This document shows positions 1-64,000 of a stretch of DNA of 64,000 nt, one piece after another. A program made the translations under genes and the position numbers. Below the pieces are notes generated by a model, which saw only the letters and a program-made list of their open reading frames with translations, was not told the DNA's origin and did not search any database. The stretch comes from Candidatus Melainabacteria bacterium 17Bon1m. Its GTDB lineage: Bacteria > Cyanobacteriota > Vampirovibrionia > Obscuribacterales > Obscuribacteraceae. The stretch lies in NCBI GenBank assembly GCA_032128875.1, contig JAVLKG010000003.1, positions 1,016,974 through 1,080,973 of the forward strand, given 5' to 3'. Position 1 is the first letter of the stretch, and the number at the start of each line of letters is the position of its first letter.

Positions 1-2702
1 AAGAATTGCCCGCATATATTGAAACCAACCGCAAGGGTGGTGGAATCAGAGCGACGCTGGATGAAGCTTCGATCAACAAAATGCCAAAGGCTGTTGTTCC
101 GGAAGGAATCACTGAAGCCGAAGCGATCGCAATGCTTGAAAAATATCATTCACTTTCTCAAGCCGCTGCAGAACGTCAGAAACAAGTCAGAGCGATGTTC
201 AATGGTGAGAATGGCGAAGACGCGATCTTGTTGGCTCAACAAAGATTGAGAGATGAATTAGGCGATCCCAATGCCAGCCTTCAATCCAATATTCCTGTTC
301 TCGGTCCTGATGGTCAAGTCTATAACGTATTGGTCGAAGCGCAGAATCCGCGGCAAGAAATGCCACTACTCTGGGAGCAATTCAAGAAAGCCAAGAAAGA
401 AGAAATTGGTCCTCGCGGCGGAAAGAACAAAGTCCCGCAAACTGAAGAGGAATTCTTTGGCGACTATGCGGAGAAGATGGGAATCGACACGCCATATAAA
501 GCATTGGCTGATCAAGCCCGCGCGGGATTCCAACGCCTTCAGGATGAAATCGCTCAGGCGCTAGCCAAGCCGCAAACTAGCCGAATGGCATCCGACAAAA
601 TTAAGATTGCTAGAACTGCTCAGCTTGTCGGTGGTCTGGCTGGATTCGGCGCGATGTCTCTTGATCAAGGAGCGCAGGCCGCCGGCGTAACTGATAATCG
701 AGGTAACCCGATCATTGGATCTGGAACGCTTGTTGGCGGAGCCCTCATCATGGCAAGCTTGGCACATAGATTTGGACCGCAAGCGATCAGGAATTTTGCT
801 AAATGGTCAGGCGCTCATGCAGCTTCGATCTACAAAGACACACTTGATCATATCGATCAGCTTGATAAAGTCATGGCAACGATCAATCCGTCAACCCTGT
901 CGCCTGCAGCCCAAAAGGTGTTAAGCAAAGGAAACAAGCTCAACGGCAAGACCTTGGCTCGAAATATCTGGGAGCACAACGCCGCGGCTGTCATGTCGAA
1001 TTGGGGTGTTGATTGGTCGAAGAGCGCTAAAGGCGCTAAATGGGATGGTCAAGTTACCAAAGCTAGATCTCTGGCATTGTTGAGATCCAGGCAGGTCACC
1101 AGCGCTGAAGCGCTCCGCGGTAAAGCGGGAACGCTATTCGAAGACATGACGCAGCAACAAAGAGATGCCGCGGTTGGTTACTTCCTGAATCAGAAGACCC
1201 TTTCACAGAAAGTAAATCGCTTTGAAGCTGAGATGAAAGCCGCTGGAATTGCGCAATTGGCACAGGTTGATCCGAATGTCAAAAATGCTCTGGCCGCATT
1301 CAGTTATCTGAAAGATGCAGTAGCCCCAACCAGCCGCGCCTTCGAAGATGGCTTGGTTGATGCTTATCACAAAGGTCTATCCAATGCGATGGACTTCTAT
1401 TTCTTCATGAATCCTAAACACCATCTATTGAACCTGACTGATAGCTTCATTGGTGGCGGTGGAAGAGTGGGAGCCACGCGGATTGCCCGCGCCTGGCAAT
1501 GGTTGGCCGCCGACAAAGATATTCAGAAAGTATTCGCTGATTCAAATATTGTTGGATCATGGCGAGCGGAACAAACAAATCTGGCAGCCAAGAACGCGAC
1601 CAGTAAAGCTCTATTCGAACATGATTTTCCATCTGATCGAGTCAATGCCAATCGCGTCGCTCTTGGATCGCTGATTCAATATGCGGAAGATAACGCCGCC
1701 AGAATGAATCAAGCTGGATTCAAAGGCGATTCAAAGCAGTTTGTTAAGGAGCTATTCCAGGGGAATCTAGATCCTAGTTTGTCGATGGACGCAGGCGTTC
1801 ACATGGTTGAAACCCTGAGCCGGACTCTTGGAGTAGATCCATATCGAGTCAATACCGATTGGTTAAGCCGTCAAAAATTCTCAAGCTCATTGGGTGTTTT
1901 CGTCAAACAGCCGGCCAGAATTTCGCGCCTTGCGTTTACGTACGCAAAAAATGGTGAGTATGGAAAGCTGGCAACAATGCTTGGAATGATGGCTTTCTTT
2001 GGCGGCTCCGCCGTTCTTCCAATCGAACTTAAGAAGGTTTGGGAAAACGTTGATCCAAACAGCTACTTCCAAGTTGCTGGAGCGCTTGATCGATACAATC
2101 CATATTCAATGATTAGTGGTCAGAACGCCAGCAAAAAGCTGCAATGGGGAGTTAACCCGATTGGCATGACGACAACCAACCCCGCATGGACAACAGCGTA
2201 TGGCATGGCTGAAGATGTCGCTGAACTATACGGCGCATACACCAAACTGGCTGCTGTTCCTGGTGGTGTTTTTGAAGGGATGACCAGTCCACGAACCCAA
2301 GGCGAGCGCTCACAGATCGCCAGCAAGCTTCAAAAGTTCATCGGTGGTTTGACTCAAATTGTTTTGAATCGATTGCCAGGCAATATTCCAACCGGTGAAA
2401 CCACTCGCCTATGGAAGCAGCTCACGCCGGCGGTAACCGGTCAGACTGATATCACCTATTATCGAGACGGCGAGAATCGCCCATATCATCCGAAAGAAGA
2501 AGGCGTTCCGCTCAATAGACTTGGAATGAATAATTTCAATCCGGTATTAAATGCGGTACTACCTGGTGAGATGTCTGGCGTATATCAAAATCAAAATGGT
2601 GTCCTTGAACAGAAGGTCAGACAAGATCGCCGCCAGCGTGTACCAGCCGACCAATTGGGCTATCACGATCCTCTGATGCGGCAGCTTGCAACGCGTCGAT
2701 AA
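1..2702 (+). CDS. Large phage virion protein, probably ejection/internal virion protein (5' truncated)
   Basis: >=898 aa Ala/Gln-rich ORF with several hydrophobic segments; frame open to the window edge; same strand as the structural operon. Confidence 0.5.
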   Translation, partial: ELPAYIETNRKGGGIRATLDEASINKMPKAVVPEGITEAEAIAMLEKYHSLSQAAAERQKQVRAMFNGENGEDAILLAQQRLRDELGDPNASLQSNIPVLGPDGQVYNVLVEAQNPRQEMPLLWEQFKKAKKEEIGPRGGKNKVPQTEEEFFGDYAEKMGIDTPYKALADQARAGFQRLQDEIAQALAKPQTSRMASDKIKIARTAQLVGGLAGFGAMSLDQGAQAAGVTDNRGNPIIGSGTLVGGALIMASLAHRFGPQAIRNFAKWSGAHAASIYKDTLDHIDQLDKVMATINPSTLSPAAQKVLSKGNKLNGKTLARNIWEHNAAAVMSNWGVDWSKSAKGAKWDGQVTKARSLALLRSRQVTSAEALRGKAGTLFEDMTQQQRDAAVGYFLNQKTLSQKVNRFEAEMKAAGIAQLAQVDPNVKNALAAFSYLKDAVAPTSRAFEDGLVDAYHKGLSNAMDFYFFMNPKHHLLNLTDSFIGGGGRVGATRIARAWQWLAADKDIQKVFADSNIVGSWRAEQTNLAAKNATSKALFEHDFPSDRVNANRVALGSLIQYAEDNAARMNQAGFKGDSKQFVKELFQGNLDPSLSMDAGVHMVETLSRTLGVDPYRVNTDWLSRQKFSSSLGVFVKQPARISRLAFTYAKNGEYGKLATMLGMMAFFGGSAVLPIELKKVWENVDPNSYFQVAGALDRYNPYSMISGQNASKKLQWGVNPIGMTTTNPAWTTAYGMAEDVAELYGAYTKLAAVPGGVFEGMTSPRTQGERSQIASKLQKFIGGLTQIVLNRLPGNIPTGETTRLWKQLTPAVTGQTDITYYRDGENRPYHPKEEGVPLNRLGMNNFNPVLNAVLPGEMSGVYQNQNGVLEQKVRQDRRQRVPADQLGYHDPLMRQLATRR

Positions 2703-2732
2703 TTGCTTGGCTCAATTGCCTAAGCGAAGCTA
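2700..2732 (+). promoter_or_regulatory. Candidate phage late promoter motif, copy 1
   Basis: TAATTGCTTGGCTCA matches 15354-15368 at 14/15 positions, with near-identical spacing to the next ATG. Confidence 0.4.
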
Positions 2733-2759
2733 GGAAATATTTCCAGGGGATCTATTTCC

Positions 2760-3158
2760 ATGCCCAAAGGCAAATCAAATGAAATCAAAGAAGAAGGCGC
2801 CGAAACAAGCGCCGATGCAAATCGACCCAATAGCCAAGAAAATGTCAAACAAGGCAATGTTCGGGATGAAGCCGAAGGCGGGCAAGAAAGCCTGTCGCTA
2901 GTTGGCGCTGAAATCAAACCGCGCAAGGGGATGACGGTTTATTTCATTAGGGGTAGAGAAGTCAGCCCAGCCCTCGTTTTGAATGTCGTGAAGGATCAGG
3001 TCATTGATCTGAACTATCAGAGCATTCATACGCCAGGACGCTGTGTGACGATGCTCAAAGTTGAAAAAGGATTGAAAGCTGGTCAGTGGTGGCCTGACCT
3101 CGACGAGTCAGAGGCCGCGCTAAAACTTGAATTCTCCAAATGCTTCGCTGTCTCCTGA
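2760..3158 (+). CDS. Hypothetical phage protein
   Basis: 132 aa ORF with AGGGGA SD; acidic N-terminus plus a small beta-rich domain ending in WWP. Confidence 0.65.
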   Translation: MPKGKSNEIKEEGAETSADANRPNSQENVKQGNVRDEAEGGQESLSLVGAEIKPRKGMTVYFIRGREVSPALVLNVVKDQVIDLNYQSIHTPGRCVTMLKVEKGLKAGQWWPDLDESEAALKLEFSKCFAVS

Positions 3159-4818
3159 GCAGATTCTAGAAATGGTGGCTCAAGAAGCCGCCGTTGAAGC
3201 AATCCAATGGGAACAGAATAGACAAGATAGAGCAATCAAAGACCGGGCAGAACTAACTGTTCGCTGTGCTTATTCGCTGGAAGAGCGCGCCGCGGAGCTC
3301 GTACTTTGCCGCGAAGATATTTTTCACTGGTTAGATAACTGGTGTTGGATTGAAGAGCCGCGCGCCGATGTCCAAGAAATCCCATTCTTAAGATACGACT
3401 TCCAGACCGAATTCATTCAATGGGTGGTTGATAACGTCGCTGAAACTCTCGGCACGATCAAGAAGAAAACCCTATTGATTGAGAAATCCCGGGACATGGG
3501 GGTTAGCTGGACGTTAATCGCCGTCGCTGTCTGGTACTGGCTATTCCACAACAGATCATCTCTATTTGGATCAAGAAAAGCTGAATTAGCCGACAAATTG
3601 GGCGACATGAAAACCTTGCTGGAAAAAGCAAGATTCATCATCCGCCGACTTCCTGAATGGATGTGGCCGATCGGATTTGACCAGAAAGAAGATATGGGTC
3701 ACAACCTGATCAAGAACCCCAACGGTGGCGCGATTACCGCTGAAGCCAGTTGCGTCGACTTCGGACGGGGGGACAGAAAACTTTTCATTGTCCTGGACGA
3801 ATTTGCCAGTTGGCCGTATGACGACGCTGCAGCAAAATCAGCCGGCGGATCTTCATCTGTCCTGATTTTCGTATCAACTCCGAAAGGACCATATAACAAG
3901 TTCGCCCGGATGGCTCGAGGCGAAGACGACGTTACACCACTGATCAAAACACTGCATTGGACGCAGCACCCGATCAAAGCGGCTGGAATGTCGATGGATC
4001 ACGCAGGTAAACCGACTAGCCCTTGGTACCGCGAGCAGTGCAATTCAGGAACATTCTCAGCCGATGACATCGCTTCAGAATTCGATCTGAACTATGCGCA
4101 TTCGACCAAAGGACTTGTATTCCCGGACTATGTAGCCAATTGGCACAGAATGAAACTAATTCCGGATGAAAGATCCCCGATCATTCGGGTTTGGGATCCT
4201 GGAGTTAAGACATTCTATGTTCTCTTTTGCCAGGTCGATAAAGACCGCCGGATTCTTTGCCTTGATGAAGTCTGCATTACAGACGCCAATCTACACGATG
4301 TAGCGCAAGAAGTTTTGAGAGTCAGCAATGAACGCTTCAGGCGTTTCAATTTCCTGGACTGTGGCGACCCTGCTGGATCCAGAATCACTAACTCGCTGCA
4401 AGAATCGCCCGAGTTTGAAACGCTACGTGATGAATATGACATTGATATTGATGTGTCATTCATGGACGGAATGCGATCTGATTTGAAGGTCAAATCAAGA
4501 ATCACAGCGATTCACAACAAGCTCAGAGAGCTGAACGCCAGAACCAATACACCCGGTTTATTGATTGACCATGAGCGATGCCCCACGCTTGATAGGGCAA
4601 TGCTCGAAGGCTACCGATACAAGGTAGACAAGCACACGAAACGTGTTTCGGAAATTGTCGATGAAGAACACCCTTGGGAAGATGCGGTTGACTGTCTTGG
4701 TATGGGAATCCTATACAAACTCGGTCTTGGTACCAACAAACAAGGTAGCAAGAAAGTTGAGATTGAGAAGAATGTCATTCGTTGGCCCGGTCAAATGAGG
4801 CGCCAAAGAATTGTTTGA
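3127..4818 (+). CDS. terL: Terminase large subunit
   Basis: Walker A-like LLIEKSRDMGVSW, Walker B FIVLDEFA, coupling motif VSTP, nuclease motifs RVWDPG and EDAVDC. Confidence 0.92.
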   Translation: MNSPNASLSPEQILEMVAQEAAVEAIQWEQNRQDRAIKDRAELTVRCAYSLEERAAELVLCREDIFHWLDNWCWIEEPRADVQEIPFLRYDFQTEFIQWVVDNVAETLGTIKKKTLLIEKSRDMGVSWTLIAVAVWYWLFHNRSSLFGSRKAELADKLGDMKTLLEKARFIIRRLPEWMWPIGFDQKEDMGHNLIKNPNGGAITAEASCVDFGRGDRKLFIVLDEFASWPYDDAAAKSAGGSSSVLIFVSTPKGPYNKFARMARGEDDVTPLIKTLHWTQHPIKAAGMSMDHAGKPTSPWYREQCNSGTFSADDIASEFDLNYAHSTKGLVFPDYVANWHRMKLIPDERSPIIRVWDPGVKTFYVLFCQVDKDRRILCLDEVCITDANLHDVAQEVLRVSNERFRRFNFLDCGDPAGSRITNSLQESPEFETLRDEYDIDIDVSFMDGMRSDLKVKSRITAIHNKLRELNARTNTPGLLIDHERCPTLDRAMLEGYRYKVDKHTKRVSEIVDEEHPWEDAVDCLGMGILYKLGLGTNKQGSKKVEIEKNVIRWPGQMRRQRIV

Positions 4819-6820
4819 GAAACTTCGATTTATCCAATCCAACATTCCCCCGGTAACCTCCGATTACTGGAAGGAACCGGCACAACAGCTATACAACCAA
4901 TATAAGTACTTCGAAGAAGCCAGCCTAGATCTAAGAACAAATATTTGGCCCGCTTGCGCGCGAGCTTATTTCTGTCGCCGGCAATTGCCAGACAATGAAG
5001 GTATGGATTGGGCAAACGGATCCGATCTGGGTGAAACGGATATTTGGGATTCCGTTAACTATGCGGGCGACGCGCTATCCTTGGCGCTCTTCCCTCGCGA
5101 CCAATCTTATCTAGAACTGCTCAGCCAATACGAAGAAGATCAAGGCCTGTTGAATGACATCAGAGATCTTCTGATGATGTATCACCGGCAAGCTGACACC
5201 CGCGGTCAGTATGCGCGGCACATCAAACAGATGCTTATCTATGGAACGTCGGCTATCCGCTGGACGTGGCGCACGATTGAAGATCACAAGCAATTCCCGC
5301 CAACTGAAACTTTGCGCCGACTGTTGGAAGAAGGTGTTGAATTAGATCCGCTCGAAGACATCACCAAAACATATAAGAAGTATAAATTCCCGGTTAAGAC
5401 CTTCAACGGTCCTGTTATCCAGCCGGTCGATATGTACGACTTGTTTTTGGATCCTGCCGCTGATCTTTCCAATGAACACAAAACGGCAATCATTCAGCGT
5501 CTCTATTTGACGCCAGAAGAAATCGAACACGCCGAAGACGAGAACGGCGAGAAACGTTATTCGAATACAGACGGCATTGAACCAATGTCGCTTGAACAAA
5601 TCTATGGACAAGAATCAGAACGCCTTGAACTGGTAACTGAACTTGGATTGAATCCGATTGCCGCTGGCAATAGTTCAAAGAAGCTTGTTCCTGTTTACGT
5701 TTTTCACCAACCAGTGAGGAAATTTGACGGTGACAGCCATAAGTATGTCGACACCTATTTTTACCTGGCACTCAGCAACAGCCAAGAGCAATTCAAACTC
5801 ATTCGAGTCGAAGACAACCCCAACAGTCAGCTTGGCGGCCAGCGTACTGGAAGTAGGGGATTATATATTGACTCTTACGTGGATTGGCTTTCTGGTGCTT
5901 ATGGAATTGGCGCAGTTGAGAAATCCCTTTCCGCGTATGAACAGAAAAACGTAGTCGCGGCGCTCGGTCTGAACGCTCAATTGGCTTCCGTTTTCCCGGC
6001 ATACACCGTCATTGGTGGCGTGCTGCAGGACGATGCAAAGCTAAAAATGGCGCCCGGATCAATCAATGTGATCAACTATAAGCCGGCTATTGGAACTAAT
6101 TTCATTGCCCCTGTGCCAGCTCCAATCGGAACGGTTCAGTTAGGTATGCAGGCTGAACAATGGTATGGTCAAAAGATCGTTGGTCAATTCCAAGCCTACG
6201 GCGCTGCCGCTCAAGATCCAACCAAGTCGATCAAGACTGCAAAAACCGCAACTGAAATCAACACGCAGTCAACGACCGGATCTGTGATGAGAGATAACCT
6301 CTTGGAAAAAATCACGACCAGATCAGTTGAGCCGCTATTTCAAGACATCTATGAAGCTGCCCGCCTGTGGGTTGATGATATCAACACGTTTGAGAAATCA
6401 GCCGATGGCGATGGACGATTGGGTTCAGTTCAAAAGATGGATCTGGATCGCGACCGCCGCGTTATTTGTACCGGATTCCATGGACAAATGAATAAAGCCA
6501 AGGAAATTGAAGAACTGCAGAACGCTCTGCAAATCATCACGACCGGCAACGCGCTTGAACAGCTTCCGACCTTGCGCCCTGTCCTTCAGGATCTTGTATT
6601 CAAATTGCTGGGCCGCTTGGGCGTCAAGAATTTGGAGCAATACAAAGCTGATCCAATGCAGCTAATCATGAACGATCCAAATGTTCAGATGATGATCGAG
6701 CAAGAAATTCAGAAACGAATTGCCCAGTTGACAGGTCAGCCCGCGGTACCATCACCACAAGAAGGACCGCCACCAGGGGCGGTACCACCTGAAATGATGG
6801 GAGCCCAACAGGCAGCATGA
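4811..6820 (+). CDS. Portal (head-tail connector) protein
   Basis: 669 aa directly after terL; QMLIYGTS, DLFLDP, YGIGAVE and KTATEI motifs and a Gln/Pro-rich C-terminus typical of podovirus portals. Confidence 0.88.
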   Translation: MFEKLRFIQSNIPPVTSDYWKEPAQQLYNQYKYFEEASLDLRTNIWPACARAYFCRRQLPDNEGMDWANGSDLGETDIWDSVNYAGDALSLALFPRDQSYLELLSQYEEDQGLLNDIRDLLMMYHRQADTRGQYARHIKQMLIYGTSAIRWTWRTIEDHKQFPPTETLRRLLEEGVELDPLEDITKTYKKYKFPVKTFNGPVIQPVDMYDLFLDPAADLSNEHKTAIIQRLYLTPEEIEHAEDENGEKRYSNTDGIEPMSLEQIYGQESERLELVTELGLNPIAAGNSSKKLVPVYVFHQPVRKFDGDSHKYVDTYFYLALSNSQEQFKLIRVEDNPNSQLGGQRTGSRGLYIDSYVDWLSGAYGIGAVEKSLSAYEQKNVVAALGLNAQLASVFPAYTVIGGVLQDDAKLKMAPGSINVINYKPAIGTNFIAPVPAPIGTVQLGMQAEQWYGQKIVGQFQAYGAAAQDPTKSIKTAKTATEINTQSTTGSVMRDNLLEKITTRSVEPLFQDIYEAARLWVDDINTFEKSADGDGRLGSVQKMDLDRDRRVICTGFHGQMNKAKEIEELQNALQIITTGNALEQLPTLRPVLQDLVFKLLGRLGVKNLEQYKADPMQLIMNDPNVQMMIEQEIQKRIAQLTGQPAVPSPQEGPPPGAVPPEMMGAQQAA

Positions 6821-7113
6821 AAAATCTAAATATGTTCAAGCGCTATACACCGACTAGCGCTAAACGAATGATGACTTCGGAGCAGAAGGAACAAGTTCTT
6901 TTGGCTCGATTGGTTAACTCGCCCGAATGGGCGGCAGTGAAGCGAGCGACCGGCTTTTGCTTGAGTCGTTATGCTGCAGCGCCACCACTGAAACTCAATT
7001 TATTGATTGGCTATTTAACTTTCTCAATACTTAGGGATGGATTCAATCAGCTAATCGATCACATCGAATCTGAGGCAATGAAGGCTCCGAATCCGCATGA
7101 CTTTGACGAATAA
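6817..7113 (+). CDS. Small phage protein downstream of portal
   Basis: 98 aa, ATGA overlap with the portal; a small gene at this position is common in podovirus head modules. Confidence 0.7.
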   Translation: MKNLNMFKRYTPTSAKRMMTSEQKEQVLLARLVNSPEWAAVKRATGFCLSRYAAAPPLKLNLLIGYLTFSILRDGFNQLIDHIESEAMKAPNPHDFDE

Positions 7114-7144
7114 CGGCGACTAGGGGAAAGAGTCGTTCTCTAAG
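7112..7144 (+). promoter_or_regulatory. Structured leader motif, copy 1 (hairpin/possible pseudoknot)
   Basis: AACGGC-GACTAGGGGAAAGA-GTCGTT-CTCTAAG; similar element at 8564-8593. Confidence 0.45.
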
Positions 7145-7162
7145 CGAATAGGTAGGGAACGA

Positions 7163-7912
7163 ATGCCAGTAGAACTAATTGAACCGATGGAAGACGACAT
7201 TGAAGAAGTCGTTGACCAGGAACCGGAAAAAGAAGAAAAACAAGTTGAGCAACCTAAAGACACGCTGGCTATGGCGCGTCAAATCGGTGCAGAAATTTAC
7301 GGACAGATCAAAGCTGAATCTAACGCCCAAGGCGTGCAACAGCCTAGCAAAGTTCAGATCGCTATTAAGGAAATGCTGGATGAAGGCGTTCCTCCGCTTG
7401 CGATCAAACGAATCTTGAAATTGAGAGAAGCCGAACGCGCTGACGAGCAGGAGATTATGAATGCTCACCAGCAAAAGGCTGCTATGGATCGATTCAACGA
7501 TGAATGCTGGCAAATCGGCGCGATGGAACTTGAGAAATATTCAGCGAATATTCCAGTCCTCGCAAATGCTGGCCAGGGACTGAGATCAGATCTCTTGGCT
7601 CAGTTGAATGAAGTGATCAGCACTGATCCTGAATTCGCATCAGTCAGACATCAAATCCGATCGGGAAGACATCCGGACGCCAGGAAAGTCGCTCAGGGAG
7701 CCGCGAAAGTGGTTGACGCCTGGTTGGCTGGTAACGGCTTGTCTAAACCAAAACCGTCATTGAATCTGCAAAGCAGCAAGGTTCAGCCGGCGGAAGCAAA
7801 AGCAAATTTTGATGATTTCAGTAAGGGACAGAAGCAACTCTATCACACCGTACTGAAACACACGGGGGACGAGAAGAAGGCAATGAAGCGAGCTCTAGAG
7901 CTGGCAAGTTAA
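7163..7912 (+). CDS. Capsid scaffolding protein
   Basis: 249 aa, very acidic N-terminus, helical, located between portal and capsid. Confidence 0.7.
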   Translation: MPVELIEPMEDDIEEVVDQEPEKEEKQVEQPKDTLAMARQIGAEIYGQIKAESNAQGVQQPSKVQIAIKEMLDEGVPPLAIKRILKLREAERADEQEIMNAHQQKAAMDRFNDECWQIGAMELEKYSANIPVLANAGQGLRSDLLAQLNEVISTDPEFASVRHQIRSGRHPDARKVAQGAAKVVDAWLAGNGLSKPKPSLNLQSSKVQPAEAKANFDDFSKGQKQLYHTVLKHTGDEKKAMKRALELAS

Positions 7913-7924
7913 TAGGAGAAGATA

Positions 7925-8557
7925 ATGCCTGGTTTTGAATATGCCAAAGGATTGTCTGGAATCTCTGATCCCCTCAGAGACATGCAGATGCAAAACGGAG
8001 TCACGATCACTCGTGGCGATGCTCTGGAGTATGTCAACGGAAAAGTAGTTGGTGTTAACGCTAAAACCGATAAAGCCCGCTATGTAGCCGAAGAAACTTA
8101 TACTTGCGGCGCGACCGAAATCAAGAAAATCAAAGTAAAAAGTACCGCTAAAGGTCTGGCCGTTTTCAAAGTCGGCTTGACTCCCACCTTGAACGGTGTT
8201 GCTTGCCAATCAAACGCAAGTACCACCACTGTCAAAGCAGCCCTGACCGGAACTGATTCCGACATGGTTGGCGGTGTTGTATATATTCCGGAACTCAACC
8301 AACAAAGATTCATTACTGCAAACACCTATTCAGGCGGTGTAGTTACGATCACTGTTGCTGAGCCGTTCACCACTGCGCCTACTGTCGGTCATACCGTCAG
8401 AGCAACTGCTTTTGGTCCTGGTCATGAAGCTGTCCAATTCTCAGGAACTGGATCAGCCAATTTGAGCAACGTCCAAGGCGAAGCGGTATCAGGAAACATC
8501 AGCATCTTTGATGTGGATCTTTCCAAGAAAACAGCTTACGTCAGTTTTAACCCGTAG
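7925..8557 (+). CDS. Capsid decoration/cement-like structural protein
   Basis: 210 aa Gly/Thr/Val-rich ORF with strong AGGAG SD, between scaffold and capsid. Confidence 0.55.
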   Translation: MPGFEYAKGLSGISDPLRDMQMQNGVTITRGDALEYVNGKVVGVNAKTDKARYVAEETYTCGATEIKKIKVKSTAKGLAVFKVGLTPTLNGVACQSNASTTTVKAALTGTDSDMVGGVVYIPELNQQRFITANTYSGGVVTITVAEPFTTAPTVGHTVRATAFGPGHEAVQFSGTGSANLSNVQGEAVSGNISIFDVDLSKKTAYVSFNP

Positions 8558-8563
8558 GGTACT

Positions 8564-8593
8564 GATGACGAACTAGGGGGAGTCGTTTCCAAG
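8564..8593 (+). promoter_or_regulatory. Structured leader motif, copy 2
   Basis: GATGAC-GAACTAGGGGGA-GTCGTT-TCCAAG upstream of the major capsid gene. Confidence 0.45.
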
Positions 8594-8615
8594 ATCACTT
8601 AAGGAGTGAGAGGAA

Positions 8616-9539
8616 ATGACCGTAAAAACTACAGATTTTCCGCCAGCTTTGAAGTCCACTCTTCATGACGTCTTCGAAGCAAGTTGGAAGAAAAGACAAG
8701 ATCAGTATTCACGGGTATTCGATGTTGAAACCAGCTTCGACGCCTATGAAGACGAGCTTCAGATCCAGGGTCCGGACGAAATTCCGGTAGCCACTGAAGG
8801 CAGCGTTTTTGAACGCGTTGAAATCGAGAATGTCCGCTCTAAGAGATACACCCACGCCATTTATAAGGGCGAGGTCAAGATCACTAGAGAGGCACTCGAT
8901 GATATCAAATACGGCAAGATCACTGACGCAGTTGCAAAATTGGCTATTGCTGGTTTTAGAACTGTTGAAAGAATTGGCGCCGCGTTCTTCTATAACGGCT
9001 TGATCGGATCGGAATTGTCGCCTGATGGCGCTGCCGTATTCGGTACGCACAACCTGTCTAACCCGCTGCCCGGTCGCCCGACGACTGACAGCAACGCAGG
9101 AACCGGAAGACTTGGTTCTACCAATATCCGCGCTGCCCGCGCTGACGGTCGCAAGACCCTTGACGAACATGGTTCTTTGGCTCCGTACTACCTGACTCAA
9201 TTGTTAGTTGGTCCGGATCTCGAAGATGAAGCCTATGTTCAAAAAGGCAGCGATCAAAAGCCTGGAACGACTAACAACGATGACAACTATACCGGTCGTC
9301 AGATCAAGGACATTGTTGTTCTCGACTTCTTGGCTGAAGCGCCGAACTACTCCGATTCCATGTGGTTCCTTCGTGATCCTGACATGGCAAGGAATAAATT
9401 CTTCTGGCGCGTCAAACCAGAACGCAAGCTGATCCAAGAGGAAGCTTCTGGAGACTGGCTCTATCGCCTGTACTTCCGCTGCTCCGCTGGATGCTCGGAC
9501 TGGCGCGGTTTGTGGGCTTCTACTGGTACCACTGCTTAA
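8616..9539 (+). CDS. Major capsid protein (Mu gpT-like family, HK97 fold)
   Basis: 307 aa; F.VETS..AYE, ITREALDD, SPDGAAVF...H, LLVGPDLE, WFL and C-terminal GCSDWRGLWAS motifs; strong SD. Confidence 0.88.
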   Translation: MTVKTTDFPPALKSTLHDVFEASWKKRQDQYSRVFDVETSFDAYEDELQIQGPDEIPVATEGSVFERVEIENVRSKRYTHAIYKGEVKITREALDDIKYGKITDAVAKLAIAGFRTVERIGAAFFYNGLIGSELSPDGAAVFGTHNLSNPLPGRPTTDSNAGTGRLGSTNIRAARADGRKTLDEHGSLAPYYLTQLLVGPDLEDEAYVQKGSDQKPGTTNNDDNYTGRQIKDIVVLDFLAEAPNYSDSMWFLRDPDMARNKFFWRVKPERKLIQEEASGDWLYRLYFRCSAGCSDWRGLWASTGTTA

Positions 9540-9557
9540 TCATAGGAGTGAGTAACA

Positions 9558-10055
9558 ATGCCTGCTGAACAATCAAATATGGACAACCTGTCACTGTCAG
9601 GAACTCTGGCAGTGGCGGGTGTCGCCACCTTCTCCACCCCGCTTGCTAAATCGAATATCAACGCTTCAGTAAGACGGCAGAGAATGACAATTCCGCTGGC
9701 TCCGATCACCGGTGCCGCCGCGGATAGTACCAACTATTCAGGCTGGTTTTTCCCTGGTGTTGCTTGTACCGTAACCGGTATTTCGCTCATCACTGACACG
9801 CCGCCTACTGTTGGAACGGACGTATTCACAGCCAAGAAGGCTAGCGCCGCTGGTAATACCATGCTTAGCGCTGCCTCTTATAACTGCAACTCTCTTGTGG
9901 CAAACACCGGAACGCCAATGGCTTTAACCACCACGGCTTCCGATCTTCAATTGACCGCTACACAAGGCGCGCACTTGAGATATGCCGCGGGTGTTCAAAC
10001 TGTTGATTTGATCAACTTGTTTGCAACTGTTGAATACGAAGTAACTGATTCGTAA
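9558..10055 (+). CDS. Structural (head fibre/decoration-like) protein
   Basis: 165 aa Ala/Thr-rich ORF after the capsid gene, AGGAG SD. Confidence 0.55.
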   Translation: MPAEQSNMDNLSLSGTLAVAGVATFSTPLAKSNINASVRRQRMTIPLAPITGAAADSTNYSGWFFPGVACTVTGISLITDTPPTVGTDVFTAKKASAAGNTMLSAASYNCNSLVANTGTPMALTTTASDLQLTATQGAHLRYAAGVQTVDLINLFATVEYEVTDS

Positions 10056-10065
10056 GGATTAGTCT

Positions 10066-10809
10066 GTGGCAAACTCCACATACATGGATACTGTGAATAG
10101 GATCTTGAACCAAGCCGGTCAGGATCCTATTCCTGATTCTTCAACTTTCACAAATGGTCCTCTAACTAAGGTTCAGCTTCAGACAAAATTGTTTGTCGAT
10201 AAAGCAAATCGCGGCTTAGTGCGATCGATCCGCGGCCGCTTTATGAAGCGGAAATATACATTCAATACAAGCGCTGCATCGAATTCCTATAGCGTCGACA
10301 CAACGACCAGCTTGGAAAATATGGTTGAGGATTCGATGTTTAGGACATCCGCCGGCAAGGGCGGAAGAATTGAATATATCCCTTATGACACTTGGATCAC
10401 CTGGTTCCCCGAAGGTGAATCAGTCAAAGGGATTCCAAATTTCTGGTTTGATTATCCTCCTGATGGAAGTGGCGTCGACAAGATTGGATTCAGCCCGCCG
10501 CCTAATGCGACGATTGCGATCCAGTATGAAGGCTATTTAGATCCGGTCGTTCTGTCTGCATACAACGACGTTATTCAGTGGCCGCAAAAATTTGAAGACT
10601 TGCTTTGGGACTACGCTCAACTTTGGGTCGAGATGGTTCTTTCTGAAGGAAAGATGGAGCAGATCGCCGTCTTCCTCGAGCCGCTTTTTACTCAAGTTCG
10701 ACAACTAACACTTGGACCCGTCGATAAGCCGCCTTCGGTGGATCTCGGAATGAGATTAGGCGGGGTTCGCAAAGGGGGTTCTAGAAGTGCTTACAGCCCG
10801 ACTCTCTAA
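10066..10809 (+). CDS. Head-tail adaptor protein (T7 gp11/P22 gp4-like position)
   Basis: 247 aa; N-terminal YMDTVNRIL..AG, KGIPNFW and IGFSPPP motifs; synteny. Confidence 0.7.
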   Translation: MANSTYMDTVNRILNQAGQDPIPDSSTFTNGPLTKVQLQTKLFVDKANRGLVRSIRGRFMKRKYTFNTSAASNSYSVDTTTSLENMVEDSMFRTSAGKGGRIEYIPYDTWITWFPEGESVKGIPNFWFDYPPDGSGVDKIGFSPPPNATIAIQYEGYLDPVVLSAYNDVIQWPQKFEDLLWDYAQLWVEMVLSEGKMEQIAVFLEPLFTQVRQLTLGPVDKPPSVDLGMRLGGVRKGGSRSAYSPTL

Positions 10810-12505
10810 GGGTCTTGTTGCTTTAGTTCAAACTTGCCTGTTGGCGATCATGCCAATGGCTGCCGACGCACAAACAGCGCCGCAACAGGCGCCGCCGCCC
10901 GCATCAATGACAGAACTGTCACAGCAAGGGCGAAGCTTGAAGCCTGATGTAATGGCGCCGGATAAAGGTCTGCTTACCAATTCAGCCGATATTCTCAGGG
11001 AAGCTAGTTCAGCCAGAGTACTTCACAATCTGCAGATGCTAAAGCGCGGCATTTGGTCTTCTCGCGGAACTGGGTTCACCAAAGAACGCGCAATTCCTTT
11101 CAATATGGGCACTTCCTTTATTGAAATCGGCAATCACGGCGGAACAATCCCCGTTTTTCAAGTCGGCACAAGTCTATTTACCTACGATTTAACAACTCAT
11201 GCAGAGACACTGCTTGGAACCGTAGGCAATACCAACGTCGCTTGTATGCGATCGTTCGGTCCTCAACTATTTATTGTTGCGCAAGATTCCGGCAAGCCTC
11301 AGAAGTGGGATGGCATTGTTGGGCGCGCCCTATCAAATTTAGGCGGCTGGAACCCGTCAATTGGTGGCGTCACATATATCAATCCGCCATTTGTCGAAGT
11401 CTTCAACAACAGAGCGGTTTTTGCTGGAATGCCAACAAATCCGCAAGTTCTAGTTTTGTCCGATTATGGCGCGCCCGGTAGCTACACGACGTCAGTCCCG
11501 GCAGTTGCCACTGACGCCGGCGCTATTGTCATTCCCACATCACTGGGATTGATCACAGGACTGCGCACGGTCCGATTAAGCAATGAAGCCAATTCAATGG
11601 CGCTGATCATTGGCTGTACCAACGGCATGGCAATGTTGACCGGATCTAGCCCTGATGACTTCACGCTTCGCGAATTAACCAGATCGTTCGGAGTAGTGAA
11701 CAACAGGACATGGATTCAATTAGGTAATGATATTTACTTTCTAGCGACTGATGGAATCCGGAAGTTCTCCAACGTTTATTTCTCGTCTTCAATGACGAGC
11801 GTTCCTGAAAGTTACTCGATTCAGGATGTTTTCAACAGAAGGAATAAGGCGGCAGCGGCCGCGCCTTTTGCTGTCCACCATCCGGATACACAGGAAGTTC
11901 ATTGGTTCTTTCCTCGAGATAATTCAACAACAAATAATTCTTGCGTGATTCTGAATTACAGCACGCGGAATCCAAGCAATCCCAATGAATCATCTCCTGA
12001 CGTTGTTTTCAGCACGAAGGACACGACAGCGACATGCGGCTTTGAACTCAATGGGACCATGTACCACGGGAATTCATCCGGCTATCTATTCGTTGACTAT
12101 TCGGGCGATACATATGATGGGACTGTAATAACGTGGGAATATCTCAGCCCCTTCATACCAAGCAACAGCCCAGCACAAAGCGCTTCAGCTAGACGATTCA
12201 TCATCCTGACAGAAGGCGGAGATCAAAAGTTCACTTGTAGCGCTTACGTTGTCGAAACATTGAGCAATGGTCAATCTCGATTCAAACTCATGTCGACTAT
12301 GCCGATCAATCAGGTTGCTGAATCAATCACAAAACTTGGTACATGGCCGTCTGGCTCAACCACGACATATCCAAAACTTATCAATTTCGAATCAAAAGGA
12401 TCGGGAAGATTCTGGGCCCTGCGCATGACTGGTACCGGCAGTGGTGAACATATTGATTTGGTCGGAATCCAGTCAATACTCGTAGTAGGGGGATGGAGGC
12501 AGTAA
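10787..12505 (+). CDS. Tail nozzle/stabilisation-like beta-propeller protein with N-terminal signal peptide
   Basis: 572 aa beta-rich; VFNNRAVFAG, GNDIYFLATDGIRKF and EVHWFFP resemble P22 gp10/T7 gp12-type proteins; follows the adaptor; GTG start with AAGGGGG SD. Confidence 0.7.
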   Translation: MLTARLSKGLVALVQTCLLAIMPMAADAQTAPQQAPPPASMTELSQQGRSLKPDVMAPDKGLLTNSADILREASSARVLHNLQMLKRGIWSSRGTGFTKERAIPFNMGTSFIEIGNHGGTIPVFQVGTSLFTYDLTTHAETLLGTVGNTNVACMRSFGPQLFIVAQDSGKPQKWDGIVGRALSNLGGWNPSIGGVTYINPPFVEVFNNRAVFAGMPTNPQVLVLSDYGAPGSYTTSVPAVATDAGAIVIPTSLGLITGLRTVRLSNEANSMALIIGCTNGMAMLTGSSPDDFTLRELTRSFGVVNNRTWIQLGNDIYFLATDGIRKFSNVYFSSSMTSVPESYSIQDVFNRRNKAAAAAPFAVHHPDTQEVHWFFPRDNSTTNNSCVILNYSTRNPSNPNESSPDVVFSTKDTTATCGFELNGTMYHGNSSGYLFVDYSGDTYDGTVITWEYLSPFIPSNSPAQSASARRFIILTEGGDQKFTCSAYVVETLSNGQSRFKLMSTMPINQVAESITKLGTWPSGSTTTYPKLINFESKGSGRFWALRMTGTGSGEHIDLVGIQSILVVGGWRQ

Positions 12506-12885
12506 TGGCACAACAACCACAACCAGTATATACAGCCGCGCCAACGCCGACCAGGCAGATTGGAACCGGCGCATTGCCAACGGCAGCGCCAACCAACGGC
12601 AGTATCAATCAAGCTCTTCTGACAGCTCATGGCAAAGTCGGGGAATCAAGCTTGGTCACTGTCGAAGTTTCGGCGGCGGCCACAATTACATTCTGGGTCT
12701 ATTCGCCTGCCAGCCAACGTTGGATCAATCCGGGCTACACAGGAACAAAATACACGCTTGTTTTTGCTGCCGGCGATCTAAGTGATTTCTTCCAGGCAGA
12801 ACCAGGAACGCTCTTCTATCTGCAGTCTTCGGCTGGTTCAGTCAACGCTTACACCAACGCACCAAAAGCCAAACCGGATCCATAA
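12505..12885 (+). CDS. Small structural protein
   Basis: TAATG coupling to the upstream gene, GGAGG SD, beta-rich 126 aa. Confidence 0.6.
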   Translation: MAQQPQPVYTAAPTPTRQIGTGALPTAAPTNGSINQALLTAHGKVGESSLVTVEVSAAATITFWVYSPASQRWINPGYTGTKYTLVFAAGDLSDFFQAEPGTLFYLQSSAGSVNAYTNAPKAKPDP

Positions 12886-15146
12886 TGAATAGAAATTTCA
12901 AGGCGCTATTTCTCGCTTTAGCGGTTGGTCTGTTCTGTCAAACGGCAAAAGCAGATCAGCCGGTTTATGGCGTCAATGGCGGTAGCACCGGCGTTCCCTC
13001 AAACGCTCCATTCCTATTAACCACTTCCAGCGCGGCGCTTAGCGACGAGCGGGTTCTAAGATCTCAATTCGGAAACATCACCTTAACTGATGGCGGCCCA
13101 AATGGATTTTTCGATATTGGCTGGACCGGGCAATTAGGTCTAACCAATGGTGGTACCGGCGGTAATGGCGCGCAGGCTGGAACCAATAGTTTGCTAGATG
13201 GAATCGCAGGAGCGGCGGCAGCCAATGGCGATACGCTTGCCCGCGTCTCTGGTAACTGGACGAGAATCGCCAAAGGAACAGACGGTTTTGTCTGGACGAT
13301 GGTTTCTGGCAGCCCTGGCTGGGCAGCTTCGGCAAGCGGAGCGCCGGCGGGGTCTTCTTACGTCACGATTTCCCTTGACGGTTCTTTGACGTCAGAACGT
13401 GTTTTAACCGGCACATCAAACCGAGTGACCATCACGGACGGCGGAGCCGGCGGAAACGTCACCTTAGATGTTGGATCAGATGTCGTTCTTCTGACTGCAA
13501 GTCAAACCCTGACCAATAAGACCTTAACCAGTCCTTCAATTGGGACTAGCTTGATCTTTGAATTAGGCGCGAACGATACAACGATCCAAGCAACGGCGCC
13601 GGCAGCGGCAAGACTCTACACAATCCCTGATGCTGGTGGCGCGGCTTCCTTTGTCATGACCGAAGGCGCTCAAACTATCAATGGCGTAAAAACCATGGGT
13701 AGTGCGACTCGATTCAATGCCAATATTCAAAATAGTTCAGGCAACACAATCACCCTGCCTTCATCGGCGGCAACACTTGCAACGCTTGCGCTGTCGGAAT
13801 CACTGACCAACAAGACATTGCCTAGTGCGATTCTTCAGACTCAATTAACGCTTGATCAAACGACTGGCGATTACACAATCACATGGTCAAACCCTGGCGC
13901 GACTCGCGCTTATAACGTTTATGACGCTGGCGGATCTGCTGATTTCGCGATGAAATCCGGAACGCCAACCAACCAGGCGATTGCTTATGGCGATGGAAAC
14001 AAGATCGTATTTTTAGCACCTGGATCGAATGGTCAAGTCGTCAAAATGAGCGGATCGACGCTCTCTTGGGGATCTGACAATTCAAGCGGATTTGGCGGAA
14101 GCGGTTCGGGCGGAGCGACGACCAAAGGCGCCGTTACCGAAACAACCCCGGTATCTCTTGAATGCACAACATTTACGCAAACGGTTTCAACCACCTGGGC
14201 GCCTCTTAGCGGGACTGTTGTTAATTGCACATCAACAGCTGATTTCAACGGAACCACCAATATTAGCGGACAAGGCTACTATGGCGGAGCCGCAACAACA
14301 AATGGCAGAAACGGCAGCGGTCCATGTGGTGGATATCGCGGCGCCGGCAATGGTGGTGGCGGTGGTGGCGGTAACGCTGGAACCGGCGGAGACGGTGGCG
14401 CAGTAGCCGACAGCGGCGGCAACAACAAACCCTTCACGCTAGAGCCTGGAAGCGGTGGCGGCGGCGGTAACGCAACAGCCGGCGGCAATGGTGGCGGACT
14501 TCTGAAAGTCTGCGCGATCGGAGCAATTACGATCGGAGCCAGCGGAACTATTGATGCATCCGGGCAAGCGGGAACGGCCAACACAGGAGCAGGCGGTAAA
14601 GCTGGCGGCGGTGGCGCGGGCGGTACTGTTCTTTTGGCTAGTCAAACTTCCATCACGCAAACAGGAACCGCTTCAGTAGCCGGCGGAAACGGCGGAAACG
14701 GCGGAGCCTCAAGCGCTGGGCAAGGTGGCGGTGGCGGCGGCGGTGGCTATTATGTCCGAATCTCTCCCTCCAATACTGGCGCGGGAAGTATCACGACAAC
14801 TGCAGGAACCGGAGGGACCGGCAACAACGCGGCTGGAACTGCTGGAACCAGTGGAACGGCAATGGCGATTACAGGAACCCCAAATCATCCATTGATCGGA
14901 AGCTTGGAAAAACATCTTCCTATCCTGGCCGCTTTTGCTCGAATTCATGCTCCAAATCCGCATGATTTGAAATTGTCAGAGAAACAGACGATTGGAACGC
15001 TGGCAGCGCTGGACGCCAAATCAACTCAAGAATATGAAAATCTCTGCCATCTCTATCAATTTGGTGAAGATTTCAGCGGCAATAAAGTCGTGAAGCTTGA
15101 TCAGAAACAATCTGAAAAATTAGAGGCTCTGAGAAATGCCAGCTAA
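12885..15146 (+). CDS. Tail fibre/adhesin with glycine-rich domain and N-terminal signal peptide
   Basis: 753 aa; internal fibre repeats (ERVL..DGG x2, LTNKTL x2, DAGG..F.M x2), long poly-Gly region, helical C-terminus. Confidence 0.8.
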   Translation: MNRNFKALFLALAVGLFCQTAKADQPVYGVNGGSTGVPSNAPFLLTTSSAALSDERVLRSQFGNITLTDGGPNGFFDIGWTGQLGLTNGGTGGNGAQAGTNSLLDGIAGAAAANGDTLARVSGNWTRIAKGTDGFVWTMVSGSPGWAASASGAPAGSSYVTISLDGSLTSERVLTGTSNRVTITDGGAGGNVTLDVGSDVVLLTASQTLTNKTLTSPSIGTSLIFELGANDTTIQATAPAAARLYTIPDAGGAASFVMTEGAQTINGVKTMGSATRFNANIQNSSGNTITLPSSAATLATLALSESLTNKTLPSAILQTQLTLDQTTGDYTITWSNPGATRAYNVYDAGGSADFAMKSGTPTNQAIAYGDGNKIVFLAPGSNGQVVKMSGSTLSWGSDNSSGFGGSGSGGATTKGAVTETTPVSLECTTFTQTVSTTWAPLSGTVVNCTSTADFNGTTNISGQGYYGGAATTNGRNGSGPCGGYRGAGNGGGGGGGNAGTGGDGGAVADSGGNNKPFTLEPGSGGGGGNATAGGNGGGLLKVCAIGAITIGASGTIDASGQAGTANTGAGGKAGGGGAGGTVLLASQTSITQTGTASVAGGNGGNGGASSAGQGGGGGGGGYYVRISPSNTGAGSITTTAGTGGTGNNAAGTAGTSGTAMAITGTPNHPLIGSLEKHLPILAAFARIHAPNPHDLKLSEKQTIGTLAALDAKSTQEYENLCHLYQFGEDFSGNKVVKLDQKQSEKLEALRNAS

Positions 15147-15360
15147 TACATTCCTGATCTTTGAAAAGGATGAATCAGGTCATTATCCAAATCGTTCATC
15201 AAATATCTGGCAAGGACCAACGCCAATCGCTGGGCAAGACATGCCCGCCGAAGCGATCGCTGTGGTCTGGCTTGTAATTGAAGGCGATGTTAATCCGCTC
15301 AATTATTACCGGAACAATCAAAACAGCTTATTGCACCTTCCGGAAGCTCCACCTAATTGA
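15136..15360 (+). CDS. Small protein after fibre (possible assembly chaperone)
   Basis: 74 aa, 11-nt overlap with the fibre gene. Confidence 0.55.
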   Translation: MPANTFLIFEKDESGHYPNRSSNIWQGPTPIAGQDMPAEAIAVVWLVIEGDVNPLNYYRNNQNSLLHLPEAPPN

Positions 15361-15410
15361 TTGGCTCACCCCTTGAGATGACACTAAATGTAGTGGCACT
15401 CATTTGGGGT
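15354..15410 (+). promoter_or_regulatory. Candidate late promoter motif copy 2, plus hairpin covering the endolysin SD
   Basis: TAATTGATTGGCTCA; nested pairs ACCCC/GGGGT, TGAG/CTCA, CACTA/TAGTG. Confidence 0.45.
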
Positions 15411-15414
15411 AGCG

Positions 15415-15888
15415 ATGGCTATATCTAATCAAGGCCTCAATTTCATCAAGAATTGGGAAGGCTGCAAACTCAAAACCTATATTTGCGCCGCCGGCAAACC
15501 GACCATTGGGATCGGTCACGTTCTATTGCCTGGCGAAGATAAGAAATTCAAAGACGGGATCACGGAAGAATTCGCTGAACAGATGTTTCTTTCTGACGTG
15601 AAACCACGTGAAGCGTCGATCAGATCGGTGGTCAGGGTTCCTTTGAATCAGCGGCAGTATGACGCAATTGTCAGTTTCGTTTTTAACATCGGCGTCCAAG
15701 CATTCAAGACCTCGACTTTCTTGAAGCGATTGAACGAAAGGCGATTTATCGAAGCATCGAATGAATTGCTCCGCTGGTGTAAGGACGACAACGGCAAGGT
15801 CATCAAAGGCGTCCTAAATCGGCGCGAAGCAGAGCGCAAATTATTCCTTTCAAAACAAACCGACAAAGTGGAGTTTTATCATGTTTAA
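15415..15888 (+). CDS. Endolysin, GH24 phage lysozyme
   Basis: E15-x8-C24-x5-T30 triad, TIGIGH, YDAIVSFVFNIG, GVLNRREAERKLF. Confidence 0.95.
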   Translation: MAISNQGLNFIKNWEGCKLKTYICAAGKPTIGIGHVLLPGEDKKFKDGITEEFAEQMFLSDVKPREASIRSVVRVPLNQRQYDAIVSFVFNIGVQAFKTSTFLKRLNERRFIEASNELLRWCKDDNGKVIKGVLNRREAERKLFLSKQTDKVEFYHV

Positions 15889-16210
15889 GATTTTCAAAAA
15901 GGCTGGCGAAGTAGCAGACAAAGTTAAAACCGGTATCAGCGTATTACAACGCTTTCTGAAGGCGTTTGAGGCGATCAAATCTGATATCGACGGTGATGGT
16001 AAGCCGGAGTATCAAAACATCGCTGAGAGCGTCGATGAGCTGAAGAAGCTCGCCACTGAACGAATGCTGAAGCACAAAGATCTTTTGATCGAAGACGGCA
16101 AAGCCGGCGCTGTGATCTTGAAAGATATCCTTCATCGAATGGAAGCTTTGGCTAAAGAAGTTCAGGAATCCGCTTTGGCTAAAGCCGCTGATCAGGAGCC
16201 GGTCGCATGA
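15881..16210 (+). CDS. Hypothetical helical protein in lysis cassette
   Basis: 109 aa, GGAG SD, contains DIDGDGKPE. Confidence 0.65.
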   Translation: MFKIFKKAGEVADKVKTGISVLQRFLKAFEAIKSDIDGDGKPEYQNIAESVDELKKLATERMLKHKDLLIEDGKAGAVILKDILHRMEALAKEVQESALAKAADQEPVA

Positions 16211-16335
16211 TTGTTCTAGAAGCCAATCTAATGTGGTTTTTATCTGGTTCGTTGGTCTTGTTGCTCAGCGGATGTCTTGGTTATCTCTTAACGGTGAGCA
16301 CACATGACCCCCAGTCTACCCCTTTCAAATTCTGA
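16207..16335 (+). CDS. 42-aa membrane peptide (not in ORF track), possible lipoprotein/lysis accessory
   Basis: MIVLEANLMWFLSGSLVLLLSGCLGYLLTVSTHDPQSTPFKF; ATGA overlap and AGGAG SD. Confidence 0.55.
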   Translation: MIVLEANLMWFLSGSLVLLLSGCLGYLLTVSTHDPQSTPFKF

Positions 16336-16600
16336 AGACGATTTGGATCAATGCGAATTGATTGCTGAGGCGCAAGCCAAGGCAATTGTGATCATGGCTG
16401 AAGGCAAAGCCAAAGGGCTTACCTATATGTGCTTGTCTGTTCCAATCCTGATCGGATTAATGCTCTGTCTGCAAACTTTTGCGGCAGCTAATCATGTCAC
16501 TTTGGATATTGATAAACAGATTCCATTGATGCTGGTTGGCGTCGTGCCGGCGGTCCTGGTCGTTTCCTTCAAAGGGAAGAACGGGAACGGCAAATCATGA
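16304..16600 (+). CDS. Holin-like two-TM protein
   Basis: 98 aa, two hydrophobic helices, basic C-terminus, in the lysis cassette. Confidence 0.55.
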   Translation: MTPSLPLSNSEDDLDQCELIAEAQAKAIVIMAEGKAKGLTYMCLSVPILIGLMLCLQTFAAANHVTLDIDKQIPLMLVGVVPAVLVVSFKGKNGNGKS

Positions 16601-16821
16601 GCCTTGGTCATTCTTGGATCAATAACGATTACTGCCGATACTGCAAGACCTGGCAGAATTGGGATGACAGGGACGCAGGCTATAACATGAAAGAGCCGTG
16701 CCCTAAGAATCCGAGCTCAATCAGTTTAAGCCGCAACGGATACGGACCTGAACTTGCTCTTCGGGACAATGATCGTCTTGAACGGCTGGACATTCCAACA
16801 ATGCCAGGCGCAAGTAACTGA
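16597..16821 (+). CDS. Small Cys/His-containing hypothetical protein
   Basis: ATGA overlap; H..CxxC..C pattern; 3' end overlaps the convergent methyltransferase. Confidence 0.4.
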   Translation: MSLGHSWINNDYCRYCKTWQNWDDRDAGYNMKEPCPKNPSSISLSRNGYGPELALRDNDRLERLDIPTMPGASN

Positions 16822-17277
16822 ATCGGTCTTACCATCACCGGTGAAACTGATTCTAGGCAAAACGATCAATCCATCGGGCGGATGACTCGCAAGCCAATCG
16901 CCGCGTTCTTCTGTTGGCTCCATAAAGGACATGCGAAGCAGAAGCGCCAATGGCGTGTTGTGTGAATACAAATTTTTCAGAATTGGGAAGGCGACCAGGA
17001 ATGGTGGATTGGTTCCAATTGCCAGATTGCCTGGAGCCACATAGCTTGGCGAGCAATCATCAAATTTAGCGGATCGAGCGTCAGCATAGAAATTACATGG
17101 CATATCTGGATCGATATCCGAAGTAATTACTTTATGCTCTCGCTCAAAAACTCGGGCGATATCGCCTTGTCCGGCGCATGGCTCCCAAATTATTTTGTCT
17201 GAAAACTCAGGAACATGCTCCAGCAAGAACTCTGTTGCTCGTCTCGGTGTTGGGTAAAAGTCGTTCCTTCTTCTCAT
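16726..17277 (-). CDS. Orphan DNA amino-methyltransferase (probably N6-adenine)
   Basis: DFYPTP, WEPCAGQG (SAM binding), TNPPF (motif IV). Confidence 0.88.
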   Translation of the reverse strand: MRRRNDFYPTPRRATEFLLEHVPEFSDKIIWEPCAGQGDIARVFEREHKVITSDIDPDMPCNFYADARSAKFDDCSPSYVAPGNLAIGTNPPFLVAFPILKNLYSHNTPLALLLRMSFMEPTEERGDWLASHPPDGLIVLPRISFTGDGKTDSVTCAWHCWNVQPFKTIIVPKSKFRSVSVAA

Positions 17278-18043
17278 TTGCCAATTCCTTTTCGACTAAT
17301 TGTCCTAGCTTGATCGGATTATTTTCTTCAGTTGATTCATAAACTTTATGGGCGTGGCTGCCAGGTCTGGCATATCTCCAGACGCCTTTCTTGTCCTGCC
17401 AAAATCGGCGCTGTCTGCGCTTGAATCCATAATGTGTATTTCTGCCATTACCTCGGAAGCTAGATTCAAGCTCTTTTCTCAATTGAGGACTGATTGAATC
17501 AAGCAAATTTTTACGGGCGCCTTCAAGCATCTTGCCGCCAGTTACTTGATATCCGTAACCAATGATCCAGCACACTTCCTGCCTGGTGCAACCCATCATC
17601 AGAAGCATGATCATTGCATTCTGTTTCGGAGTGAGATCTTTCAATTCCTTGAAGAAATGCCGCGCTATTTGACGCCGGTAAACTAATTCTTCAGCTTCTT
17701 CTCTGTCTCGGTTATTCCAGCACAAAGGTTCCGGAAACCACTGATAATCATGCGGGCAATTACTATCTTGAACTGAGCCAGTGACAGAATCGACGTACTT
17801 GTATTGATTGAAATATTTTGCATATACTTGATGCCGTCTCGATATGTCGATCGCGCGGAAGGTAGTGATTTTATAGATTAGAGCGCGAATATTGTCTTCA
17901 GATTTACCTGTGAAATCTATCTGAAGAATCGCTTCCAATGCGTCTTGAATCGCATCTTCTCGATCTTCTTTTGATCTTAGCCAACGCGTCGCGTTCACGC
18001 AGATCGGCAAGACTGCGCGAAGCGGAAATGGTGTTTCCGGCAT
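17207..18043 (-). CDS. Phage-encoded sigma-70/ECF-like RNA polymerase sigma factor
   Basis: Region 2-like EDREDAIQDAL...IYKITTFRAIDISRR; region 4-like LKDLTPKQ...GCTRQEVCWIIG. Confidence 0.75.
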   Translation of the reverse strand: MPETPFPLRAVLPICVNATRWLRSKEDREDAIQDALEAILQIDFTGKSEDNIRALIYKITTFRAIDISRRHQVYAKYFNQYKYVDSVTGSVQDSNCPHDYQWFPEPLCWNNRDREEAEELVYRRQIARHFFKELKDLTPKQNAMIMLLMMGCTRQEVCWIIGYGYQVTGGKMLEGARKNLLDSISPQLRKELESSFRGNGRNTHYGFKRRQRRFWQDKKGVWRYARPGSHAHKVYESTEENNPIKLGQLVEKELANEKKERLLPNTETSNRVLAGACS

Positions 18044-18066
18044 TCCTCTATTTATCCTTGATTGAT

Positions 18067-18294
18067 TTAGTTGCCAGCTAATTTTCGATACTCAGAACTT
18101 CGTTGATACTCGATTTCAACAACAGCCGGCGCTTTGCCGTCACAATTTTTATGCAGCTTTCCAAACGATTTTAGAAATGGAAGAACCATATCCAAAGGCA
18201 TGGAAGGAATGTCTTGGCGCTGATTGCATCTCGTGCATTGCATCATTTTGAAATCAGTTACGACGTGTTGGGGCAAATTTTTCGAAGCGGTCAT
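18067..18294 (-). CDS. Small Zn-finger-like hypothetical protein
   Basis: CxxC...HxxC; start placed at MTASK after a GGAG SD. Confidence 0.6.
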   Translation of the reverse strand: MTASKNLPQHVVTDFKMMQCTRCNQRQDIPSMPLDMVLPFLKSFGKLHKNCDGKAPAVVEIEYQRSSEYRKLAGN

Positions 18295-18296
18295 GA

Positions 18297-18728
18297 TTAA
18301 GCTCCTGTAGCCATGGCCTGATAAACATCTGGCCAATGCTGGCAAAGATGTTGAAACTCTTTCTCTGATTGAATGATGTAAACCGGCTTGCCCAGCTTCT
18401 TCGCTTTGCGAATGGTGTCAACCGTTCCGCCGCTGAAACCGTTCCAAAATGCGATTACAACATAGGAGTTTTGAACGATTTGCGTGTTCCGTGCATGAGC
18501 CGCTTTCGTAAACTCAATTCGTGACAGCCCTTTGCCTTCAATCGGGAAGATCTTCTTATTAAGCCCGCGTTCATCAGCTTCTTCTTCCGCCCAAACATCG
18601 GGACCGCCTCCAGGCGATCTGCCGCTGACTAAGCAATCATCATTGTTGAACAATCCAACAACGGTTTTAACCCATCGCTTCGCGTCTTTGTGTAGATCTG
18701 ATCGACTGCCTACAATTGCAATATTCAT
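18297..18728 (-). CDS. SLOG superfamily protein (YspA/DUF2493-like)
   Basis: IAIVGSR, VSG..GGGPD, ARN..IV, IAFWNG.SGGT..TI..A..LGKPV. Confidence 0.8.
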   Translation of the reverse strand: MNIAIVGSRSDLHKDAKRWVKTVVGLFNNDDCLVSGRSPGGGPDVWAEEEADERGLNKKIFPIEGKGLSRIEFTKAAHARNTQIVQNSYVVIAFWNGFSGGTVDTIRKAKKLGKPVYIIQSEKEFQHLCQHWPDVYQAMATGA

Positions 18729-18766
18729 GTCAATTCCTCACGTCCGATAAGAGTCTTTATGTTTCA

Positions 18767-18910
18767 CTAGAGCGGTATTGCCGCAATGCAATCGGGGCAC
18801 AGAAGAGGTTCGTCAAGCCCTTGCGGTGCGACCATATCCTCAAGCTCGCACCATTCGCCGCAATCACACTTGCAAGGCATTTCCATATGGTCCGGATCTT
18901 TACAGCTCAT
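18767..18910 (-). CDS. 47-aa Cys-rich Zn-finger-like protein (not in ORF track)
   Basis: MSCKDPDHMEMPCKCDCGEWCELEDMVAPQGLDEPLLCPDCIAAIPL; GAAGGA SD; fills a gap in the operon. Confidence 0.55.
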   Translation of the reverse strand: MSCKDPDHMEMPCKCDCGEWCELEDMVAPQGLDEPLLCPDCIAAIPL

Positions 18911-18919
18911 CGCTTCCTT

Positions 18920-19171
18920 CTATGTTCTATTGCTATCTTGAATCGCCTGCTCTACCCACTTGTCGAGATCGGCTGCAAGCTCTGGGTATTCTTCACGACA
19001 GGCATTTGCATACGCTTGCATTCCAGCAACCGCAAACTTGTCGTGCTTTGGGTCAAGTACAAAATACTCGCAGTTTTCATGTTTTCCGGTCGGGTCTTTG
19101 AGTCTATGAACCTTTCCGTCAACTGTTATATATTTGTGATAAAGTCCACGCTCTCTGTCTGTGTCGCTCAT
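18920..19171 (-). CDS. Hypothetical phage protein
   Basis: 83 aa; GLYHKY...YFVLD..HD.FA...AYA...YPELA.DL pattern; in operon. Confidence 0.7.
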   Translation of the reverse strand: MSDTDRERGLYHKYITVDGKVHRLKDPTGKHENCEYFVLDPKHDKFAVAGMQAYANACREEYPELAADLDKWVEQAIQDSNRT

Positions 19172-19182
19172 TGTCTTTCCTC

Positions 19183-19449
19183 CTATACTTCAAAGCTTAG
19201 AATTGTTCTTTTGCCTCTGGGCTTCCATCGGTAGCCGCAAACGCAATGCGCTTCACATGTTCCGGCGGGATATAAATCAGAATTGTGTGCAAAGACAATT
19301 AGCTCGCCGCCTTTGACTTCGTAAAGTGATTCCGCAAAAATATGCTCACTTATCGATCCATTGAAGGGTTGCTTTCTACACGAAGGACACCTGAGTCTTA
19401 CAGGGAACTTCCTGTCTGTTCTGCTGTAGCTGGGTTCCCAATGCATCAC
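19183..19449 (-). CDS. Zn-ribbon-like hypothetical protein
   Basis: CPSC...CVCGYRW. Confidence 0.6.
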   Translation of the reverse strand: MMHWEPSYSRTDRKFPVRLRCPSCRKQPFNGSISEHIFAESLYEVKGGELIVFAHNSDLYPAGTCEAHCVCGYRWKPRGKRTILSFEV

Positions 19450-19471
19450 GCTTCACCTCCGATAACGTAGA

Positions 19472-19963
19472 TTATGTTTTATTGATGCCTTCCAGGGCTT
19501 CATTCGCGATGTTGAAGACTTCGCTTGCATACAGCGTTTTCTGCTTCTGACCCTTGCTGATGATTCGTCTGAGCCGGTGTTCGTAATATCGCTGATCTTC
19601 TTCTCTCCACTTCTCGCGCTCTTTGACCGCGGCTTGCAGCTCACGCACGGTGTTGACGTTGACCAATTTCCCTCGAATCGAAGTTGAAACTGGCGGATGA
19701 CCAAGCAATCGCGTGACGATCCGAACGAGACGATCATGGAATTTTAAACAGCGTTCGTCATTGCCACCAAAGTGGCGGTCATACCATTTGCTCTCGAAGA
19801 TCTGAAGCTGTGAATCCCAGATCAGGCATTCGTTATCAGCGCCGTAATACTTGCCCATCGGGTAGCGATAGGCTGATGAGATGCAGAGCTTATTCGGTCC
19901 GTCATGCTCAAAAAAACAATCGTGCCTTAACGGGCCGCTTTCAAATCGATCTTCGTCGCTCAT
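19472..19963 (-). CDS. Hypothetical phage protein
   Basis: 163 aa, ATGA-coupled within the operon. Confidence 0.6.
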   Translation of the reverse strand: MSDEDRFESGPLRHDCFFEHDGPNKLCISSAYRYPMGKYYGADNECLIWDSQLQIFESKWYDRHFGGNDERCLKFHDRLVRIVTRLLGHPPVSTSIRGKLVNVNTVRELQAAVKEREKWREEDQRYYEHRLRRIISKGQKQKTLYASEVFNIANEALEGINKT

Positions 19964-20226
19964 GCTTTCATCTCCAAAGCTTCTTCAAAGTTCTTCTGTC
20001 TTGCGTCATATGCCTGAATAGCTTTGATGCAGCAAGCGGCAAGTTGAACTAATTCGACTCGATAATTCTCTGAATCTCGATCATTGAATGCCTGACAGGC
20101 TTCGCCAAATTCTTCACCAATTACGATCAATAGGGTAGATTCGGGGTGAGCATCGTCACCCCATTTCTTGATCTGGCGCTCTCTTTCTTCGCGAACTTCC
20201 TGACAGATTTTGTCAAAGTCATTCAT
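19960..20226 (-). CDS. MazG-like nucleotide pyrophosphohydrolase
   Basis: EERERQIKKWG, GEEFGEACQA, ELVQLAAC. Confidence 0.75.
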   Translation of the reverse strand: MNDFDKICQEVREERERQIKKWGDDAHPESTLLIVIGEEFGEACQAFNDRDSENYRVELVQLAACCIKAIQAYDARQKNFEEALEMKA

Positions 20227-20462
20227 TATTCTGGCTCCACTACCTTGGCTGAACCGTCTTCCGTATCCAATTCAACGGTCAGATATTCGCCATATTCAAA
20301 CCAGTGACCAACTTTGTTTTTGAATGACGCAATGCGCGCATCTAGCAGGGCTTCGCGCTCATCCTCGTCAAGCCCTTCAATTTGGGCCAGCGATTCTTCC
20401 GCGGCTTCTTTGACTGCATCGTCAAAAGTATCCGGATCCTTCATCGTGACTCTGAATTTCAT
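20226..20462 (-). CDS. Hypothetical acidic phage protein
   Basis: 78 aa, MKFRVTMKDPD...WFEYGEY; coupled. Confidence 0.7.
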   Translation of the reverse strand: MKFRVTMKDPDTFDDAVKEAAEESLAQIEGLDEDEREALLDARIASFKNKVGHWFEYGEYLTVELDTEDGSAKVVEPE

Positions 20463-20767
20463 TCGTTCCGTTCTCCCTTTTGATCAAGTGCATCACTGAC
20501 AGGATCGAATCCTGAAAGAATTCCATTTGGAAACAATTCCTCAAGCTTGGCAATGAAATCTTGATCTTGGCTCTTGATCTCAAAACACTTGTCGCCAATC
20601 TCAACTTCAACTTCAGAATACTTGCCTAAGATGTCGGAATAGTAGGCACTCAAGCCCTGCGCCTCATCCCAATCCTCTTTGGTGGTGATGAATAGAGCGC
20701 TCAAATCACCCATGCGCCCGAAGTCTTCCCAATATTGAATCAATAGTTTCATTCCAAGGAGTGCCAT
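20459..20767 (-). CDS. Hypothetical phage protein
   Basis: 102 aa, coupled. Confidence 0.65.
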   Translation of the reverse strand: MALLGMKLLIQYWEDFGRMGDLSALFITTKEDWDEAQGLSAYYSDILGKYSEVEVEIGDKCFEIKSQDQDFIAKLEELFPNGILSGFDPVSDALDQKGERNE

Positions 20768-21061
20768 CTATTCTTCCTCCAAGGTTGCCATCACTTCTCT
20801 TTCTGACAGAATCAAATAATCGATTCCTCTAACTTTGACTTCCATTCCTGAATGTTTCGGGAACAGAACGACTTGATCGACTTTGATCAAGACAGGTTGG
20901 ATCGATCCATCTTCCATCCGTCGACCAGGACCGACCGCCAGAACCTTACCCTGCTGCGGCTTCTCTTTCCCTTGATCCGGTAGAAAAATGCCGCCTGGTG
21001 TCATTTCTAGAATGTCGGATTTCTTGATGACGATTCGATCTTGTGTTGGAATTACTTTCAA
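20768..21061 (-). CDS. groES: Co-chaperonin GroES (prophage-encoded)
   Basis: PTQDRIVIK, mobile loop TPGGIFLPD, KEKPQQGKVLAVGPG, YLILSEREV; TTG start. Confidence 0.95.
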   Translation of the reverse strand: MKVIPTQDRIVIKKSDILEMTPGGIFLPDQGKEKPQQGKVLAVGPGRRMEDGSIQPVLIKVDQVVLFPKHSGMEVKVRGIDYLILSEREVMATLEEE

Positions 21062-22406
21062 TTTTTACTGCCTCTTTGTTGAGAAACCGCGTTCTAGCTG
21101 CATCGAAACGGAGGACAGCGGTTCCAATCCGACCATTCCGATTTTTGGCGATGATGATTTCCGCATCGCCTTTATTGCTTGTGTAAGGGTTGTAATAATC
21201 ATCTCGATATATGAACATCACCACATCGCTATCTTGTTCGATGGATCCGCTTTCGCGAAGATCTGACAGCATTGGCCGTTTGTTCTGCCGCATTTCAACG
21301 GCTCGACTTAATTGGGAAAGTGCCAAGATTGGGACATTCAAAAGCATCGCCAATAACTTCAGCCCGCGAGTTATGGAGCTCACTTCCTGCGTTCTATTCG
21401 GATCACCTTTCTGATATTGGCTGCTACCTTTCATCAATTGGATGTAATCGACAATCAACATATCCAGCTTGCCAAGCCTGGCTTTGAGCCGCTTCGCTTT
21501 GGAGCTGATATCAGCAACAGTCGCTTCAGTCGCATCGCAGATATATAAATTCGAATGTCCTAATTCGGCAACCACTTCAGTAAGCAAAGTCCAATCATCA
21601 TCTTGAAGCGTTCCGCGCGCCAATGCGTCGCCTTCAATTCCGCTATCAGCGCTGATCATTCTTCGGACTAATTTCTTGGCATTCATCTCGAGACTGAACG
21701 CAAGCGCAATAAAATCACTAGCCCCCAAATGCTGTCCAATCTGGAGAGCTAAAGATGTTTTGCCCATCGCCGGTCGCGCGGCTAGAGTGACAAGATCCCC
21801 GGGCTGAAAACCATTCAAAAAATCATCGACCGCCGGGAAGCCACTGGGCAAGCCCGGAAGCTGCTTAGAATCATATTGATTCACCAGATCTTCATAGACT
21901 CCCGGAACGATTGCTGAAACCGGCCGCGGATCATCAGAAGTGTTGACTGATTCAATTTCTGATAGAACCCTTGCAGCTTCCGCAAGTAATTCAGGAACAT
22001 CTTCAGATGAGGATTCCAGCGCCTTACTGGCTGTAATTGTGCAAAACCTGACCAGTGATCGAGCAGTCGCCAACTGAATGATACGCTCTGCATAGTATTC
22101 CAAGTTTGCAGAAGTACCACAGGACAGCGCCAAATCAGTGATATACAGCCTGCCGCCGACCTTATCCAGAAGCCCCTTATCTTTCAATCGTTCACTGACA
22201 GCAACAAGATCGGCATTAATGCCCTCTTTGTTTAGATCAAGAATCACCGAATAGATTTCTTCATGACCCTTTCTATAGAAATGGCTCGGTTTCAATTTGT
22301 CATTGACGCGATATGTCGAATTGCCATCGACGATCAAACGCCCCAATACTGCCTGTTCAGCCTCTATTGATAGCGGCTGCTGTGATTCTTCAAGAAGCAA
22401 ACTCAC
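20946..22406 (-). CDS. dnaB: Replicative DNA helicase DnaB
   Basis: AEQAVLG, AARPAMGKT, FSLEM, IVDYIQLM, LSQLSR, DLRESGSIEQDSD, IAKNRNG. Confidence 0.97.
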   Translation of the reverse strand: MSLLLEESQQPLSIEAEQAVLGRLIVDGNSTYRVNDKLKPSHFYRKGHEEIYSVILDLNKEGINADLVAVSERLKDKGLLDKVGGRLYITDLALSCGTSANLEYYAERIIQLATARSLVRFCTITASKALESSSEDVPELLAEAARVLSEIESVNTSDDPRPVSAIVPGVYEDLVNQYDSKQLPGLPSGFPAVDDFLNGFQPGDLVTLAARPAMGKTSLALQIGQHLGASDFIALAFSLEMNAKKLVRRMISADSGIEGDALARGTLQDDDWTLLTEVVAELGHSNLYICDATEATVADISSKAKRLKARLGKLDMLIVDYIQLMKGSSQYQKGDPNRTQEVSSITRGLKLLAMLLNVPILALSQLSRAVEMRQNKRPMLSDLRESGSIEQDSDVVMFIYRDDYYNPYTSNKGDAEIIIAKNRNGRIGTAVLRFDAARTRFLNKEAVKIESNSNTRSNRHQEIRHSRNDTRRHFSTGSREREAAAG

Positions 22407-22822
22407 TAAGCTGGTTTCCTATGCTTGTTAACTCTTTCGAAATGATCCAAAGTCGAAACAACGACTTCATCTGAACCTAGAATGATTGGAAGACCCGAAT
22501 CTAATTGATCAATCTGCCGGCGGGCTGCCAGCCAAATTCCCTGAGCCTTAAAGACTAAGAGCGGGACTTTCCCTGACTTCATCGCGTTTTCTGTTGTCTG
22601 ATTCCACCAGTCAAGCAATGCTTTTGTTGGTCGAAACAGCCAAAGAAGTTTGGCGACTTTTCTATGCTTAACTTCCGGCTCCCAAGGGAACCAACCTGGA
22701 CAAATAATGTCTGAACCAGCCAATCCCATTGATCGACGCTCAAACCGGTCTTGCCACCACTCAACCCAACGGCTCACTATGTCACGCTCCCCCGCGTTAC
22801 CTTTCTTGCGACCGTTGACCAT
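22406..22822 (-). CDS. Holliday junction resolvase-like PD-(D/E)xK nuclease
   Basis: KKGNAGER, GSDII, EVK, WWNQ, PLLVFK. Confidence 0.8.
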   Translation of the reverse strand: MVNGRKKGNAGERDIVSRWVEWWQDRFERRSMGLAGSDIICPGWFPWEPEVKHRKVAKLLWLFRPTKALLDWWNQTTENAMKSGKVPLLVFKAQGIWLAARRQIDQLDSGLPIILGSDEVVVSTLDHFERVNKHRKPA

Positions 22823-22829
22823 TTCCTAC

Positions 22830-23186
22830 CTATTTCCTATTGAACTGATTGTTTGTTGCGTTCCAAAGATTTGCCATCCCCGAGATGAAGCCAAGCCCGC
22901 CGTTGTATGGCTCGACCCGCTTACAAGCTACCTGCAGCTTCTGGTCAAACTTTTCCCAGAGCCATTTGATTCCTGTCTTGTCACAGACCCAGCCGCTAGA
23001 TTTCTTCGTTGTTGTCGCCACCGAAGTGGTTTCATCAGCCGATTTCTTAGCGACGGATTTGATCAAGTTGTATGGCTTGCGGACAATCGCGGTCGATTTC
23101 CACAAAATTGGATGATCTTTCCAATCAAACGCCTGCGCCGGCGCTGCCACTATCAGCGATACCATGAGAGCCAGAATTAATTTCAT
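22830..23186 (-). CDS. Exported basic protein with signal peptide
   Basis: MKLILALMVSLIVAAPAQA-FDW; start reassigned to the ATG at 23186 with AAGGGA SD. Confidence 0.7.
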   Translation of the reverse strand: MKLILALMVSLIVAAPAQAFDWKDHPILWKSTAIVRKPYNLIKSVAKKSADETTSVATTTKKSSGWVCDKTGIKWLWEKFDQKLQVACKRVEPYNGGLGFISGMANLWNATNNQFNRK

Positions 23187-23403
23187 GTTCCAATCCCTTG
23201 AGAGTAAAAACAGTTCTTTGCTCAACCTGCCCGGGAGCCAGCCCAACACTTGCAAGGTCCATCACTGCCTTATCTTTGGCAATTAACGCATCTTGCTTTT
23301 CTTTGGATCTAGGATCTGCTTTCTGCCAACGCTCCAAAGCTTGAAGGTAATTGACGATCAACAGATTCTTTGGCTGCCCGAACAAGTGATCTAATTCAGA
23401 CAT
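23125..23403 (-). CDS. Hypothetical phage protein
   Basis: 92 aa, TAATG-coupled to the ERF gene. Confidence 0.5.
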   Translation of the reverse strand: MSELDHLFGQPKNLLIVNYLQALERWQKADPRSKEKQDALIAKDKAVMDLASVGLAPGQVEQRTVFTLKGLEHEINSGSHGIADSGSAGAGV

Positions 23404-24161
23404 TAGGCAAGAGTCGAAAAGATATCTAGGAATTCATCATAGATTTCCTGAGTCAATCCAATTGTGGTCGCCTTGTTATTGGCGTCCTTGCCAAATTCAA
23501 CTCCATTGAATCGGAGGCATGATTTCAGAACGTAAGCTTCCTTATGTTCAATCTCAAGGAATTTATCCGTTGGATCCATTCCAGCTTTTGACTGAAGGGG
23601 ATAAAGGATTTCCTCATGGCCTTCCTTTTTGCACAGTGCTTTCAAATCCTGCAGAAGCTTTTCATATCGCTGCTGATCTTGCGATCCGCCCGTTGTTGCT
23701 GGCTTTTGCGCTGGCGTTTTATTCTCGGGCTTCTTCGCCGGTGGCGTTTTTGCCTGCTCAATCATCGCGCCGTTTCCGTCGTCGTCCATTTCTGGAAGGA
23801 CATTCAACAGAGCGCCAACCGAGTAACGGCGAAGGTAAGTAATCCAGATACCAACCTTCTGAGGATCAGACAAATCAGGAATCTTGAATTCCGAAACAAT
23901 CTGTTCATCAGTCGGATGATGGATCAGTGTTGTTTTCAGGACTTGCGTTCCTGCTTCCAGCACTTCACCCAGTCCAAGAATTTCCAGACCTTCAGCGCTT
24001 AGCGCCGGGACTGTTGCGTTCAGAACATCATCGAGCGTCGCATACTCATTGTTATGATAAGTATTCTTCGCTGACTTCTTGATCTCTGCAAAATTTTTAC
24101 GGGCGCGCGCCAGCGCTTGTACCAGCGCGTTACCCGTCGTTTCTGATTCCTTAACTGTCAT
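23403..24161 (-). CDS. erf: ERF-family single-strand annealing protein
   Basis: IKKSAKN....YATLDDVL, DPQKVG..ITYLRRYS...L....DDDGN. Confidence 0.9.
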   Translation of the reverse strand: MTVKESETTGNALVQALARARKNFAEIKKSAKNTYHNNEYATLDDVLNATVPALSAEGLEILGLGEVLEAGTQVLKTTLIHHPTDEQIVSEFKIPDLSDPQKVGIWITYLRRYSVGALLNVLPEMDDDGNGAMIEQAKTPPAKKPENKTPAQKPATTGGSQDQQRYEKLLQDLKALCKKEGHEEILYPLQSKAGMDPTDKFLEIEHKEAYVLKSCLRFNGVEFGKDANNKATTIGLTQEIYDEFLDIFSTLA

Positions 24162-24188
24162 TCCACCACCACTTAACTAGATTTGTTC

Positions 24189-24392
24189 TTACGCTGATTG
24201 CTGACTTGGATCGTTTACTTCCATTGTCGAAACTGCCAGATGTGCCGCGCCTTGCGATTTCCTGAAGGAATCGGTATAACGTCGCAAAGCTTCACGTATC
24301 AGATCAGATCTGGTTCTGTGCTCATAATCTGCGATGAAATCGACTTCTTCAAGCATTCTGTGCGGCAATGCAATCAATACTTTCTTCGGCAT
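24189..24392 (-). CDS. Ribbon-helix-helix (CopG/NikR-like) regulator
   Basis: KVLIALP..MLEEVD..A..EHRTRSDLIREALRRY. Confidence 0.88.
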   Translation of the reverse strand: MPKKVLIALPHRMLEEVDFIADYEHRTRSDLIREALRRYTDSFRKSQGAAHLAVSTMEVNDPSQQSA

Positions 24393-24422
24393 ACTCTTGT
24401 TTAACTCCTGATTTGATTCGAA

Positions 24423-24614
24423 CTAACTAACTGACTTTCTTCGAGCGAGAACTAATCGCTCTTTTAACCTTCGGTTTAGACTTCGCTCCTGATCCAGATC
24501 TCGCTTTAGCTTTGCAATTTCCAGATTTTGTCGATGAATTTCCTTTGCCAGATCCTCTTCGCTTTGAAGCGCACGTTGAAGCCACGGCTCCCAATCGGCG
24601 GGTAGTCTTACCAT
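24423..24614 (-). CDS. Small coiled-coil protein
   Basis: 63 aa with heptad pattern; GAGAGG SD. Confidence 0.55.
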   Translation of the reverse strand: MVRLPADWEPWLQRALQSEEDLAKEIHRQNLEIAKLKRDLDQERSLNRRLKERLVLARRKSVS

Positions 24615-24924
24615 TTACTGTTGACCTCTCATGATTCAGATCCATGATCAATTTCGGTTTGCCGAATCCAACGACAATTAGCACTCCCGGATCTTTCTGA
24701 ATGATTGTTGGGGTGCCGAATACAAAGATTTTGGACTTGTGATAGGCAGTGATCTCTGTATTGTCATAGGCGTTCACCGTCGACTCATCGAGCGCCGTCA
24801 CCTTTGCATTATCCTTGGCAAAAACTTTCGTTGTTCCCTTGGCCACAATCGAGCACTTCATTGACACTCGAACAATGCCCTGTTTAAGACAGCGCTTACG
24901 GCCTCTGCAAATTACTCTTTCCAT
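24427..24924 (-). CDS. Hypothetical protein with short beta-helix-like repeats
   Basis: 8-residue repeats VFAKDNAK/VTALDEST/VNAYDNTE; GGAGGGAG SD. Confidence 0.6.
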   Translation of the reverse strand: MERVICRGRKRCLKQGIVRVSMKCSIVAKGTTKVFAKDNAKVTALDESTVNAYDNTEITAYHKSKIFVFGTPTIIQKDPGVLIVVGFGKPKLIMDLNHERSTVNGKTTRRLGAVASTCASKRRGSGKGNSSTKSGNCKAKARSGSGAKSKPKVKRAISSRSKKVS

Positions 24925-25006
24925 ACCAAACTCCCTCCGCCACCAAATACAGTGGCGAGCATAGCAACTGAAAAATTCGATTTCGATTCGAGACTTGATT
25001 AAATCG

Positions 25007-25645
25007 CTAAGCGACTTCTGTTAATGACTTCAATCGCAATGCAATTGTGTTCTTGTATTCAACCAAGTGATCTATTTCTTGCATAATCAAAGATTGAGCT
25101 TCCCCATCTTTGCGAATGCCAAACTTGTCGCATAAGCGATCAATAAACTTGCCGCATGAAGCGATAGTCGCTGCCTGTTGTTCATTCTTTACAGAAAGAA
25201 CCTTGTTGTTCTCCAACGATTGCTGAAGTGCTACTTCAAGACCTTGAGCCTTGTTTGTTGCATTCGCGAGCTCTTTCCCCAGCTTGTCTTCACTGCAAAC
25301 AATTTCGAGCAGAGCAGATCGGACCAGTTGCTTACAAAGCAATGCTTGCTCTTCTGTTGCCACCAATGGCACATCCGAGACTGTCGCGACTTCAAATCTC
25401 TTTTGCTTTACTGGCGTACCGAGAAAATATGACTCGAGCAGCTCCGCAACTTTCGAAGTCAATCCCTTGTACTTCTTTGTTTTACGTTCAAAACGTTCCG
25501 CCGCTTCCTTCCATGTCGTGCAGCCAGCAAGCATATTGAAATCAAATATGCGCACAGCACAACACATGATTGGATGCCAATTAGTCATGTTCGGGTAGCC
25601 ATTCTTTCTAAGAAAGCCAAGAAAACCATTTCTATCAAATTGCAT
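25007..25645 (-). CDS. First gene of the early operon, hypothetical with C-terminal coiled coil
   Basis: 212 aa, GGAG SD directly after the long hairpin. Confidence 0.7.
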   Translation of the reverse strand: MQFDRNGFLGFLRKNGYPNMTNWHPIMCCAVRIFDFNMLAGCTTWKEAAERFERKTKKYKGLTSKVAELLESYFLGTPVKQKRFEVATVSDVPLVATEEQALLCKQLVRSALLEIVCSEDKLGKELANATNKAQGLEVALQQSLENNKVLSVKNEQQAATIASCGKFIDRLCDKFGIRKDGEAQSLIMQEIDHLVEYKNTIALRLKSLTEVA

Positions 25646-25661
25646 AGATTCTCCACAGCAA

Positions 25662-25744
25662 AGCCAACCCTGCCAAAAGAACAGGCATGGATGAATATCG
25701 CCGAGGAATAGGCGATCACGCCTGCCCTTCAGACAAGATTGGCT
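25662..25744 (-). ncRNA. Long G-U-rich RNA hairpin in early leader (possible RNase III site/regulatory RNA)
   Basis: AGCCAATCTTGTC/GGCAGGGTTGGCT, GAAGGGCAGGCGTG/CATGCCTGTTCTTT and ATCGCC/GGCGAT; 33 bp including 7 G-U pairs on the minus strand. Confidence 0.65.
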
Positions 25745-25813
25745 ACATTCGACTTAAGACCCTTGCCACCAGATTCGGTATCAGCAAAACATTACCGAGT
25801 GATAACGCGGACA

Positions 25814-25842
25814 ATCTTACAAGGGGTTGAAAGATGTTTCAA
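25814..25842 (-). promoter_or_regulatory. Sigma70-type early promoter with palindromic operator over -35
   Basis: TTGAAA-17-TAAGAT; inverted repeat TTGAAA-N4-TTTCAA at 25827-25842. Confidence 0.65.
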
Positions 25843-25865
25843 TCACTTCACATCAAACTCGATGA

Positions 25866-26162
25866 TTACTTGCCTTTAACATCTGCTTCGTTCCACAGCT
25901 TTTCGAAGTTGCCGACCCGCTTTTCGAGTACTGGGACAGGCTGAAGAACCTGTTGACCTTCGGCATTCTGTACGACCTGCCACATATCCCCTGTATAGGA
26001 ATCAAGCAAAAAACGATCAGCCCGAGTTAATGGGCTGATCGAAAAATGAAACCGCTCTTTGTTTACGGTTGGTTGATTTTGTCGGCTATAGAACTGATAG
26101 GCGATTAATCCAATAACAACCAACATTGCTATCGATATCAATCTATCTGGATCTAGTTTCAT
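25866..26162 (-). CDS. Single-TM membrane protein (candidate superinfection exclusion)
   Basis: N-terminal TM helix; co-oriented 2 nt behind the HTH gene. Confidence 0.65.
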   Translation of the reverse strand: MKLDPDRLISIAMLVVIGLIAYQFYSRQNQPTVNKERFHFSISPLTRADRFLLDSYTGDMWQVVQNAEGQQVLQPVPVLEKRVGNFEKLWNEADVKGK

Positions 26163-26164
26163 AG

Positions 26165-26419
26165 CTAAGAAGCCATAACTAAATCAGAAAACCCCTCCAT
26201 GATTTCAACCGCCGACAGCCCAGTTAAAGCGCTGAGCTTCTTCGCGTTCGGAAGTGTCGGCACTCGCCCATCAAAAGCATATGTATCCAATGTCGAACGA
26301 GCGAGGTCGTGACCAGTTTCAAGCGCAAGCTTGGATAGGTCTGTTAACGTTTCGCACTCTGCCAATTCCAGCAGTCGCGTCATAAACGGATGCATTTCTT
26401 TGGATGATTTGCCTGCCAT
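26165..26419 (-). CDS. XRE/Cro-like HTH regulator
   Basis: TLTDLSK...LARSTLDTY..DGRVPTLPNAKKLSALTGLS pattern; strong purine-rich SD. Confidence 0.75.
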   Translation of the reverse strand: MAGKSSKEMHPFMTRLLELAECETLTDLSKLALETGHDLARSTLDTYAFDGRVPTLPNAKKLSALTGLSAVEIMEGFSDLVMAS

Positions 26420-26440
26420 GCCCTACCCTCTTCCTTGAAT

Positions 26441-26469
26441 AGAATATATCCTGTATATTGAGCTGACAA
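26441..26469 (-). promoter_or_regulatory. Sigma70-type promoter for the HTH gene
   Basis: TTGTCA-17-TATTCT; imperfect inverted repeat TGACAAC-CA-GTTGACA overlaps the -35. Confidence 0.55.
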
Positions 26470-26493
26470 CCAGTTGACACTGGATTTAAAACC

Positions 26494-26566
26494 TGGAGCG
26501 TACCGGGGTCGAACCGGTGACCTCTTCAATGCCATTGAAGCGCGCTACCAACTGCGCTAACGCCCC
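26494..26566 (-). tRNA. tRNA-Ala (GGC)
   Basis: GGGGCGT/ACGCTCC acceptor stem with G3-U70, anticodon arm CTTCA-ATGGCAT-TGAAG, T-arm ACCGG-TTCGACC-CCGGT; CCA not encoded. Confidence 0.97.
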
Positions 26567-26672
26567 GTCAGGAAGTGGTTATACCATAAACGCTTTAGGA
26601 AGGCACGCAAAGGCAAGGTGAGCCTTAACGGAATGAATTTTGCAGCAAACCAGGCGATGTATCGCTTCGCCC

Positions 26673-27845
26673 TTAAGCTTTGCGGCTAATTTCCACAGGC
26701 GTTACGAGTTCGCCTAGTTCATTTATTTGCGCTTCAGAATTGGACGCTGAAGGGCAGGTTCCGCAGCCGGCGCCTTGATTAGTCCCGCTCATAGGGTTGG
26801 CCGGCAGTTTTGCAATTGCTTTGTCTTTACTACCGGGCAGCATCCTTGTCAGGTTGAGTCCTGTTCTGGCTTCAACGTACTGTTTGGCTTTTTCCTTGCC
26901 CCAGCGCAATTTGCTCTTCACATTGAGAAGGAAATATTTGTCGGGCGGCCACAAGAACGAAGTCTCGAAATAACACCAAATAGTGCATCCCTGGCAAAAG
27001 TCCCACGAACCTTCTTCCGATCGTTTCTTCTGCACCGGTGGGCTTCGCCACAGCTCATCCAGGTTGGAGCGACCGTTTTCGTGTTTGATCTTCAGCCTTT
27101 CATCGTGCATGTGATAGCACGGCAAGAGCAGATGATCGTCAGGTGAGATAACTATGGTTGATGAAACCGCCCGGCAGCGCGGGCTTTTGACCTGATTGCC
27201 GCCATTCAGGTAAAACTCGAGAAACGCCCAGTTAACACAGACATTGTCGAATTTAGCCAGTCTTTGAAGTTCTTTGATGCCTTCTTTGTGCAGCAATTCG
27301 TTGCCGCAGAAATCGAAGACCGGTCCTAGAAGCACTACGACGCCCAATTCTTGCGCCAGCCTGATGACAGGTTCCATGCCCCAGATAGATTCTTGCGTCG
27401 CCGTGGCAATGATAGATGGGCGCTCGCCAAGGCTGCGTGCAAGCTTTAAGCTTTCAACAACTTTGTCGTATCCGTCGATGCCGCGCTCAGCCTTGTATTC
27501 ATCTCGATCTGTGGTTGAAAGCGAGAATTTCAAATCGTCGACCAGTCCGACAAGTTCTTTTGCCATGCGCGGATAGAGTGTTCCGGTGTTGGCAAGGCTG
27601 GTGAAGAACCCCATTGCTTTGGCTGCCCGCAAGACTTCCGGCAAGTATCTGTAGATAAGCGGTTCGCCACCGGTGAAATCAAGAACTTTCACACCCAGAC
27701 GTTTGAGCGCTGCCAGGTTTTCAATGATTGTCTCTGGCTGACTTTCTTTGATGCGAATGTTTTCCGGCTTAATAGGAATGTCGCAATAGGTGCAGCGCGA
27801 ATTGCACTTATAAGTGAGGTAATAGTTGGCAAGGATAGGCGGCAC
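26673..27845 (-). CDS. Radical SAM protein with SPASM/twitch-like domain
   Basis: CNSRCTYC, FTGGEPL, C-terminal C..PC..CQGC...C. Confidence 0.92.
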   Translation of the reverse strand: MPPILANYYLTYKCNSRCTYCDIPIKPENIRIKESQPETIIENLAALKRLGVKVLDFTGGEPLIYRYLPEVLRAAKAMGFFTSLANTGTLYPRMAKELVGLVDDLKFSLSTTDRDEYKAERGIDGYDKVVESLKLARSLGERPSIIATATQESIWGMEPVIRLAQELGVVVLLGPVFDFCGNELLHKEGIKELQRLAKFDNVCVNWAFLEFYLNGGNQVKSPRCRAVSSTIVISPDDHLLLPCYHMHDERLKIKHENGRSNLDELWRSPPVQKKRSEEGSWDFCQGCTIWCYFETSFLWPPDKYFLLNVKSKLRWGKEKAKQYVEARTGLNLTRMLPGSKDKAIAKLPANPMSGTNQGAGCGTCPSASNSEAQINELGELVTPVEISRKA

Positions 27846-28101
27846 TGTCTAAAGCTCGATTCTTGTGGCTTGGTATTGGCGCGACTCGGTATTAGTCAGT
27901 TGGTTCCAAAAAGTTTGGGCTTCTCTTGCCAACCTGTTGCGTGTCACTGCTATAGGGCGCCGGCTGGCAGTCGAAAGACTGTAGAGGGCGGTCAGGGTTG
28001 TTTTATACAAATACAGTATATTAAAGCCGCTAGCGGCTACATTATCTGGTTGCCAGGTATGGGCGACTTTCGCTAAATAACTTCTATAAAGTAGGTTTTC
28101 T

Positions 28102-28656
28102 GTGCGCCATCCTCGTCTGCTAAAAAGAGAAGATTCCGTTCTTCTCATCGTTGATGTTCAAGAAAGTTTTCGCTCGAACATTCAAAACTTTGCCGATTTG
28201 ACCCGCAACATCACGATAATGGCGGAAGCGGCGAAGATTTTGAAATTGCCTGTAGTGGTTACGGAGCAGTATCCTCAAGGTCTAGGCAACATTGTGGCCG
28301 AGATTTCAGCTTGCTTGGGAGAGCACAAACTGTTTGAAAAAAGTTGCTTCAGCTGCTGTGGCAACGAACAGTTTATGTCTTATCTGGAAGGCACGGGGCG
28401 CAAACAGATTGTTGTGACTGGGATTGAAGCACATGTTTGCATCAATCAAACAGTTCACGATCTTATGGAAGCAGGGTATCAGGTCCATCTCGTTACAGAT
28501 GCTGTATCGAGCCGTAGTCAGAAGAATCGCGAAGTCGGAATTGAAAAAATGCTGCAATCCGGCGCCATTCCTTCATCTGTAGAGGCTGCACTTTTTGAAA
28601 TGTTGGTCGAAGCAAATACAGAAACGTTCAAAGCCGTGCAGCGACTCGTTAAATAG
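28102..28656 (+). CDS. Isochorismatase-family hydrolase
   Basis: LLIVDVQE, TEQYPQGLG, EKSCFSC, GIEAHVCINQT. Confidence 0.93.
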   Translation: MRHPRLLKREDSVLLIVDVQESFRSNIQNFADLTRNITIMAEAAKILKLPVVVTEQYPQGLGNIVAEISACLGEHKLFEKSCFSCCGNEQFMSYLEGTGRKQIVVTGIEAHVCINQTVHDLMEAGYQVHLVTDAVSSRSQKNREVGIEKMLQSGAIPSSVEAALFEMLVEANTETFKAVQRLVK

Positions 28657-28859
28657 CATCGAGACATCGAACCGCTGGTGGTGGCGTACTAAATCTGTTG
28701 CAGTATCCACGCGCACCCTGTCGAATTTGCTCAAATTGCAGCATTGCTGCATTGCATTGCGAAACTTAGCTAAATTAGCATTATCCCTTGGATAGTTCGC
28801 TCGCAATGTGATTTACTTTTGCGCGGAAGCTTGCCAATATTAAAGACGTCAAGCGATTT

Positions 28860-30902
28860 ATGGAAACCCCCGGTATGCGAAATTATTCTCCATTGGTGCC
28901 CAGGCGTGCGGGTGCATTGGGAGCGCTTTTGTCGTTGTCATGCATACTTAGTTATGCGCCATGTTACTTAGGCGGCTTGCCGGTACTTGCTCAAACGACT
29001 GCTCCTTCAGGCAATCCCAACGATCAGCTTACTCAGCCGTCCAATCCGCCTCAAACTGCTGTTCCGGCTGGACCTCAGCCCTCCATGCCATTGCAGCCGT
29101 CGGTTCCATATAAAGTTGAGCCGCAGAGCACTGGTTCTGGCTCTGCGATCAATCCGCAAAATCCGGCTTCCGGCAACGATGGTTTGCCCAGCGGTGCAAG
29201 GGTTGAATCAGAGTTGAACTATGGGCAAGGCACGAGTGAAGAAACGGTAAAGCAGGAGTTGAATACTTCTCCACTTTCTCCTTTTTTCCGTAAGCAAGAA
29301 ACCCAAATTATCGAAGGTCAAGCAACCGATTTCAGAAATAAATATCTGGTCGGTGAAGCAATTGAGTTGCAGCTTCCCAAGCCGGAGCAGATGATTCCGC
29401 TTGGAGGCAGGTTGCCTCCAATTCGATTGGAAGCTAGCTATACACAACCTGTTGGTTTGAAGGATGTATTGCAGTACGCCATCGGCAACAACCTCGATAT
29501 TCGCATTCAGCAAGAACAAGTAAACACCGAGAGATGGCGGTTAGGAGCGCAAATGGGGCGCTTCTTGCCAGACACGATCATGGATTACCAATCGCAGTAT
29601 ATCCAGGGTTCGCAATTACTCGGTGGAACAATTCCAATTGCGTTTGCTACGCCGAACGTGCTTACCCATGCTGGTTTTCGCTACTACGGATTCCGTGGCG
29701 GCAGTGTTATGTTCGGCACGCTTGCGCAGCTTCATAATTACAAAGCCTCAAAGCAACAACTGAAAGCCAATGTAAATGACACTCTTATGGAGGTCGCGCG
29801 TCAGTATTACAACATGATTCGCAACCAGGCTTTGCTGCAAATTCAAACTCGCGCAGTAGAAGTGTCGAAAGCGCAGGTCTTACTCAACCAGCAATTACAG
29901 AGAGCCGGCACCGGGACTAAATTCCAAGTCCTTCAGGCAGAAACACAGTTGGCTCGCGACGAACAAAATCTGCTTACTCAGCAGGTCGAATTGCGCCGCA
30001 CTGCAATTAGACTCGCTGTTTCGCTCAACTTGAACAGCAGCGTAAACCTGCTTTCACTCGAGCCTGAAGTGAGAAAGACGCGCCTTTTTGATCCAAACCT
30101 AGATATCAATCGCATCATTGCACTGACGATATTAAACCGACCTGAATTGCGACAATTTGAAGAGCTTCGCCTTGCCGCGCGCAGACAAGTTCAAGTGGCT
30201 GCTGCTCCTCTTTATCCCCGCTTTTCATTCTTCGGCACCATTACCGGAAGCGGTCAAACTCTCAGTCAAAAGTATGCATTCGTGCCTGGCTCTTTCCGCG
30301 ATGTTCCTGTAACCGGTCCTGCACCACAGGGAAATGTTATTGACGTAACGCAGGGCAACGGCAATAACCCGACTGGAAACATCAATCAATTCGTCAATCC
30401 GGCATTGAATGCTACTCTCACTCAGGCTGGTGAAGTTTTTACCCCGCCAAGCTTTGTTTCGCGTCAGATTCGACCGTCTTACGCGATCGGCTGGTTATTG
30501 GACTGGAACTACGAAGGTCTTGGTGTTCCCACAGCCGCAACCGTTGGCGCTCAAAAGGCTCAAGCTCGCCAAGCACTGTTGCGCTCTAACCAAACGCTGA
30601 TAAATGTTTTGCAAGAAGTTCGTGACGCTTATCTGACAAGCCAAACCGCCGAAAGGCAGATCGAAGTGGCGACAAAAGGCGTTTTATCATCGGCGGAAGA
30701 ACTTCGTCTTGCTCGTGTGCGTCTGGCAAATGGCGTAGGGACTAACATCGACGTCATTAACGCTCAGCGCGATTTCACTCAGGCCCTGGTCACAAAGGCA
30801 GACGCCATTGTGGTTTTCAACATCGCTCAAGCGCAACTTCTGAGAAATATGGGTTTAATATCAGTAGATAATCTGACTTCCGGAAGACTTGTGACTCAAT
30901 AA
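28860..30902 (+). CDS. TolC-family outer membrane efflux protein
   Basis: Signal peptide, two OEP repeats (GTGTKFQVLQAE; GVGTNIDVINAQ). Confidence 0.9.
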   Translation: METPGMRNYSPLVPRRAGALGALLSLSCILSYAPCYLGGLPVLAQTTAPSGNPNDQLTQPSNPPQTAVPAGPQPSMPLQPSVPYKVEPQSTGSGSAINPQNPASGNDGLPSGARVESELNYGQGTSEETVKQELNTSPLSPFFRKQETQIIEGQATDFRNKYLVGEAIELQLPKPEQMIPLGGRLPPIRLEASYTQPVGLKDVLQYAIGNNLDIRIQQEQVNTERWRLGAQMGRFLPDTIMDYQSQYIQGSQLLGGTIPIAFATPNVLTHAGFRYYGFRGGSVMFGTLAQLHNYKASKQQLKANVNDTLMEVARQYYNMIRNQALLQIQTRAVEVSKAQVLLNQQLQRAGTGTKFQVLQAETQLARDEQNLLTQQVELRRTAIRLAVSLNLNSSVNLLSLEPEVRKTRLFDPNLDINRIIALTILNRPELRQFEELRLAARRQVQVAAAPLYPRFSFFGTITGSGQTLSQKYAFVPGSFRDVPVTGPAPQGNVIDVTQGNGNNPTGNINQFVNPALNATLTQAGEVFTPPSFVSRQIRPSYAIGWLLDWNYEGLGVPTAATVGAQKAQARQALLRSNQTLINVLQEVRDAYLTSQTAERQIEVATKGVLSSAEELRLARVRLANGVGTNIDVINAQRDFTQALVTKADAIVVFNIAQAQLLRNMGLISVDNLTSGRLVTQ

Positions 30903-30928
30903 CCGTTATGTAATGACATTTTCTGGGA

Positions 30929-32182
30929 TTGATGTCACAGGGGGAGATACCTAGCAGGCCCCTCGGAATCCCAGGTCTATCGTGGACTATTTTGAGGAGT
31001 GCTCCCTTGGCGGACAAGAACCTCATAGGCATGATTGGCGGATTGCTGAAACGCTCTCGCAGCGAAACAGGCGGTCCCAAGCTCTTTCGCCTTAAAGAGA
31101 CGAACCTGGTTCGCCCTGACGATGACATCACGGGCGAAGAGCAGCAAGTTGCCAGAGAGCAAAGCTACACAGACCTTTGGTTGTCGGCACTCGACACTTC
31201 CAATGCCAAAGAGAAGAAACCTCGTTTGGCTGGCGCTGCAGCCGGCAGTGCGCGGCGCGGGCCGTCCAATCCCGATTTGAGTTTTACCGATGTCTGGATG
31301 AAGTCTCTGGCACCACCGCCGGAGGCGTTTGCGGAGTCGCAGGCTGATCCCGAACGTCTGAAAGAAGGCTCAGACCTCAAAGAAGGCGATTACAAGGTTC
31401 TTTTCCAGGTCGATAGACCGGGCTTCGGAAATTCGTATCTGGTATCGCACCAGGTCATGGATGCGGAAGGCAACTTCCTGAAGAAGGTCGCAGTCTTGAA
31501 GCGTTATCACCTTGTAGAGCCTAAAGATCCCGATATGCCGGACTCTGCGAGCCGTTTTATGAAGTATGCAAAACGGCTTGCCAAAATCGATCACCCCAAT
31601 ATCGTTCCGGTGCTCGACTACTTTGTCGAGGGTGATTACGGTTACCTGGTTCACCAATATTTGGAAGGTTTCTCTTTAAAGAAACAAATTCGGCAACTTG
31701 GTCCGCTGGACGAAAAGACAGTCATTGGGCTGCTTTTGCAGATGACTGATGTGGTTGGACACCTGCATGACCAGCCATCGCCGGTGGTGCATATTGATCT
31801 GACCCCGGATATTTTGCAAATGTGGCGCGGCAACACTTTGAAGTTGATCGATCTCGGTCCGGACCCCAGTCGCGGCATCTTCACTGCCCGCGCAGGCAAG
31901 AGCTACATGAAGTATTTGGCTCCCGAGCGTCTCACATCGAAGCCGGACGAACGCACCAATATGTATTCCATGGGTGCAACGCTCTTCTTCCTCATTACCG
32001 GCAGATCGCCTGTGAAAGGCGTTGAGGCGCTCCATCCGCGCTCTTACAACAAGCGCGTTAGTCATCAATTGGATGCAATAATTGCCCGCCTGACCGCTGC
32101 CGACTTCCGCGATCGTTATGCCAGCATAGCCGAGCTAAAAGACTGCGCCTTCATGGCTCAGCTCTTTTACGGCACTAAATAA
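30929..32182 (+). CDS. Ser/Thr kinase-like protein, possibly a pseudokinase
   Basis: VAVLK, HPNIV, HIDLTPDI, DLG, YLAPE. Confidence 0.8.
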   Translation: MMSQGEIPSRPLGIPGLSWTILRSAPLADKNLIGMIGGLLKRSRSETGGPKLFRLKETNLVRPDDDITGEEQQVAREQSYTDLWLSALDTSNAKEKKPRLAGAAAGSARRGPSNPDLSFTDVWMKSLAPPPEAFAESQADPERLKEGSDLKEGDYKVLFQVDRPGFGNSYLVSHQVMDAEGNFLKKVAVLKRYHLVEPKDPDMPDSASRFMKYAKRLAKIDHPNIVPVLDYFVEGDYGYLVHQYLEGFSLKKQIRQLGPLDEKTVIGLLLQMTDVVGHLHDQPSPVVHIDLTPDILQMWRGNTLKLIDLGPDPSRGIFTARAGKSYMKYLAPERLTSKPDERTNMYSMGATLFFLITGRSPVKGVEALHPRSYNKRVSHQLDAIIARLTAADFRDRYASIAELKDCAFMAQLFYGTK

Positions 32183-32188
32183 GCGTTT

Positions 32189-32881
32189 TTATTCGACCAG
32201 ATAGATCTTGTTGGGCAGTTTTTCGCAGTCTATTGCATGGCCGCCGGCCAGGTCAGACCACTGGTCTCCGATGTTGACCACAATAGTGAAGCCCATCTTT
32301 TCCACTTCTTCTCGCAGCGGTACTTTCACCGACTCTGCACCGCCACGGTCGCCTTCCTTTCTCATCAGCAGACCGTCGTAGGCGACTTGCCGTTTGACCA
32401 AGTTGGCAATTGTGTCCGCCCTCAAGCCCTCACGGCGCCCTGTGATGAAGAAAATCGCAAAGCCGTTCTTCCTCGCCCAAGTCAAAAACTTGGCGGTTTT
32501 GGGAAGCAGCGGGGCGTCTGCTTTCTTGATCCACGCTTCAAAGGCTGGCCAGTTAAACTTTGGTGTCGCATCAAAGTGAGGGCGATTGTCTATTAGAGTC
32601 TCGTCCAGGTCGCTTACAACCGCGCCAAACCCTTTTACCTTGCCGGCTTCCTTGTTTTTGAGAAACTGCTTGCAAGCTGCATAGGCGTCGTCGATTGCCT
32701 TCTCTGTTTCCTTCTTGTACTCAGGCGTCTTGCTGAAGTCCAAACCGATGCGATTGCCGAAGTCCTTTTCCACCAAGGGCGGCGGCTTTACGTCATTGGC
32801 CGGCAGGCTAAAACTCGGCTGGCAGACCAAACAGGACGAGGCAATGCTGAGGACCAGCGCGGTTCTAATTGGAAATAGCAA
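32189..32881 (-). CDS. Exported HAD-superfamily (class B-like) acid phosphatase
   Basis: DLDETL, FITGR, NIGDQWSDL, KLPN; signal peptide. Confidence 0.9.
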   Translation of the reverse strand: MLFPIRTALVLSIASSCLVCQPSFSLPANDVKPPPLVEKDFGNRIGLDFSKTPEYKKETEKAIDDAYAACKQFLKNKEAGKVKGFGAVVSDLDETLIDNRPHFDATPKFNWPAFEAWIKKADAPLLPKTAKFLTWARKNGFAIFFITGRREGLRADTIANLVKRQVAYDGLLMRKEGDRGGAESVKVPLREEVEKMGFTIVVNIGDQWSDLAGGHAIDCEKLPNKIYLVE

Positions 32882-32987
32882 GATGCTTCACCAGGGAAAG
32901 GGTGTGAATGGCAGCGCGAAAGCCAAGAAAGCCAAATTCAAATGGATTTGCTCACTTGCGTGCGACAGCCAGGGATATTCTACGCGC

Positions 32988-33260
32988 TTACGCTCCGCGC
33001 ATGCTGACGCCGCGACCCATTGCGTAAGTCGTGTGACCAATGCAAGTCTTTTCTTTCCCGGACGATTTCGTAACTTCGATAGTCTGTTGTTCTTTAGGCG
33101 CTTCGGCTTCTGCGTCCACGTAGTGGCCCCAGTAAGTGACACCTACTTTGAATTTCTTGTCTTTGCGCTCTGGGAGAAACCTCTGCGGTTCTGCAATGGC
33201 AACGAGCAGCACAAGTGCCACAATTCCGCCGAATATATAGAAGAAATCCATCTGCCTCAC
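32988..33260 (-). CDS. Small membrane-anchored hypothetical protein
   Basis: N-terminal TM; AAGGA SD. Confidence 0.55.
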   Translation of the reverse strand: MRQMDFFYIFGGIVALVLLVAIAEPQRFLPERKDKKFKVGVTYWGHYVDAEAEAPKEQQTIEVTKSSGKEKTCIGHTTYAMGRGVSMRGA

Positions 33261-33575
33261 CCGTCCTTATGGGTCTACCGCCCCCTCCCCAAAATTCAAG
33301 GCGGGATTAGCCCCGGCTTTTCGCCTAAGGCAAGCGGTATGGTCTTCCTCTGGTTTCTCACCGCCACCAGGGCGCGGAAATCAAGTGGATATAGATTAAA
33401 TGAAAGCTTTTGGGTTGTCCATGGGAAATGCCCCAATTTGGACGGGAAAGAGCTTAAAAAGTGGAAATAGTGGGCGTTTTCGGGCTTTCCTTGCAAAACT
33501 TTTAGGCTGGCGGGCTCCAGGGGAGCAGGAAGACGGTGGTAATCGGACACTCAATCCCTAATCGTCAATCTCCTC

Positions 33576-33653
33576 CTTCTCGCCTTTCGCCTTTCGCCTT
33601 TTCGCCTTCTCGCCTATTCGCCTTCTCGCCTTCCCGCCTATCGTCTTTCGCCC
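33576..33653. repeat. Short tandem 7-8 nt repeat (TTCGCCT-like), about 10 copies
   Basis: cttctcgcctttcgcctttcgccttttcgccttctcgcctattcgcc... Confidence 0.85.
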
Positions 33654-33738
33654 ATCAGAACTTTCCGCCCAGGTCAAAAACTGGGCACCGTATCCGGTGA
33701 CCAGCGAAAGTTCTAAATTCAGACTGCATTCTTTGACG

Positions 33739-33933
33739 TTAGCCGTTGCTGGCGTCGGGCGATGGTCTGTCGAATCCGTTCAGGTTGGCGATGATGTCCA
33801 GAGCAACTCGAGCTGCATCGGCAGTGCTTATCGACATGCCTGTCGTTTCGACCTTCTGCAAAATGGACAGGTAAACATCTACAAATTCGTCCGCCATTTC
33901 TTTTGACGATTTGTCCGTATAAGGCATTGCCAA
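33739..33933 (-). CDS. Small hypothetical protein
   Basis: 64 aa, AAGGAG SD. Confidence 0.6.
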   Translation of the reverse strand: MAMPYTDKSSKEMADEFVDVYLSILQKVETTGMSISTADAARVALDIIANLNGFDRPSPDASNG

Positions 33934-34033
33934 CTCCTTTTTTCTAGCGCTCGGTTGCGTGGTGTCTGATCATACTCAATAGCGCCCCGGAGATTGTGAG
34001 ACGCCCTTGTTTACCGAGTGCAAGCCGAACAGC

Positions 34034-34063
34034 AAAAGAAAACGGCGCGGAAATACCGCGCCG
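34034..34063 (-). terminator. Rho-independent terminator
   Basis: CGGCGCGG-TATTT-CCGCGCCG followed by TTTTCTTTT on minus. Confidence 0.8.
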
Positions 34064-34092
34064 CTATGGAGCTGTGAGTTGAACGGGTCGGC

Positions 34093-34254
34093 TTATTGCT
34101 TAACCAGTTCTGCCAATTCGCTGTACATTCCTGCAATCTGAGCAGCAACGGTGGCGGAAGAATTTTCTTCTTGAGAGTATCTCGTGAATTCTTCTGCTTT
34201 CCGTTCAAACATTCCGAGCAATCTTTGGTTGAAATTGTTGATGTGATCGTTCAT
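34093..34254 (-). CDS. 53-aa helical small protein (not in ORF track)
   Basis: MNDHINNFNQRLLGMFERKAEEFTRYSQEENSSATVAAQIAGMYSELAELVKQ; ends just before the terminator. Confidence 0.6.
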   Translation of the reverse strand: MNDHINNFNQRLLGMFERKAEEFTRYSQEENSSATVAAQIAGMYSELAELVKQ

Positions 34255-34669
34255 GGGGCGTGCTTTCTAGTAGGCTGTGACGCGGTTGCTGCAGGTGGGG
34301 TACCCGCCGCTTGGCTGATTTGTAATAGAAGAAGTTGAATTAATTTTGTCTCAAACGGATGTCAAGCTCAATAGGTTTTGAGCAAGTTTCCATGATTTAT
34401 TCAAAAGTTTAATCAAGCAGCGTATATGTTTTCGATATTCGGGCGTGGTGGCGCAGGTGGTATTACCGCTGGTAGTCGCATTTAGACTCGACCAAAAATG
34501 CATCAAATTTGACCTTCCCTTAACCATCTTAAAGCCGCATGTAAAGCGCGTCTGTGTGGTATGAGTCCAGCTGGTTTTTGAGTGGTATCAAACTCGGTGA
34601 CCGCCCTTTTTTGTAATTGATCCATCACCCGGTTGGATCGTTCATGCTACCCCCCGCGGTATCACTCCG

Positions 34670-34706
34670 AAAACAAAAGTCGAGAGCATTCGCCCTCGAC
34701 TTTTTT
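34670..34706 (-). terminator. Rho-independent terminator of the HU gene (possibly bidirectional)
   Basis: GTCGAGGGC-GAAT-GCTCTCGAC-TTTTGTTTT on minus; T-run on plus as well. Confidence 0.8.
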
Positions 34707-34753
34707 ACTAGCTGACTAGCTCGCCTCTTTTCGAGTCCGAACTAAAAGATCAA

Positions 34754-35131
34754 TTAGCGCTTGCGGCCTTTCGATGCTTTGCTGGTCTTCTTGGCAGACT
34801 TTGCAGCCGGCTTGGAAGAAGACTTTGTTTGCGAAGCAAACGCTTTTTGGCGCGTGCTGCCATTGACGATGTCCTTGAGCTCTTGTCCGGCTCTGAAAGC
34901 AGGAACGCGGCTGGAAGGAATGCGCAATGGGGCGAGAGTTCTGGGGTTGCGACCAGTTCTGGCTTGACGGTTGCGTCTTTCAAACGTACCGAAACCTACC
35001 AGCGTCACTTTTTCGCCCTTGCTGATAGCACCGGTGATGGTGTGCAGAAAGGTCGAGACCGTTTCGCTGACAATGGTCTTGGGTTGCCCGGTAAGCTCAG
35101 CAATTTCGCTGATCAGCTCAGCACGGTTCAT
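34754..35131 (-). CDS. hup: HU-family DNA-binding protein with Lys/Ser/Ala-rich tail
   Basis: MNRAELI, VTLVGFGTF, RTGRNPRT, PAFRAG. Confidence 0.95.
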   Translation of the reverse strand: MNRAELISEIAELTGQPKTIVSETVSTFLHTITGAISKGEKVTLVGFGTFERRNRQARTGRNPRTLAPLRIPSSRVPAFRAGQELKDIVNGSTRQKAFASQTKSSSKPAAKSAKKTSKASKGRKR

Positions 35132-35401
35132 TCGATATCCTCCTTAAATGAAAAACCCAGTTTTTGGCTTCCAAGCTGCGGATGTTATCACCCGTTAATA
35201 CGTAAAACAAGCCAGAAGGCGCCCAAATCTTTTGATTACGGCGGTTTCGAGTCCTCACTGAATACCCCAAAAGCCATGCTGGAAATACGTTTTCAGGTTC
35301 ATGCAAAAAACGCAAGTTTTATCTTCGCTGGCGTATCTGCCACGTATATACAGATTTCGGGCTCCAACAAGTTAAGATAGGACTAGAAGAGTTATCGATA
35401 T

Positions 35402-37102
35402 ATGGTTCATTCGCAGTTCGCTTATCAGCCCACATTGCGCCAATTGCTCAGTTCTGAGGCGTTTGCCGAAGCACAGGTGCTTTGCTGCGACGATAGTATC
35501 GACTCTGCGGTCACGCAAGTAATCTCCAATTTAGCCTCCCCATTTCGCCAGGGAAGCCTGCTGGTCAATAAACTTGAGGCCTTTGAAGGCAAGGAATTGA
35601 AGAATGTCGCCGATCTCTCGGCTGTCGTTGTTATCAAATCAATTGCCGATACTACGGTGCGGACCAGCCGCTCAGCGCGAGCACAGGGCGGCGCTGAGCC
35701 TGTTGCCAAGCTGGTTGTGCCTTCGATTGCTCCGGTTCCAAACTATGATGCCGCGCTAAAGCAGCTCCTCAAGACCTGCCAGGAAGTGCACGTTCCACTG
35801 ATAAGCATGCCCGGCTTTGGAGACCTGGGGCAGATTTCGGACGAAGTTCGATTTACTTTCCTGCGCCAGCTCAAGCTCAACAGCACGCGCCTGCATACAT
35901 TTTTGATGAACCTGGTGGTCGAGGAAGGGCTGGAAGGTCTTGTCGAGGAGGTTTCCAATCAGCTGAATCGCCCGCTCAGTATTGAGTCGGCGCAGTTTTC
36001 GCTGATGGCGTCCAAGAATATGGGAGGCACGCCCGCCAGCCAGCAGCGCAGCCTCGCGGATGATGTCTATAAGACCGTACGCAAGCAACTCAAGACCCCG
36101 GATTCTAATGACGGCAAGGACTGGATCATCCCGACCCTCAAGGTCGGCAAGCGCCTGGTAGCTCCGATATTGTTGGGGGAGAACATCGTCGGCTATATCT
36201 CGTCAATGGTTCGGCCCAATGACGATATGGAAGCAATTGCCGAGCTTTTGCGTCCTGCAGCGCTCGCCTGCATGATTGAGTTTCATCAGAATCGGCAAAC
36301 CGGTCCGATGTTTGCTGCCACGCAGAAGAGTTTGCTTAAGGACCTCTTGCTCGGCGGCTCTCTGGCAGCGTCTGACCAGGAGCGCATGGATCAGCACTAT
36401 GGATTTGACATGGCTGATGGCATTCTTGTTTTTGCTTGCAGCGCGTTAAATCGCCAGGGGCAGCCTCTTGCGCTTGAAGGGCTGCCGGAAAATTTCGGGG
36501 TGATGACTGAAATAGAAGGGACGGCAACGGTTGTCTTTCCTTATCTTGCAAATTCCGGTAAAACCTGGCAGCAAGTCGCAGAAGCGCTTCAAAAGCAGCT
36601 TAAGGAACTTGTAAAACAAAAGCCGGGCGGTGCGGATGCTCAGATTCAAATTGGTGCCGGGCGGATGGCAGAGACCACATTTGACCTAGCGGAGAGTTAT
36701 CGTGAGGCGCGTCAGGCTCTCATCGTAGGCTCAATGATGCACGCCGATAAAGAATTCACGATCGGCTACGGCGAGCTGGGCGTCAAGCGCTTGCTGTATT
36801 TGATGATTGACCACCCTGAATTGGAACGCTTTTGCGAAGAAATCATTGAACCTCTTGAGAGTTATGACGAAGAGTGGGAAAGCGAACTCGTGCCGAGTCT
36901 TCGTGTTTATCTGGCTGAGGGCGCCAATCTCAACTCGGCTGCCCGGGCTCTTTTCATTCACCGACATACTTTGCGCTATCGCCTTGAGCAAATTGCCGAA
37001 ATTCTCAAAGTTGACATCGACTCGCAAGAAGTATTGCTAAACTTGCAGATCGCTTTTCAAATTCGAGACATGATGAGCGGCAGCACAGGAAAGAGGGGAT
37101 GA
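35402..37102 (+). CDS. PucR/CdaR-family transcriptional regulator
   Basis: C-terminal NLNSAARALFIHRHTLRYRLEQI HTH; SYREARQAL. Confidence 0.9.
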   Translation: MVHSQFAYQPTLRQLLSSEAFAEAQVLCCDDSIDSAVTQVISNLASPFRQGSLLVNKLEAFEGKELKNVADLSAVVVIKSIADTTVRTSRSARAQGGAEPVAKLVVPSIAPVPNYDAALKQLLKTCQEVHVPLISMPGFGDLGQISDEVRFTFLRQLKLNSTRLHTFLMNLVVEEGLEGLVEEVSNQLNRPLSIESAQFSLMASKNMGGTPASQQRSLADDVYKTVRKQLKTPDSNDGKDWIIPTLKVGKRLVAPILLGENIVGYISSMVRPNDDMEAIAELLRPAALACMIEFHQNRQTGPMFAATQKSLLKDLLLGGSLAASDQERMDQHYGFDMADGILVFACSALNRQGQPLALEGLPENFGVMTEIEGTATVVFPYLANSGKTWQQVAEALQKQLKELVKQKPGGADAQIQIGAGRMAETTFDLAESYREARQALIVGSMMHADKEFTIGYGELGVKRLLYLMIDHPELERFCEEIIEPLESYDEEWESELVPSLRVYLAEGANLNSAARALFIHRHTLRYRLEQIAEILKVDIDSQEVLLNLQIAFQIRDMMSGSTGKRG

Positions 37103-38268
37103 GCGCCAAAGCCATCCAGGCAATCGAGATTTCCAAGCGCTTCGGTACGACCCAGGCTGTGCGCACGCTTAATCTTGATGTGGAAGAGAGCGAATTCTTC
37201 AGCCTCTTGGGACCATCGGGCTGCGGTAAAACCACCCTTCTTCGAATGATTGCCGGTTTTGAAACCCCAACAGAAGGCAAACTTTTGGTCGGCGGAAAAG
37301 ATGTTTTGGGTGTTCCTCCGCATAAACGCCCAGTCAATATGGTCTTTCAAAGCTACGCTTTGTTTCCGCATCTGACAGTCTTTGAGAATGTGGCGTTTGG
37401 ACTAAAATCTGGACTTAAGCTAAAGAATGATGAAATCGCTTCGCGCGTTGGTGAGGCACTAAATCTGGTGCGCCTAGCTCACTTGTCTCAGCGGTACCCG
37501 TCTCAACTTTCTGGCGGACAGCAACAGCGTGTCGCCTTGGCGCGTGCAATCGTAAATCGCCCCATGGTACTGCTTCTGGACGAACCGCTGTCGGCCCTTG
37601 ACCCTCAAATAAGAGAAGAAATGCAAAGCGAATTGGCCCGCTTGCAGCGCGAATTGAATATGACATTCGTCATGGTTACACACGACCAAGATGAAGCGTT
37701 GGCACTCTCCAGCCGAATAGCGGTCTTCTACAACGGCAATCTCGAGCAGGTCGGAACTCCGAAAGAAGTATACGAACGCCCGGAAACGCCATTCGTGGCT
37801 CGTTTCATTGGAAATACGAATTTGCTCCAAGGGACGCTAGTTTCATCCGACGGTAATTTGGCGAAGGTCAAACTCAACGATGGACGCGAAGTAGTCGTTG
37901 AAGGCGACACCGCAAATGGTGCCAAAGCAGGCGACAGAGTTTTGCTTTCAATAAAGCCTCAAGCGGTTAAGTTGGTTTCTGAATCTCAGACAGGTCTGCC
38001 ATCGACGATTTTGAATCGCAGTTATCTCGGTGCTTCGACTGAATATGTCGTTAAATCAAATCTTGGAACAGACCTTAGATCTGCAGCCGCAACCGATCAT
38101 GCTCTCGAATTCGGCATCGGACAATCCGTTCATGTAGAAGTCGACTGGAAAAACTGTACTTTGCTGAAAGATGCAACGCCAAACAGCTCTGAAGTTTCAG
38201 AAACAGAGAGCGATGCGAAAACCGCCAGGGAAGCAGCGCAGACCGGTACCGAAAGAATGGGAGATTAG
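37099..38268 (+). CDS. potA: Polyamine ABC transporter ATP-binding protein
   Basis: GPSGCGKTT, PPHKRPVNMVFQSYALFPH, LSGGQQQRVALARA, TOBE-like C-terminus. Confidence 0.9.
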   Translation: MSAKAIQAIEISKRFGTTQAVRTLNLDVEESEFFSLLGPSGCGKTTLLRMIAGFETPTEGKLLVGGKDVLGVPPHKRPVNMVFQSYALFPHLTVFENVAFGLKSGLKLKNDEIASRVGEALNLVRLAHLSQRYPSQLSGGQQQRVALARAIVNRPMVLLLDEPLSALDPQIREEMQSELARLQRELNMTFVMVTHDQDEALALSSRIAVFYNGNLEQVGTPKEVYERPETPFVARFIGNTNLLQGTLVSSDGNLAKVKLNDGREVVVEGDTANGAKAGDRVLLSIKPQAVKLVSESQTGLPSTILNRSYLGASTEYVVKSNLGTDLRSAAATDHALEFGIGQSVHVEVDWKNCTLLKDATPNSSEVSETESDAKTAREAAQTGTERMGD

Positions 38269-38273
38269 TTTCG

Positions 38274-39386
38274 GTGCTTTCTCGTCGCACATTTTTGCAA
38301 GGCATGACCGGCGCATTGCTGGCTCCGGGGCTGGCAGGATGCGCGCTGGGTCGAAAGCAAAAGGACAGCGGCAACTCGGTAAACATATACAGCTGGGCAG
38401 ATTACCTTCACCCTGACACGATTCCTGATTTCGAGAAAAGGACTGGTGTCCAGGTCGTCTATGACACGTTTGCTTCAAATGAGGCTCTTTTAGCTAAGCT
38501 CCAGGCTGGCGCTTCCGACTACGACATCGTGGTTCCGACCGGCTACATGTTGAGAAATCTAGTCAAATTGGGACTGCTGCAAGAGCTCGATCATTCCAAA
38601 ATTCCGAATTTGAAAAACATCATGGATCGTTTTCAAAACCCTGGTCACGACCACGGTTTGAAATACTCGGTTCCTTACACCTGGGGAACAACTGGTATCG
38701 GATATAACACCGTAGCAGTGCGACGAGCCATGACTATCAAGGATGCAGATTTGCAGATGCCTCAAATGGCAATGGATAAAACTCCTGCTGATTGGGATGT
38801 CTTCTGGGACGCACGTATGGCTGGCAGAATCACGCTTTTAGATGATTCAAGAGAAACAATCGGAGCGGCTCTAAAACGCCGTGGACATTCTTACAACACT
38901 ACAGACGAAGCATTGATTCGCAAAGCGACCGAAGATTTGAAACTCCAAAAGCCGCTCACGATGTGTTATTCATCTGATCAGGTCATTACTCAGCTCGTCA
39001 GCGGAGATTGTTGGTTGGCCCTCGTTTATAGCGGTGATGCGTATCAGGCTAGACGGGAGAATCCGGATATCGGTTATGCAATTCCGGTCGGTGGATGTTC
39101 GATTTGGATGGATAGCTTGTGCATTCCTAAGTCGGCCCCGCATCCAGAGAGAGCATACGAGTGGATAAATTACATCCTGGAACCGCCAGTCGGTGCGGCG
39201 ATTGCAAACTATACGCGTTACGCAACACCTAATAAGCTAGCGCTGCCCTTAGTCAATGAAGAGCTGCGCAAGGATAAAGTTCTATATCCTAATGAAAATG
39301 TCTTGGCTCGCTGTGAGGAGATCGGAGACGTGGGCAAGGCGGTCTTCACATACGATCGAATGTGGACGGAGCTGAAGTGTTCCTGA
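38274..39386 (+). CDS. potD: Polyamine ABC transporter substrate-binding lipoprotein
   Basis: Tat-like SRRTFL plus LAGC lipobox; YSWADY, SNE, PYTWGTTGI. Confidence 0.9.
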   Translation: MLSRRTFLQGMTGALLAPGLAGCALGRKQKDSGNSVNIYSWADYLHPDTIPDFEKRTGVQVVYDTFASNEALLAKLQAGASDYDIVVPTGYMLRNLVKLGLLQELDHSKIPNLKNIMDRFQNPGHDHGLKYSVPYTWGTTGIGYNTVAVRRAMTIKDADLQMPQMAMDKTPADWDVFWDARMAGRITLLDDSRETIGAALKRRGHSYNTTDEALIRKATEDLKLQKPLTMCYSSDQVITQLVSGDCWLALVYSGDAYQARRENPDIGYAIPVGGCSIWMDSLCIPKSAPHPERAYEWINYILEPPVGAAIANYTRYATPNKLALPLVNEELRKDKVLYPNENVLARCEEIGDVGKAVFTYDRMWTELKCS

Positions 39387-39387
39387 A

Positions 39388-39531
39388 GTAGGGGAGCCAC
39401 ATGTGGCTCCCTGACAGGGAGGCGCATGCGCCTCCCCTACTTATTGTTGTGATGCGCCTCCCCTACTGTTGTTGGGATGCGCCTCCTCTTGGATAGAAAA
39501 AAGCAGCAAGGGCGATGCATGTGCACCGCCC
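39388..39531. repeat. GTAG-type REP-like palindrome cluster
   Basis: Perfect 20-bp palindromes GGGAGCCACATGTGGCTCCC and GGGAGGCGCATGCGCCTCCC flanked by GTAG/CTAC, plus partial copies. Confidence 0.75.
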
Positions 39532-39559
39532 CAGCAAATACTTTAAGTAGTCTGGCTTA

Positions 39560-39757
39560 TTACGAGCCTTTTCCTACCATCTTCTTGGCACCATTGCCCA
39601 TAGCCTTGAGGCCTTTGCCTACGGCTTTGAAGGGCCATACGATAGCATTGCCAACTTTCTTGCCGGCTTCTTTGATTTTGCTATCTTCTGCTTGCGCAGC
39701 GGTGGCGGTAAAACTGCAAATGGCGATCATGAGACCGACTGCCAAACTCTTCTTCAT
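39560..39757 (-). CDS. Small exported Lys-rich peptide
   Basis: Signal peptide ending AQA; AAGGAG SD. Confidence 0.75.
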   Translation of the reverse strand: MKKSLAVGLMIAICSFTATAAQAEDSKIKEAGKKVGNAIVWPFKAVGKGLKAMGNGAKKMVGKGS

Positions 39758-39926
39758 GGGATACTCCTTAACTGTTCCTGCGCGTATGGAACGTGACTTG
39801 TCACGTTGCCCTTTATAGCACAGTTCAGGGCGCCCGTGCCCTGTGCAATGTTCAGATAATAGCTGATACGTGTGGATGTTCAGAGATTTTGCACCCGGAT
39901 AACATTGTCGTTATATACGCCGGGAA

Positions 39927-41036
39927 TCAAGTCCTGTCATGCGCTGCAGGGCTGTAAGAATCTAGAATCCGCTTTGCTTCATCTTCTAATTCCTTCGCTT
40001 TGTCGCTCAATCCTTTTTCCTTAAGCAACTCCGCATATGCAGTCAGGGTCTGTGCAAGCAGCGGCGGATATGAGGCGTGGCGTCTTATTGACAGGGAAAG
40101 CTTGTAAAGATTCTCAGCTTCTTCCAATCTTCTTTCCCTGTGCAAAAGTTTTGCCAGAGAGTGTGCCGTTGTCGCTACCGTCGGATGCTGGTCGCCAAGC
40201 ACGCTCTGACGTAGTGCCAGAGCCTTTTTATAGATGTGCTCTGCTTCACCGAGCATACCCTGGGCCGCATATAAGTCTGCTAGCAAATGCAGGCTCTGCG
40301 ATACAAATGGGTGATACGGCCACAGTTCCCACGTTTCGCTGAGTAGTGCATAGCGGAATAAGACCTGCGCATCTTCTAATCGTCCCTGGCGAAAGTGCTG
40401 TCTTGAAAGGAAAAACAGGCTATGGCCAATGTCCTGAAAGCTTTCCAGATATTCGAGCCTGGCAGCTCCTTTCATTTGCCTTTCGCATTCTGAAAAGCAG
40501 CGATTGGCCTCATCTTCTTTCCCTAGCTGTTTGTAAATGAGTGACAATCCCATAAGGCAGAAGGATGCGTATTCATGGTCTGCGCCAAGCGTTTTTCTGT
40601 AAATTTCGAGCGAGTCTTTGACGAGAATTTCTGCGTCGGGCAGTCTTCCCCATGCGAAGTACAAACCGGCAAGGAAGTTTTTCTGAGTGGCCAGATCAAG
40701 TATGCCTGCTGGTAGAAATTTTTCCGTAAGAAGTATGGTGCGAATATAGACCTGCTCTGCTTCTTTGAACTTTTCTTGTATTCGATAAAGCACCGCAAGA
40801 TTGTGCAGTCTTGGCACCAGAAGTGGTGACTTTGCACCCTCTTTCTTTTCGGTTATTGAAATCGCTCGGGAATAACACTCTTCCGCTTCGGAATGTTTTC
40901 CTGTGCTGTGATAAGCATATGCCAGCTGATCGAGCAGTGGCACGAGCTGCCCATCGTCGGGTCCCAGGCGGCTTTCCGCGTCCTGCAAAACCTTCTTGCA
41001 TTCTTCTTCGTTGGGCGTTTTATTCAGCGCTGGCAT
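39927..41036 (-). CDS. Tetratricopeptide-repeat protein
   Basis: Multiple kinesin-light-chain-type TPRs (LHNLAVLY..Q.KF.EAE). Confidence 0.9.
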   Translation of the reverse strand: MPALNKTPNEEECKKVLQDAESRLGPDDGQLVPLLDQLAYAYHSTGKHSEAEECYSRAISITEKKEGAKSPLLVPRLHNLAVLYRIQEKFKEAEQVYIRTILLTEKFLPAGILDLATQKNFLAGLYFAWGRLPDAEILVKDSLEIYRKTLGADHEYASFCLMGLSLIYKQLGKEDEANRCFSECERQMKGAARLEYLESFQDIGHSLFFLSRQHFRQGRLEDAQVLFRYALLSETWELWPYHPFVSQSLHLLADLYAAQGMLGEAEHIYKKALALRQSVLGDQHPTVATTAHSLAKLLHRERRLEEAENLYKLSLSIRRHASYPPLLAQTLTAYAELLKEKGLSDKAKELEDEAKRILDSYSPAAHDRT

Positions 41037-41089
41037 TGATGTCTAACTGTGATGCCACCATATTTGAGGGCACGACGGAAAGTAGGTAG

Positions 41090-41782
41090 TTATGTGTGAG
41101 CTACGACAAATCTGGTTCCGGAATCTAGTGTTTTAAACTCGTCGATCTTCCAGCCGCTCAGTATTTCTTTCAGCTCTTCATCAGGGAAATAGCGCAGCAT
41201 CATGCCTTTTCTCGATTTGTCCGTATAGACTTGTGTGCCGTCTTCGAGTTTAAAATACTCACCCGGTCCGGTTCCGACTTTGTCAAAACAACCGATGAAA
41301 GTTCCACCGCTCACAACGATCGATTTCAGTTTTGTCATTGCCACAAGTGCAAGCGAAAGTGGCAAGTGTTCGATAATTGAATTGGCAACCACTGCATCGA
41401 ATGTATTTTCTTCGTAGGGCAAATCACCAAGGTCACCTACATCGAATTTAATTTTCAAATCTTCCATAGTCGCCCATTGGTTGCCTAGGTCCAGCGCATG
41501 ATCAGCTACATCAATGCCGGTTACCTGAAAACCTTCTCTTGCCAATAACACCGAAAGCCACCCGCTCCCGCAGCCCAAGTCCAGAACTTTATGGGTGTTC
41601 TTCGCCCGCAGCGTGCTAGGAATCCAGGGCAGGTATTCGAGATCTGGCATCTTAGTGTAGGGCTTGGTACACATATTCCAAGCCTGATGCCAGAAGTCCA
41701 GATTCTCCTTGTAGACCTGCGACGAGCGCAATTCGCTCGCCTTTTGAGGCGCCTGCTCTATTGTGGCTTTGTCTACTTTCAT
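41090..41782 (-). CDS. Class I SAM-dependent methyltransferase
   Basis: VLDLGCGSG, VTGID, LPY..NTFDAV; start reassigned to MKVDK. Confidence 0.9.
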   Translation of the reverse strand: MKVDKATIEQAPQKASELRSSQVYKENLDFWHQAWNMCTKPYTKMPDLEYLPWIPSTLRAKNTHKVLDLGCGSGWLSVLLAREGFQVTGIDVADHALDLGNQWATMEDLKIKFDVGDLGDLPYEENTFDAVVANSIIEHLPLSLALVAMTKLKSIVVSGGTFIGCFDKVGTGPGEYFKLEDGTQVYTDKSRKGMMLRYFPDEELKEILSGWKIDEFKTLDSGTRFVVAHT

Positions 41783-42046
41783 ACTGGCTCTGCGTTTTGT
41801 GATGTGCGAAGTCAAGCTGGTTATTGCGCTCGTATAGAGCCTGCTCACATGCCGATAAAGCGAGGCTCGTCTCGACATGCCGATAACCGGCGTCGAGATC
41901 CTAGCATGTAACCGTGAAAGGCAAAGCGTTTCGGGCTCGAATGCTAAATTCCAGCAAGATTAATTGGATCCTGAATTGGGTATTAGTAATATGGCGGGTG
42001 TGTAGGATCTCTTCCTACGACATCTATTGGCAAATGGTGGGCGACG

Positions 42047-45000
42047 ATGACGGAGCCTGGCGGTTCACAACTGCAGATGATGTTGGTTCAGCAAGCTGGG
42101 CCTGGCGCTTTGCCGCTTAGCATCCTTTCGCCTGCCGAATTTTTGCCTTTTATTCGCGATGTCGAGCAGCTGGCGGTTTCTGAGAAGCTCGCCCCTGTCT
42201 TGGTTTATTGGTCTCGCCGTTCCGCAGCCTGGCTCTTACCCACCGGTCCCCGGTTCAAGGAGCTCATGCGTGACGCTTTCTGCGTCTCAATCTTTTCTGA
42301 AGATCGTCAAGACACGCCCGATGAATGGTGTTTCCTTATAGAGAGCCGCGGATTGTGTCTCATCTTGTACGCCCAGCAGGCTCTGGAATCGCCACAGGGC
42401 GAGAAATATCAATGTTCTGGCTCCATGAATGCTCAAATTGTTCGCCAGGCATTTAACCGCTTGTTGCCTGCTTGGCAGACTATCGAGCTGGGCGAGAGCA
42501 ACCGCCTGGAAGATGCGCGCATTAATCTTGGTCCTTGCGGCAGTGCCAATCATTTTGTCGACAATATCCGCAATCTCTGGCCGGTTGTGAAATCGCCGAT
42601 TCAGCAAAATTTGATTTTGAAGCCTCAGGAAGTTGCACAACAACCACCAATAATTGTTGATCATGGAAAAGTCAGCCCTATCGCGCTAGAAGCAAGCGCC
42701 TTCCCGGGCGGCGCCGTGGTTGCGCCTCCTAGACCATTACCCGCCCAGCAACCAGGCAACACACCCATTGCTCCGCAGTCACCATTTGCGGTGCCCGGGG
42801 CTGCAACCGGCGGTGACGGTGGTGGTGGGCACGATCCTATCAAAGCGCAGCAGGTGCGCACGCAGCCATTGCCCAAGCCTTCTGCATTCGAGCTTCCGAA
42901 GCCGAAGCAATTGAAGGATCAAGAATATCTCAACACCGCCGAGTCCGAATTTGAAACTACCGGTGATTTGACCGAGAAGCTCAGCGCGGCCATTGGACCG
43001 GATGGGCAGCCTTTGCCTCCTCGTCCTTCGGCTCTGCGTGGACTGCGGCAAACTCTTGCGGATGAAAACCAGGCGCCGCAAGAGGACGTTATTATCCCGG
43101 TTCCGGCGCAAGCGATTATCAGCGATATCATCGGTCAACTTCGTCATTCTAGCGATTTGACTTCTATTCTCCAGTACGCGATTGAAACACTTACTCAGGT
43201 GGTGCAAGCTGAAAGAGGCTTGATCTGGCAGGTCGTCGGCGATCAGCTCGCCGTAACTAATGAGTTCGCCACCAGCGGTCACACTTGCTTTGTGGGCAAC
43301 CAACTCGGGTCGCAAGAATCAACTGCAATCGTTCTGGAGTTTCTCTCGAGATTTCCTGATGAGTCGGGTGCAGGCGTTATCAGCATTCCCGACACATCTC
43401 ATGATACGAATTTGCACAAGATGTCTCCCACCCTTTCGTCTCTCATCGAATTAGGAGAAGTGCGCGGCAGATTGATGGTTCAGTTGCGTTCGCGCGGCAT
43501 ATTCTCAGGCTTTTTGGAACTGCAACAGTGCGGCGGCCCCCGCGAGTGGAGCAGGCATGATGCGGTTATTTTGCAAAGCGTCGCCGAAATGCTTTCGGTT
43601 GTAGTTCAACAATCTTTTGACCAAAGCAAAATCGAGATGGACGCGCGCGAAATGAAACTCATCAACGAGATCGCGAGCTTGTTCCGCGATTCTCGTGGTC
43701 AGTCGACCGAAGAGTCTCTCGTCAAGTCAGTTATGCTCGTGGCAGAGCACATGGGCTTCACCCATTCTCAGATCTATTTGTACGATGCTGAGGAAAACGT
43801 TCTTAAAGCGCAAATTAAAGGCGGCGGTCACTCGCTTGTCGACATGAACAACAAAGACAATCCATTTGTCGCTGTATTCGAGTCGGGCAGAGGAAAGATC
43901 GTCAACGCTGAGTTCACCCGAAAGGGCGACAAATTCTTTGGTCACGATATGGCGCTCGTACTTCCTCTCATCTCCGAGGGGGAGCGACTGGGTGTGATCG
44001 GGTTGTGGCAACGACTTCCAAACAAACCGCAATTCAGACCTCAGGATAGAGAACTCGGTTTGACTATTGCTGGTCACTTGTCCAACGTTATCCGGGCAGA
44101 GCAAGCGATCACGATGATTCGTGCAGAGCAGGCTCGGGCTGCTCTTATCAATAAAGTTTCGAGCGAAATTCGTCAGTCACTCAAAGAAGTCGACCAGATT
44201 ATGGAGACTTTGGTCGAGTGCGTGCACGAGTATTTTGGACTTTCGCTTTGCGTAGTATCACTTTTCGATTCACAGCAGCAGGATTTCACTAAGTCCAAAA
44301 CAGCAGGATTGGAGCCGCCTCCGGCTAAGGTAATTCAAACTCCCGACGAAATCGGCGAGCCGAAAATCGAAGAAGAAGAGCCTGCCGCTCCTAACTTCGG
44401 TGAGCAATTGCTGCTCACTATGCTTGAAGATTTGAAGCTCGAACAGCGCATTTTCCTGAGTGCAGATCAGATTAGAGAAAAACTCGCAGGCAAGACGGTT
44501 GAAATCCCTGATGACCTGAAGTCGGCAACTCTCTTTCCGTTGGTTCATGCCGGTAATTTCAAAGCCGGTTTGTGTCTGGTTTCGGCCGATCGAGAAACAC
44601 CGTTTCCGGAAAAAGACATGCACATGGTCACCGACCTTGCCGATAGAGTCGCAGTTGTGGTTTCACACGCAGAGCTCTTTGCGCAGGTAGAACGCCAGGC
44701 TGTCACTGACCCGATGACCGGTTTGTTCAACCGTCGTTATTTCACCGAACAGCTCACCAAAGAAATCGACCGTTATCAGCGATTCGGTCACCCCTTCTCG
44801 TACATCATCGTTGACTTGGATTACTTGAAAAAGATCAACGACTCACTGGGTCACCACTTTGGTGACGCCGCCATCAAGCATATTGCCAATGTGATGAAAC
44901 GCAGCGTCCGTGACGTTGATACAGTCGGCAGGTTTGGCGGTGAGGAATTCGTTGTGCTCTTGCCAGAAACTGCTCATGAGAATGCGCGAATGGTTGCTAA

Positions 45001-45907
45001 CCGTATTTGCGCTGCTATCAGAGCAAAACCAGTTGAAGGCATTGGTGTTATCACAGCTTCGTTGGGTCTTGCCACCTTCCCCCAAGATGCGCAGGATAAA
45101 GACAAACTGCAAGAACTCGCCGACCAGGCCTTGTATTTGGCAAAACACCGTGGCAGAAACCAAGTCTGCTCCGTAATCGAAGATTTGATCCCGAGCCAGG
45201 TTGCTCCACTGGAAGAAGCTGCGGCACCGGTGGCGGTGCCTGCGGGTGCGGAAGCTGCTGCTGCCGCTGCTGCGAACGCTGCCGCGCCTAAGTCTGCCTC
45301 AGGGGTGGAAACAGCAGGAACAGTCGATCTGGCGCTGGCAAATGAGAAAGGCATTCTTGGTCTTATCACTCAAATAGTTAAAAGCATCGACGAGAAAGAT
45401 GCTTATGGCAACGAGCGCTCTCCGCGTGCTTACTCTTACGCCAACAGCATCGCTCAAGCTTTGCGCTTGTCAAAAGAGCATGCTGAGTTGGTTTCTCTTT
45501 CCGCTGCGTTTAGCAATATCGGCAAGTTATCGATGCCGGAAGAATTACTTCGCAAAAATGGTCCTCTCAGCGAGGAAGAATTGGTGCAGATTCGCAAAGC
45601 ACCAAGTCTGGGAGCGAAATTCCTCGAGCCAGCGAAGATGCTCTATAAGCTGAGTTCTGTGATTGAAGCCTTGCACGAACACTGGGACGGCAGTGGCTAT
45701 CCGAAAGGACTGAAGAACGAAGAGATTCCGCTTGAGTCCAGAATTATTGCTCTGGTTGATTCGTATGTAGCGATGACCAGCGACAGACCATATCGAAAGA
45801 GTCTTTCTAAGCAAGAAGCAATCAAGCAAATTCAAGATGATGCGGGCAAGAAGTTTGACCCGCGGCTGGTTCGCTTTTTGCTTACTGTGCTGCAGAAGGA
45901 AGGTTAA
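42047..45907 (+). CDS. Diguanylate cyclase: DICT-like + GAF domains + GGDEF + degenerate HD-GYP
   Basis: DEWCFLIES (DICT-like), GAF repeats, TDPMTGLFNRR, RDVD...GGEEF, WDGSGYP. Confidence 0.9.
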   Translation: MTEPGGSQLQMMLVQQAGPGALPLSILSPAEFLPFIRDVEQLAVSEKLAPVLVYWSRRSAAWLLPTGPRFKELMRDAFCVSIFSEDRQDTPDEWCFLIESRGLCLILYAQQALESPQGEKYQCSGSMNAQIVRQAFNRLLPAWQTIELGESNRLEDARINLGPCGSANHFVDNIRNLWPVVKSPIQQNLILKPQEVAQQPPIIVDHGKVSPIALEASAFPGGAVVAPPRPLPAQQPGNTPIAPQSPFAVPGAATGGDGGGGHDPIKAQQVRTQPLPKPSAFELPKPKQLKDQEYLNTAESEFETTGDLTEKLSAAIGPDGQPLPPRPSALRGLRQTLADENQAPQEDVIIPVPAQAIISDIIGQLRHSSDLTSILQYAIETLTQVVQAERGLIWQVVGDQLAVTNEFATSGHTCFVGNQLGSQESTAIVLEFLSRFPDESGAGVISIPDTSHDTNLHKMSPTLSSLIELGEVRGRLMVQLRSRGIFSGFLELQQCGGPREWSRHDAVILQSVAEMLSVVVQQSFDQSKIEMDAREMKLINEIASLFRDSRGQSTEESLVKSVMLVAEHMGFTHSQIYLYDAEENVLKAQIKGGGHSLVDMNNKDNPFVAVFESGRGKIVNAEFTRKGDKFFGHDMALVLPLISEGERLGVIGLWQRLPNKPQFRPQDRELGLTIAGHLSNVIRAEQAITMIRAEQARAALINKVSSEIRQSLKEVDQIMETLVECVHEYFGLSLCVVSLFDSQQQDFTKSKTAGLEPPPAKVIQTPDEIGEPKIEEEEPAAPNFGEQLLLTMLEDLKLEQRIFLSADQIREKLAGKTVEIPDDLKSATLFPLVHAGNFKAGLCLVSADRETPFPEKDMHMVTDLADRVAVVVSHAELFAQVERQAVTDPMTGLFNRRYFTEQLTKEIDRYQRFGHPFSYIIVDLDYLKKINDSLGHHFGDAAIKHIANVMKRSVRDVDTVGRFGGEEFVVLLPETAHENARMVANRICAAIRAKPVEGIGVITASLGLATFPQDAQDKDKLQELADQALYLAKHRGRNQVCSVIEDLIPSQVAPLEEAAAPVAVPAGAEAAAAAAANAAAPKSASGVETAGTVDLALANEKGILGLITQIVKSIDEKDAYGNERSPRAYSYANSIAQALRLSKEHAELVSLSAAFSNIGKLSMPEELLRKNGPLSEEELVQIRKAPSLGAKFLEPAKMLYKLSSVIEALHEHWDGSGYPKGLKNEEIPLESRIIALVDSYVAMTSDRPYRKSLSKQEAIKQIQDDAGKKFDPRLVRFLLTVLQKEG

Positions 45908-46074
45908 TAACGCGCTGGTATCGCATGCTGCTGATGAGAATGGGTGGGAAGCAAGCGTAAAGATCATTGCCATGCACACAACAGATTTCGGCACCTGTGG
46001 CTATTTCCAGCTTTGGCTTAATGCAACATAATTGCGTTCAAAATTAAGAGTGCCGTTTCATGGGCTTTTCCGTC

Positions 46075-46120
46075 CTTCCATCTACTCCGAAAACTCGCTA
46101 TTTTTCGGAGTGAATGGAAG
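46075..46120. terminator. Long inverted repeat between convergent genes
   Basis: CTTCCAT..ACTCCGAAAA / TTTTCGGAGT..ATGGAAG. Confidence 0.5.
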
Positions 46121-46398
46121 AATTGAACTTGAGACTAGGCATTCTAGTCAGCCGCCTTAATCTTTTCGTTAGGATCTTGACCCCCTCTTGGATACTGGCC
46201 TATAATGTTTTCAGATCGACTGGAGACCGACAGCTTATCTTGACGCGGGCCACTAAAACATGACCCGGTAAAACTTTCATGCAAAGAAGGCTGCGGAGCA
46301 AAAGTTGAAACAGGAAAACCTCGTGTCACGAGAACATTAGGAGCAAACCCCTCTGAGCCCGGTGGGTGAACCGGCAGAGGGGTTTGTAGCATCTGGAT

Positions 46399-46791
46399 TT
46401 ATTCGGCAGTATCTTTGTCTGTCGTCTTATCTCGTCTTAGAAGATCTTTTGTGAATGATTCAATCCACTGAATCTCACTATGATCTGATCTCCACGTGGC
46501 CGACAAGATTTCGTGATTTCCATCCGTTTTTTTCTTGCCCAACGCTTCGAAAACAATTGTTTGAATGCGCTCTTTTGAGTCTCGCTGCACTCTAATATTT
46601 GGAAAGCCGGAACTATCAGACCACCTTCCATTGTCTGCCTCGAGTTGGCGAACCACTTTTTCAAAGAGGTCTGGTTGATTGCGCTCAAGGAGATGCAAAA
46701 TCTTTTGCAGTTCGAGTTCTTCGCACTTGCCGTCAAAGAACTCAAGCGCTTTTCGACGTATTTCGAGAGATCTAATTTCGGCGTCGTTCAT
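46399..46791 (-). CDS. Hypothetical protein
   Basis: 130 aa ORF with protein-like composition. Confidence 0.6.
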   Translation of the reverse strand: MNDAEIRSLEIRRKALEFFDGKCEELELQKILHLLERNQPDLFEKVVRQLEADNGRWSDSSGFPNIRVQRDSKERIQTIVFEALGKKKTDGNHEILSATWRSDHSEIQWIESFTKDLLRRDKTTDKDTAE

Positions 46792-46952
46792 TAACCACGT
46801 CCAGCGTCAAAACAATATTCTATAACAGCTTTGGCTTCCGTCATTTGCGAATTAATCACCAAACAGCAATTGTGCTGCGTTTTTCTTCTGGTATCGAATA
46901 TGGTGGCGGGCGGGCTTCGGCGCGCTGCAGGGAACGGTTTGATTTGCGTCGT

Positions 46953-47234
46953 TTAGAGCTTCGTCTCAGGCGTCGTTTCTAGCTTAGTTTTAGCCTGCGT
47001 TTCAGTCTTTGTTTGTAGCTGCTTTGCTTCTTTCAAAGCTCTGTAGCTCAGACAAGAAACAGCTTTGGGGCGCTCGATTTTTAGGCAGTCAGTAGGGTTG
47101 TTGAATCGGCAATCATCGCAGAGATAGCGGCCTTTTCCTTTTCGATTCCATGCGGAGTACAGAGTGAGAGCAGACGCAGCAGCGGCAACTAATCCTGCCG
47201 GCAGCCAAAAGCTCAATTCCCCTTCCACGTCCAA
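46953..47234 (-). CDS. Small membrane-anchored Cys-motif protein
   Basis: TM helix, CDDC..C..C; GAGG SD. Confidence 0.6.
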   Translation of the reverse strand: MDVEGELSFWLPAGLVAAAASALTLYSAWNRKGKGRYLCDDCRFNNPTDCLKIERPKAVSCLSYRALKEAKQLQTKTETQAKTKLETTPETKL

Positions 47235-47265
47235 ACCTCACCGATAAGTCGGCAATAGCATACCA

Positions 47266-49761
47266 CTATTGTGCGGCGCGGCTCAGAATCGAATGCGCCT
47301 CGGATCTGATGGCCAAGGCTTCATTGAATTGTCCTAAATTCATTTGTGCATCGCTCAAATTAAGAAGTGCATAAGCAAGATACTTATGATTGGTGCCGAA
47401 GTGTAGCTCCAGGGCTCTGCGTGCGAGTTCCAGTTCTTTAACAGCCTCAGTGAATCGGATTTTTGCTTGGTCGTTAAGTGGGCCAAATTGATCGAACTGT
47501 TTATCGCGAAGTTTATCAATTGCCAGATCGCGCAGTGCCAATCCCTTTTTCAATCTCGCCATACCTAAATTAGCTCTGGCAATTGCAGTCGTTAGCGAGC
47601 CGCGCCCAGCCCCGCGTTGTTCGCACATGTTGACGAGAAGTTGGTAGCATTCTTCTGCGTCCATTATGTAAGTAGTAACGGCGTTAAGATAGAGGCGGCT
47701 TCTTGGAACTAGCTTTCCACGGAAGAAGGCTAATTCGTGCAATTTACTGCGGGTTGGAAGTCCAGGAACCGTAGCGCTCTCATAAGGCAGCGCTTCTTCG
47801 TTTGTCGCGTACTGCAGTGCGTTGACTCCCTCGTTATTTTCCACGAGGTAGTCTCCAAGTGAGGAGAGCTGGTAGCCCATCGAATTTTGATTGACGTCAG
47901 CCCAACGAAAAACAATTGGTGCATCATGAGTTAGTTTGTCGCGCTCGCGCTGTCTGTTGATTTTTCCAATGATTGCAGAGTACGTTTCCGATGCTGCGAA
48001 TTTGAAAGACACGAGCGCTTCTATCTCTTTGCCGAGCAGATGGCATGCTGTTCCTTCCAAGCATTTAGCCATTGCTACTGGTTTTATTTGACTGGCGCTG
48101 GTGAAAATGAACTCTGCCAATCTTGTTTCGGCGAGCGCACTTTTCAATGCGGGCTCGTCGTTTTTCATCTTGTATATTTCATACAGGCATGCAGCTTGTG
48201 CCAAGTGCAGAAAGCCGATATCCATGGATTCGCCCATGCCTACAGCCTCTGATAGAGCCAGTGCTTGCTGCAAATAGCCATACGCAGCGTCGAAATCCCC
48301 GCGATAAAGTCTGTCTATTCCGCGATAAAAGAAGATTCGAAATCTTCCTGTTTCTGAACTGCCTATTTCGGTCACTTTCTCTGCAAAATCAGTCAGCTCG
48401 TCTGTGTCACTGGCGTCAGTAATCGGTCGCATGCGTTGCATTTTTTCAGCTGCGACGGTTTTGTAGAAGGGTTGATCCGTAGCCGACCATGGAATCATAC
48501 GTTGGCTGAGCTCGGGCGCACTTCCAGGATGATAGAGCGTGCTCATCATGATCGAATAATGCAATACAAAAACCGACATCAATGCAGTTATAGCGATCTT
48601 TGTACGCCATCGCTTGCCCAATCTGTTTTGAAAGAGTCTATCGAGCTTGTTGCCGTAGCGCCGCATGTATGCCACAGCAGCAGAGCCGCCTCGCCATTCT
48701 GATTGCGTTTGCTCAATGGCTTTGCGCATCTCCGGCGCAGATTGAAAGCGATTTTCCGGCTCCTTCGCCATTGCCTTGAAGACGATATCTTCAAGTTGTT
48801 TTACGAGTCGCACATCGGCTTTCACATTGGACAATCCGGCAGGCATTTCACTAACCTGCTTGTGCATTGTCTCCAAAGTATTGTTGCCGACAAGAGGCGG
48901 TTTGCCGGTTAAGCACTCATAGAGCAAACAACCAACTGCATAGATGTCGGAGCGCGCATCAGTCATATTCCCCAGGCATTGCTCGGGGCTCATGTACAGC
49001 GGGCTTCCGAAAACGTCGCCGCTTTGCGTAAGTTCTTGTGCTTCCAGTCCGGCCTTCGGCAAAATTTTGGCGATGCCGAAGTCCACCAGTTTTACATAGT
49101 CTGTATTGTCACCGACTGGTATCAAAACAATGTTGCTCGGTTTCAAATCTCTATGCAAAACGCCCGATTCATGCGCATGTTCGAGAGCATCCAGTATTTG
49201 TTTTGCGATCGACAAGCACCTATCGATACTAAGTTGTCCCCATGTCCTTACTATTTCTGAGAGAGCACGACCCTCGAGATAGTCCATAATGATGAAGGGC
49301 TGATTGTCTTCCGTAAGACCGAAGTCGTATACGGTGATGATATTTTGGTGCGCTAAATGGTGAGAGGCTTGGGCTTCTGCCTGAAAGCGCCGCATCATTG
49401 TTGGATTGCTGCTCAAGTGTTTGTGCAAAAGTTTGAGCGCGACTATTTTTCTCGTGAGAGTCTGCTGTGCTTTATATACGCGGCTCATTCCGCCTGCGCC
49501 GAGCAGTTCTAGTATTTGATATTTGCCGTGCAGGGTTCTGCCGATGACGGGATCTTTCTCGGAATTCGCCGCCGCTGTCTGCATGGAATTTTCCACTACC
49601 GAGCTGAAAGTTGTTCGGTCCAACTCTTCGGCTGGTGGAATTTCGCTATTGCCGGCAGAGTTCTTATCGGACATGCTTTCGCTGTCCGTACAAGGCTCTT
49701 CGTCCTTGGCGGCAATGTCCGGATCTGTGTCAGGCTTATGTGTAGAGCCTTTTTTAGGCAC
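47266..49761 (-). CDS. Membrane Ser/Thr protein kinase with TPR-like C-terminal domain
   Basis: LGAGGMS, VALK, HRDLKPSN, DFG, GSPLYMSPE, TM segment. Confidence 0.95.
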   Translation of the reverse strand: MPKKGSTHKPDTDPDIAAKDEEPCTDSESMSDKNSAGNSEIPPAEELDRTTFSSVVENSMQTAAANSEKDPVIGRTLHGKYQILELLGAGGMSRVYKAQQTLTRKIVALKLLHKHLSSNPTMMRRFQAEAQASHHLAHQNIITVYDFGLTEDNQPFIIMDYLEGRALSEIVRTWGQLSIDRCLSIAKQILDALEHAHESGVLHRDLKPSNIVLIPVGDNTDYVKLVDFGIAKILPKAGLEAQELTQSGDVFGSPLYMSPEQCLGNMTDARSDIYAVGCLLYECLTGKPPLVGNNTLETMHKQVSEMPAGLSNVKADVRLVKQLEDIVFKAMAKEPENRFQSAPEMRKAIEQTQSEWRGGSAAVAYMRRYGNKLDRLFQNRLGKRWRTKIAITALMSVFVLHYSIMMSTLYHPGSAPELSQRMIPWSATDQPFYKTVAAEKMQRMRPITDASDTDELTDFAEKVTEIGSSETGRFRIFFYRGIDRLYRGDFDAAYGYLQQALALSEAVGMGESMDIGFLHLAQAACLYEIYKMKNDEPALKSALAETRLAEFIFTSASQIKPVAMAKCLEGTACHLLGKEIEALVSFKFAASETYSAIIGKINRQRERDKLTHDAPIVFRWADVNQNSMGYQLSSLGDYLVENNEGVNALQYATNEEALPYESATVPGLPTRSKLHELAFFRGKLVPRSRLYLNAVTTYIMDAEECYQLLVNMCEQRGAGRGSLTTAIARANLGMARLKKGLALRDLAIDKLRDKQFDQFGPLNDQAKIRFTEAVKELELARRALELHFGTNHKYLAYALLNLSDAQMNLGQFNEALAIRSEAHSILSRAAQ

Positions 49762-49935
49762 GCTGGACTCCTGGAGCCAAATTATGTGTCAAAACATCCG
49801 GACAACCCACATAGTTATTCCCAGTGGTACTCTAAGCTTTAAGCTCTTGGACTTTAGACTCTGGCATAATTGCCTATCAGATGACAAAAGCCATCCGGTT
49901 CTTGCTATTTACCAGCTTCGTTTTTCAGGTAAACA

Positions 49936-50694
49936 ATGCTTAAATTGCCATTTTTGAAATCGCTGCTCGTGCCTTTAGCCATCATGGTTTTGCTTGGTGG
50001 TAGTGCACCTCCCAGTCAAGCAGGCAATAAGCTTAAGCCCGGTGAAGTCTGGGTTTTGCACATGAGCAGTAACTTCCTGGGCAACGTGACATTTAATCTG
50101 AGCGATGCGACAACCTCCATCTACATGGAGAAGCTCGGACTGGAAGCCTTTGGCGATGAAAAAATGACACAGATATTGATCTGCAATCACAGAGACAAGA
50201 CTTATTTGCAAGAGCCGCGATCAGAGTGGGAAAAGAGAGCCAACAAGTACAAAAGCAAGAACAAAAAAACGGCCAGTTACTCGGGCTATAAAGTCTCAAA
50301 ACCCAAACCAGCTAAAGTTTGCGGGCTAAACTGCTCATTCGTTGAAGTGAATGCTATCCGCAAAGACGGCACCATCGAGCCGCAAGATCAGAAAAAACAG
50401 ATTTGGGTCACACAAGAGCTCGAAACCGGAAAAGGCGTCGCGAAGCAGTTCGCTATGGAAATCTTGAGGGTATTTGCACAGCTGGAAGAAACACCAAAGA
50501 CTGGCGGCGTTTTGCTCCGGTTAAAGGCCGACAAGAGCAAGAAGCTGGTGACAATGCTCGATACTTATAAAGTCGAGAAGGTCAAAAAGGTGCTGGAAGT
50601 GAAGATCCCAAAGGGTTACCACCGGGTGAAAGATGAAGTAGCGCTTCTCTGGGGTGATGACTCCACTACGGGCGATATGTTCGGCTCGCCTTAG
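49936..50694 (+). CDS. Exported hypothetical protein
   Basis: Signal peptide ending SQA; 252 aa. Confidence 0.75.
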   Translation: MLKLPFLKSLLVPLAIMVLLGGSAPPSQAGNKLKPGEVWVLHMSSNFLGNVTFNLSDATTSIYMEKLGLEAFGDEKMTQILICNHRDKTYLQEPRSEWEKRANKYKSKNKKTASYSGYKVSKPKPAKVCGLNCSFVEVNAIRKDGTIEPQDQKKQIWVTQELETGKGVAKQFAMEILRVFAQLEETPKTGGVLLRLKADKSKKLVTMLDTYKVEKVKKVLEVKIPKGYHRVKDEVALLWGDDSTTGDMFGSP

Positions 50695-50742
50695 GATTTT
50701 GGCAGGTAAGACTGACAATGCCGGAATCGCTTTGCATGCATA

Positions 50743-50870
50743 GGCTTGCAGTGGGGAGGAGTCTCTGCTATGGCTGTTGGCTTGCAGTGGGCGAGAAATC
50801 TCTGCTATGGCTGTTGGCGTGCAGTGGACGAGGAGTCTCTGCTAAGGCCTTTGGAGTGCAGTGCCGACGA
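50743..50870. repeat. 36-37 nt tandem repeat, about 3.5 copies
   Basis: GGCTTGCAGTGGGCGAGAAATCTCTGCTATGGCTGTT-like units head to tail. Confidence 0.85.
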
Positions 50871-50876
50871 AGACGA

Positions 50877-51626
50877 TCAGCGATTCCCAGAACGCAAGTT
50901 TTTCGCTTCGTCCTTAAGAGGTTTTGCAGTTGCGGTGTCGCCCAACTCTTCGCAAACAGATGCGAGATTTTCATTGATAGTTGCAAGCAAAGATCTTTCG
51001 CCTGGATTTAGCTTTTCTGCCGAACGTTCTTGCAGCAATTCTCTTTTTAGCTCTTCCATCGTTGTTTGTGTAAGCTGAAGTTGCTGGCGCTTTTTCGATG
51101 GCTCCGCTTCTTGCAGCGCTAAAAGAAAATTGCATGACGCCATGTTTTGCTTGTCGCGAATTCGAACTTCAGGTGTGCTCGAAGGATCGTGTTGGTTCAG
51201 TGTTTGTATCTGCCGCAATGCGGCAAGCATATCGGCGTACCTATTGCTGTCGCGGCAAACTGTGGCGATCTGGTTGAGTGTAGCAACAATCCGGTCATTG
51301 CCCGCGCCGCCTTCCTTTTCTAGGGCAAGCGCTTTGGTAAGAACATCGAGCGATTCTTTTAGCTTTTGGTCTTGCCATAAGAGTGTGCCGAGCTCTTCCA
51401 TCTTTTCTGCTTTGCTCAGGCGTTCGGCAGAGGTTTTAACTTGAGGCAGTCCTCTAATTTCTGATTTTTGCTGCTCGATCTGCGCTTGCAGTTCTGCTTT
51501 TTGCGCGCCTGATTCTTGGTCTTTTGCCTGGCCGGAAAGGCGGATCGAGCGCTCGATACTGAATGCAGCAATTCCGCAGAGGATGACAGCAAAGAACAGA
51601 AGTGCGATTGTTTTTATGGTTAGCAA
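50877..51626 (-). CDS. Membrane-anchored TPR-like protein
   Basis: N-terminal TM, helical repeats. Confidence 0.75.
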   Translation of the reverse strand: MLTIKTIALLFFAVILCGIAAFSIERSIRLSGQAKDQESGAQKAELQAQIEQQKSEIRGLPQVKTSAERLSKAEKMEELGTLLWQDQKLKESLDVLTKALALEKEGGAGNDRIVATLNQIATVCRDSNRYADMLAALRQIQTLNQHDPSSTPEVRIRDKQNMASCNFLLALQEAEPSKKRQQLQLTQTTMEELKRELLQERSAEKLNPGERSLLATINENLASVCEELGDTATAKPLKDEAKNLRSGNR

Positions 51627-51723
51627 CTTACTTATCCCTTCACGTGATACCGAACTTGATACCGGAGAGCAAAGCGACCGGCTTCTTGATATAGTTGCGC
51701 TAAATCTGCAATTCTATTGTCAA

Positions 51724-53331
51724 ATGTTATTCAGTTCCATTTATCAGCATTCTCATTTTACCCGTCCGGGCGCACGGCTCAGGCACGTTTTTTCTGGTGC
51801 ACTTTCCATTGGGCTGAGTTTGAGCATGGGCGTCGTATTTGCTGTTGATGCCATCTTGGGCTGTGCCAACCAAGCATTCTGCGCCGCAGAGAGTCCCGCT
51901 GCCGCGAGGCTCCACGCAAATGCCATTAAGACCGAGAAGGCAGGAAATGTCCGCGAAGCATTAGAGCTTGAGCAGCAAGCCATGCACCTCGCGCCTTCAA
52001 ATGTTCTCTATCATGGAGAGTTTGCACGTTTGCTCTGGGAAGCAGGTTTTGTAGAGCGGGCTATTCGTGAAAATAAGGAAGCAATAAAGCTAGATCCAGC
52101 CAGTGCTAAGCTGCGATTCAACCTGGCTGTGATGCTGCAAACTTCAGGTGACCCCAAGTCGGCGATTGTCGAGTATGAAAAGCTTCTGAAGGCAAATGGC
52201 AATGACTTGCAAGCTCGGCTCGGTTATTTGCAATCGCTTGCTCTCGCCGGTCGATCGCAAGACGCTGTCAATCAGCTTGATGCTCTGGCTTCGCAAGCTA
52301 AGAAGAACCAATCGATTCTTATCGAAGTTGCAGACACTGCGATAAAGATCAACCAGCCGCATCGCGCAAAGGAGATGTTGCGGGACCAAGCAAATACGGG
52401 AAGTCCGCGCACTCTCAGCCTTTTGTATGTTGCCGCCGCCGATGACAATGATGAAAAGTTGGCGCTCAGTGTGCAAAAAAAGGTTTTGGAAAGCGGTCCG
52501 AAAGATGCACGAATTTACATCATTGCTGCAAAGCTTGCTGATGAAAAAGGTGGAATCTTGCTCCAGGAGCAGATACTGAATCAGGCAATGAAATCTGTTC
52601 GCAACAATGGTGACATGTATGCTCAGATGGCGGGAATGTTTATGCGCAATTTCGCGCAGTCGAGATCTTCTGGTGATGAGAAGACCGCCCAGTCCTGGCT
52701 GAGTTTGTCCGAAAAGGCACTAGTTTTTGCCGAGGAGATTCATGTTAAAGCGTGGCGCTATCGCTTTGCTCACGCGGGTGTTCTGGCTTTGCAAGGAAAA
52801 CAGAAGGAAGCTGCTGACATGATTGATGCTCTTGCGCATCAAGAGCCGAAGAACGAACTTGTGTTGTTTTGCCGCGGTCGCCTGCGTGCATATGCCAACA
52901 ACCCTGCCGCTACTGCCAAGCGAAATCTCAAAAACCTTTTCGGCGATGCAGAGCGAACGGGCGTTTCCGCCGGCGCCGTTGATGATGCGATCACCTTGGC
53001 ATGTTCGCGCGCCTATCTCGACAAGCTCGGATGTGGTTGCCATATGGCTGTTTTGGAATTTAAGTGGAAACATTTGGGCGGGGTTTTGTACTCAAAGGTT
53101 ATTTCCGAGCATCCTGCAGTCGGCTTAATCGTTCACAAATTGGGCGACCAGGACGGCTTTAAGGGGCGGATAATTTCCGCGGCTGCGTCCATAAACGAGC
53201 GTGTTGTGAAGGTCGAAACGGATACTGTGAAAGGCTTAGGAGCTCTGGCGATGAACGTTGTTACGCCCGAAGCTCAAGAGGAGCCGGCTCTCATGGCTCG
53301 GCTCACTCCGCTGGAGCTGCAAAGGCTCTAG
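51724..53331 (+). CDS. Exported TPR protein with C-terminal HMA-like CxC domain
   Basis: TPRs; LDKLGCGCH; start uncertain. Confidence 0.75.
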   Translation: MLFSSIYQHSHFTRPGARLRHVFSGALSIGLSLSMGVVFAVDAILGCANQAFCAAESPAAARLHANAIKTEKAGNVREALELEQQAMHLAPSNVLYHGEFARLLWEAGFVERAIRENKEAIKLDPASAKLRFNLAVMLQTSGDPKSAIVEYEKLLKANGNDLQARLGYLQSLALAGRSQDAVNQLDALASQAKKNQSILIEVADTAIKINQPHRAKEMLRDQANTGSPRTLSLLYVAAADDNDEKLALSVQKKVLESGPKDARIYIIAAKLADEKGGILLQEQILNQAMKSVRNNGDMYAQMAGMFMRNFAQSRSSGDEKTAQSWLSLSEKALVFAEEIHVKAWRYRFAHAGVLALQGKQKEAADMIDALAHQEPKNELVLFCRGRLRAYANNPAATAKRNLKNLFGDAERTGVSAGAVDDAITLACSRAYLDKLGCGCHMAVLEFKWKHLGGVLYSKVISEHPAVGLIVHKLGDQDGFKGRIISAAASINERVVKVETDTVKGLGALAMNVVTPEAQEEPALMARLTPLELQRL

Positions 53332-53437
53332 GGACAAGGGTAAAGAGCCGCAACACCTGGGGCTGAAATCCTTTCAGCGGGGCTGCCCGTGTGCTATTGT
53401 GAATTCACGTCCCTTCGCTCGAGGAATGTGTCTGCAA

Positions 53438-54709
53438 ATGACTCAGGCGTCGCCGCCGGAAGAATCTGCCGACCTGCGTATCGGAAGCCTTCTCGCCCTT
53501 AGTGGTCTCGTTCGTGCCTCTGATTTGCAGGAGGCGCTCACGATTGCGTCTCAGACGCAAATGCCGGTCGGGCGCGTGTTGGTGATGTCCAACCGCCTGT
53601 CCGAAGAAGCTCTCAGAGCCGTAGTCGAAGTTCAGTCTCTGGTGAAAGATAGAGTTTTAACGCGCGAACAGGCACTTGAGTGTGTTGAACAAGCGCGTAA
53701 AGCAAACAAGCCGCTCATTGAAGTTTTACACGAGCAGGGCTTGCACCAACCGCAGCGCCCTACCAATCGTCTTGGGGAGTTGCTTGTCGATTGCGGACAA
53801 ATTTCGCATGATCAGTTAGAGCGAGCTCTTAAGATGGGCGGCGCAACAGGTTTGCCACTCGGTCGCGTATTGGTTCTATTCGGCTTGATTACAGAACCTC
53901 TGGCGGCACGCGCATTGCAGATTCAGGACGAAATCCGTAAAGGACACGTTTCACGCAGTGAAGGTCTGATGACATTCCGCATGGACCGCATGCGTATGCA
54001 AGGTTTGAAGAGTAAGGATAAGGACAAAACATACAAGATCAAATTGGGCGAATTGTTCGTCGCTGCTGAAGTTTTATCCACATCTGACGTGGATGCTGCG
54101 CTCGAAATGGCGTGGGCGAACAACAAAATGCTCGGGGAAATTCTCACTGATTTGGATTGGATTTCTCCGGAAATGTTGCTGGGTGCATTGAAACTGCAGC
54201 AAAAACTTTGGTCTGGTGAAATTGATTTAGAGCGCGCAGTCAATGTCGTGAAAGACATGTACACGACTGGTGTCAGCTTCGATCTTTCGTGGGGCCGATT
54301 TGGTCAAACGAGCGATCCTCTCGATAAGCAATTGACGTTGTTCGAGTTCCTCAAAATTGCAGGATTCATGACGCGCCGTCGATTGACTGAGTTGATCGAG
54401 AGTTGCATCACGAATGGTGACTTGCTCGATCGCGTTATGGAAAACGCCGGAATAACAGACTACGAAGACGCTGATTTGATGCGTAAAGCAATTAAGACTG
54501 CGGTAACTGATTCGTATCTGTTGCGCGACATTCTTGCGGAGTCAGAGATTATGGAACTTGACGTTGTCCAAGCTTCAGAGAGCCTTGTTTCTCTGGTGCA
54601 AGAAGGCGCGCTTCCACTCGAGCGAGCTATCATGGCCTTTACTTACTGCCATGACCAACGTATCCCGGCGACTGAAGCCATTGCACAACTGGGCTTCCCG
54701 GCGAAGTAG
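53438..54709 (+). CDS. Stand-alone tandem MshEN-like protein
   Basis: RIGSLL..SGLV, RLGELLVDCGQI...LERAL, KLGELFV...LGEIL. Confidence 0.8.
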   Translation: MTQASPPEESADLRIGSLLALSGLVRASDLQEALTIASQTQMPVGRVLVMSNRLSEEALRAVVEVQSLVKDRVLTREQALECVEQARKANKPLIEVLHEQGLHQPQRPTNRLGELLVDCGQISHDQLERALKMGGATGLPLGRVLVLFGLITEPLAARALQIQDEIRKGHVSRSEGLMTFRMDRMRMQGLKSKDKDKTYKIKLGELFVAAEVLSTSDVDAALEMAWANNKMLGEILTDLDWISPEMLLGALKLQQKLWSGEIDLERAVNVVKDMYTTGVSFDLSWGRFGQTSDPLDKQLTLFEFLKIAGFMTRRRLTELIESCITNGDLLDRVMENAGITDYEDADLMRKAIKTAVTDSYLLRDILAESEIMELDVVQASESLVSLVQEGALPLERAIMAFTYCHDQRIPATEAIAQLGFPAK

Positions 54710-54732
54710 TTGCGAATTTGGTTCGATTTCTG

Positions 54733-55485
54733 ATGAATGTATTGAGCTATCGAACTTCCGATCTCAATGATCTGACGTTTGTACTTTTGATTGACGATGT
54801 GCCACTTCACGAGCTTTACGAGTCTGACACCGTTGGTGTTCCTTACTGGCTTCTGGAAGGCCAGTTAACAGCTACAACCATCATGGGTGAAACCCACTAC
54901 ATCGTTTCTGTCTGCGATTGTGGAGAGCCGGGCTGTGGGAGGGTTGCGTGTAAGGTTACGGAAGAGGACGGGATTGTCACATTTCACGATTTCAAATTTC
55001 TCGCAAACGATCTCACATTCAAGTTCACTGCGGAAAATTTCCATCAGGTGATGGATGAAATTGGTCACGAAGTTCTGAAGTTTGAAGGTCCGCAAACCGA
55101 AGCTTCGACAGCTCAGCACAATTTTGATGTGATGAAGGCTTATTTGAATGCTGTTGATGAGTTGCTTCGACAACCAAGCACTCGAGAACGCATTGCTCAG
55201 GCTTGCGGAATTGAAACATATGGAGCTCAAGAAGCTGCCGACTGGATTTGCAATCCTGCAAATCATGAAGCTGTAAGAAACTTGATCGTGCTAGATAAAC
55301 ACAGGTTCCTTTTATTGGAAAATGGACCAGTGACACCGCCGATCTTGCAGCATGAACACATTCCATGGACCATTAAGGTCAAGTCTTATGACGCAGATAC
55401 TACGCTGGTTTGGGTTGGTTACTTAGACAAAGTCGGTGATTGTGTGGGAACCAAGAGCCTGAAGTTTGAACGTGCAAAGGAATAG
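54733..55485 (+). CDS. Hypothetical protein
   Basis: 250 aa, CDCGEPGC motif. Confidence 0.65.
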   Translation: MNVLSYRTSDLNDLTFVLLIDDVPLHELYESDTVGVPYWLLEGQLTATTIMGETHYIVSVCDCGEPGCGRVACKVTEEDGIVTFHDFKFLANDLTFKFTAENFHQVMDEIGHEVLKFEGPQTEASTAQHNFDVMKAYLNAVDELLRQPSTRERIAQACGIETYGAQEAADWICNPANHEAVRNLIVLDKHRFLLLENGPVTPPILQHEHIPWTIKVKSYDADTTLVWVGYLDKVGDCVGTKSLKFERAKE

Positions 55486-55488
55486 CCG

Positions 55489-56574
55489 CTACTTCCCGAA
55501 GAGTTCCGGTGCAATTGATTTGACAGCGCTTGCGCTAATGGCTCCAGCGAAGTTTGTTAGCTCTGCACCGGACTTTGTCTTTGCACGTTGAGCGACAACA
55601 GCTACGACTTTTCCGCGAATGCTAACGACAGGACTTCCACTGCTGCCGGATGTAACAGGTGCATCTACTTGCACTGTATTTGGTGTCACTCGGCTGACGC
55701 GCCCCGTTGTGAAAGTTGGCGCATAATACTTTTCAGAATCCTTGTCGAGCTGATCGGATGCAACAGGATAGCCCACAACTTGAATTTCTTGTCCTTCGGA
55801 TGCCGGCATCAAGTCAAACTCAAGTGGCATCGGGTGCAGTCCTGGTGCAGATAAGATTGCGATGTCCGGATCACCCTCCGCTCCTTCTTTGTACAGTGAC
55901 GCTTCGATCGCTGGAATTGTCGCTGGTCCTGCAGGATGCAAGAAATAGCCGATGATCGGATTGACTCTCGCCATCTGCGCATACTTGAGGAATTTCACTC
56001 TCGAAGGGTCAGCACGCAGACTCAAATTTTTCTCGTAACACTCCCAAATCGCATCGACCGTGTTTTGGTAGTGCGCGCGTTCGCCACCAGCTAAGCCCGG
56101 TTTTATACTGAGATTGATTGTTTGGAGAAGTTCGTTAAAACGAGATTCGTGATCTTTGAGAAAGGCAGTTTGCTCTGCGTACAAACGAGTCGCTGCGAAA
56201 AATCTGGCGCACTCTGCGGCAACCGGACCACAAGTTTCGGCTGCCACGTGCCTGTCTGTTACGTAGTATGTTTTGTCTCGAGCCGCAGTTTTGACTGGGA
56301 AAGCAGTGCCATATCCCATGATTTGAAAGCCGCGCGTGTCGTCTTTCAATGTGCAGTAAACAGGAAAACGATACTTTGGTGAAAGGTCGGATACGTAGCA
56401 CCAATATTGATCTCGCAATCGAAGTTTCAATCCCGGTCGAACATTGAGTACTTGACCTTTCAATCGCTTGTCGAGCTTTTCCCATGTTTCAATTGCAATT
56501 GAAGATGGGCAAGCCGCGCTCATGGAAAGCGTAAGCAATAGGGCTAGCGATTTCACTCGGTTGCTAAGATTCAC
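55489..56574 (-). CDS. Exported trypsin-like serine protease
   Basis: TDRHVA, DIAIL, SGSSGSPV; signal peptide. Confidence 0.85.
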   Translation of the reverse strand: MNLSNRVKSLALLLTLSMSAACPSSIAIETWEKLDKRLKGQVLNVRPGLKLRLRDQYWCYVSDLSPKYRFPVYCTLKDDTRGFQIMGYGTAFPVKTAARDKTYYVTDRHVAAETCGPVAAECARFFAATRLYAEQTAFLKDHESRFNELLQTINLSIKPGLAGGERAHYQNTVDAIWECYEKNLSLRADPSRVKFLKYAQMARVNPIIGYFLHPAGPATIPAIEASLYKEGAEGDPDIAILSAPGLHPMPLEFDLMPASEGQEIQVVGYPVASDQLDKDSEKYYAPTFTTGRVSRVTPNTVQVDAPVTSGSSGSPVVSIRGKVVAVVAQRAKTKSGAELTNFAGAISASAVKSIAPELFGK

Positions 56575-56652
56575 TTGCAGTCTTTCCTGTAGTCCTTTTC
56601 TGCGCGTGTTTCGCGGCTTTTCGAATTATAGCCAGACCGGACGACTTTGCGC

Positions 56653-58167
56653 CTAATATGCTGCGGCGGTTGCTTCCGCCGGCGTCAAGCTGACCTCGAT
56701 TTCGAATGTTCTATTCCATGGTTGCTTGACTGAAATACTGCCCGGCGCAAATTCGAGGCATTTGCCGATGCGCAGGACGTACGGGGCGAGCATTGCCGCT
56801 AGCTCATTGCCGGGCAAGGCACCTTGCAATTTGGGGCGAACCTGAGTCTGATATCCCCAATCATCCGCAAGTCTGACGAATAGGCAGCGCTGAAGTGGTG
56901 CTTCAACATTGGCGTTGTTTTTCTTGCCATACCAGTGCGCAATCGCCAGAGCGAGTGCAGAGCCCGTTGCGTTGCCTGTTGTGTTCCACCCTCCGTAGCC
57001 CCACAGTTTTTTAAGCAAACCTGGCTTAGACAGCATCTTTTCCATGAGGATAGGATCGCTTCCATTTGCGTATGCGACGTCGGCAATAGCGACGGGCAGA
57101 TGGCAAGCTTCTAAAAAGCGAATTGAATTTTCCGCCGAGCGTTCACTCTCGATGTTCGTCAAATTCGGTAAGCCTTGTATGAGAACATGATCGCCCTGAC
57201 GAGAGTCGGGAAGGTGGACGAGGAATACGAAATCCGCATCAATAGCCGTTGCTGCTGTGGTGGTATTGTAGGTGCCTGTAACTTGAACGCCGCAAGCCTT
57301 CAAATGTGATTCGATGGTGCGTGCGATTGTTTGACCCTCATAGCGGCTGAAAATCTCGCCCATGGTCTCGTTGGAATAAACCAGCGCTACTTTTGGTGCA
57401 CCTGCCTTGGAAGTCAGATGTCGTGCGATGAGAGAGCATAAAACCTCATCAGCACCGGCATACACCGATATGCGATCGGTGATGTTCATGTCCTGCGCTG
57501 TTTTTTCGAGCATTTGTTTTTCAACAAGGTTCAAACCATACTCGCCTGAATCGTCCAAACTGAGTGTGATGCGCTCGAGTTGCTTATCTCTGACGAGTTC
57601 CAAACATTTTTTCAATGCCTGAAAATTTCTGAATCTTGTGTCCATATAATCCTGCCGAATCTCAGCAGGGACACGCATCTCAAGCGTGCGCAAATGCGTT
57701 CGGTCACCTTCACGGTTTTTCGTCAGCTTGTGCATCTCTTGCGACCAGGCGTAAATTTCGCGACCATATTTTGCCCAGTATTCTTTTTCTTCTGTATTGT
57801 CGTAATTGTCAGAAATGCGCATGATGCTTGCCTGGCAAGATATTGAAGGCTTCTTTTCGCTGCGTTTGTACCAAGCTTTGAGACCATCGACTCGCTTTAA
57901 GACTTCGGGCAAAGTGATTGGTGCGCGTCGCGATGGAATCAATCCGCCGTAAAGCAAACTGTCGAGCGCCAGAATGAGAGCGTCTGGTTTTGACGTGCTC
58001 GCTTGCTCCAGCCATTCCATGAGCTTTGCCGGGTCGGCGGGTTGAGAAAGAGAGCCCATCAATTTGCGCGGGGGCGCAATTGTTTCAATGCCAGCAGCCT
58101 GAGCAACCATCTGAGGATACACATAAGTAACCGGGCGATCGTCGAGTGGCAAGAGCAGCAGTTTCAT
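56653..58167 (-). CDS. DUF4127-family protein
   Basis: LPLDDRP, LLYGGLIPSR, GADEV, ADVAYANGSD, GWNTTGNATG. Confidence 0.8.
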   Translation of the reverse strand: MKLLLLPLDDRPVTYVYPQMVAQAAGIETIAPPRKLMGSLSQPADPAKLMEWLEQASTSKPDALILALDSLLYGGLIPSRRAPITLPEVLKRVDGLKAWYKRSEKKPSISCQASIMRISDNYDNTEEKEYWAKYGREIYAWSQEMHKLTKNREGDRTHLRTLEMRVPAEIRQDYMDTRFRNFQALKKCLELVRDKQLERITLSLDDSGEYGLNLVEKQMLEKTAQDMNITDRISVYAGADEVLCSLIARHLTSKAGAPKVALVYSNETMGEIFSRYEGQTIARTIESHLKACGVQVTGTYNTTTAATAIDADFVFLVHLPDSRQGDHVLIQGLPNLTNIESERSAENSIRFLEACHLPVAIADVAYANGSDPILMEKMLSKPGLLKKLWGYGGWNTTGNATGSALALAIAHWYGKKNNANVEAPLQRCLFVRLADDWGYQTQVRPKLQGALPGNELAAMLAPYVLRIGKCLEFAPGSISVKQPWNRTFEIEVSLTPAEATAAAY

Positions 58168-58185
58168 TCAGTGGGACCCCTTTTC

Positions 58186-58905
58186 CTATGGTTTGTTTGA
58201 ATCAAGTGAACCTGGAATGCTGTGCTGGGATGGTGGCAACGCTGTTGTGGCGCCAAACTTCACTCCCTTCTTTACCTCATTTTCCGCGGCAACGAGCACG
58301 CCATTGTCTGCGCTCTCGGTTTGCTCGGGCGAGATGGTCTGACAGACTTCAGCATCGCTGAAATCATCTTTCGTCCAAACGACCGCCTCGAAATAGAAAT
58401 TCTGCCCAATCATGTCGCCCTGCACAGGCGTTTCGACAAACAATTGTCCAATGCCGCCTTCGCCGATTCGAACCAGTGCGACGAGCTTTCTGTCCGCACC
58501 AAGTCGAATTTTGTGTCCGGCAATGTCTTTGGCGCCGGAGTTTTTGTCAGCCATGGCGATTGCTGCCCAAGCTCCGGGCTTCCCTTTGACGATGAATTCT
58601 TCAGAGCGGCCCAAAATCATGCGACCTGGCAGATAGAGGCGAGGAGGCACCAATCGGTCGGACAGCTTCAGGCGGCTCGCCAGTGTTCGGCGTCCGGGGA
58701 TCGAAATCGGCTCGGTGATCGGGTCGTCATTCGCCGACCCGGCTTGTTGCGAACCCCTGGTAAACGGAGTGGGGTGGGTTTTTAGCATATTGGGAGGTCC
58801 GAAAACCTCGTCCGCAGCCAGCGCCGGACTGCAGAAAACCGGTACTAGTAGGCTGAACGCGAGCCCCAATGCGGCGTGTCTGCTTGCTTTTGAAAACAAT
58901 CTCAT
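58186..58905 (-). CDS. Exported hypothetical protein
   Basis: Signal peptide ending ALA; 239 aa. Confidence 0.7.
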   Translation of the reverse strand: MRLFSKASRHAALGLAFSLLVPVFCSPALAADEVFGPPNMLKTHPTPFTRGSQQAGSANDDPITEPISIPGRRTLASRLKLSDRLVPPRLYLPGRMILGRSEEFIVKGKPGAWAAIAMADKNSGAKDIAGHKIRLGADRKLVALVRIGEGGIGQLFVETPVQGDMIGQNFYFEAVVWTKDDFSDAEVCQTISPEQTESADNGVLVAAENEVKKGVKFGATTALPPSQHSIPGSLDSNKP

Positions 58906-58978
58906 GGCATCCGATTCTTTATATATATGTTGGACTTAGTGGATTATATCGCCTCGCGAATGTTGCGGCGCCGTTTTT

Positions 58979-59065
58979 GTAGGGACTATGCCATGCATCG
59001 CCCGCTGTTCGGTAGGGCAGGCACATGTGCCTCCCAGCCCAGGGAGCCGGATGCGGCTTCCCTAC
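58979..59065. repeat. GTAG-type REP-like cluster
   Basis: GTAGGG..AGGCACATGTGCCT..GGGAGCCG..CGGCTTCCCTAC; related to 39388-39531. Confidence 0.7.
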
Positions 59066-59072
59066 ATCTGAT

Positions 59073-59396
59073 TTGGAAAGATTGATATGCTGGTTGGATA
59101 TTGATCGAGGGAAGTATTTCAGTTTGGCTCGATTGACTGCCTCAGGACCGCCGCAGCCGCTGGCGACCACGATTAAGGAGTGGTTGCTGGAGCAGGTTCC
59201 GCTTATGGAGGCATTTCTGATTGCTGTCAGTATCCATGTGGCGTTGTTTCCTGTCATGTGGTTCATCGGCTTTGCGTTGCCCTGGCCCAAGTCTCCGGTA
59301 ATAACGACGATTATTGAATACGATCTTGGAAACTGGCCCGAGATGCCCAAACCAAAGAAAGTTTTTGAATTTCGCGATCCCAAGCTCAATCAATAG
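59073..59396 (+). CDS. Small membrane protein (start uncertain)
   Basis: TM segment with SxxxH motif (AVSIHVAL), as in TonB/TolA anchors. Confidence 0.55.
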   Translation: MERLICWLDIDRGKYFSLARLTASGPPQPLATTIKEWLLEQVPLMEAFLIAVSIHVALFPVMWFIGFALPWPKSPVITTIIEYDLGNWPEMPKPKKVFEFRDPKLNQ

Positions 59397-59755
59397 CGCA
59401 GTTGTGCGTTCTGTTTTGCTCCCCGAGGCTCGGTTGGGCGGGGAACTTTAGCTTGGAATTTTCGCTCGGAATTTTCATTTGCCGATTCGATTAACTTTGG
59501 ATTTGCGATTGAACTTTTTTGTATATCAACTCGTATTTAATTGTATGAGCAGTCGGATGCAATGCAGAATTTTTATCGAATTGGTGGTGTAACTACGGAT
59601 CCGCTGAGCGTTTATTAGCCTAGACTGATACTTAAATCACAGACGCGCGCATTACCCGTGGTGGCTTGTGATCTCGAAGTATATCTTTTGGATTTGCGGT
59701 TTGTATCCGCTGGTTTTGTAGTCGGTGTGTGTTGGATAGCGAGAAGGCGATTGGT

Positions 59756-62401
59756 ATGAACAGCGGCAATGGCAAAGAGCAGGCAAATTCGTCAGGTGGC
59801 GGCGCAGGGATGAATCTCTCTGCACGGGGCAAAGTCTGGCTTGTGCCGAAGGTAAGCCCAGCGGACGCCGCGCTTGTCGCAGCTGCGAGCGGGTCTGACT
59901 TGATTGCTCGCCTTTTGGTTCGTCGTGGATTCGACTCGGCAGAAAAGATTCAAGCCTTCCTGGACAGCACAGGATATACCTATACCAGTCCACACGAATT
60001 ACCCGATGTAGATAAAGCTGTAGCTCGCATCACTGATGCTATCAACAAGAAACAGCACATCACCGTATATGGTGACTACGATGTGGACGGTGTGACCGGA
60101 ACGTCCGTTTTGATGACTGTTTTAAAACGCCTGGGAGCCTCGGTCAGCTACTACATCCCCCATCGCACCAGCGAAGGTTATGGGTTGAATGTCAAAGCTG
60201 TAAGTATTCTTGCAAGCAAGCACAGGACCAAACTGATCATTACTTGCGATTGCGGCGTGTCCAATTTTTCAGAGATAAATCTTGCCCGGTCTCTGGGCGT
60301 CGACACGCTTGTACTCGATCACCACACTATGCCGGAAATGTTGCCGCCGGCTGTGGGCATTGTGCACCCCAAGCGGCTTCCGGAAGATCACCCACTTTTC
60401 CATTTGCCCGGCGTGGGTGTTGCTTACAAAGTATGCGAAGCGCTCCTCACCGAGCATGGGCATGCCGATGAAGTGGAAAGCCTTCTCGATTTTGTTGTTC
60501 TCGGCATGATCGCCGACCTTGTACCTCTTGTTGGAGAAAACCGGCACATTGTCCGCAATGGTTTGCAGGCATTGCTCAAGTCCCCAAGACCTGGCATGCA
60601 AGCACTTCTTGGACAAGTGCAGAAGTCCGGTGACACCGATATGGTGGCATTTGGAATTGCTCCGCGCATCAATGCTGTTGGACGTCTTGCCGATGCCAAT
60701 ACAGCAGTGGAGTTGTTGACGACAAATGACGCATCAGTAGCCGAAAATATCGCCAAGCAACTTCAGTTGGAAAATACACGCCGCCAAGATCTTTGCGACA
60801 AGATTTTTGCTGAAGCCGACAAGATGGTTCAAGATCGCATCGATCTGTCTGCAGATCGCTGCATCGCTATCTACAAGGAAGGCTGGCATCACGGCGTTGT
60901 CGGCATTGTCGCTTCCAAGTTGGTTGAGAAATACAATCGACCGGTTTTCATCGGTGAATTAGAGCCGGAAGAAAATGTCGTCAAAGGCTCGGCGCGCGGA
61001 GTCGATGCTATCGATCTCTATCAAGTGCTCAAGGCTAACGAGCATTTGCTCACCAGATGGGGCGGGCACAAGATGGCGGCCGGTTGGGGCGTCGAAGGCT
61101 CAAAAGCCGATGTACTATGCCGGGCGCTGACGGATACTTGCAACAAGATGCTCGCCGGCGATCCTCTTATCCCAACATTGAATATCGATGCTGAAGCATT
61201 TGCTGTGACTGTCGATCTCGACCTGGCTCGCAACCTTCAATCATTGGCACCGTTCGGAATGGGCAACCGCAAGCCAATTTTCATCTTGCGCGGTATGACT
61301 TGCCAATCAACACGTGTCTTGGGCAAAGATGGCAAACACCACAGAGTCATGCTCGAGCACAACGAGATTGCAGAAGCACTCGAATGTGTGATGTGGAATA
61401 CCCAAGGTGTCGTTCCGCAAGACGGGGAGCGCATCGATGTCGCGTTCACTCCGGAAGTGAATACTTTCAATGGACGTGATCGATTGCAGTTAGTTTTGTC
61501 GGACTGGCGTATTGAGCGGCAGGGTGATGACGATATCCAAATAACCGAGGCGACGATCAAACGCAGTTTAGCTGTTCCTCAAAAGGCACCGGTAGCTTCA
61601 TCCGTTCCTGCATCCACTGATGAGGGTGTCCCGGCTGTGGCAGGAACGCGCCGAGAGATTCGTTCGCAAATAACCACGTGGAAAGACCTTCGCGAATTCG
61701 ACAATAAAAGCGAGGTCTTGAAGAAAGCTGCAGAGCGTTTGGGTTCTGATTATGTGATGTTCAGTGAGACGACTCCTCACGCGGGCGACATGAATGCTTC
61801 TGATCGCACGACTTTGAAGGCTGCGGGTAACTTGATCATTTGGCAGTATCCGCCCAGCTCCAACGTTTTGAAGGAAGTTTTGGACAAGGTCAAACCCAAG
61901 ACCGTTTTTGTTGTCGGACAGCCTGACGATGTAACTGATGACGCGTCGGTTTTCCTCAAGCGCTTACTTGGTCTCATTAAGTACGCTGTCAACAACAAAG
62001 AGGGACAGGTTGAAGGTGACAAGCTTGCTGCGCTCATGGGCACTAGCAAGATGGCAATAGCTCTGGCGCTAACCCTCCTTCGCAAAGTCCACGTGGTGGA
62101 CTGGTTTGCCGAAGAAGGTGTTCTGTTCCTCGATCTGATTGGACAACCCGAGAGTGCCCCAGAGGATCACCCTGAATTCCGCCAACTGTCTGACAGTTTG
62201 CAACAAGTCAAGAAGTTTAGGACCTGGATGTCCGAAACCGCGCTCAAAGAGATACAATTAGCGGTCGCTACCAACCAGATTGAGTTGGTAAGCCCTGGCG
62301 AAACAGATTCCCTTACACAACCCGGGGAAGACACGCTTCTGACCGTTAATGAGGATTTTGAAAATGACCAACCCGACAGCCGCGAAGGCGCCAGCATCTG
62401 A
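59756..62401 (+). CDS. recJ: ssDNA-specific exonuclease RecJ with C-terminal extension
   Basis: GDYDVDG, ITCDCG, LDHH, PRINAVGR, GSARG, GGHKMAAG. Confidence 0.96.
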   Translation: MNSGNGKEQANSSGGGAGMNLSARGKVWLVPKVSPADAALVAAASGSDLIARLLVRRGFDSAEKIQAFLDSTGYTYTSPHELPDVDKAVARITDAINKKQHITVYGDYDVDGVTGTSVLMTVLKRLGASVSYYIPHRTSEGYGLNVKAVSILASKHRTKLIITCDCGVSNFSEINLARSLGVDTLVLDHHTMPEMLPPAVGIVHPKRLPEDHPLFHLPGVGVAYKVCEALLTEHGHADEVESLLDFVVLGMIADLVPLVGENRHIVRNGLQALLKSPRPGMQALLGQVQKSGDTDMVAFGIAPRINAVGRLADANTAVELLTTNDASVAENIAKQLQLENTRRQDLCDKIFAEADKMVQDRIDLSADRCIAIYKEGWHHGVVGIVASKLVEKYNRPVFIGELEPEENVVKGSARGVDAIDLYQVLKANEHLLTRWGGHKMAAGWGVEGSKADVLCRALTDTCNKMLAGDPLIPTLNIDAEAFAVTVDLDLARNLQSLAPFGMGNRKPIFILRGMTCQSTRVLGKDGKHHRVMLEHNEIAEALECVMWNTQGVVPQDGERIDVAFTPEVNTFNGRDRLQLVLSDWRIERQGDDDIQITEATIKRSLAVPQKAPVASSVPASTDEGVPAVAGTRREIRSQITTWKDLREFDNKSEVLKKAAERLGSDYVMFSETTPHAGDMNASDRTTLKAAGNLIIWQYPPSSNVLKEVLDKVKPKTVFVVGQPDDVTDDASVFLKRLLGLIKYAVNNKEGQVEGDKLAALMGTSKMAIALALTLLRKVHVVDWFAEEGVLFLDLIGQPESAPEDHPEFRQLSDSLQQVKKFRTWMSETALKEIQLAVATNQIELVSPGETDSLTQPGEDTLLTVNEDFENDQPDSREGASI

Positions 62402-62948
62402 GCTTACGCTGCCACTGTCCACGGAAAAGTCTGACTGGCTAAAGTCGACCATTAGAGATATTCCTGACTTTCCAAAGCCTGGCATTATCTTCAAAGACAT
62501 CACTACGCTTTTGAAAGATCCGCAAGCGTTCGGATTCGCAATTGATGTAATTACTGAGCAAGTTCGAAAACACAATGTCGATTATGTTGTCGGCATTGAA
62601 GCACGCGGATTCATTCTTGGCTCGGTAATTGCTTACAATTTGGGTAAAGGCTTTATTCCAATTCGCAAGCCGAACAAGCTGCCGTATAAAGTCGAGAAAG
62701 TTGAATACGACCTCGAGTATGGAACAGATTCTGTCGAAGTGCACATCGATGCAGCAGCGAAAGGACACAAAGTCGCGCTCGTTGATGATTTGCTCGCCAC
62801 CGGCGGAACCGCTGCTGCCGCCTATCAACTGCTGACAAAGCTCGGCGCAGAGGTCTCCACTATTGGATTCATCACCGAACTCTCATTCCTCGATGGACGC
62901 AAAAAGTTGCCTGCTAACGTCGATATCTTCTCGCTGATTAACTACTAG
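62364..62948 (+). CDS. apt: Adenine phosphoribosyltransferase
   Basis: PDFPKPGIIFKDIT, EARGF, YDLEYG, VDDLLATGGT. Confidence 0.97.
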   Translation: MTNPTAAKAPASELTLPLSTEKSDWLKSTIRDIPDFPKPGIIFKDITTLLKDPQAFGFAIDVITEQVRKHNVDYVVGIEARGFILGSVIAYNLGKGFIPIRKPNKLPYKVEKVEYDLEYGTDSVEVHIDAAAKGHKVALVDDLLATGGTAAAAYQLLTKLGAEVSTIGFITELSFLDGRKKLPANVDIFSLINY

Positions 62949-62951
62949 TTC

Positions 62952-64000
62952 ATGCGAATGTACAAACGATCGAATAAAGCCACAAGGGTGGCTCGTCTCC
63001 TTGCCGCTTCACTCGCTGTTTTCGCACACGTGTGCTACCCCGCACAGGCTTATTTGGATGAACCTGAGATTGATAATGAATCTCAGCAAATGCATTGGAA
63101 ATGTGGCTTTATCGACAAGCAAGGCAAGCCTGTTATCGAAGCTAATTATGACGGTGCGAAGCGCTTTTCCGAGGACCTAGCACCTGTTTGCATTAAGGGC
63201 AAATGGGGTTTTATCGACACGAATGGTGACCTCAAAATTCCGATGCAATTTGAAGACGCAAACTCTTTTTCGAATGGTTTGGCGGCTGCTCAAGCAAAAG
63301 GCAAATGGGGTTTTATCGATGCCACTGGCAAATTCGTGATTGCGCCTCAGTTTTTGTCTGCAAAGAAGTTCTCTGAGTCATTGGCTTTTGTTGAGGTTGA
63401 GCAAAATAAATGGTCTTGTATCGACAAAACAGGGAAAGTTCAGTTTGCACTCGATGCGAATGTTAGTAGTGTAGATAATTTCAAAGGCGGCTTGGCTGTT
63501 GTTCATCGGTCAAGTACCGCTGAGTATCGAGATCCGAAAGGAGAAAAGCTCTTCAGTGAGTTTGAACGACATTCGCATCCGTTTTCTGAAAAATTAGCGT
63601 GTGTTTCTGTTTCACCAAATGGTTGGAATTATTCTTACGGCTATATTGACGAAAAAGGAAGGACTGTCGTAGAGCCAACATACGCACGTGCAGGTTCTTT
63701 CAGTGAAGGTCTTGCTTGTGTTTGTGTTCACGAGGGTGAACAAGAAATGTTGCCGAAATACCCGATGGGAAAATGGGGATATATTTCCAAAGACGGAAAG
63801 GTTGTTATTGCTCCCTCGTTTGACGATGCTGGAAATTTCCACGAGGGAATGGCGGTAATTCTCGTTGGTGAGAATGGGCTTTGCGGCTATATAGATGCGA
63901 GGGGTAAAACAGTGATTCCGGCGAAATACGTTCGTGGTTTTGACTTTAGCGACGGACTAGCACTGGTCCGCGAAGGCACAACCTGGAAATTCATCGACAA
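62952..64000 (+). CDS. WG-repeat (KWG) exported protein, 3' truncated (not in ORF track)
   Basis: Signal peptide ending AQA; repeated GKWGFID..G...I...F..A..FSEGLA units. Confidence 0.9.
   Translation, partial: MRMYKRSNKATRVARLLAASLAVFAHVCYPAQAYLDEPEIDNESQQMHWKCGFIDKQGKPVIEANYDGAKRFSEDLAPVCIKGKWGFIDTNGDLKIPMQFEDANSFSNGLAAAQAKGKWGFIDATGKFVIAPQFLSAKKFSESLAFVEVEQNKWSCIDKTGKVQFALDANVSSVDNFKGGLAVVHRSSTAEYRDPKGEKLFSEFERHSHPFSEKLACVSVSPNGWNYSYGYIDEKGRTVVEPTYARAGSFSEGLACVCVHEGEQEMLPKYPMGKWGYISKDGKVVIAPSFDDAGNFHEGMAVILVGENGLCGYIDARGKTVIPAKYVRGFDFSDGLALVREGTTWKFID

Follow-up and report, generated by a model that had tools for sequence, protein, structure and literature searches.

The window analysed here, a 64,000-nt stretch of Candidatus Melainabacteria bacterium 17Bon1m (GCA_032128875.1, contig JAVLKG010000003.1, positions 1,016,974-1,080,973 of the forward strand), comes from a non-photosynthetic cyanobacterial relative, and its first 26.5 kb form the right part of a complete 44.2 kb prophage, an integrated short-tailed phage whose site is tRNA-Ala. 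A 42-bp repeat marks the right attachment site at the 3' end of the tRNA gene; its attL copy lies 17.7 kb before the window start and is adjoined by the integrase (L016:970-1812). The features relevant here, in window coordinates, are:

3127..4818, + strand: large terminase (TerL; phrog_5989, phrog_2), no leader
4811..6820, + strand: portal (PF23899 SU10_portal, E 2.2e-08; phrog_332), no leader
8616..9539, + strand: major capsid protein (PF25209, E 2.8e-13), no leader
10066..10809, + strand: SU10-type head-to-tail adaptor (PF24175 SU10_adaptor, E 2.7e-10; phrog_10775), no leader
10772..10778, + strand: Shine-Dalgarno-like AAGGGGG, read from the sequence, 8 nt before the nozzle GTG
10787..12505, + strand: tail nozzle (hub) protein, 572 aa, GTG start
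10787..10870, + strand: nozzle leader, residues 1-28 (n-region MLTARLSK, h-region GLVALVQTCLLAIM, c-region PMAADA), predicted cut A28|Q29
12493..12885, + strand: 130-aa protein between nozzle and fibre, no leader (leader rule negative)
12885..15146, + strand: tail fibre-like protein, 753 aa, ATG start
12885..12953, + strand: fibre leader, residues 1-23 (MNRNFK / ALFLALAVGLFCQ / TAKA), predicted cut A23|D24
15136..15360, + strand: 74-aa leaderless ORF, a short form of the leader-bearing protein of 172-173 aa encoded after the fibre in relatives
15415..15888, + strand: endolysin (phage lysozyme; PF00959, E 2.4e-39; phrog_7), no leader and no N-terminal membrane segment
16304..16600, + strand: holin candidate, 98 aa, with two hydrophobic segments on sequence inspection and no family match
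26494..26535, no strand: attR, the 42-bp repeat, at the 3' end of tRNA-Ala (26494-26566, minus strand)

The initial annotation called the 572-aa protein nozzle-like, and its predicted fold bears this out. In the AF2 model (pLDDT 80.0, pTM 0.77) residues 2-21 form a helix on a 30-residue flexible linker, a disordered Pro/Gln-rich stretch (residues 23-54, roughly 30 residues) that leads into a beta-propeller body. The best Foldseek matches are nozzle chains (9nwi_Y, E 1.1e-23; 8zkk_O; 8u10_1, which is P22 gp10, E 3.9e-15; 9jyz_P of T7; 7z4f_G of SU10) with TM scores of 0.65-0.74 on the target, and podovirus tail, nozzle or portal-tail entries fill the top 30 rows. The gene is present in a single copy in the 7.55-Mb genome and starts at 10787, inside the 3' end of the PF24175 adaptor gene (which ends at 10809, an overlap of 23 nt). 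The modelled fold, the position directly after an SU10-type adaptor and the sole copy in the genome thus show this protein, as predicted, to be a podovirus nozzle of the P22 gp10, T7 gp12 and SU10 type.

The 753-aa fibre comprises an N-terminal half of fibre repeats, a Gly-rich beta-helix (approximately residues 405-711) and a helical C-terminus. It has no Pfam match even at E 1 and no PHROG match; PF18338 (BppL_N) is detected in its homologues P0037, P0051 and P0053 (E 1.2e-05 to 6.6e-11). The AF2 model of the monomer is poor (pLDDT 65.7), and Foldseek found no match to this poor model in the PDB at E <= 0.001, while VIA-align matched the distal beta-helix to 8vba_A (EtpA, Z 11.4) and 2odl_A (HMW1, Z 11.0). 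No other fibre-like gene was found among the 18 late ORFs; from this and from its gene position, the fibre probably docks on the tail by its N-terminal domain.

Translation confirms that nozzle and fibre each begin with the basic n-region, hydrophobic h-region and A-x-A site originally described: the nozzle N-terminus reads MLTARLSKGLVALVQTCLLAIMPMAADA|Q, with a short hydrophobic core and a polar c-region ending ADA|Q, and the fibre N-terminus reads MNRNFKALFLALAVGLFCQTAKA|D, ending AKA|D. Both have the layout of Sec substrates of signal peptidase I (basic n-region, h-region of ~7-15 residues, polar c-region), with small residues at -3 and -1. Neither carries the lipobox Cys at +1 by which signal peptidase II substrates are recognized (Q in the nozzle, D in the fibre), and there is no twin-arginine (Tat) RR in either leader. 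We scored leaders with a crude in-house heuristic in a strict and a laxer version. The strict rule is positive for 2 of the 18 late ORFs, nozzle and fibre, and negative for portal, capsid, adaptor and endolysin, in agreement with the initial annotation, as well as for TerL and the 130-aa ORF; the laxer rule flags 11 of 70 prophage ORFs, among which the classical layout is seen by eye in nozzle and fibre only. Because the heuristic also flags 772 of 4173 host ORFs of at least 250 aa (18.5%), a lone match is not rare, and it is conservation that lifts the two phage leaders above chance.

The translation starts held up as well. AAGGGGG precedes the nozzle GTG, the fibre ATG shares its A with the TAA stop of the 130-aa ORF (TAATG), and inspection found no Shine-Dalgarno-like run before the ATG of MTELS (M41, ~10907). 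Two further in-frame ATGs, M22 and M24, lie within the nozzle leader and were missed in the earlier reading; the database gene call (551 aa) starts at M22. Between the nozzle leader of this phage and that of the related contig L005, 10 of the 18 differing codons are synonymous and all 8 replacements are to hydrophobic or small residues, and this synonymous-rich pattern reaches upstream of M22, past the adaptor overlap. In the relatives L001, L002 and L004 the start of the leader-bearing frame is coupled to the adaptor stop or overlaps it, and several leader starts follow an SD-like run. Internal starts are not conserved: the Met of MTEL (M41 column) occurs in only some rows of nozzle alignment A1. 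The Shine-Dalgarno sequence, the homologues and the codon pattern therefore favour the GTG over M22, and we read both the nozzle and the fibre start as real.

All 24 full-length nozzle homologues at 37-63% identity carry a leader, and the close fibre homologues that were inspected likewise keep leaders, in both cases with differing sequences, so that the idea of leaders kept in related phages was substantiated. A nozzle tree of 105 full-length relatives, from which most leader columns were dropped (below the 50% fill cut-off), places the leader-bearing nozzles in one clade of 41 rows (40 with a leader and one without; SH-aLRT 100), and the leader trait requires 3 changes on this tree, compared with a mean of 32 after shuffling. 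The 40 leaders have a median length of 23 residues. Around the predicted cut, -1 is occupied by A in 36 leaders, by G in 3 and by S in 1; at -3, A occurs in 25, V in 10 and another small or aliphatic residue in 5; at +1, Q occurs in 36, S in 2, and A or D in one each. The median uncharged h+c stretch, at 19 residues, is too short for a stable membrane anchor.

A larger clade of 73 rows includes 32 leaderless rows beside the leader clade. These sister nozzles start where the predicted mature protein starts (for example P0128, MPDTPPAGMSEISQQGVSLKPDV), a few residues before a motif (..SEL..G.SLK..) that leader-bearing and leaderless sister nozzles (P0128, P0124, P0130) have in common. The tree and alignment show a single origin of the nozzle leader followed by retention, and we regard these predicted leaders as conserved features and not as products of chance. 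The genomic context of leaderless nozzles was taken from a class-wide genome search; for two of the leaderless sisters (P0128, P0124) no relative was found among the viral contigs. A need for disulfide formation as a rationale for nozzle export is not supported, leader-bearing nozzles not being enriched in cysteine (median 5, versus 8 in leaderless sisters).

For the fibre, 47 of 78 matches are leader-like by the in-house rule, and a leader is present on the fibre in 6 of the 7 distinct phages with a leader-bearing nozzle and available DNA, the seventh sequence (L003, the same as L018) ending after the nozzle. Median cysteine counts among the fibre matches are ~5 in leader-bearing and ~2 in leaderless proteins; these groups are different subfamilies and we give the figures no weight.

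Among the genomes sampled, tail-protein leaders are confined to prophages from the family of the host (Obscuribacterales-type MAGs), with none found in 24 loci from other families of the same class. Within that host family two prophages (L019, L023) combine a leaderless nozzle with leader-bearing fibres, and another (L020) is without any leaders; the nozzle leader is thus, as judged by these predicted proteins, not obligatory in the host group. A circularly assembled viral contig of 44,993 bp (L008/L009) encodes a leader-bearing fibre and the same nozzle, the leader of this nozzle type having been read in the sister contig L005; phages with such predicted leaders therefore occur as phage-sized, circularly assembled genomes. 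The same gene order is found in related phage contigs of ~45 kb.

The neighbouring late genes complicate any general pattern. The 130-aa protein holds its position between nozzle and fibre in 6 distinct leader-type phages with the fibre region present and has no match in Pfam, PHROG or PDB sequences; a complex prediction of adaptor and mature nozzle with this protein as partner scored 0.00, which is no verdict either way. The 74-aa ORF matches L004 14404-14922 by blastp, and the ORFs at the same position in two other relatives (L002 14322-14843, L007 14189-14710) show, by eye and with no blastp match, a leader and a YLIF/YLIY motif; by this comparison the small post-fibre protein has lost its leader in the window phage. 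Since both of these proteins are leaderless, a simple rule of export for every distal part fails on the predicted leaders. The lysis cassette consists of the leaderless endolysin and the 98-aa ORF, whose two segments make it a putative holin by inference only. Holin-endolysin lysis of this type produces large lesions in the inner membrane.

The host appears equipped to process leaders of the phage type: it encodes signal peptidase I (134.5 bits), AxA|Q and AxA|D are the commonest predicted cut-site types among its ORFs, and the leader of a host TolC-like protein ends LPVLA|QTTAPSGNP, in the same style as the phage leaders. Sequencing runs X2-X4 are filed as RNA-Seq and consist of contigs only. 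They carry the prophage at approximately host-flank depth, as a single 44,192-nt contig in X3 and X4, the same as in DNA run X1, and as a 23,353-nt contig in X2. The prophage sequences in X2-X4 look like DNA carry-over and are uninformative on transcription, starts and induction.

These features suggest but do not prove that maturation of the outer tail takes place beyond the cytoplasm, the compartment in which the DNA-filled head is built. On balance we lean, with modest conviction, towards both leaders being genuine, selected Sec-type (signal peptidase I) signals on the phage's sole nozzle and fibre, which would be exported and mature in the periplasm; export and cleavage we infer from sequence features. 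Nozzle and fibre would pass unfolded through SecYEG, be cleaved at A28|Q29 and A23|D24 respectively, and then fold and oligomerise in the periplasm, while heads in the cytoplasm would be packed with DNA and carry portal and adaptor as a cap. Heads and tail parts would come together no earlier than holin opening of the inner membrane or lysis, and the last assembly steps would take place in the merged compartment or in the lysate. This two-compartment form of the proposal, with nozzle and fibre Sec-exported, cleaved by signal peptidase I (which would mostly leave Gln at the N-terminus) and stockpiled until holin opening joins tails to heads, we hold more tentatively, as an arrangement whose chances fall slightly short of even.

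One difficulty lies in the head. The nozzle of textbook podoviruses closes the DNA channel and helps to hold the DNA in. Heads awaiting a periplasmic nozzle would need another seal, for which there is no candidate, and this counts against the proposal. The initial annotation had offered export, membrane tethering or use at the lysogen surface as alternatives, and this interpretation as a whole is partly supported. Lysogen-surface use is the least likely of the three, because the genes lie in the late operon with coupled starts and the phage has no other nozzle or fibre. The present data do not separate periplasmic maturation from a membrane tether.

The tether belongs to a broader alternative that we consider unlikely while giving it some weight, in which the leaders do reach the inner membrane and virions draw on a pool that remains or ends up again on the cytoplasmic face, or that is tethered only briefly, any exported pool doing other work such as receptor masking, superinfection exclusion or aiding release. 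Nozzle-less heads then pose no sealing problem, the leaderless 130-aa protein and 74-aa ORF lie among the leader-bearing genes, and sister prophages in the same host family do function with a leaderless nozzle. By the positive-inside rule, however, a basic N-terminus should put the bulk of each protein outside and not inside. The short h+c stretch (median 19), the small residues at -3/-1 and the Gln at +1 in 36 of 40 nozzles also point to cleavage rather than anchoring, and no conserved internal start would supply a leaderless isoform.

We regard as improbable that the leaders are retained in the virion as membrane-active peptides, hydrophobic helices that would insert into the host envelope at infection. 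Some tail knobs insert by hydrophobic loops and pore-forming tail elements are known in other podoviruses, a precedent that, with the modelled helix at nozzle residues 2-21 on its 30-residue flexible linker, gives this reading what appeal it has. Membrane insertion does not need a conserved AxA|Q, however, the leaders fall short of the length needed to span a bilayer, and the fibre leader sits at the presumed tail-docking end and not at the cell-facing end.

Still less credible is that nozzle and fibre are exported host-surface or moron proteins and not virion parts: the fibre lacks a Pfam or PHROG match of its own and in its distal half looks like a secreted beta-helix adhesin (Z 11.4 to EtpA, 11.0 to HMW1), but the nozzle's fold match is strong, the genome has no second nozzle and the 18 late ORFs no second fibre-like gene, and the two genes, with coupled starts, are flanked by the adaptor and the lysis genes, in the same order in the related ~45-kb contigs. 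Hardly any credence attaches to a start-site artefact, with translation from nozzle M22 (as in the 551-aa database call), M24 or M41 and the leader never made, given the SD before the GTG and none before M41, the in-frame signal-peptide-like leader retained in 40 of 41 clade members despite sequence turnover, the synonymous-rich codons upstream of M22 and past the adaptor overlap, and the unconserved M41 column.

In the textbook view, the particles of tailed phages are made in the cytoplasm. Late decoration of the particle could account for a leader found on the fibre alone; a conserved export signal on the nozzle poses more of a puzzle, since the nozzle belongs to the core of the DNA channel. 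Export, if real, would call for rethinking how filled heads stay sealed in this lineage, what the holin step does beyond lysis, and how tail parts fold in the periplasm with periplasmic chaperones; if the two-compartment reading is true, the timing of lysis would also be a final assembly checkpoint. There is a practical consequence for annotation, in that gene callers cut the nozzle leader off and true virion proteins would be lost to signal-peptide filters. The nozzle family itself offers a natural comparison, of leader-bearing with leaderless sister clades and of one host family with others.

We found no description of exported nozzles or fibres of tailed phages in the literature (virion proteomes in supplements fell outside the search), in keeping with the initial statement that no characterised podovirus is known to export them. 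Several known systems share parts of the arrangement. The Ff phage proteins pIII and pVIII travel by the export apparatus of the host and lose their leaders before joining the particle; they resemble the window proteins as leader-bearing virion proteins, export and cleavage being predicted in our case. Ff phages are extruded through the envelope, whereas the window phage is tailed, with an HK97-type capsid, terminase and portal, and for such phages cytoplasmic assembly is the rule. Sec-exported and SAR endolysins are late phage proteins that use the host Sec pathway before lysis; they are, however, lysis enzymes and not structural parts, and the endolysin of the window phage is leaderless.

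Residues 405-711 of the fibre model resemble the right-handed beta-helix of the two-partner-secretion proteins EtpA, HMW1, FHA and HxuA (Z 9.3-11.4), a likeness of fold only, with no sequence-family match and with an N-terminal half made of phage-fibre repeats. Closer to a tail part, the MAT fibres of Bdellovibrio bacteriovorus are phage-tail-fibre-like trimers made with a signal peptide (PMC10769870); they show that such fibres can be exported proteins, and are described there as cellular proteins of the predator, not virion parts, with no nozzle. Leaderless relatives of the nozzle include HMO-2011 gp44, a homologue in the MaAM05 record and the proteins of 25 loci (24 from other families and L020 from the host's own). 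With P22 gp10, Sf6 gp8, T7 gp12, the SU10 nozzle and the tail chains of Pa223 and VP1, the window nozzle shares a predicted beta-propeller-based fold (TM up to 0.74 on the target) and, with podovirus nozzles generally, a gene placed after the adaptor; unlike the leaderless relatives just listed, it adds before that fold a predicted Sec-type leader of 28 residues and a Pro/Gln linker of ~30 residues.

The window opens inside a prophage, whose right-hand part fills the first 26.5 kb; host genes lie beyond its attR. Because 42-bp direct repeats bound the element in tRNA-Ala, its length is 44.2 kb, which is also the size of related viral contigs; related loci occur in Candidatus Obscuribacterales MAGs. 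The late operon lies on the plus strand, and the replication genes DnaB and ERF are encoded on the opposite one. The prophage's left end lies on L016, a host contig stretch upstream of the window (host genome, G000); other L-numbers are related loci.

Features of the prophage, its late operon and related loci (window coordinates unless stated; operon items on the plus strand, in order)
G000:C3:999293; attL, second copy of the 42-bp repeat, 17.7 kb before the window begins
L016:970-1812; tyrosine integrase, adjoining attL
L016:2495-3163; second tyrosine-recombinase gene, prophage left end
L016:17019 to window 2702, plus; ORF of ~1385 aa, listed as 898 aa, true start 1455 nt upstream of the window
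next, plus; small ORF, then large terminase
after terminase, plus; portal (PF23899 SU10_portal), then three small/medium ORFs
next, plus; capsid protein (PF25209), then 165-aa ORF
directly 5' of the 572-aa protein, plus; adaptor (PF24175 SU10_adaptor)
10787-12505, plus; 572-aa protein (nozzle), predicted cut A28/Q29, then 130-aa ORF
12885-15146, plus; 753-aa protein (fibre-like), predicted cut A23/D24
15136-15360, plus; 74-aa ORF, short leaderless form of the 172-173-aa post-fibre protein
3' of the 74-aa ORF, plus; phage lysozyme
3' of lysozyme, plus; 98-aa ORF with two hydrophobic segments, holin candidate
26494-26535; attR, 42-bp direct repeat inside the 3' end of tRNA-Ala (26494-26566, minus strand)
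L002 14322-14843, L004 14404-14922, L007 14189-14710; 172-173-aa protein right after the fibre, with classical leader
L019 (genome G288) and L023 (genome G148), reverse complement; leaderless nozzle, leader-bearing 271-274-aa protein, leaderless ORF of 154 aa (L019) or 141 aa (L023), leader-bearing fibre

The ~1385-aa ORF matches phrog_342 ('internal virion protein with endolysin domain') weakly (E 7.9e-07), and with the preceding 373-aa and 574-aa ORFs it may make up an ejection-protein set. Sequencing run X1 gave no sign of prophage induction, the prophage contig having the depth of the host flanks (~100). Runs X2-X4, filed as RNA-Seq, return window 8000-27900 as long contigs of prophage and host flanks at near-equal depth, as expected if the library contained genomic DNA. 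Two short pieces on either side of the fibre gene's Gly-rich part (14447-14464 and 14727-14746) recur in X2-X4 in another contig, which is 1102 nt long and has a higher depth; related Gly-rich sequence is therefore present elsewhere in that sample.

The initial annotation had reported Sec-type leaders on both the nozzle and the fibre-like protein, an observation that re-reading and conservation confirm and strengthen. Taken as sequence, the two leaders have every feature of cleavable Sec signal peptides. Under our own strict rule (basic n-region, hydrophobic 9-residue window, small residues at -3/-1) these two alone were positive among 18 late ORFs; the rule is crude, flagging 772 of 4173 host ORFs of at least 250 aa and, in a laxer version, 11 of 70 prophage ORFs, and so the case for the leaders rests on conservation rather than on the rule. 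A word-indexed search returned 24 full-length nozzle homologues (37-63% identity), all 24 of which keep an N-terminal leader that differs in sequence but not in layout, as the initial annotation had proposed to check. An exhaustive profile search extended the family to 1422 relatives (E <= 0.001). In a tree of 105 rows (the window protein, these 24 homologues and those among the listed representatives P0108-P0195 that reach 480 aa, leaving out shorter fragments and weaker matches P0196-P0250), from which most leader columns had been dropped by a 50% fill cut-off, the leader-bearing proteins form one clade of 41 (SH-aLRT 100), in which P0128 lacks a leader and the other 40 have one; P0151, rule-positive outside this clade, has by eye no convincing leader. 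The trait requires 3 changes on the tree, versus ~32 after shuffling. The 40 leaders, including P0026, whose gene call begins inside the h-region, have a median length of 23, with Ala at -1 in 36, Ala or Val at -3 in 35 and Gln at +1 in 36. Leaderless sister nozzles start a few residues before a common ..SEL..G.SLK.. motif, at the point where the mature form of the leader-bearing ones is predicted to start. We regard a single origin of the nozzle leaders, kept since, as demonstrated.

Leader-bearing nozzles occur in seven distinct phages for which DNA is available: the window, L001 (= L006 = L017), L002, L003 (= L018), L004, L005 (= L008/L009) and L007. Six of the seven also have a fibre leader; L003 ends after the nozzle. 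There (11746-16448) the next large ORF is one of 529 aa on the opposite strand, so this copy is a remnant that has lost its fibre and lysis genes. A nozzle relative occurs in 53 of 401 genomes of the host's class (G-numbers), and 30 loci were read from these, related genomes being non-independent samples. Of the 6 loci from the host's own family, 5 encode one or more tail proteins with a leader: nozzle and fibre in G000 and G187, the nozzle in G151, and a 271-274-aa protein and the fibre in G288 and G148, whose nozzles are leaderless. The sixth, G250, encodes none. Fibre leaders are therefore more widespread than nozzle leaders. The other families are small-genome lineages; their 24 loci all have a leaderless nozzle, and the downstream fibre is leaderless in 20/20 readable ones (L022, L031, L034 and L042 being unreadable). 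Leaders are likewise absent from the cultured distant relatives, HMO-2011 and the module of the MaAM05 record.

L010, a distant relative, has a leaderless 916-aa nozzle (8468-11218) and, between capsid protein and adaptor, a leader-bearing 458-aa protein (5974-7350; MEGAMGFSRLIKSVLAVGAMVGLALPAGA, cut before Q). L013 (GenBank MW495066.1 204421-217566; record name Microcystis phage MaAM05) has a podovirus-like module of portal, capsid, adaptor, leaderless nozzle and fibre that directly adjoins the bacterial housekeeping genes lepA, proS and kimA; this part of the 'jumbo phage' record resembles a bacterial chromosome that carries a prophage, and a related record is reportedly the subject of a published dispute. 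In L034 (G017:C1:1062082-1066416) the ORFs after the nozzle are a short one of 106 aa and then a lepA-like one.

Matches to the fibre number 78, of which 47 are leader-like by rule. Close full-coverage homologues that were read (P0031-P0041, P0043-P0045, P0047-P0055 and others) all have the leader, and distant matches with only fibre repeats in common are mostly leaderless. The window's fibre itself has no Pfam or PHROG match, its homologues carrying a short BppL_N motif; we call it fibre-like from its position, its relatives and its being the only such gene in the prophage. The post-fibre protein of the window and L005 is 74-75 aa long, leaderless, and starts at a conserved ..(F/Y)LI(F/Y).. 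motif; the gene sits where a fibre assembly factor would be encoded, though that role is a guess.

Export of the two proteins is a plausible interpretation of their predicted leaders. The host genome encodes signal peptidase I, its commonest predicted cut sites are AxA/Q and AxA/D, and its leaders look like those of the phage (a TolC-like protein's ends LPVLA/QTTAPSGNP). Nozzle and fibre would be exported unfolded and cut, and would fold once in the periplasm; the leaderless parts (heads, internal proteins, portal and adaptor) would assemble in the cytoplasm, and a holin breach of the inner membrane would let cytoplasmic and periplasmic parts meet. Since the endolysin has no leader, lysis should depend on a holin, by the known holin-endolysin mechanism. 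We rate this whole chain, from export and cleavage through periplasmic folding to joining at the breach, as slightly better than an even bet, its weakest link being the sealing of filled heads without the nozzle. Against a tidy version stand the leaderless 130-aa ORF between the two genes, loss of the leader from this phage's post-fibre protein, sister prophages of the same host family that manage with a leaderless nozzle, and the absence of cysteine enrichment in the nozzle. A dual fate of the proteins, or a leader acting as membrane tether, is an unlikely alternative. That the leader stays in the virion as a membrane-active peptide strikes us as improbable. In the AlphaFold2 (AF2) nozzle model (25 sequences; pLDDT 80.0, pTM 0.77), residues 2-21 form a helix, 23-54 are modelled with low confidence and mostly as disorder, and the body is rich in beta structure.

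The modelled fold identifies the 572-aa protein, present in one copy in the genome, as the nozzle. In Foldseek searches of the PDB, podovirus nozzle/hub chains rank first (Pa223 9nwi_Y, E 1.1e-23), with further matches to VP1 8zkk_O, P22 gp10 8u10_1, T7 9jyz_P, SU10 7z4f_G and Sf6 7sg7_S, which bears out the fold assignment that the initial annotation had wanted checked. That nozzle and fibre are not virion parts is very improbable. The nozzle's best PHROG family is labelled 'amidase', as is the HMO-2011 homologue, which looks like annotation habit rather than function.

Least probable of all, to a nearly negligible degree, is an artefact of start-site choice. Coordinates, start codons and leader sequences of both ORFs are as first described, AAGGGGG lies 8 nt before the nozzle's GTG, and the fibre ATG overlaps the 130-aa ORF's stop as TAATG. 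Overlooked at first were M22 and M24 inside the nozzle leader, the database gene call starting at M22 (551 aa); the Met of MTEL, the alternative start originally considered, falls in a column that is not conserved among homologues. Leader starts in relatives adjoin or overlap the stop of the adaptor gene, and several have SD-like runs before them. Versus L005, the closest DNA relative, 18 of 29 leader codons differ, some of them 5' of M22 and clear of the adaptor overlap; 10 differences are synonymous, and the 8 replacements keep hydrophobic or small residues.

Full-text literature searches, supplements aside, turned up no tailed phage described as exporting its nozzle or fibre, in agreement with the earlier statement that no characterised podovirus is known to do this. 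Exported virion proteins are known in filamentous phages. Exported phage-like fibres are known in the MAT proteins of Bdellovibrio (PMC10769870). The fibre monomer model is poor overall, but residues 405-711 are modelled as a right-handed beta-helix (Z 11.4 to 8vba_A, 6.3 to CBA120 TSP3) that resembles the beta-helices of tailspikes and secreted adhesins. Fold and position place the 572-aa protein in the podovirus nozzle family, and its leader is what distinguishes it.
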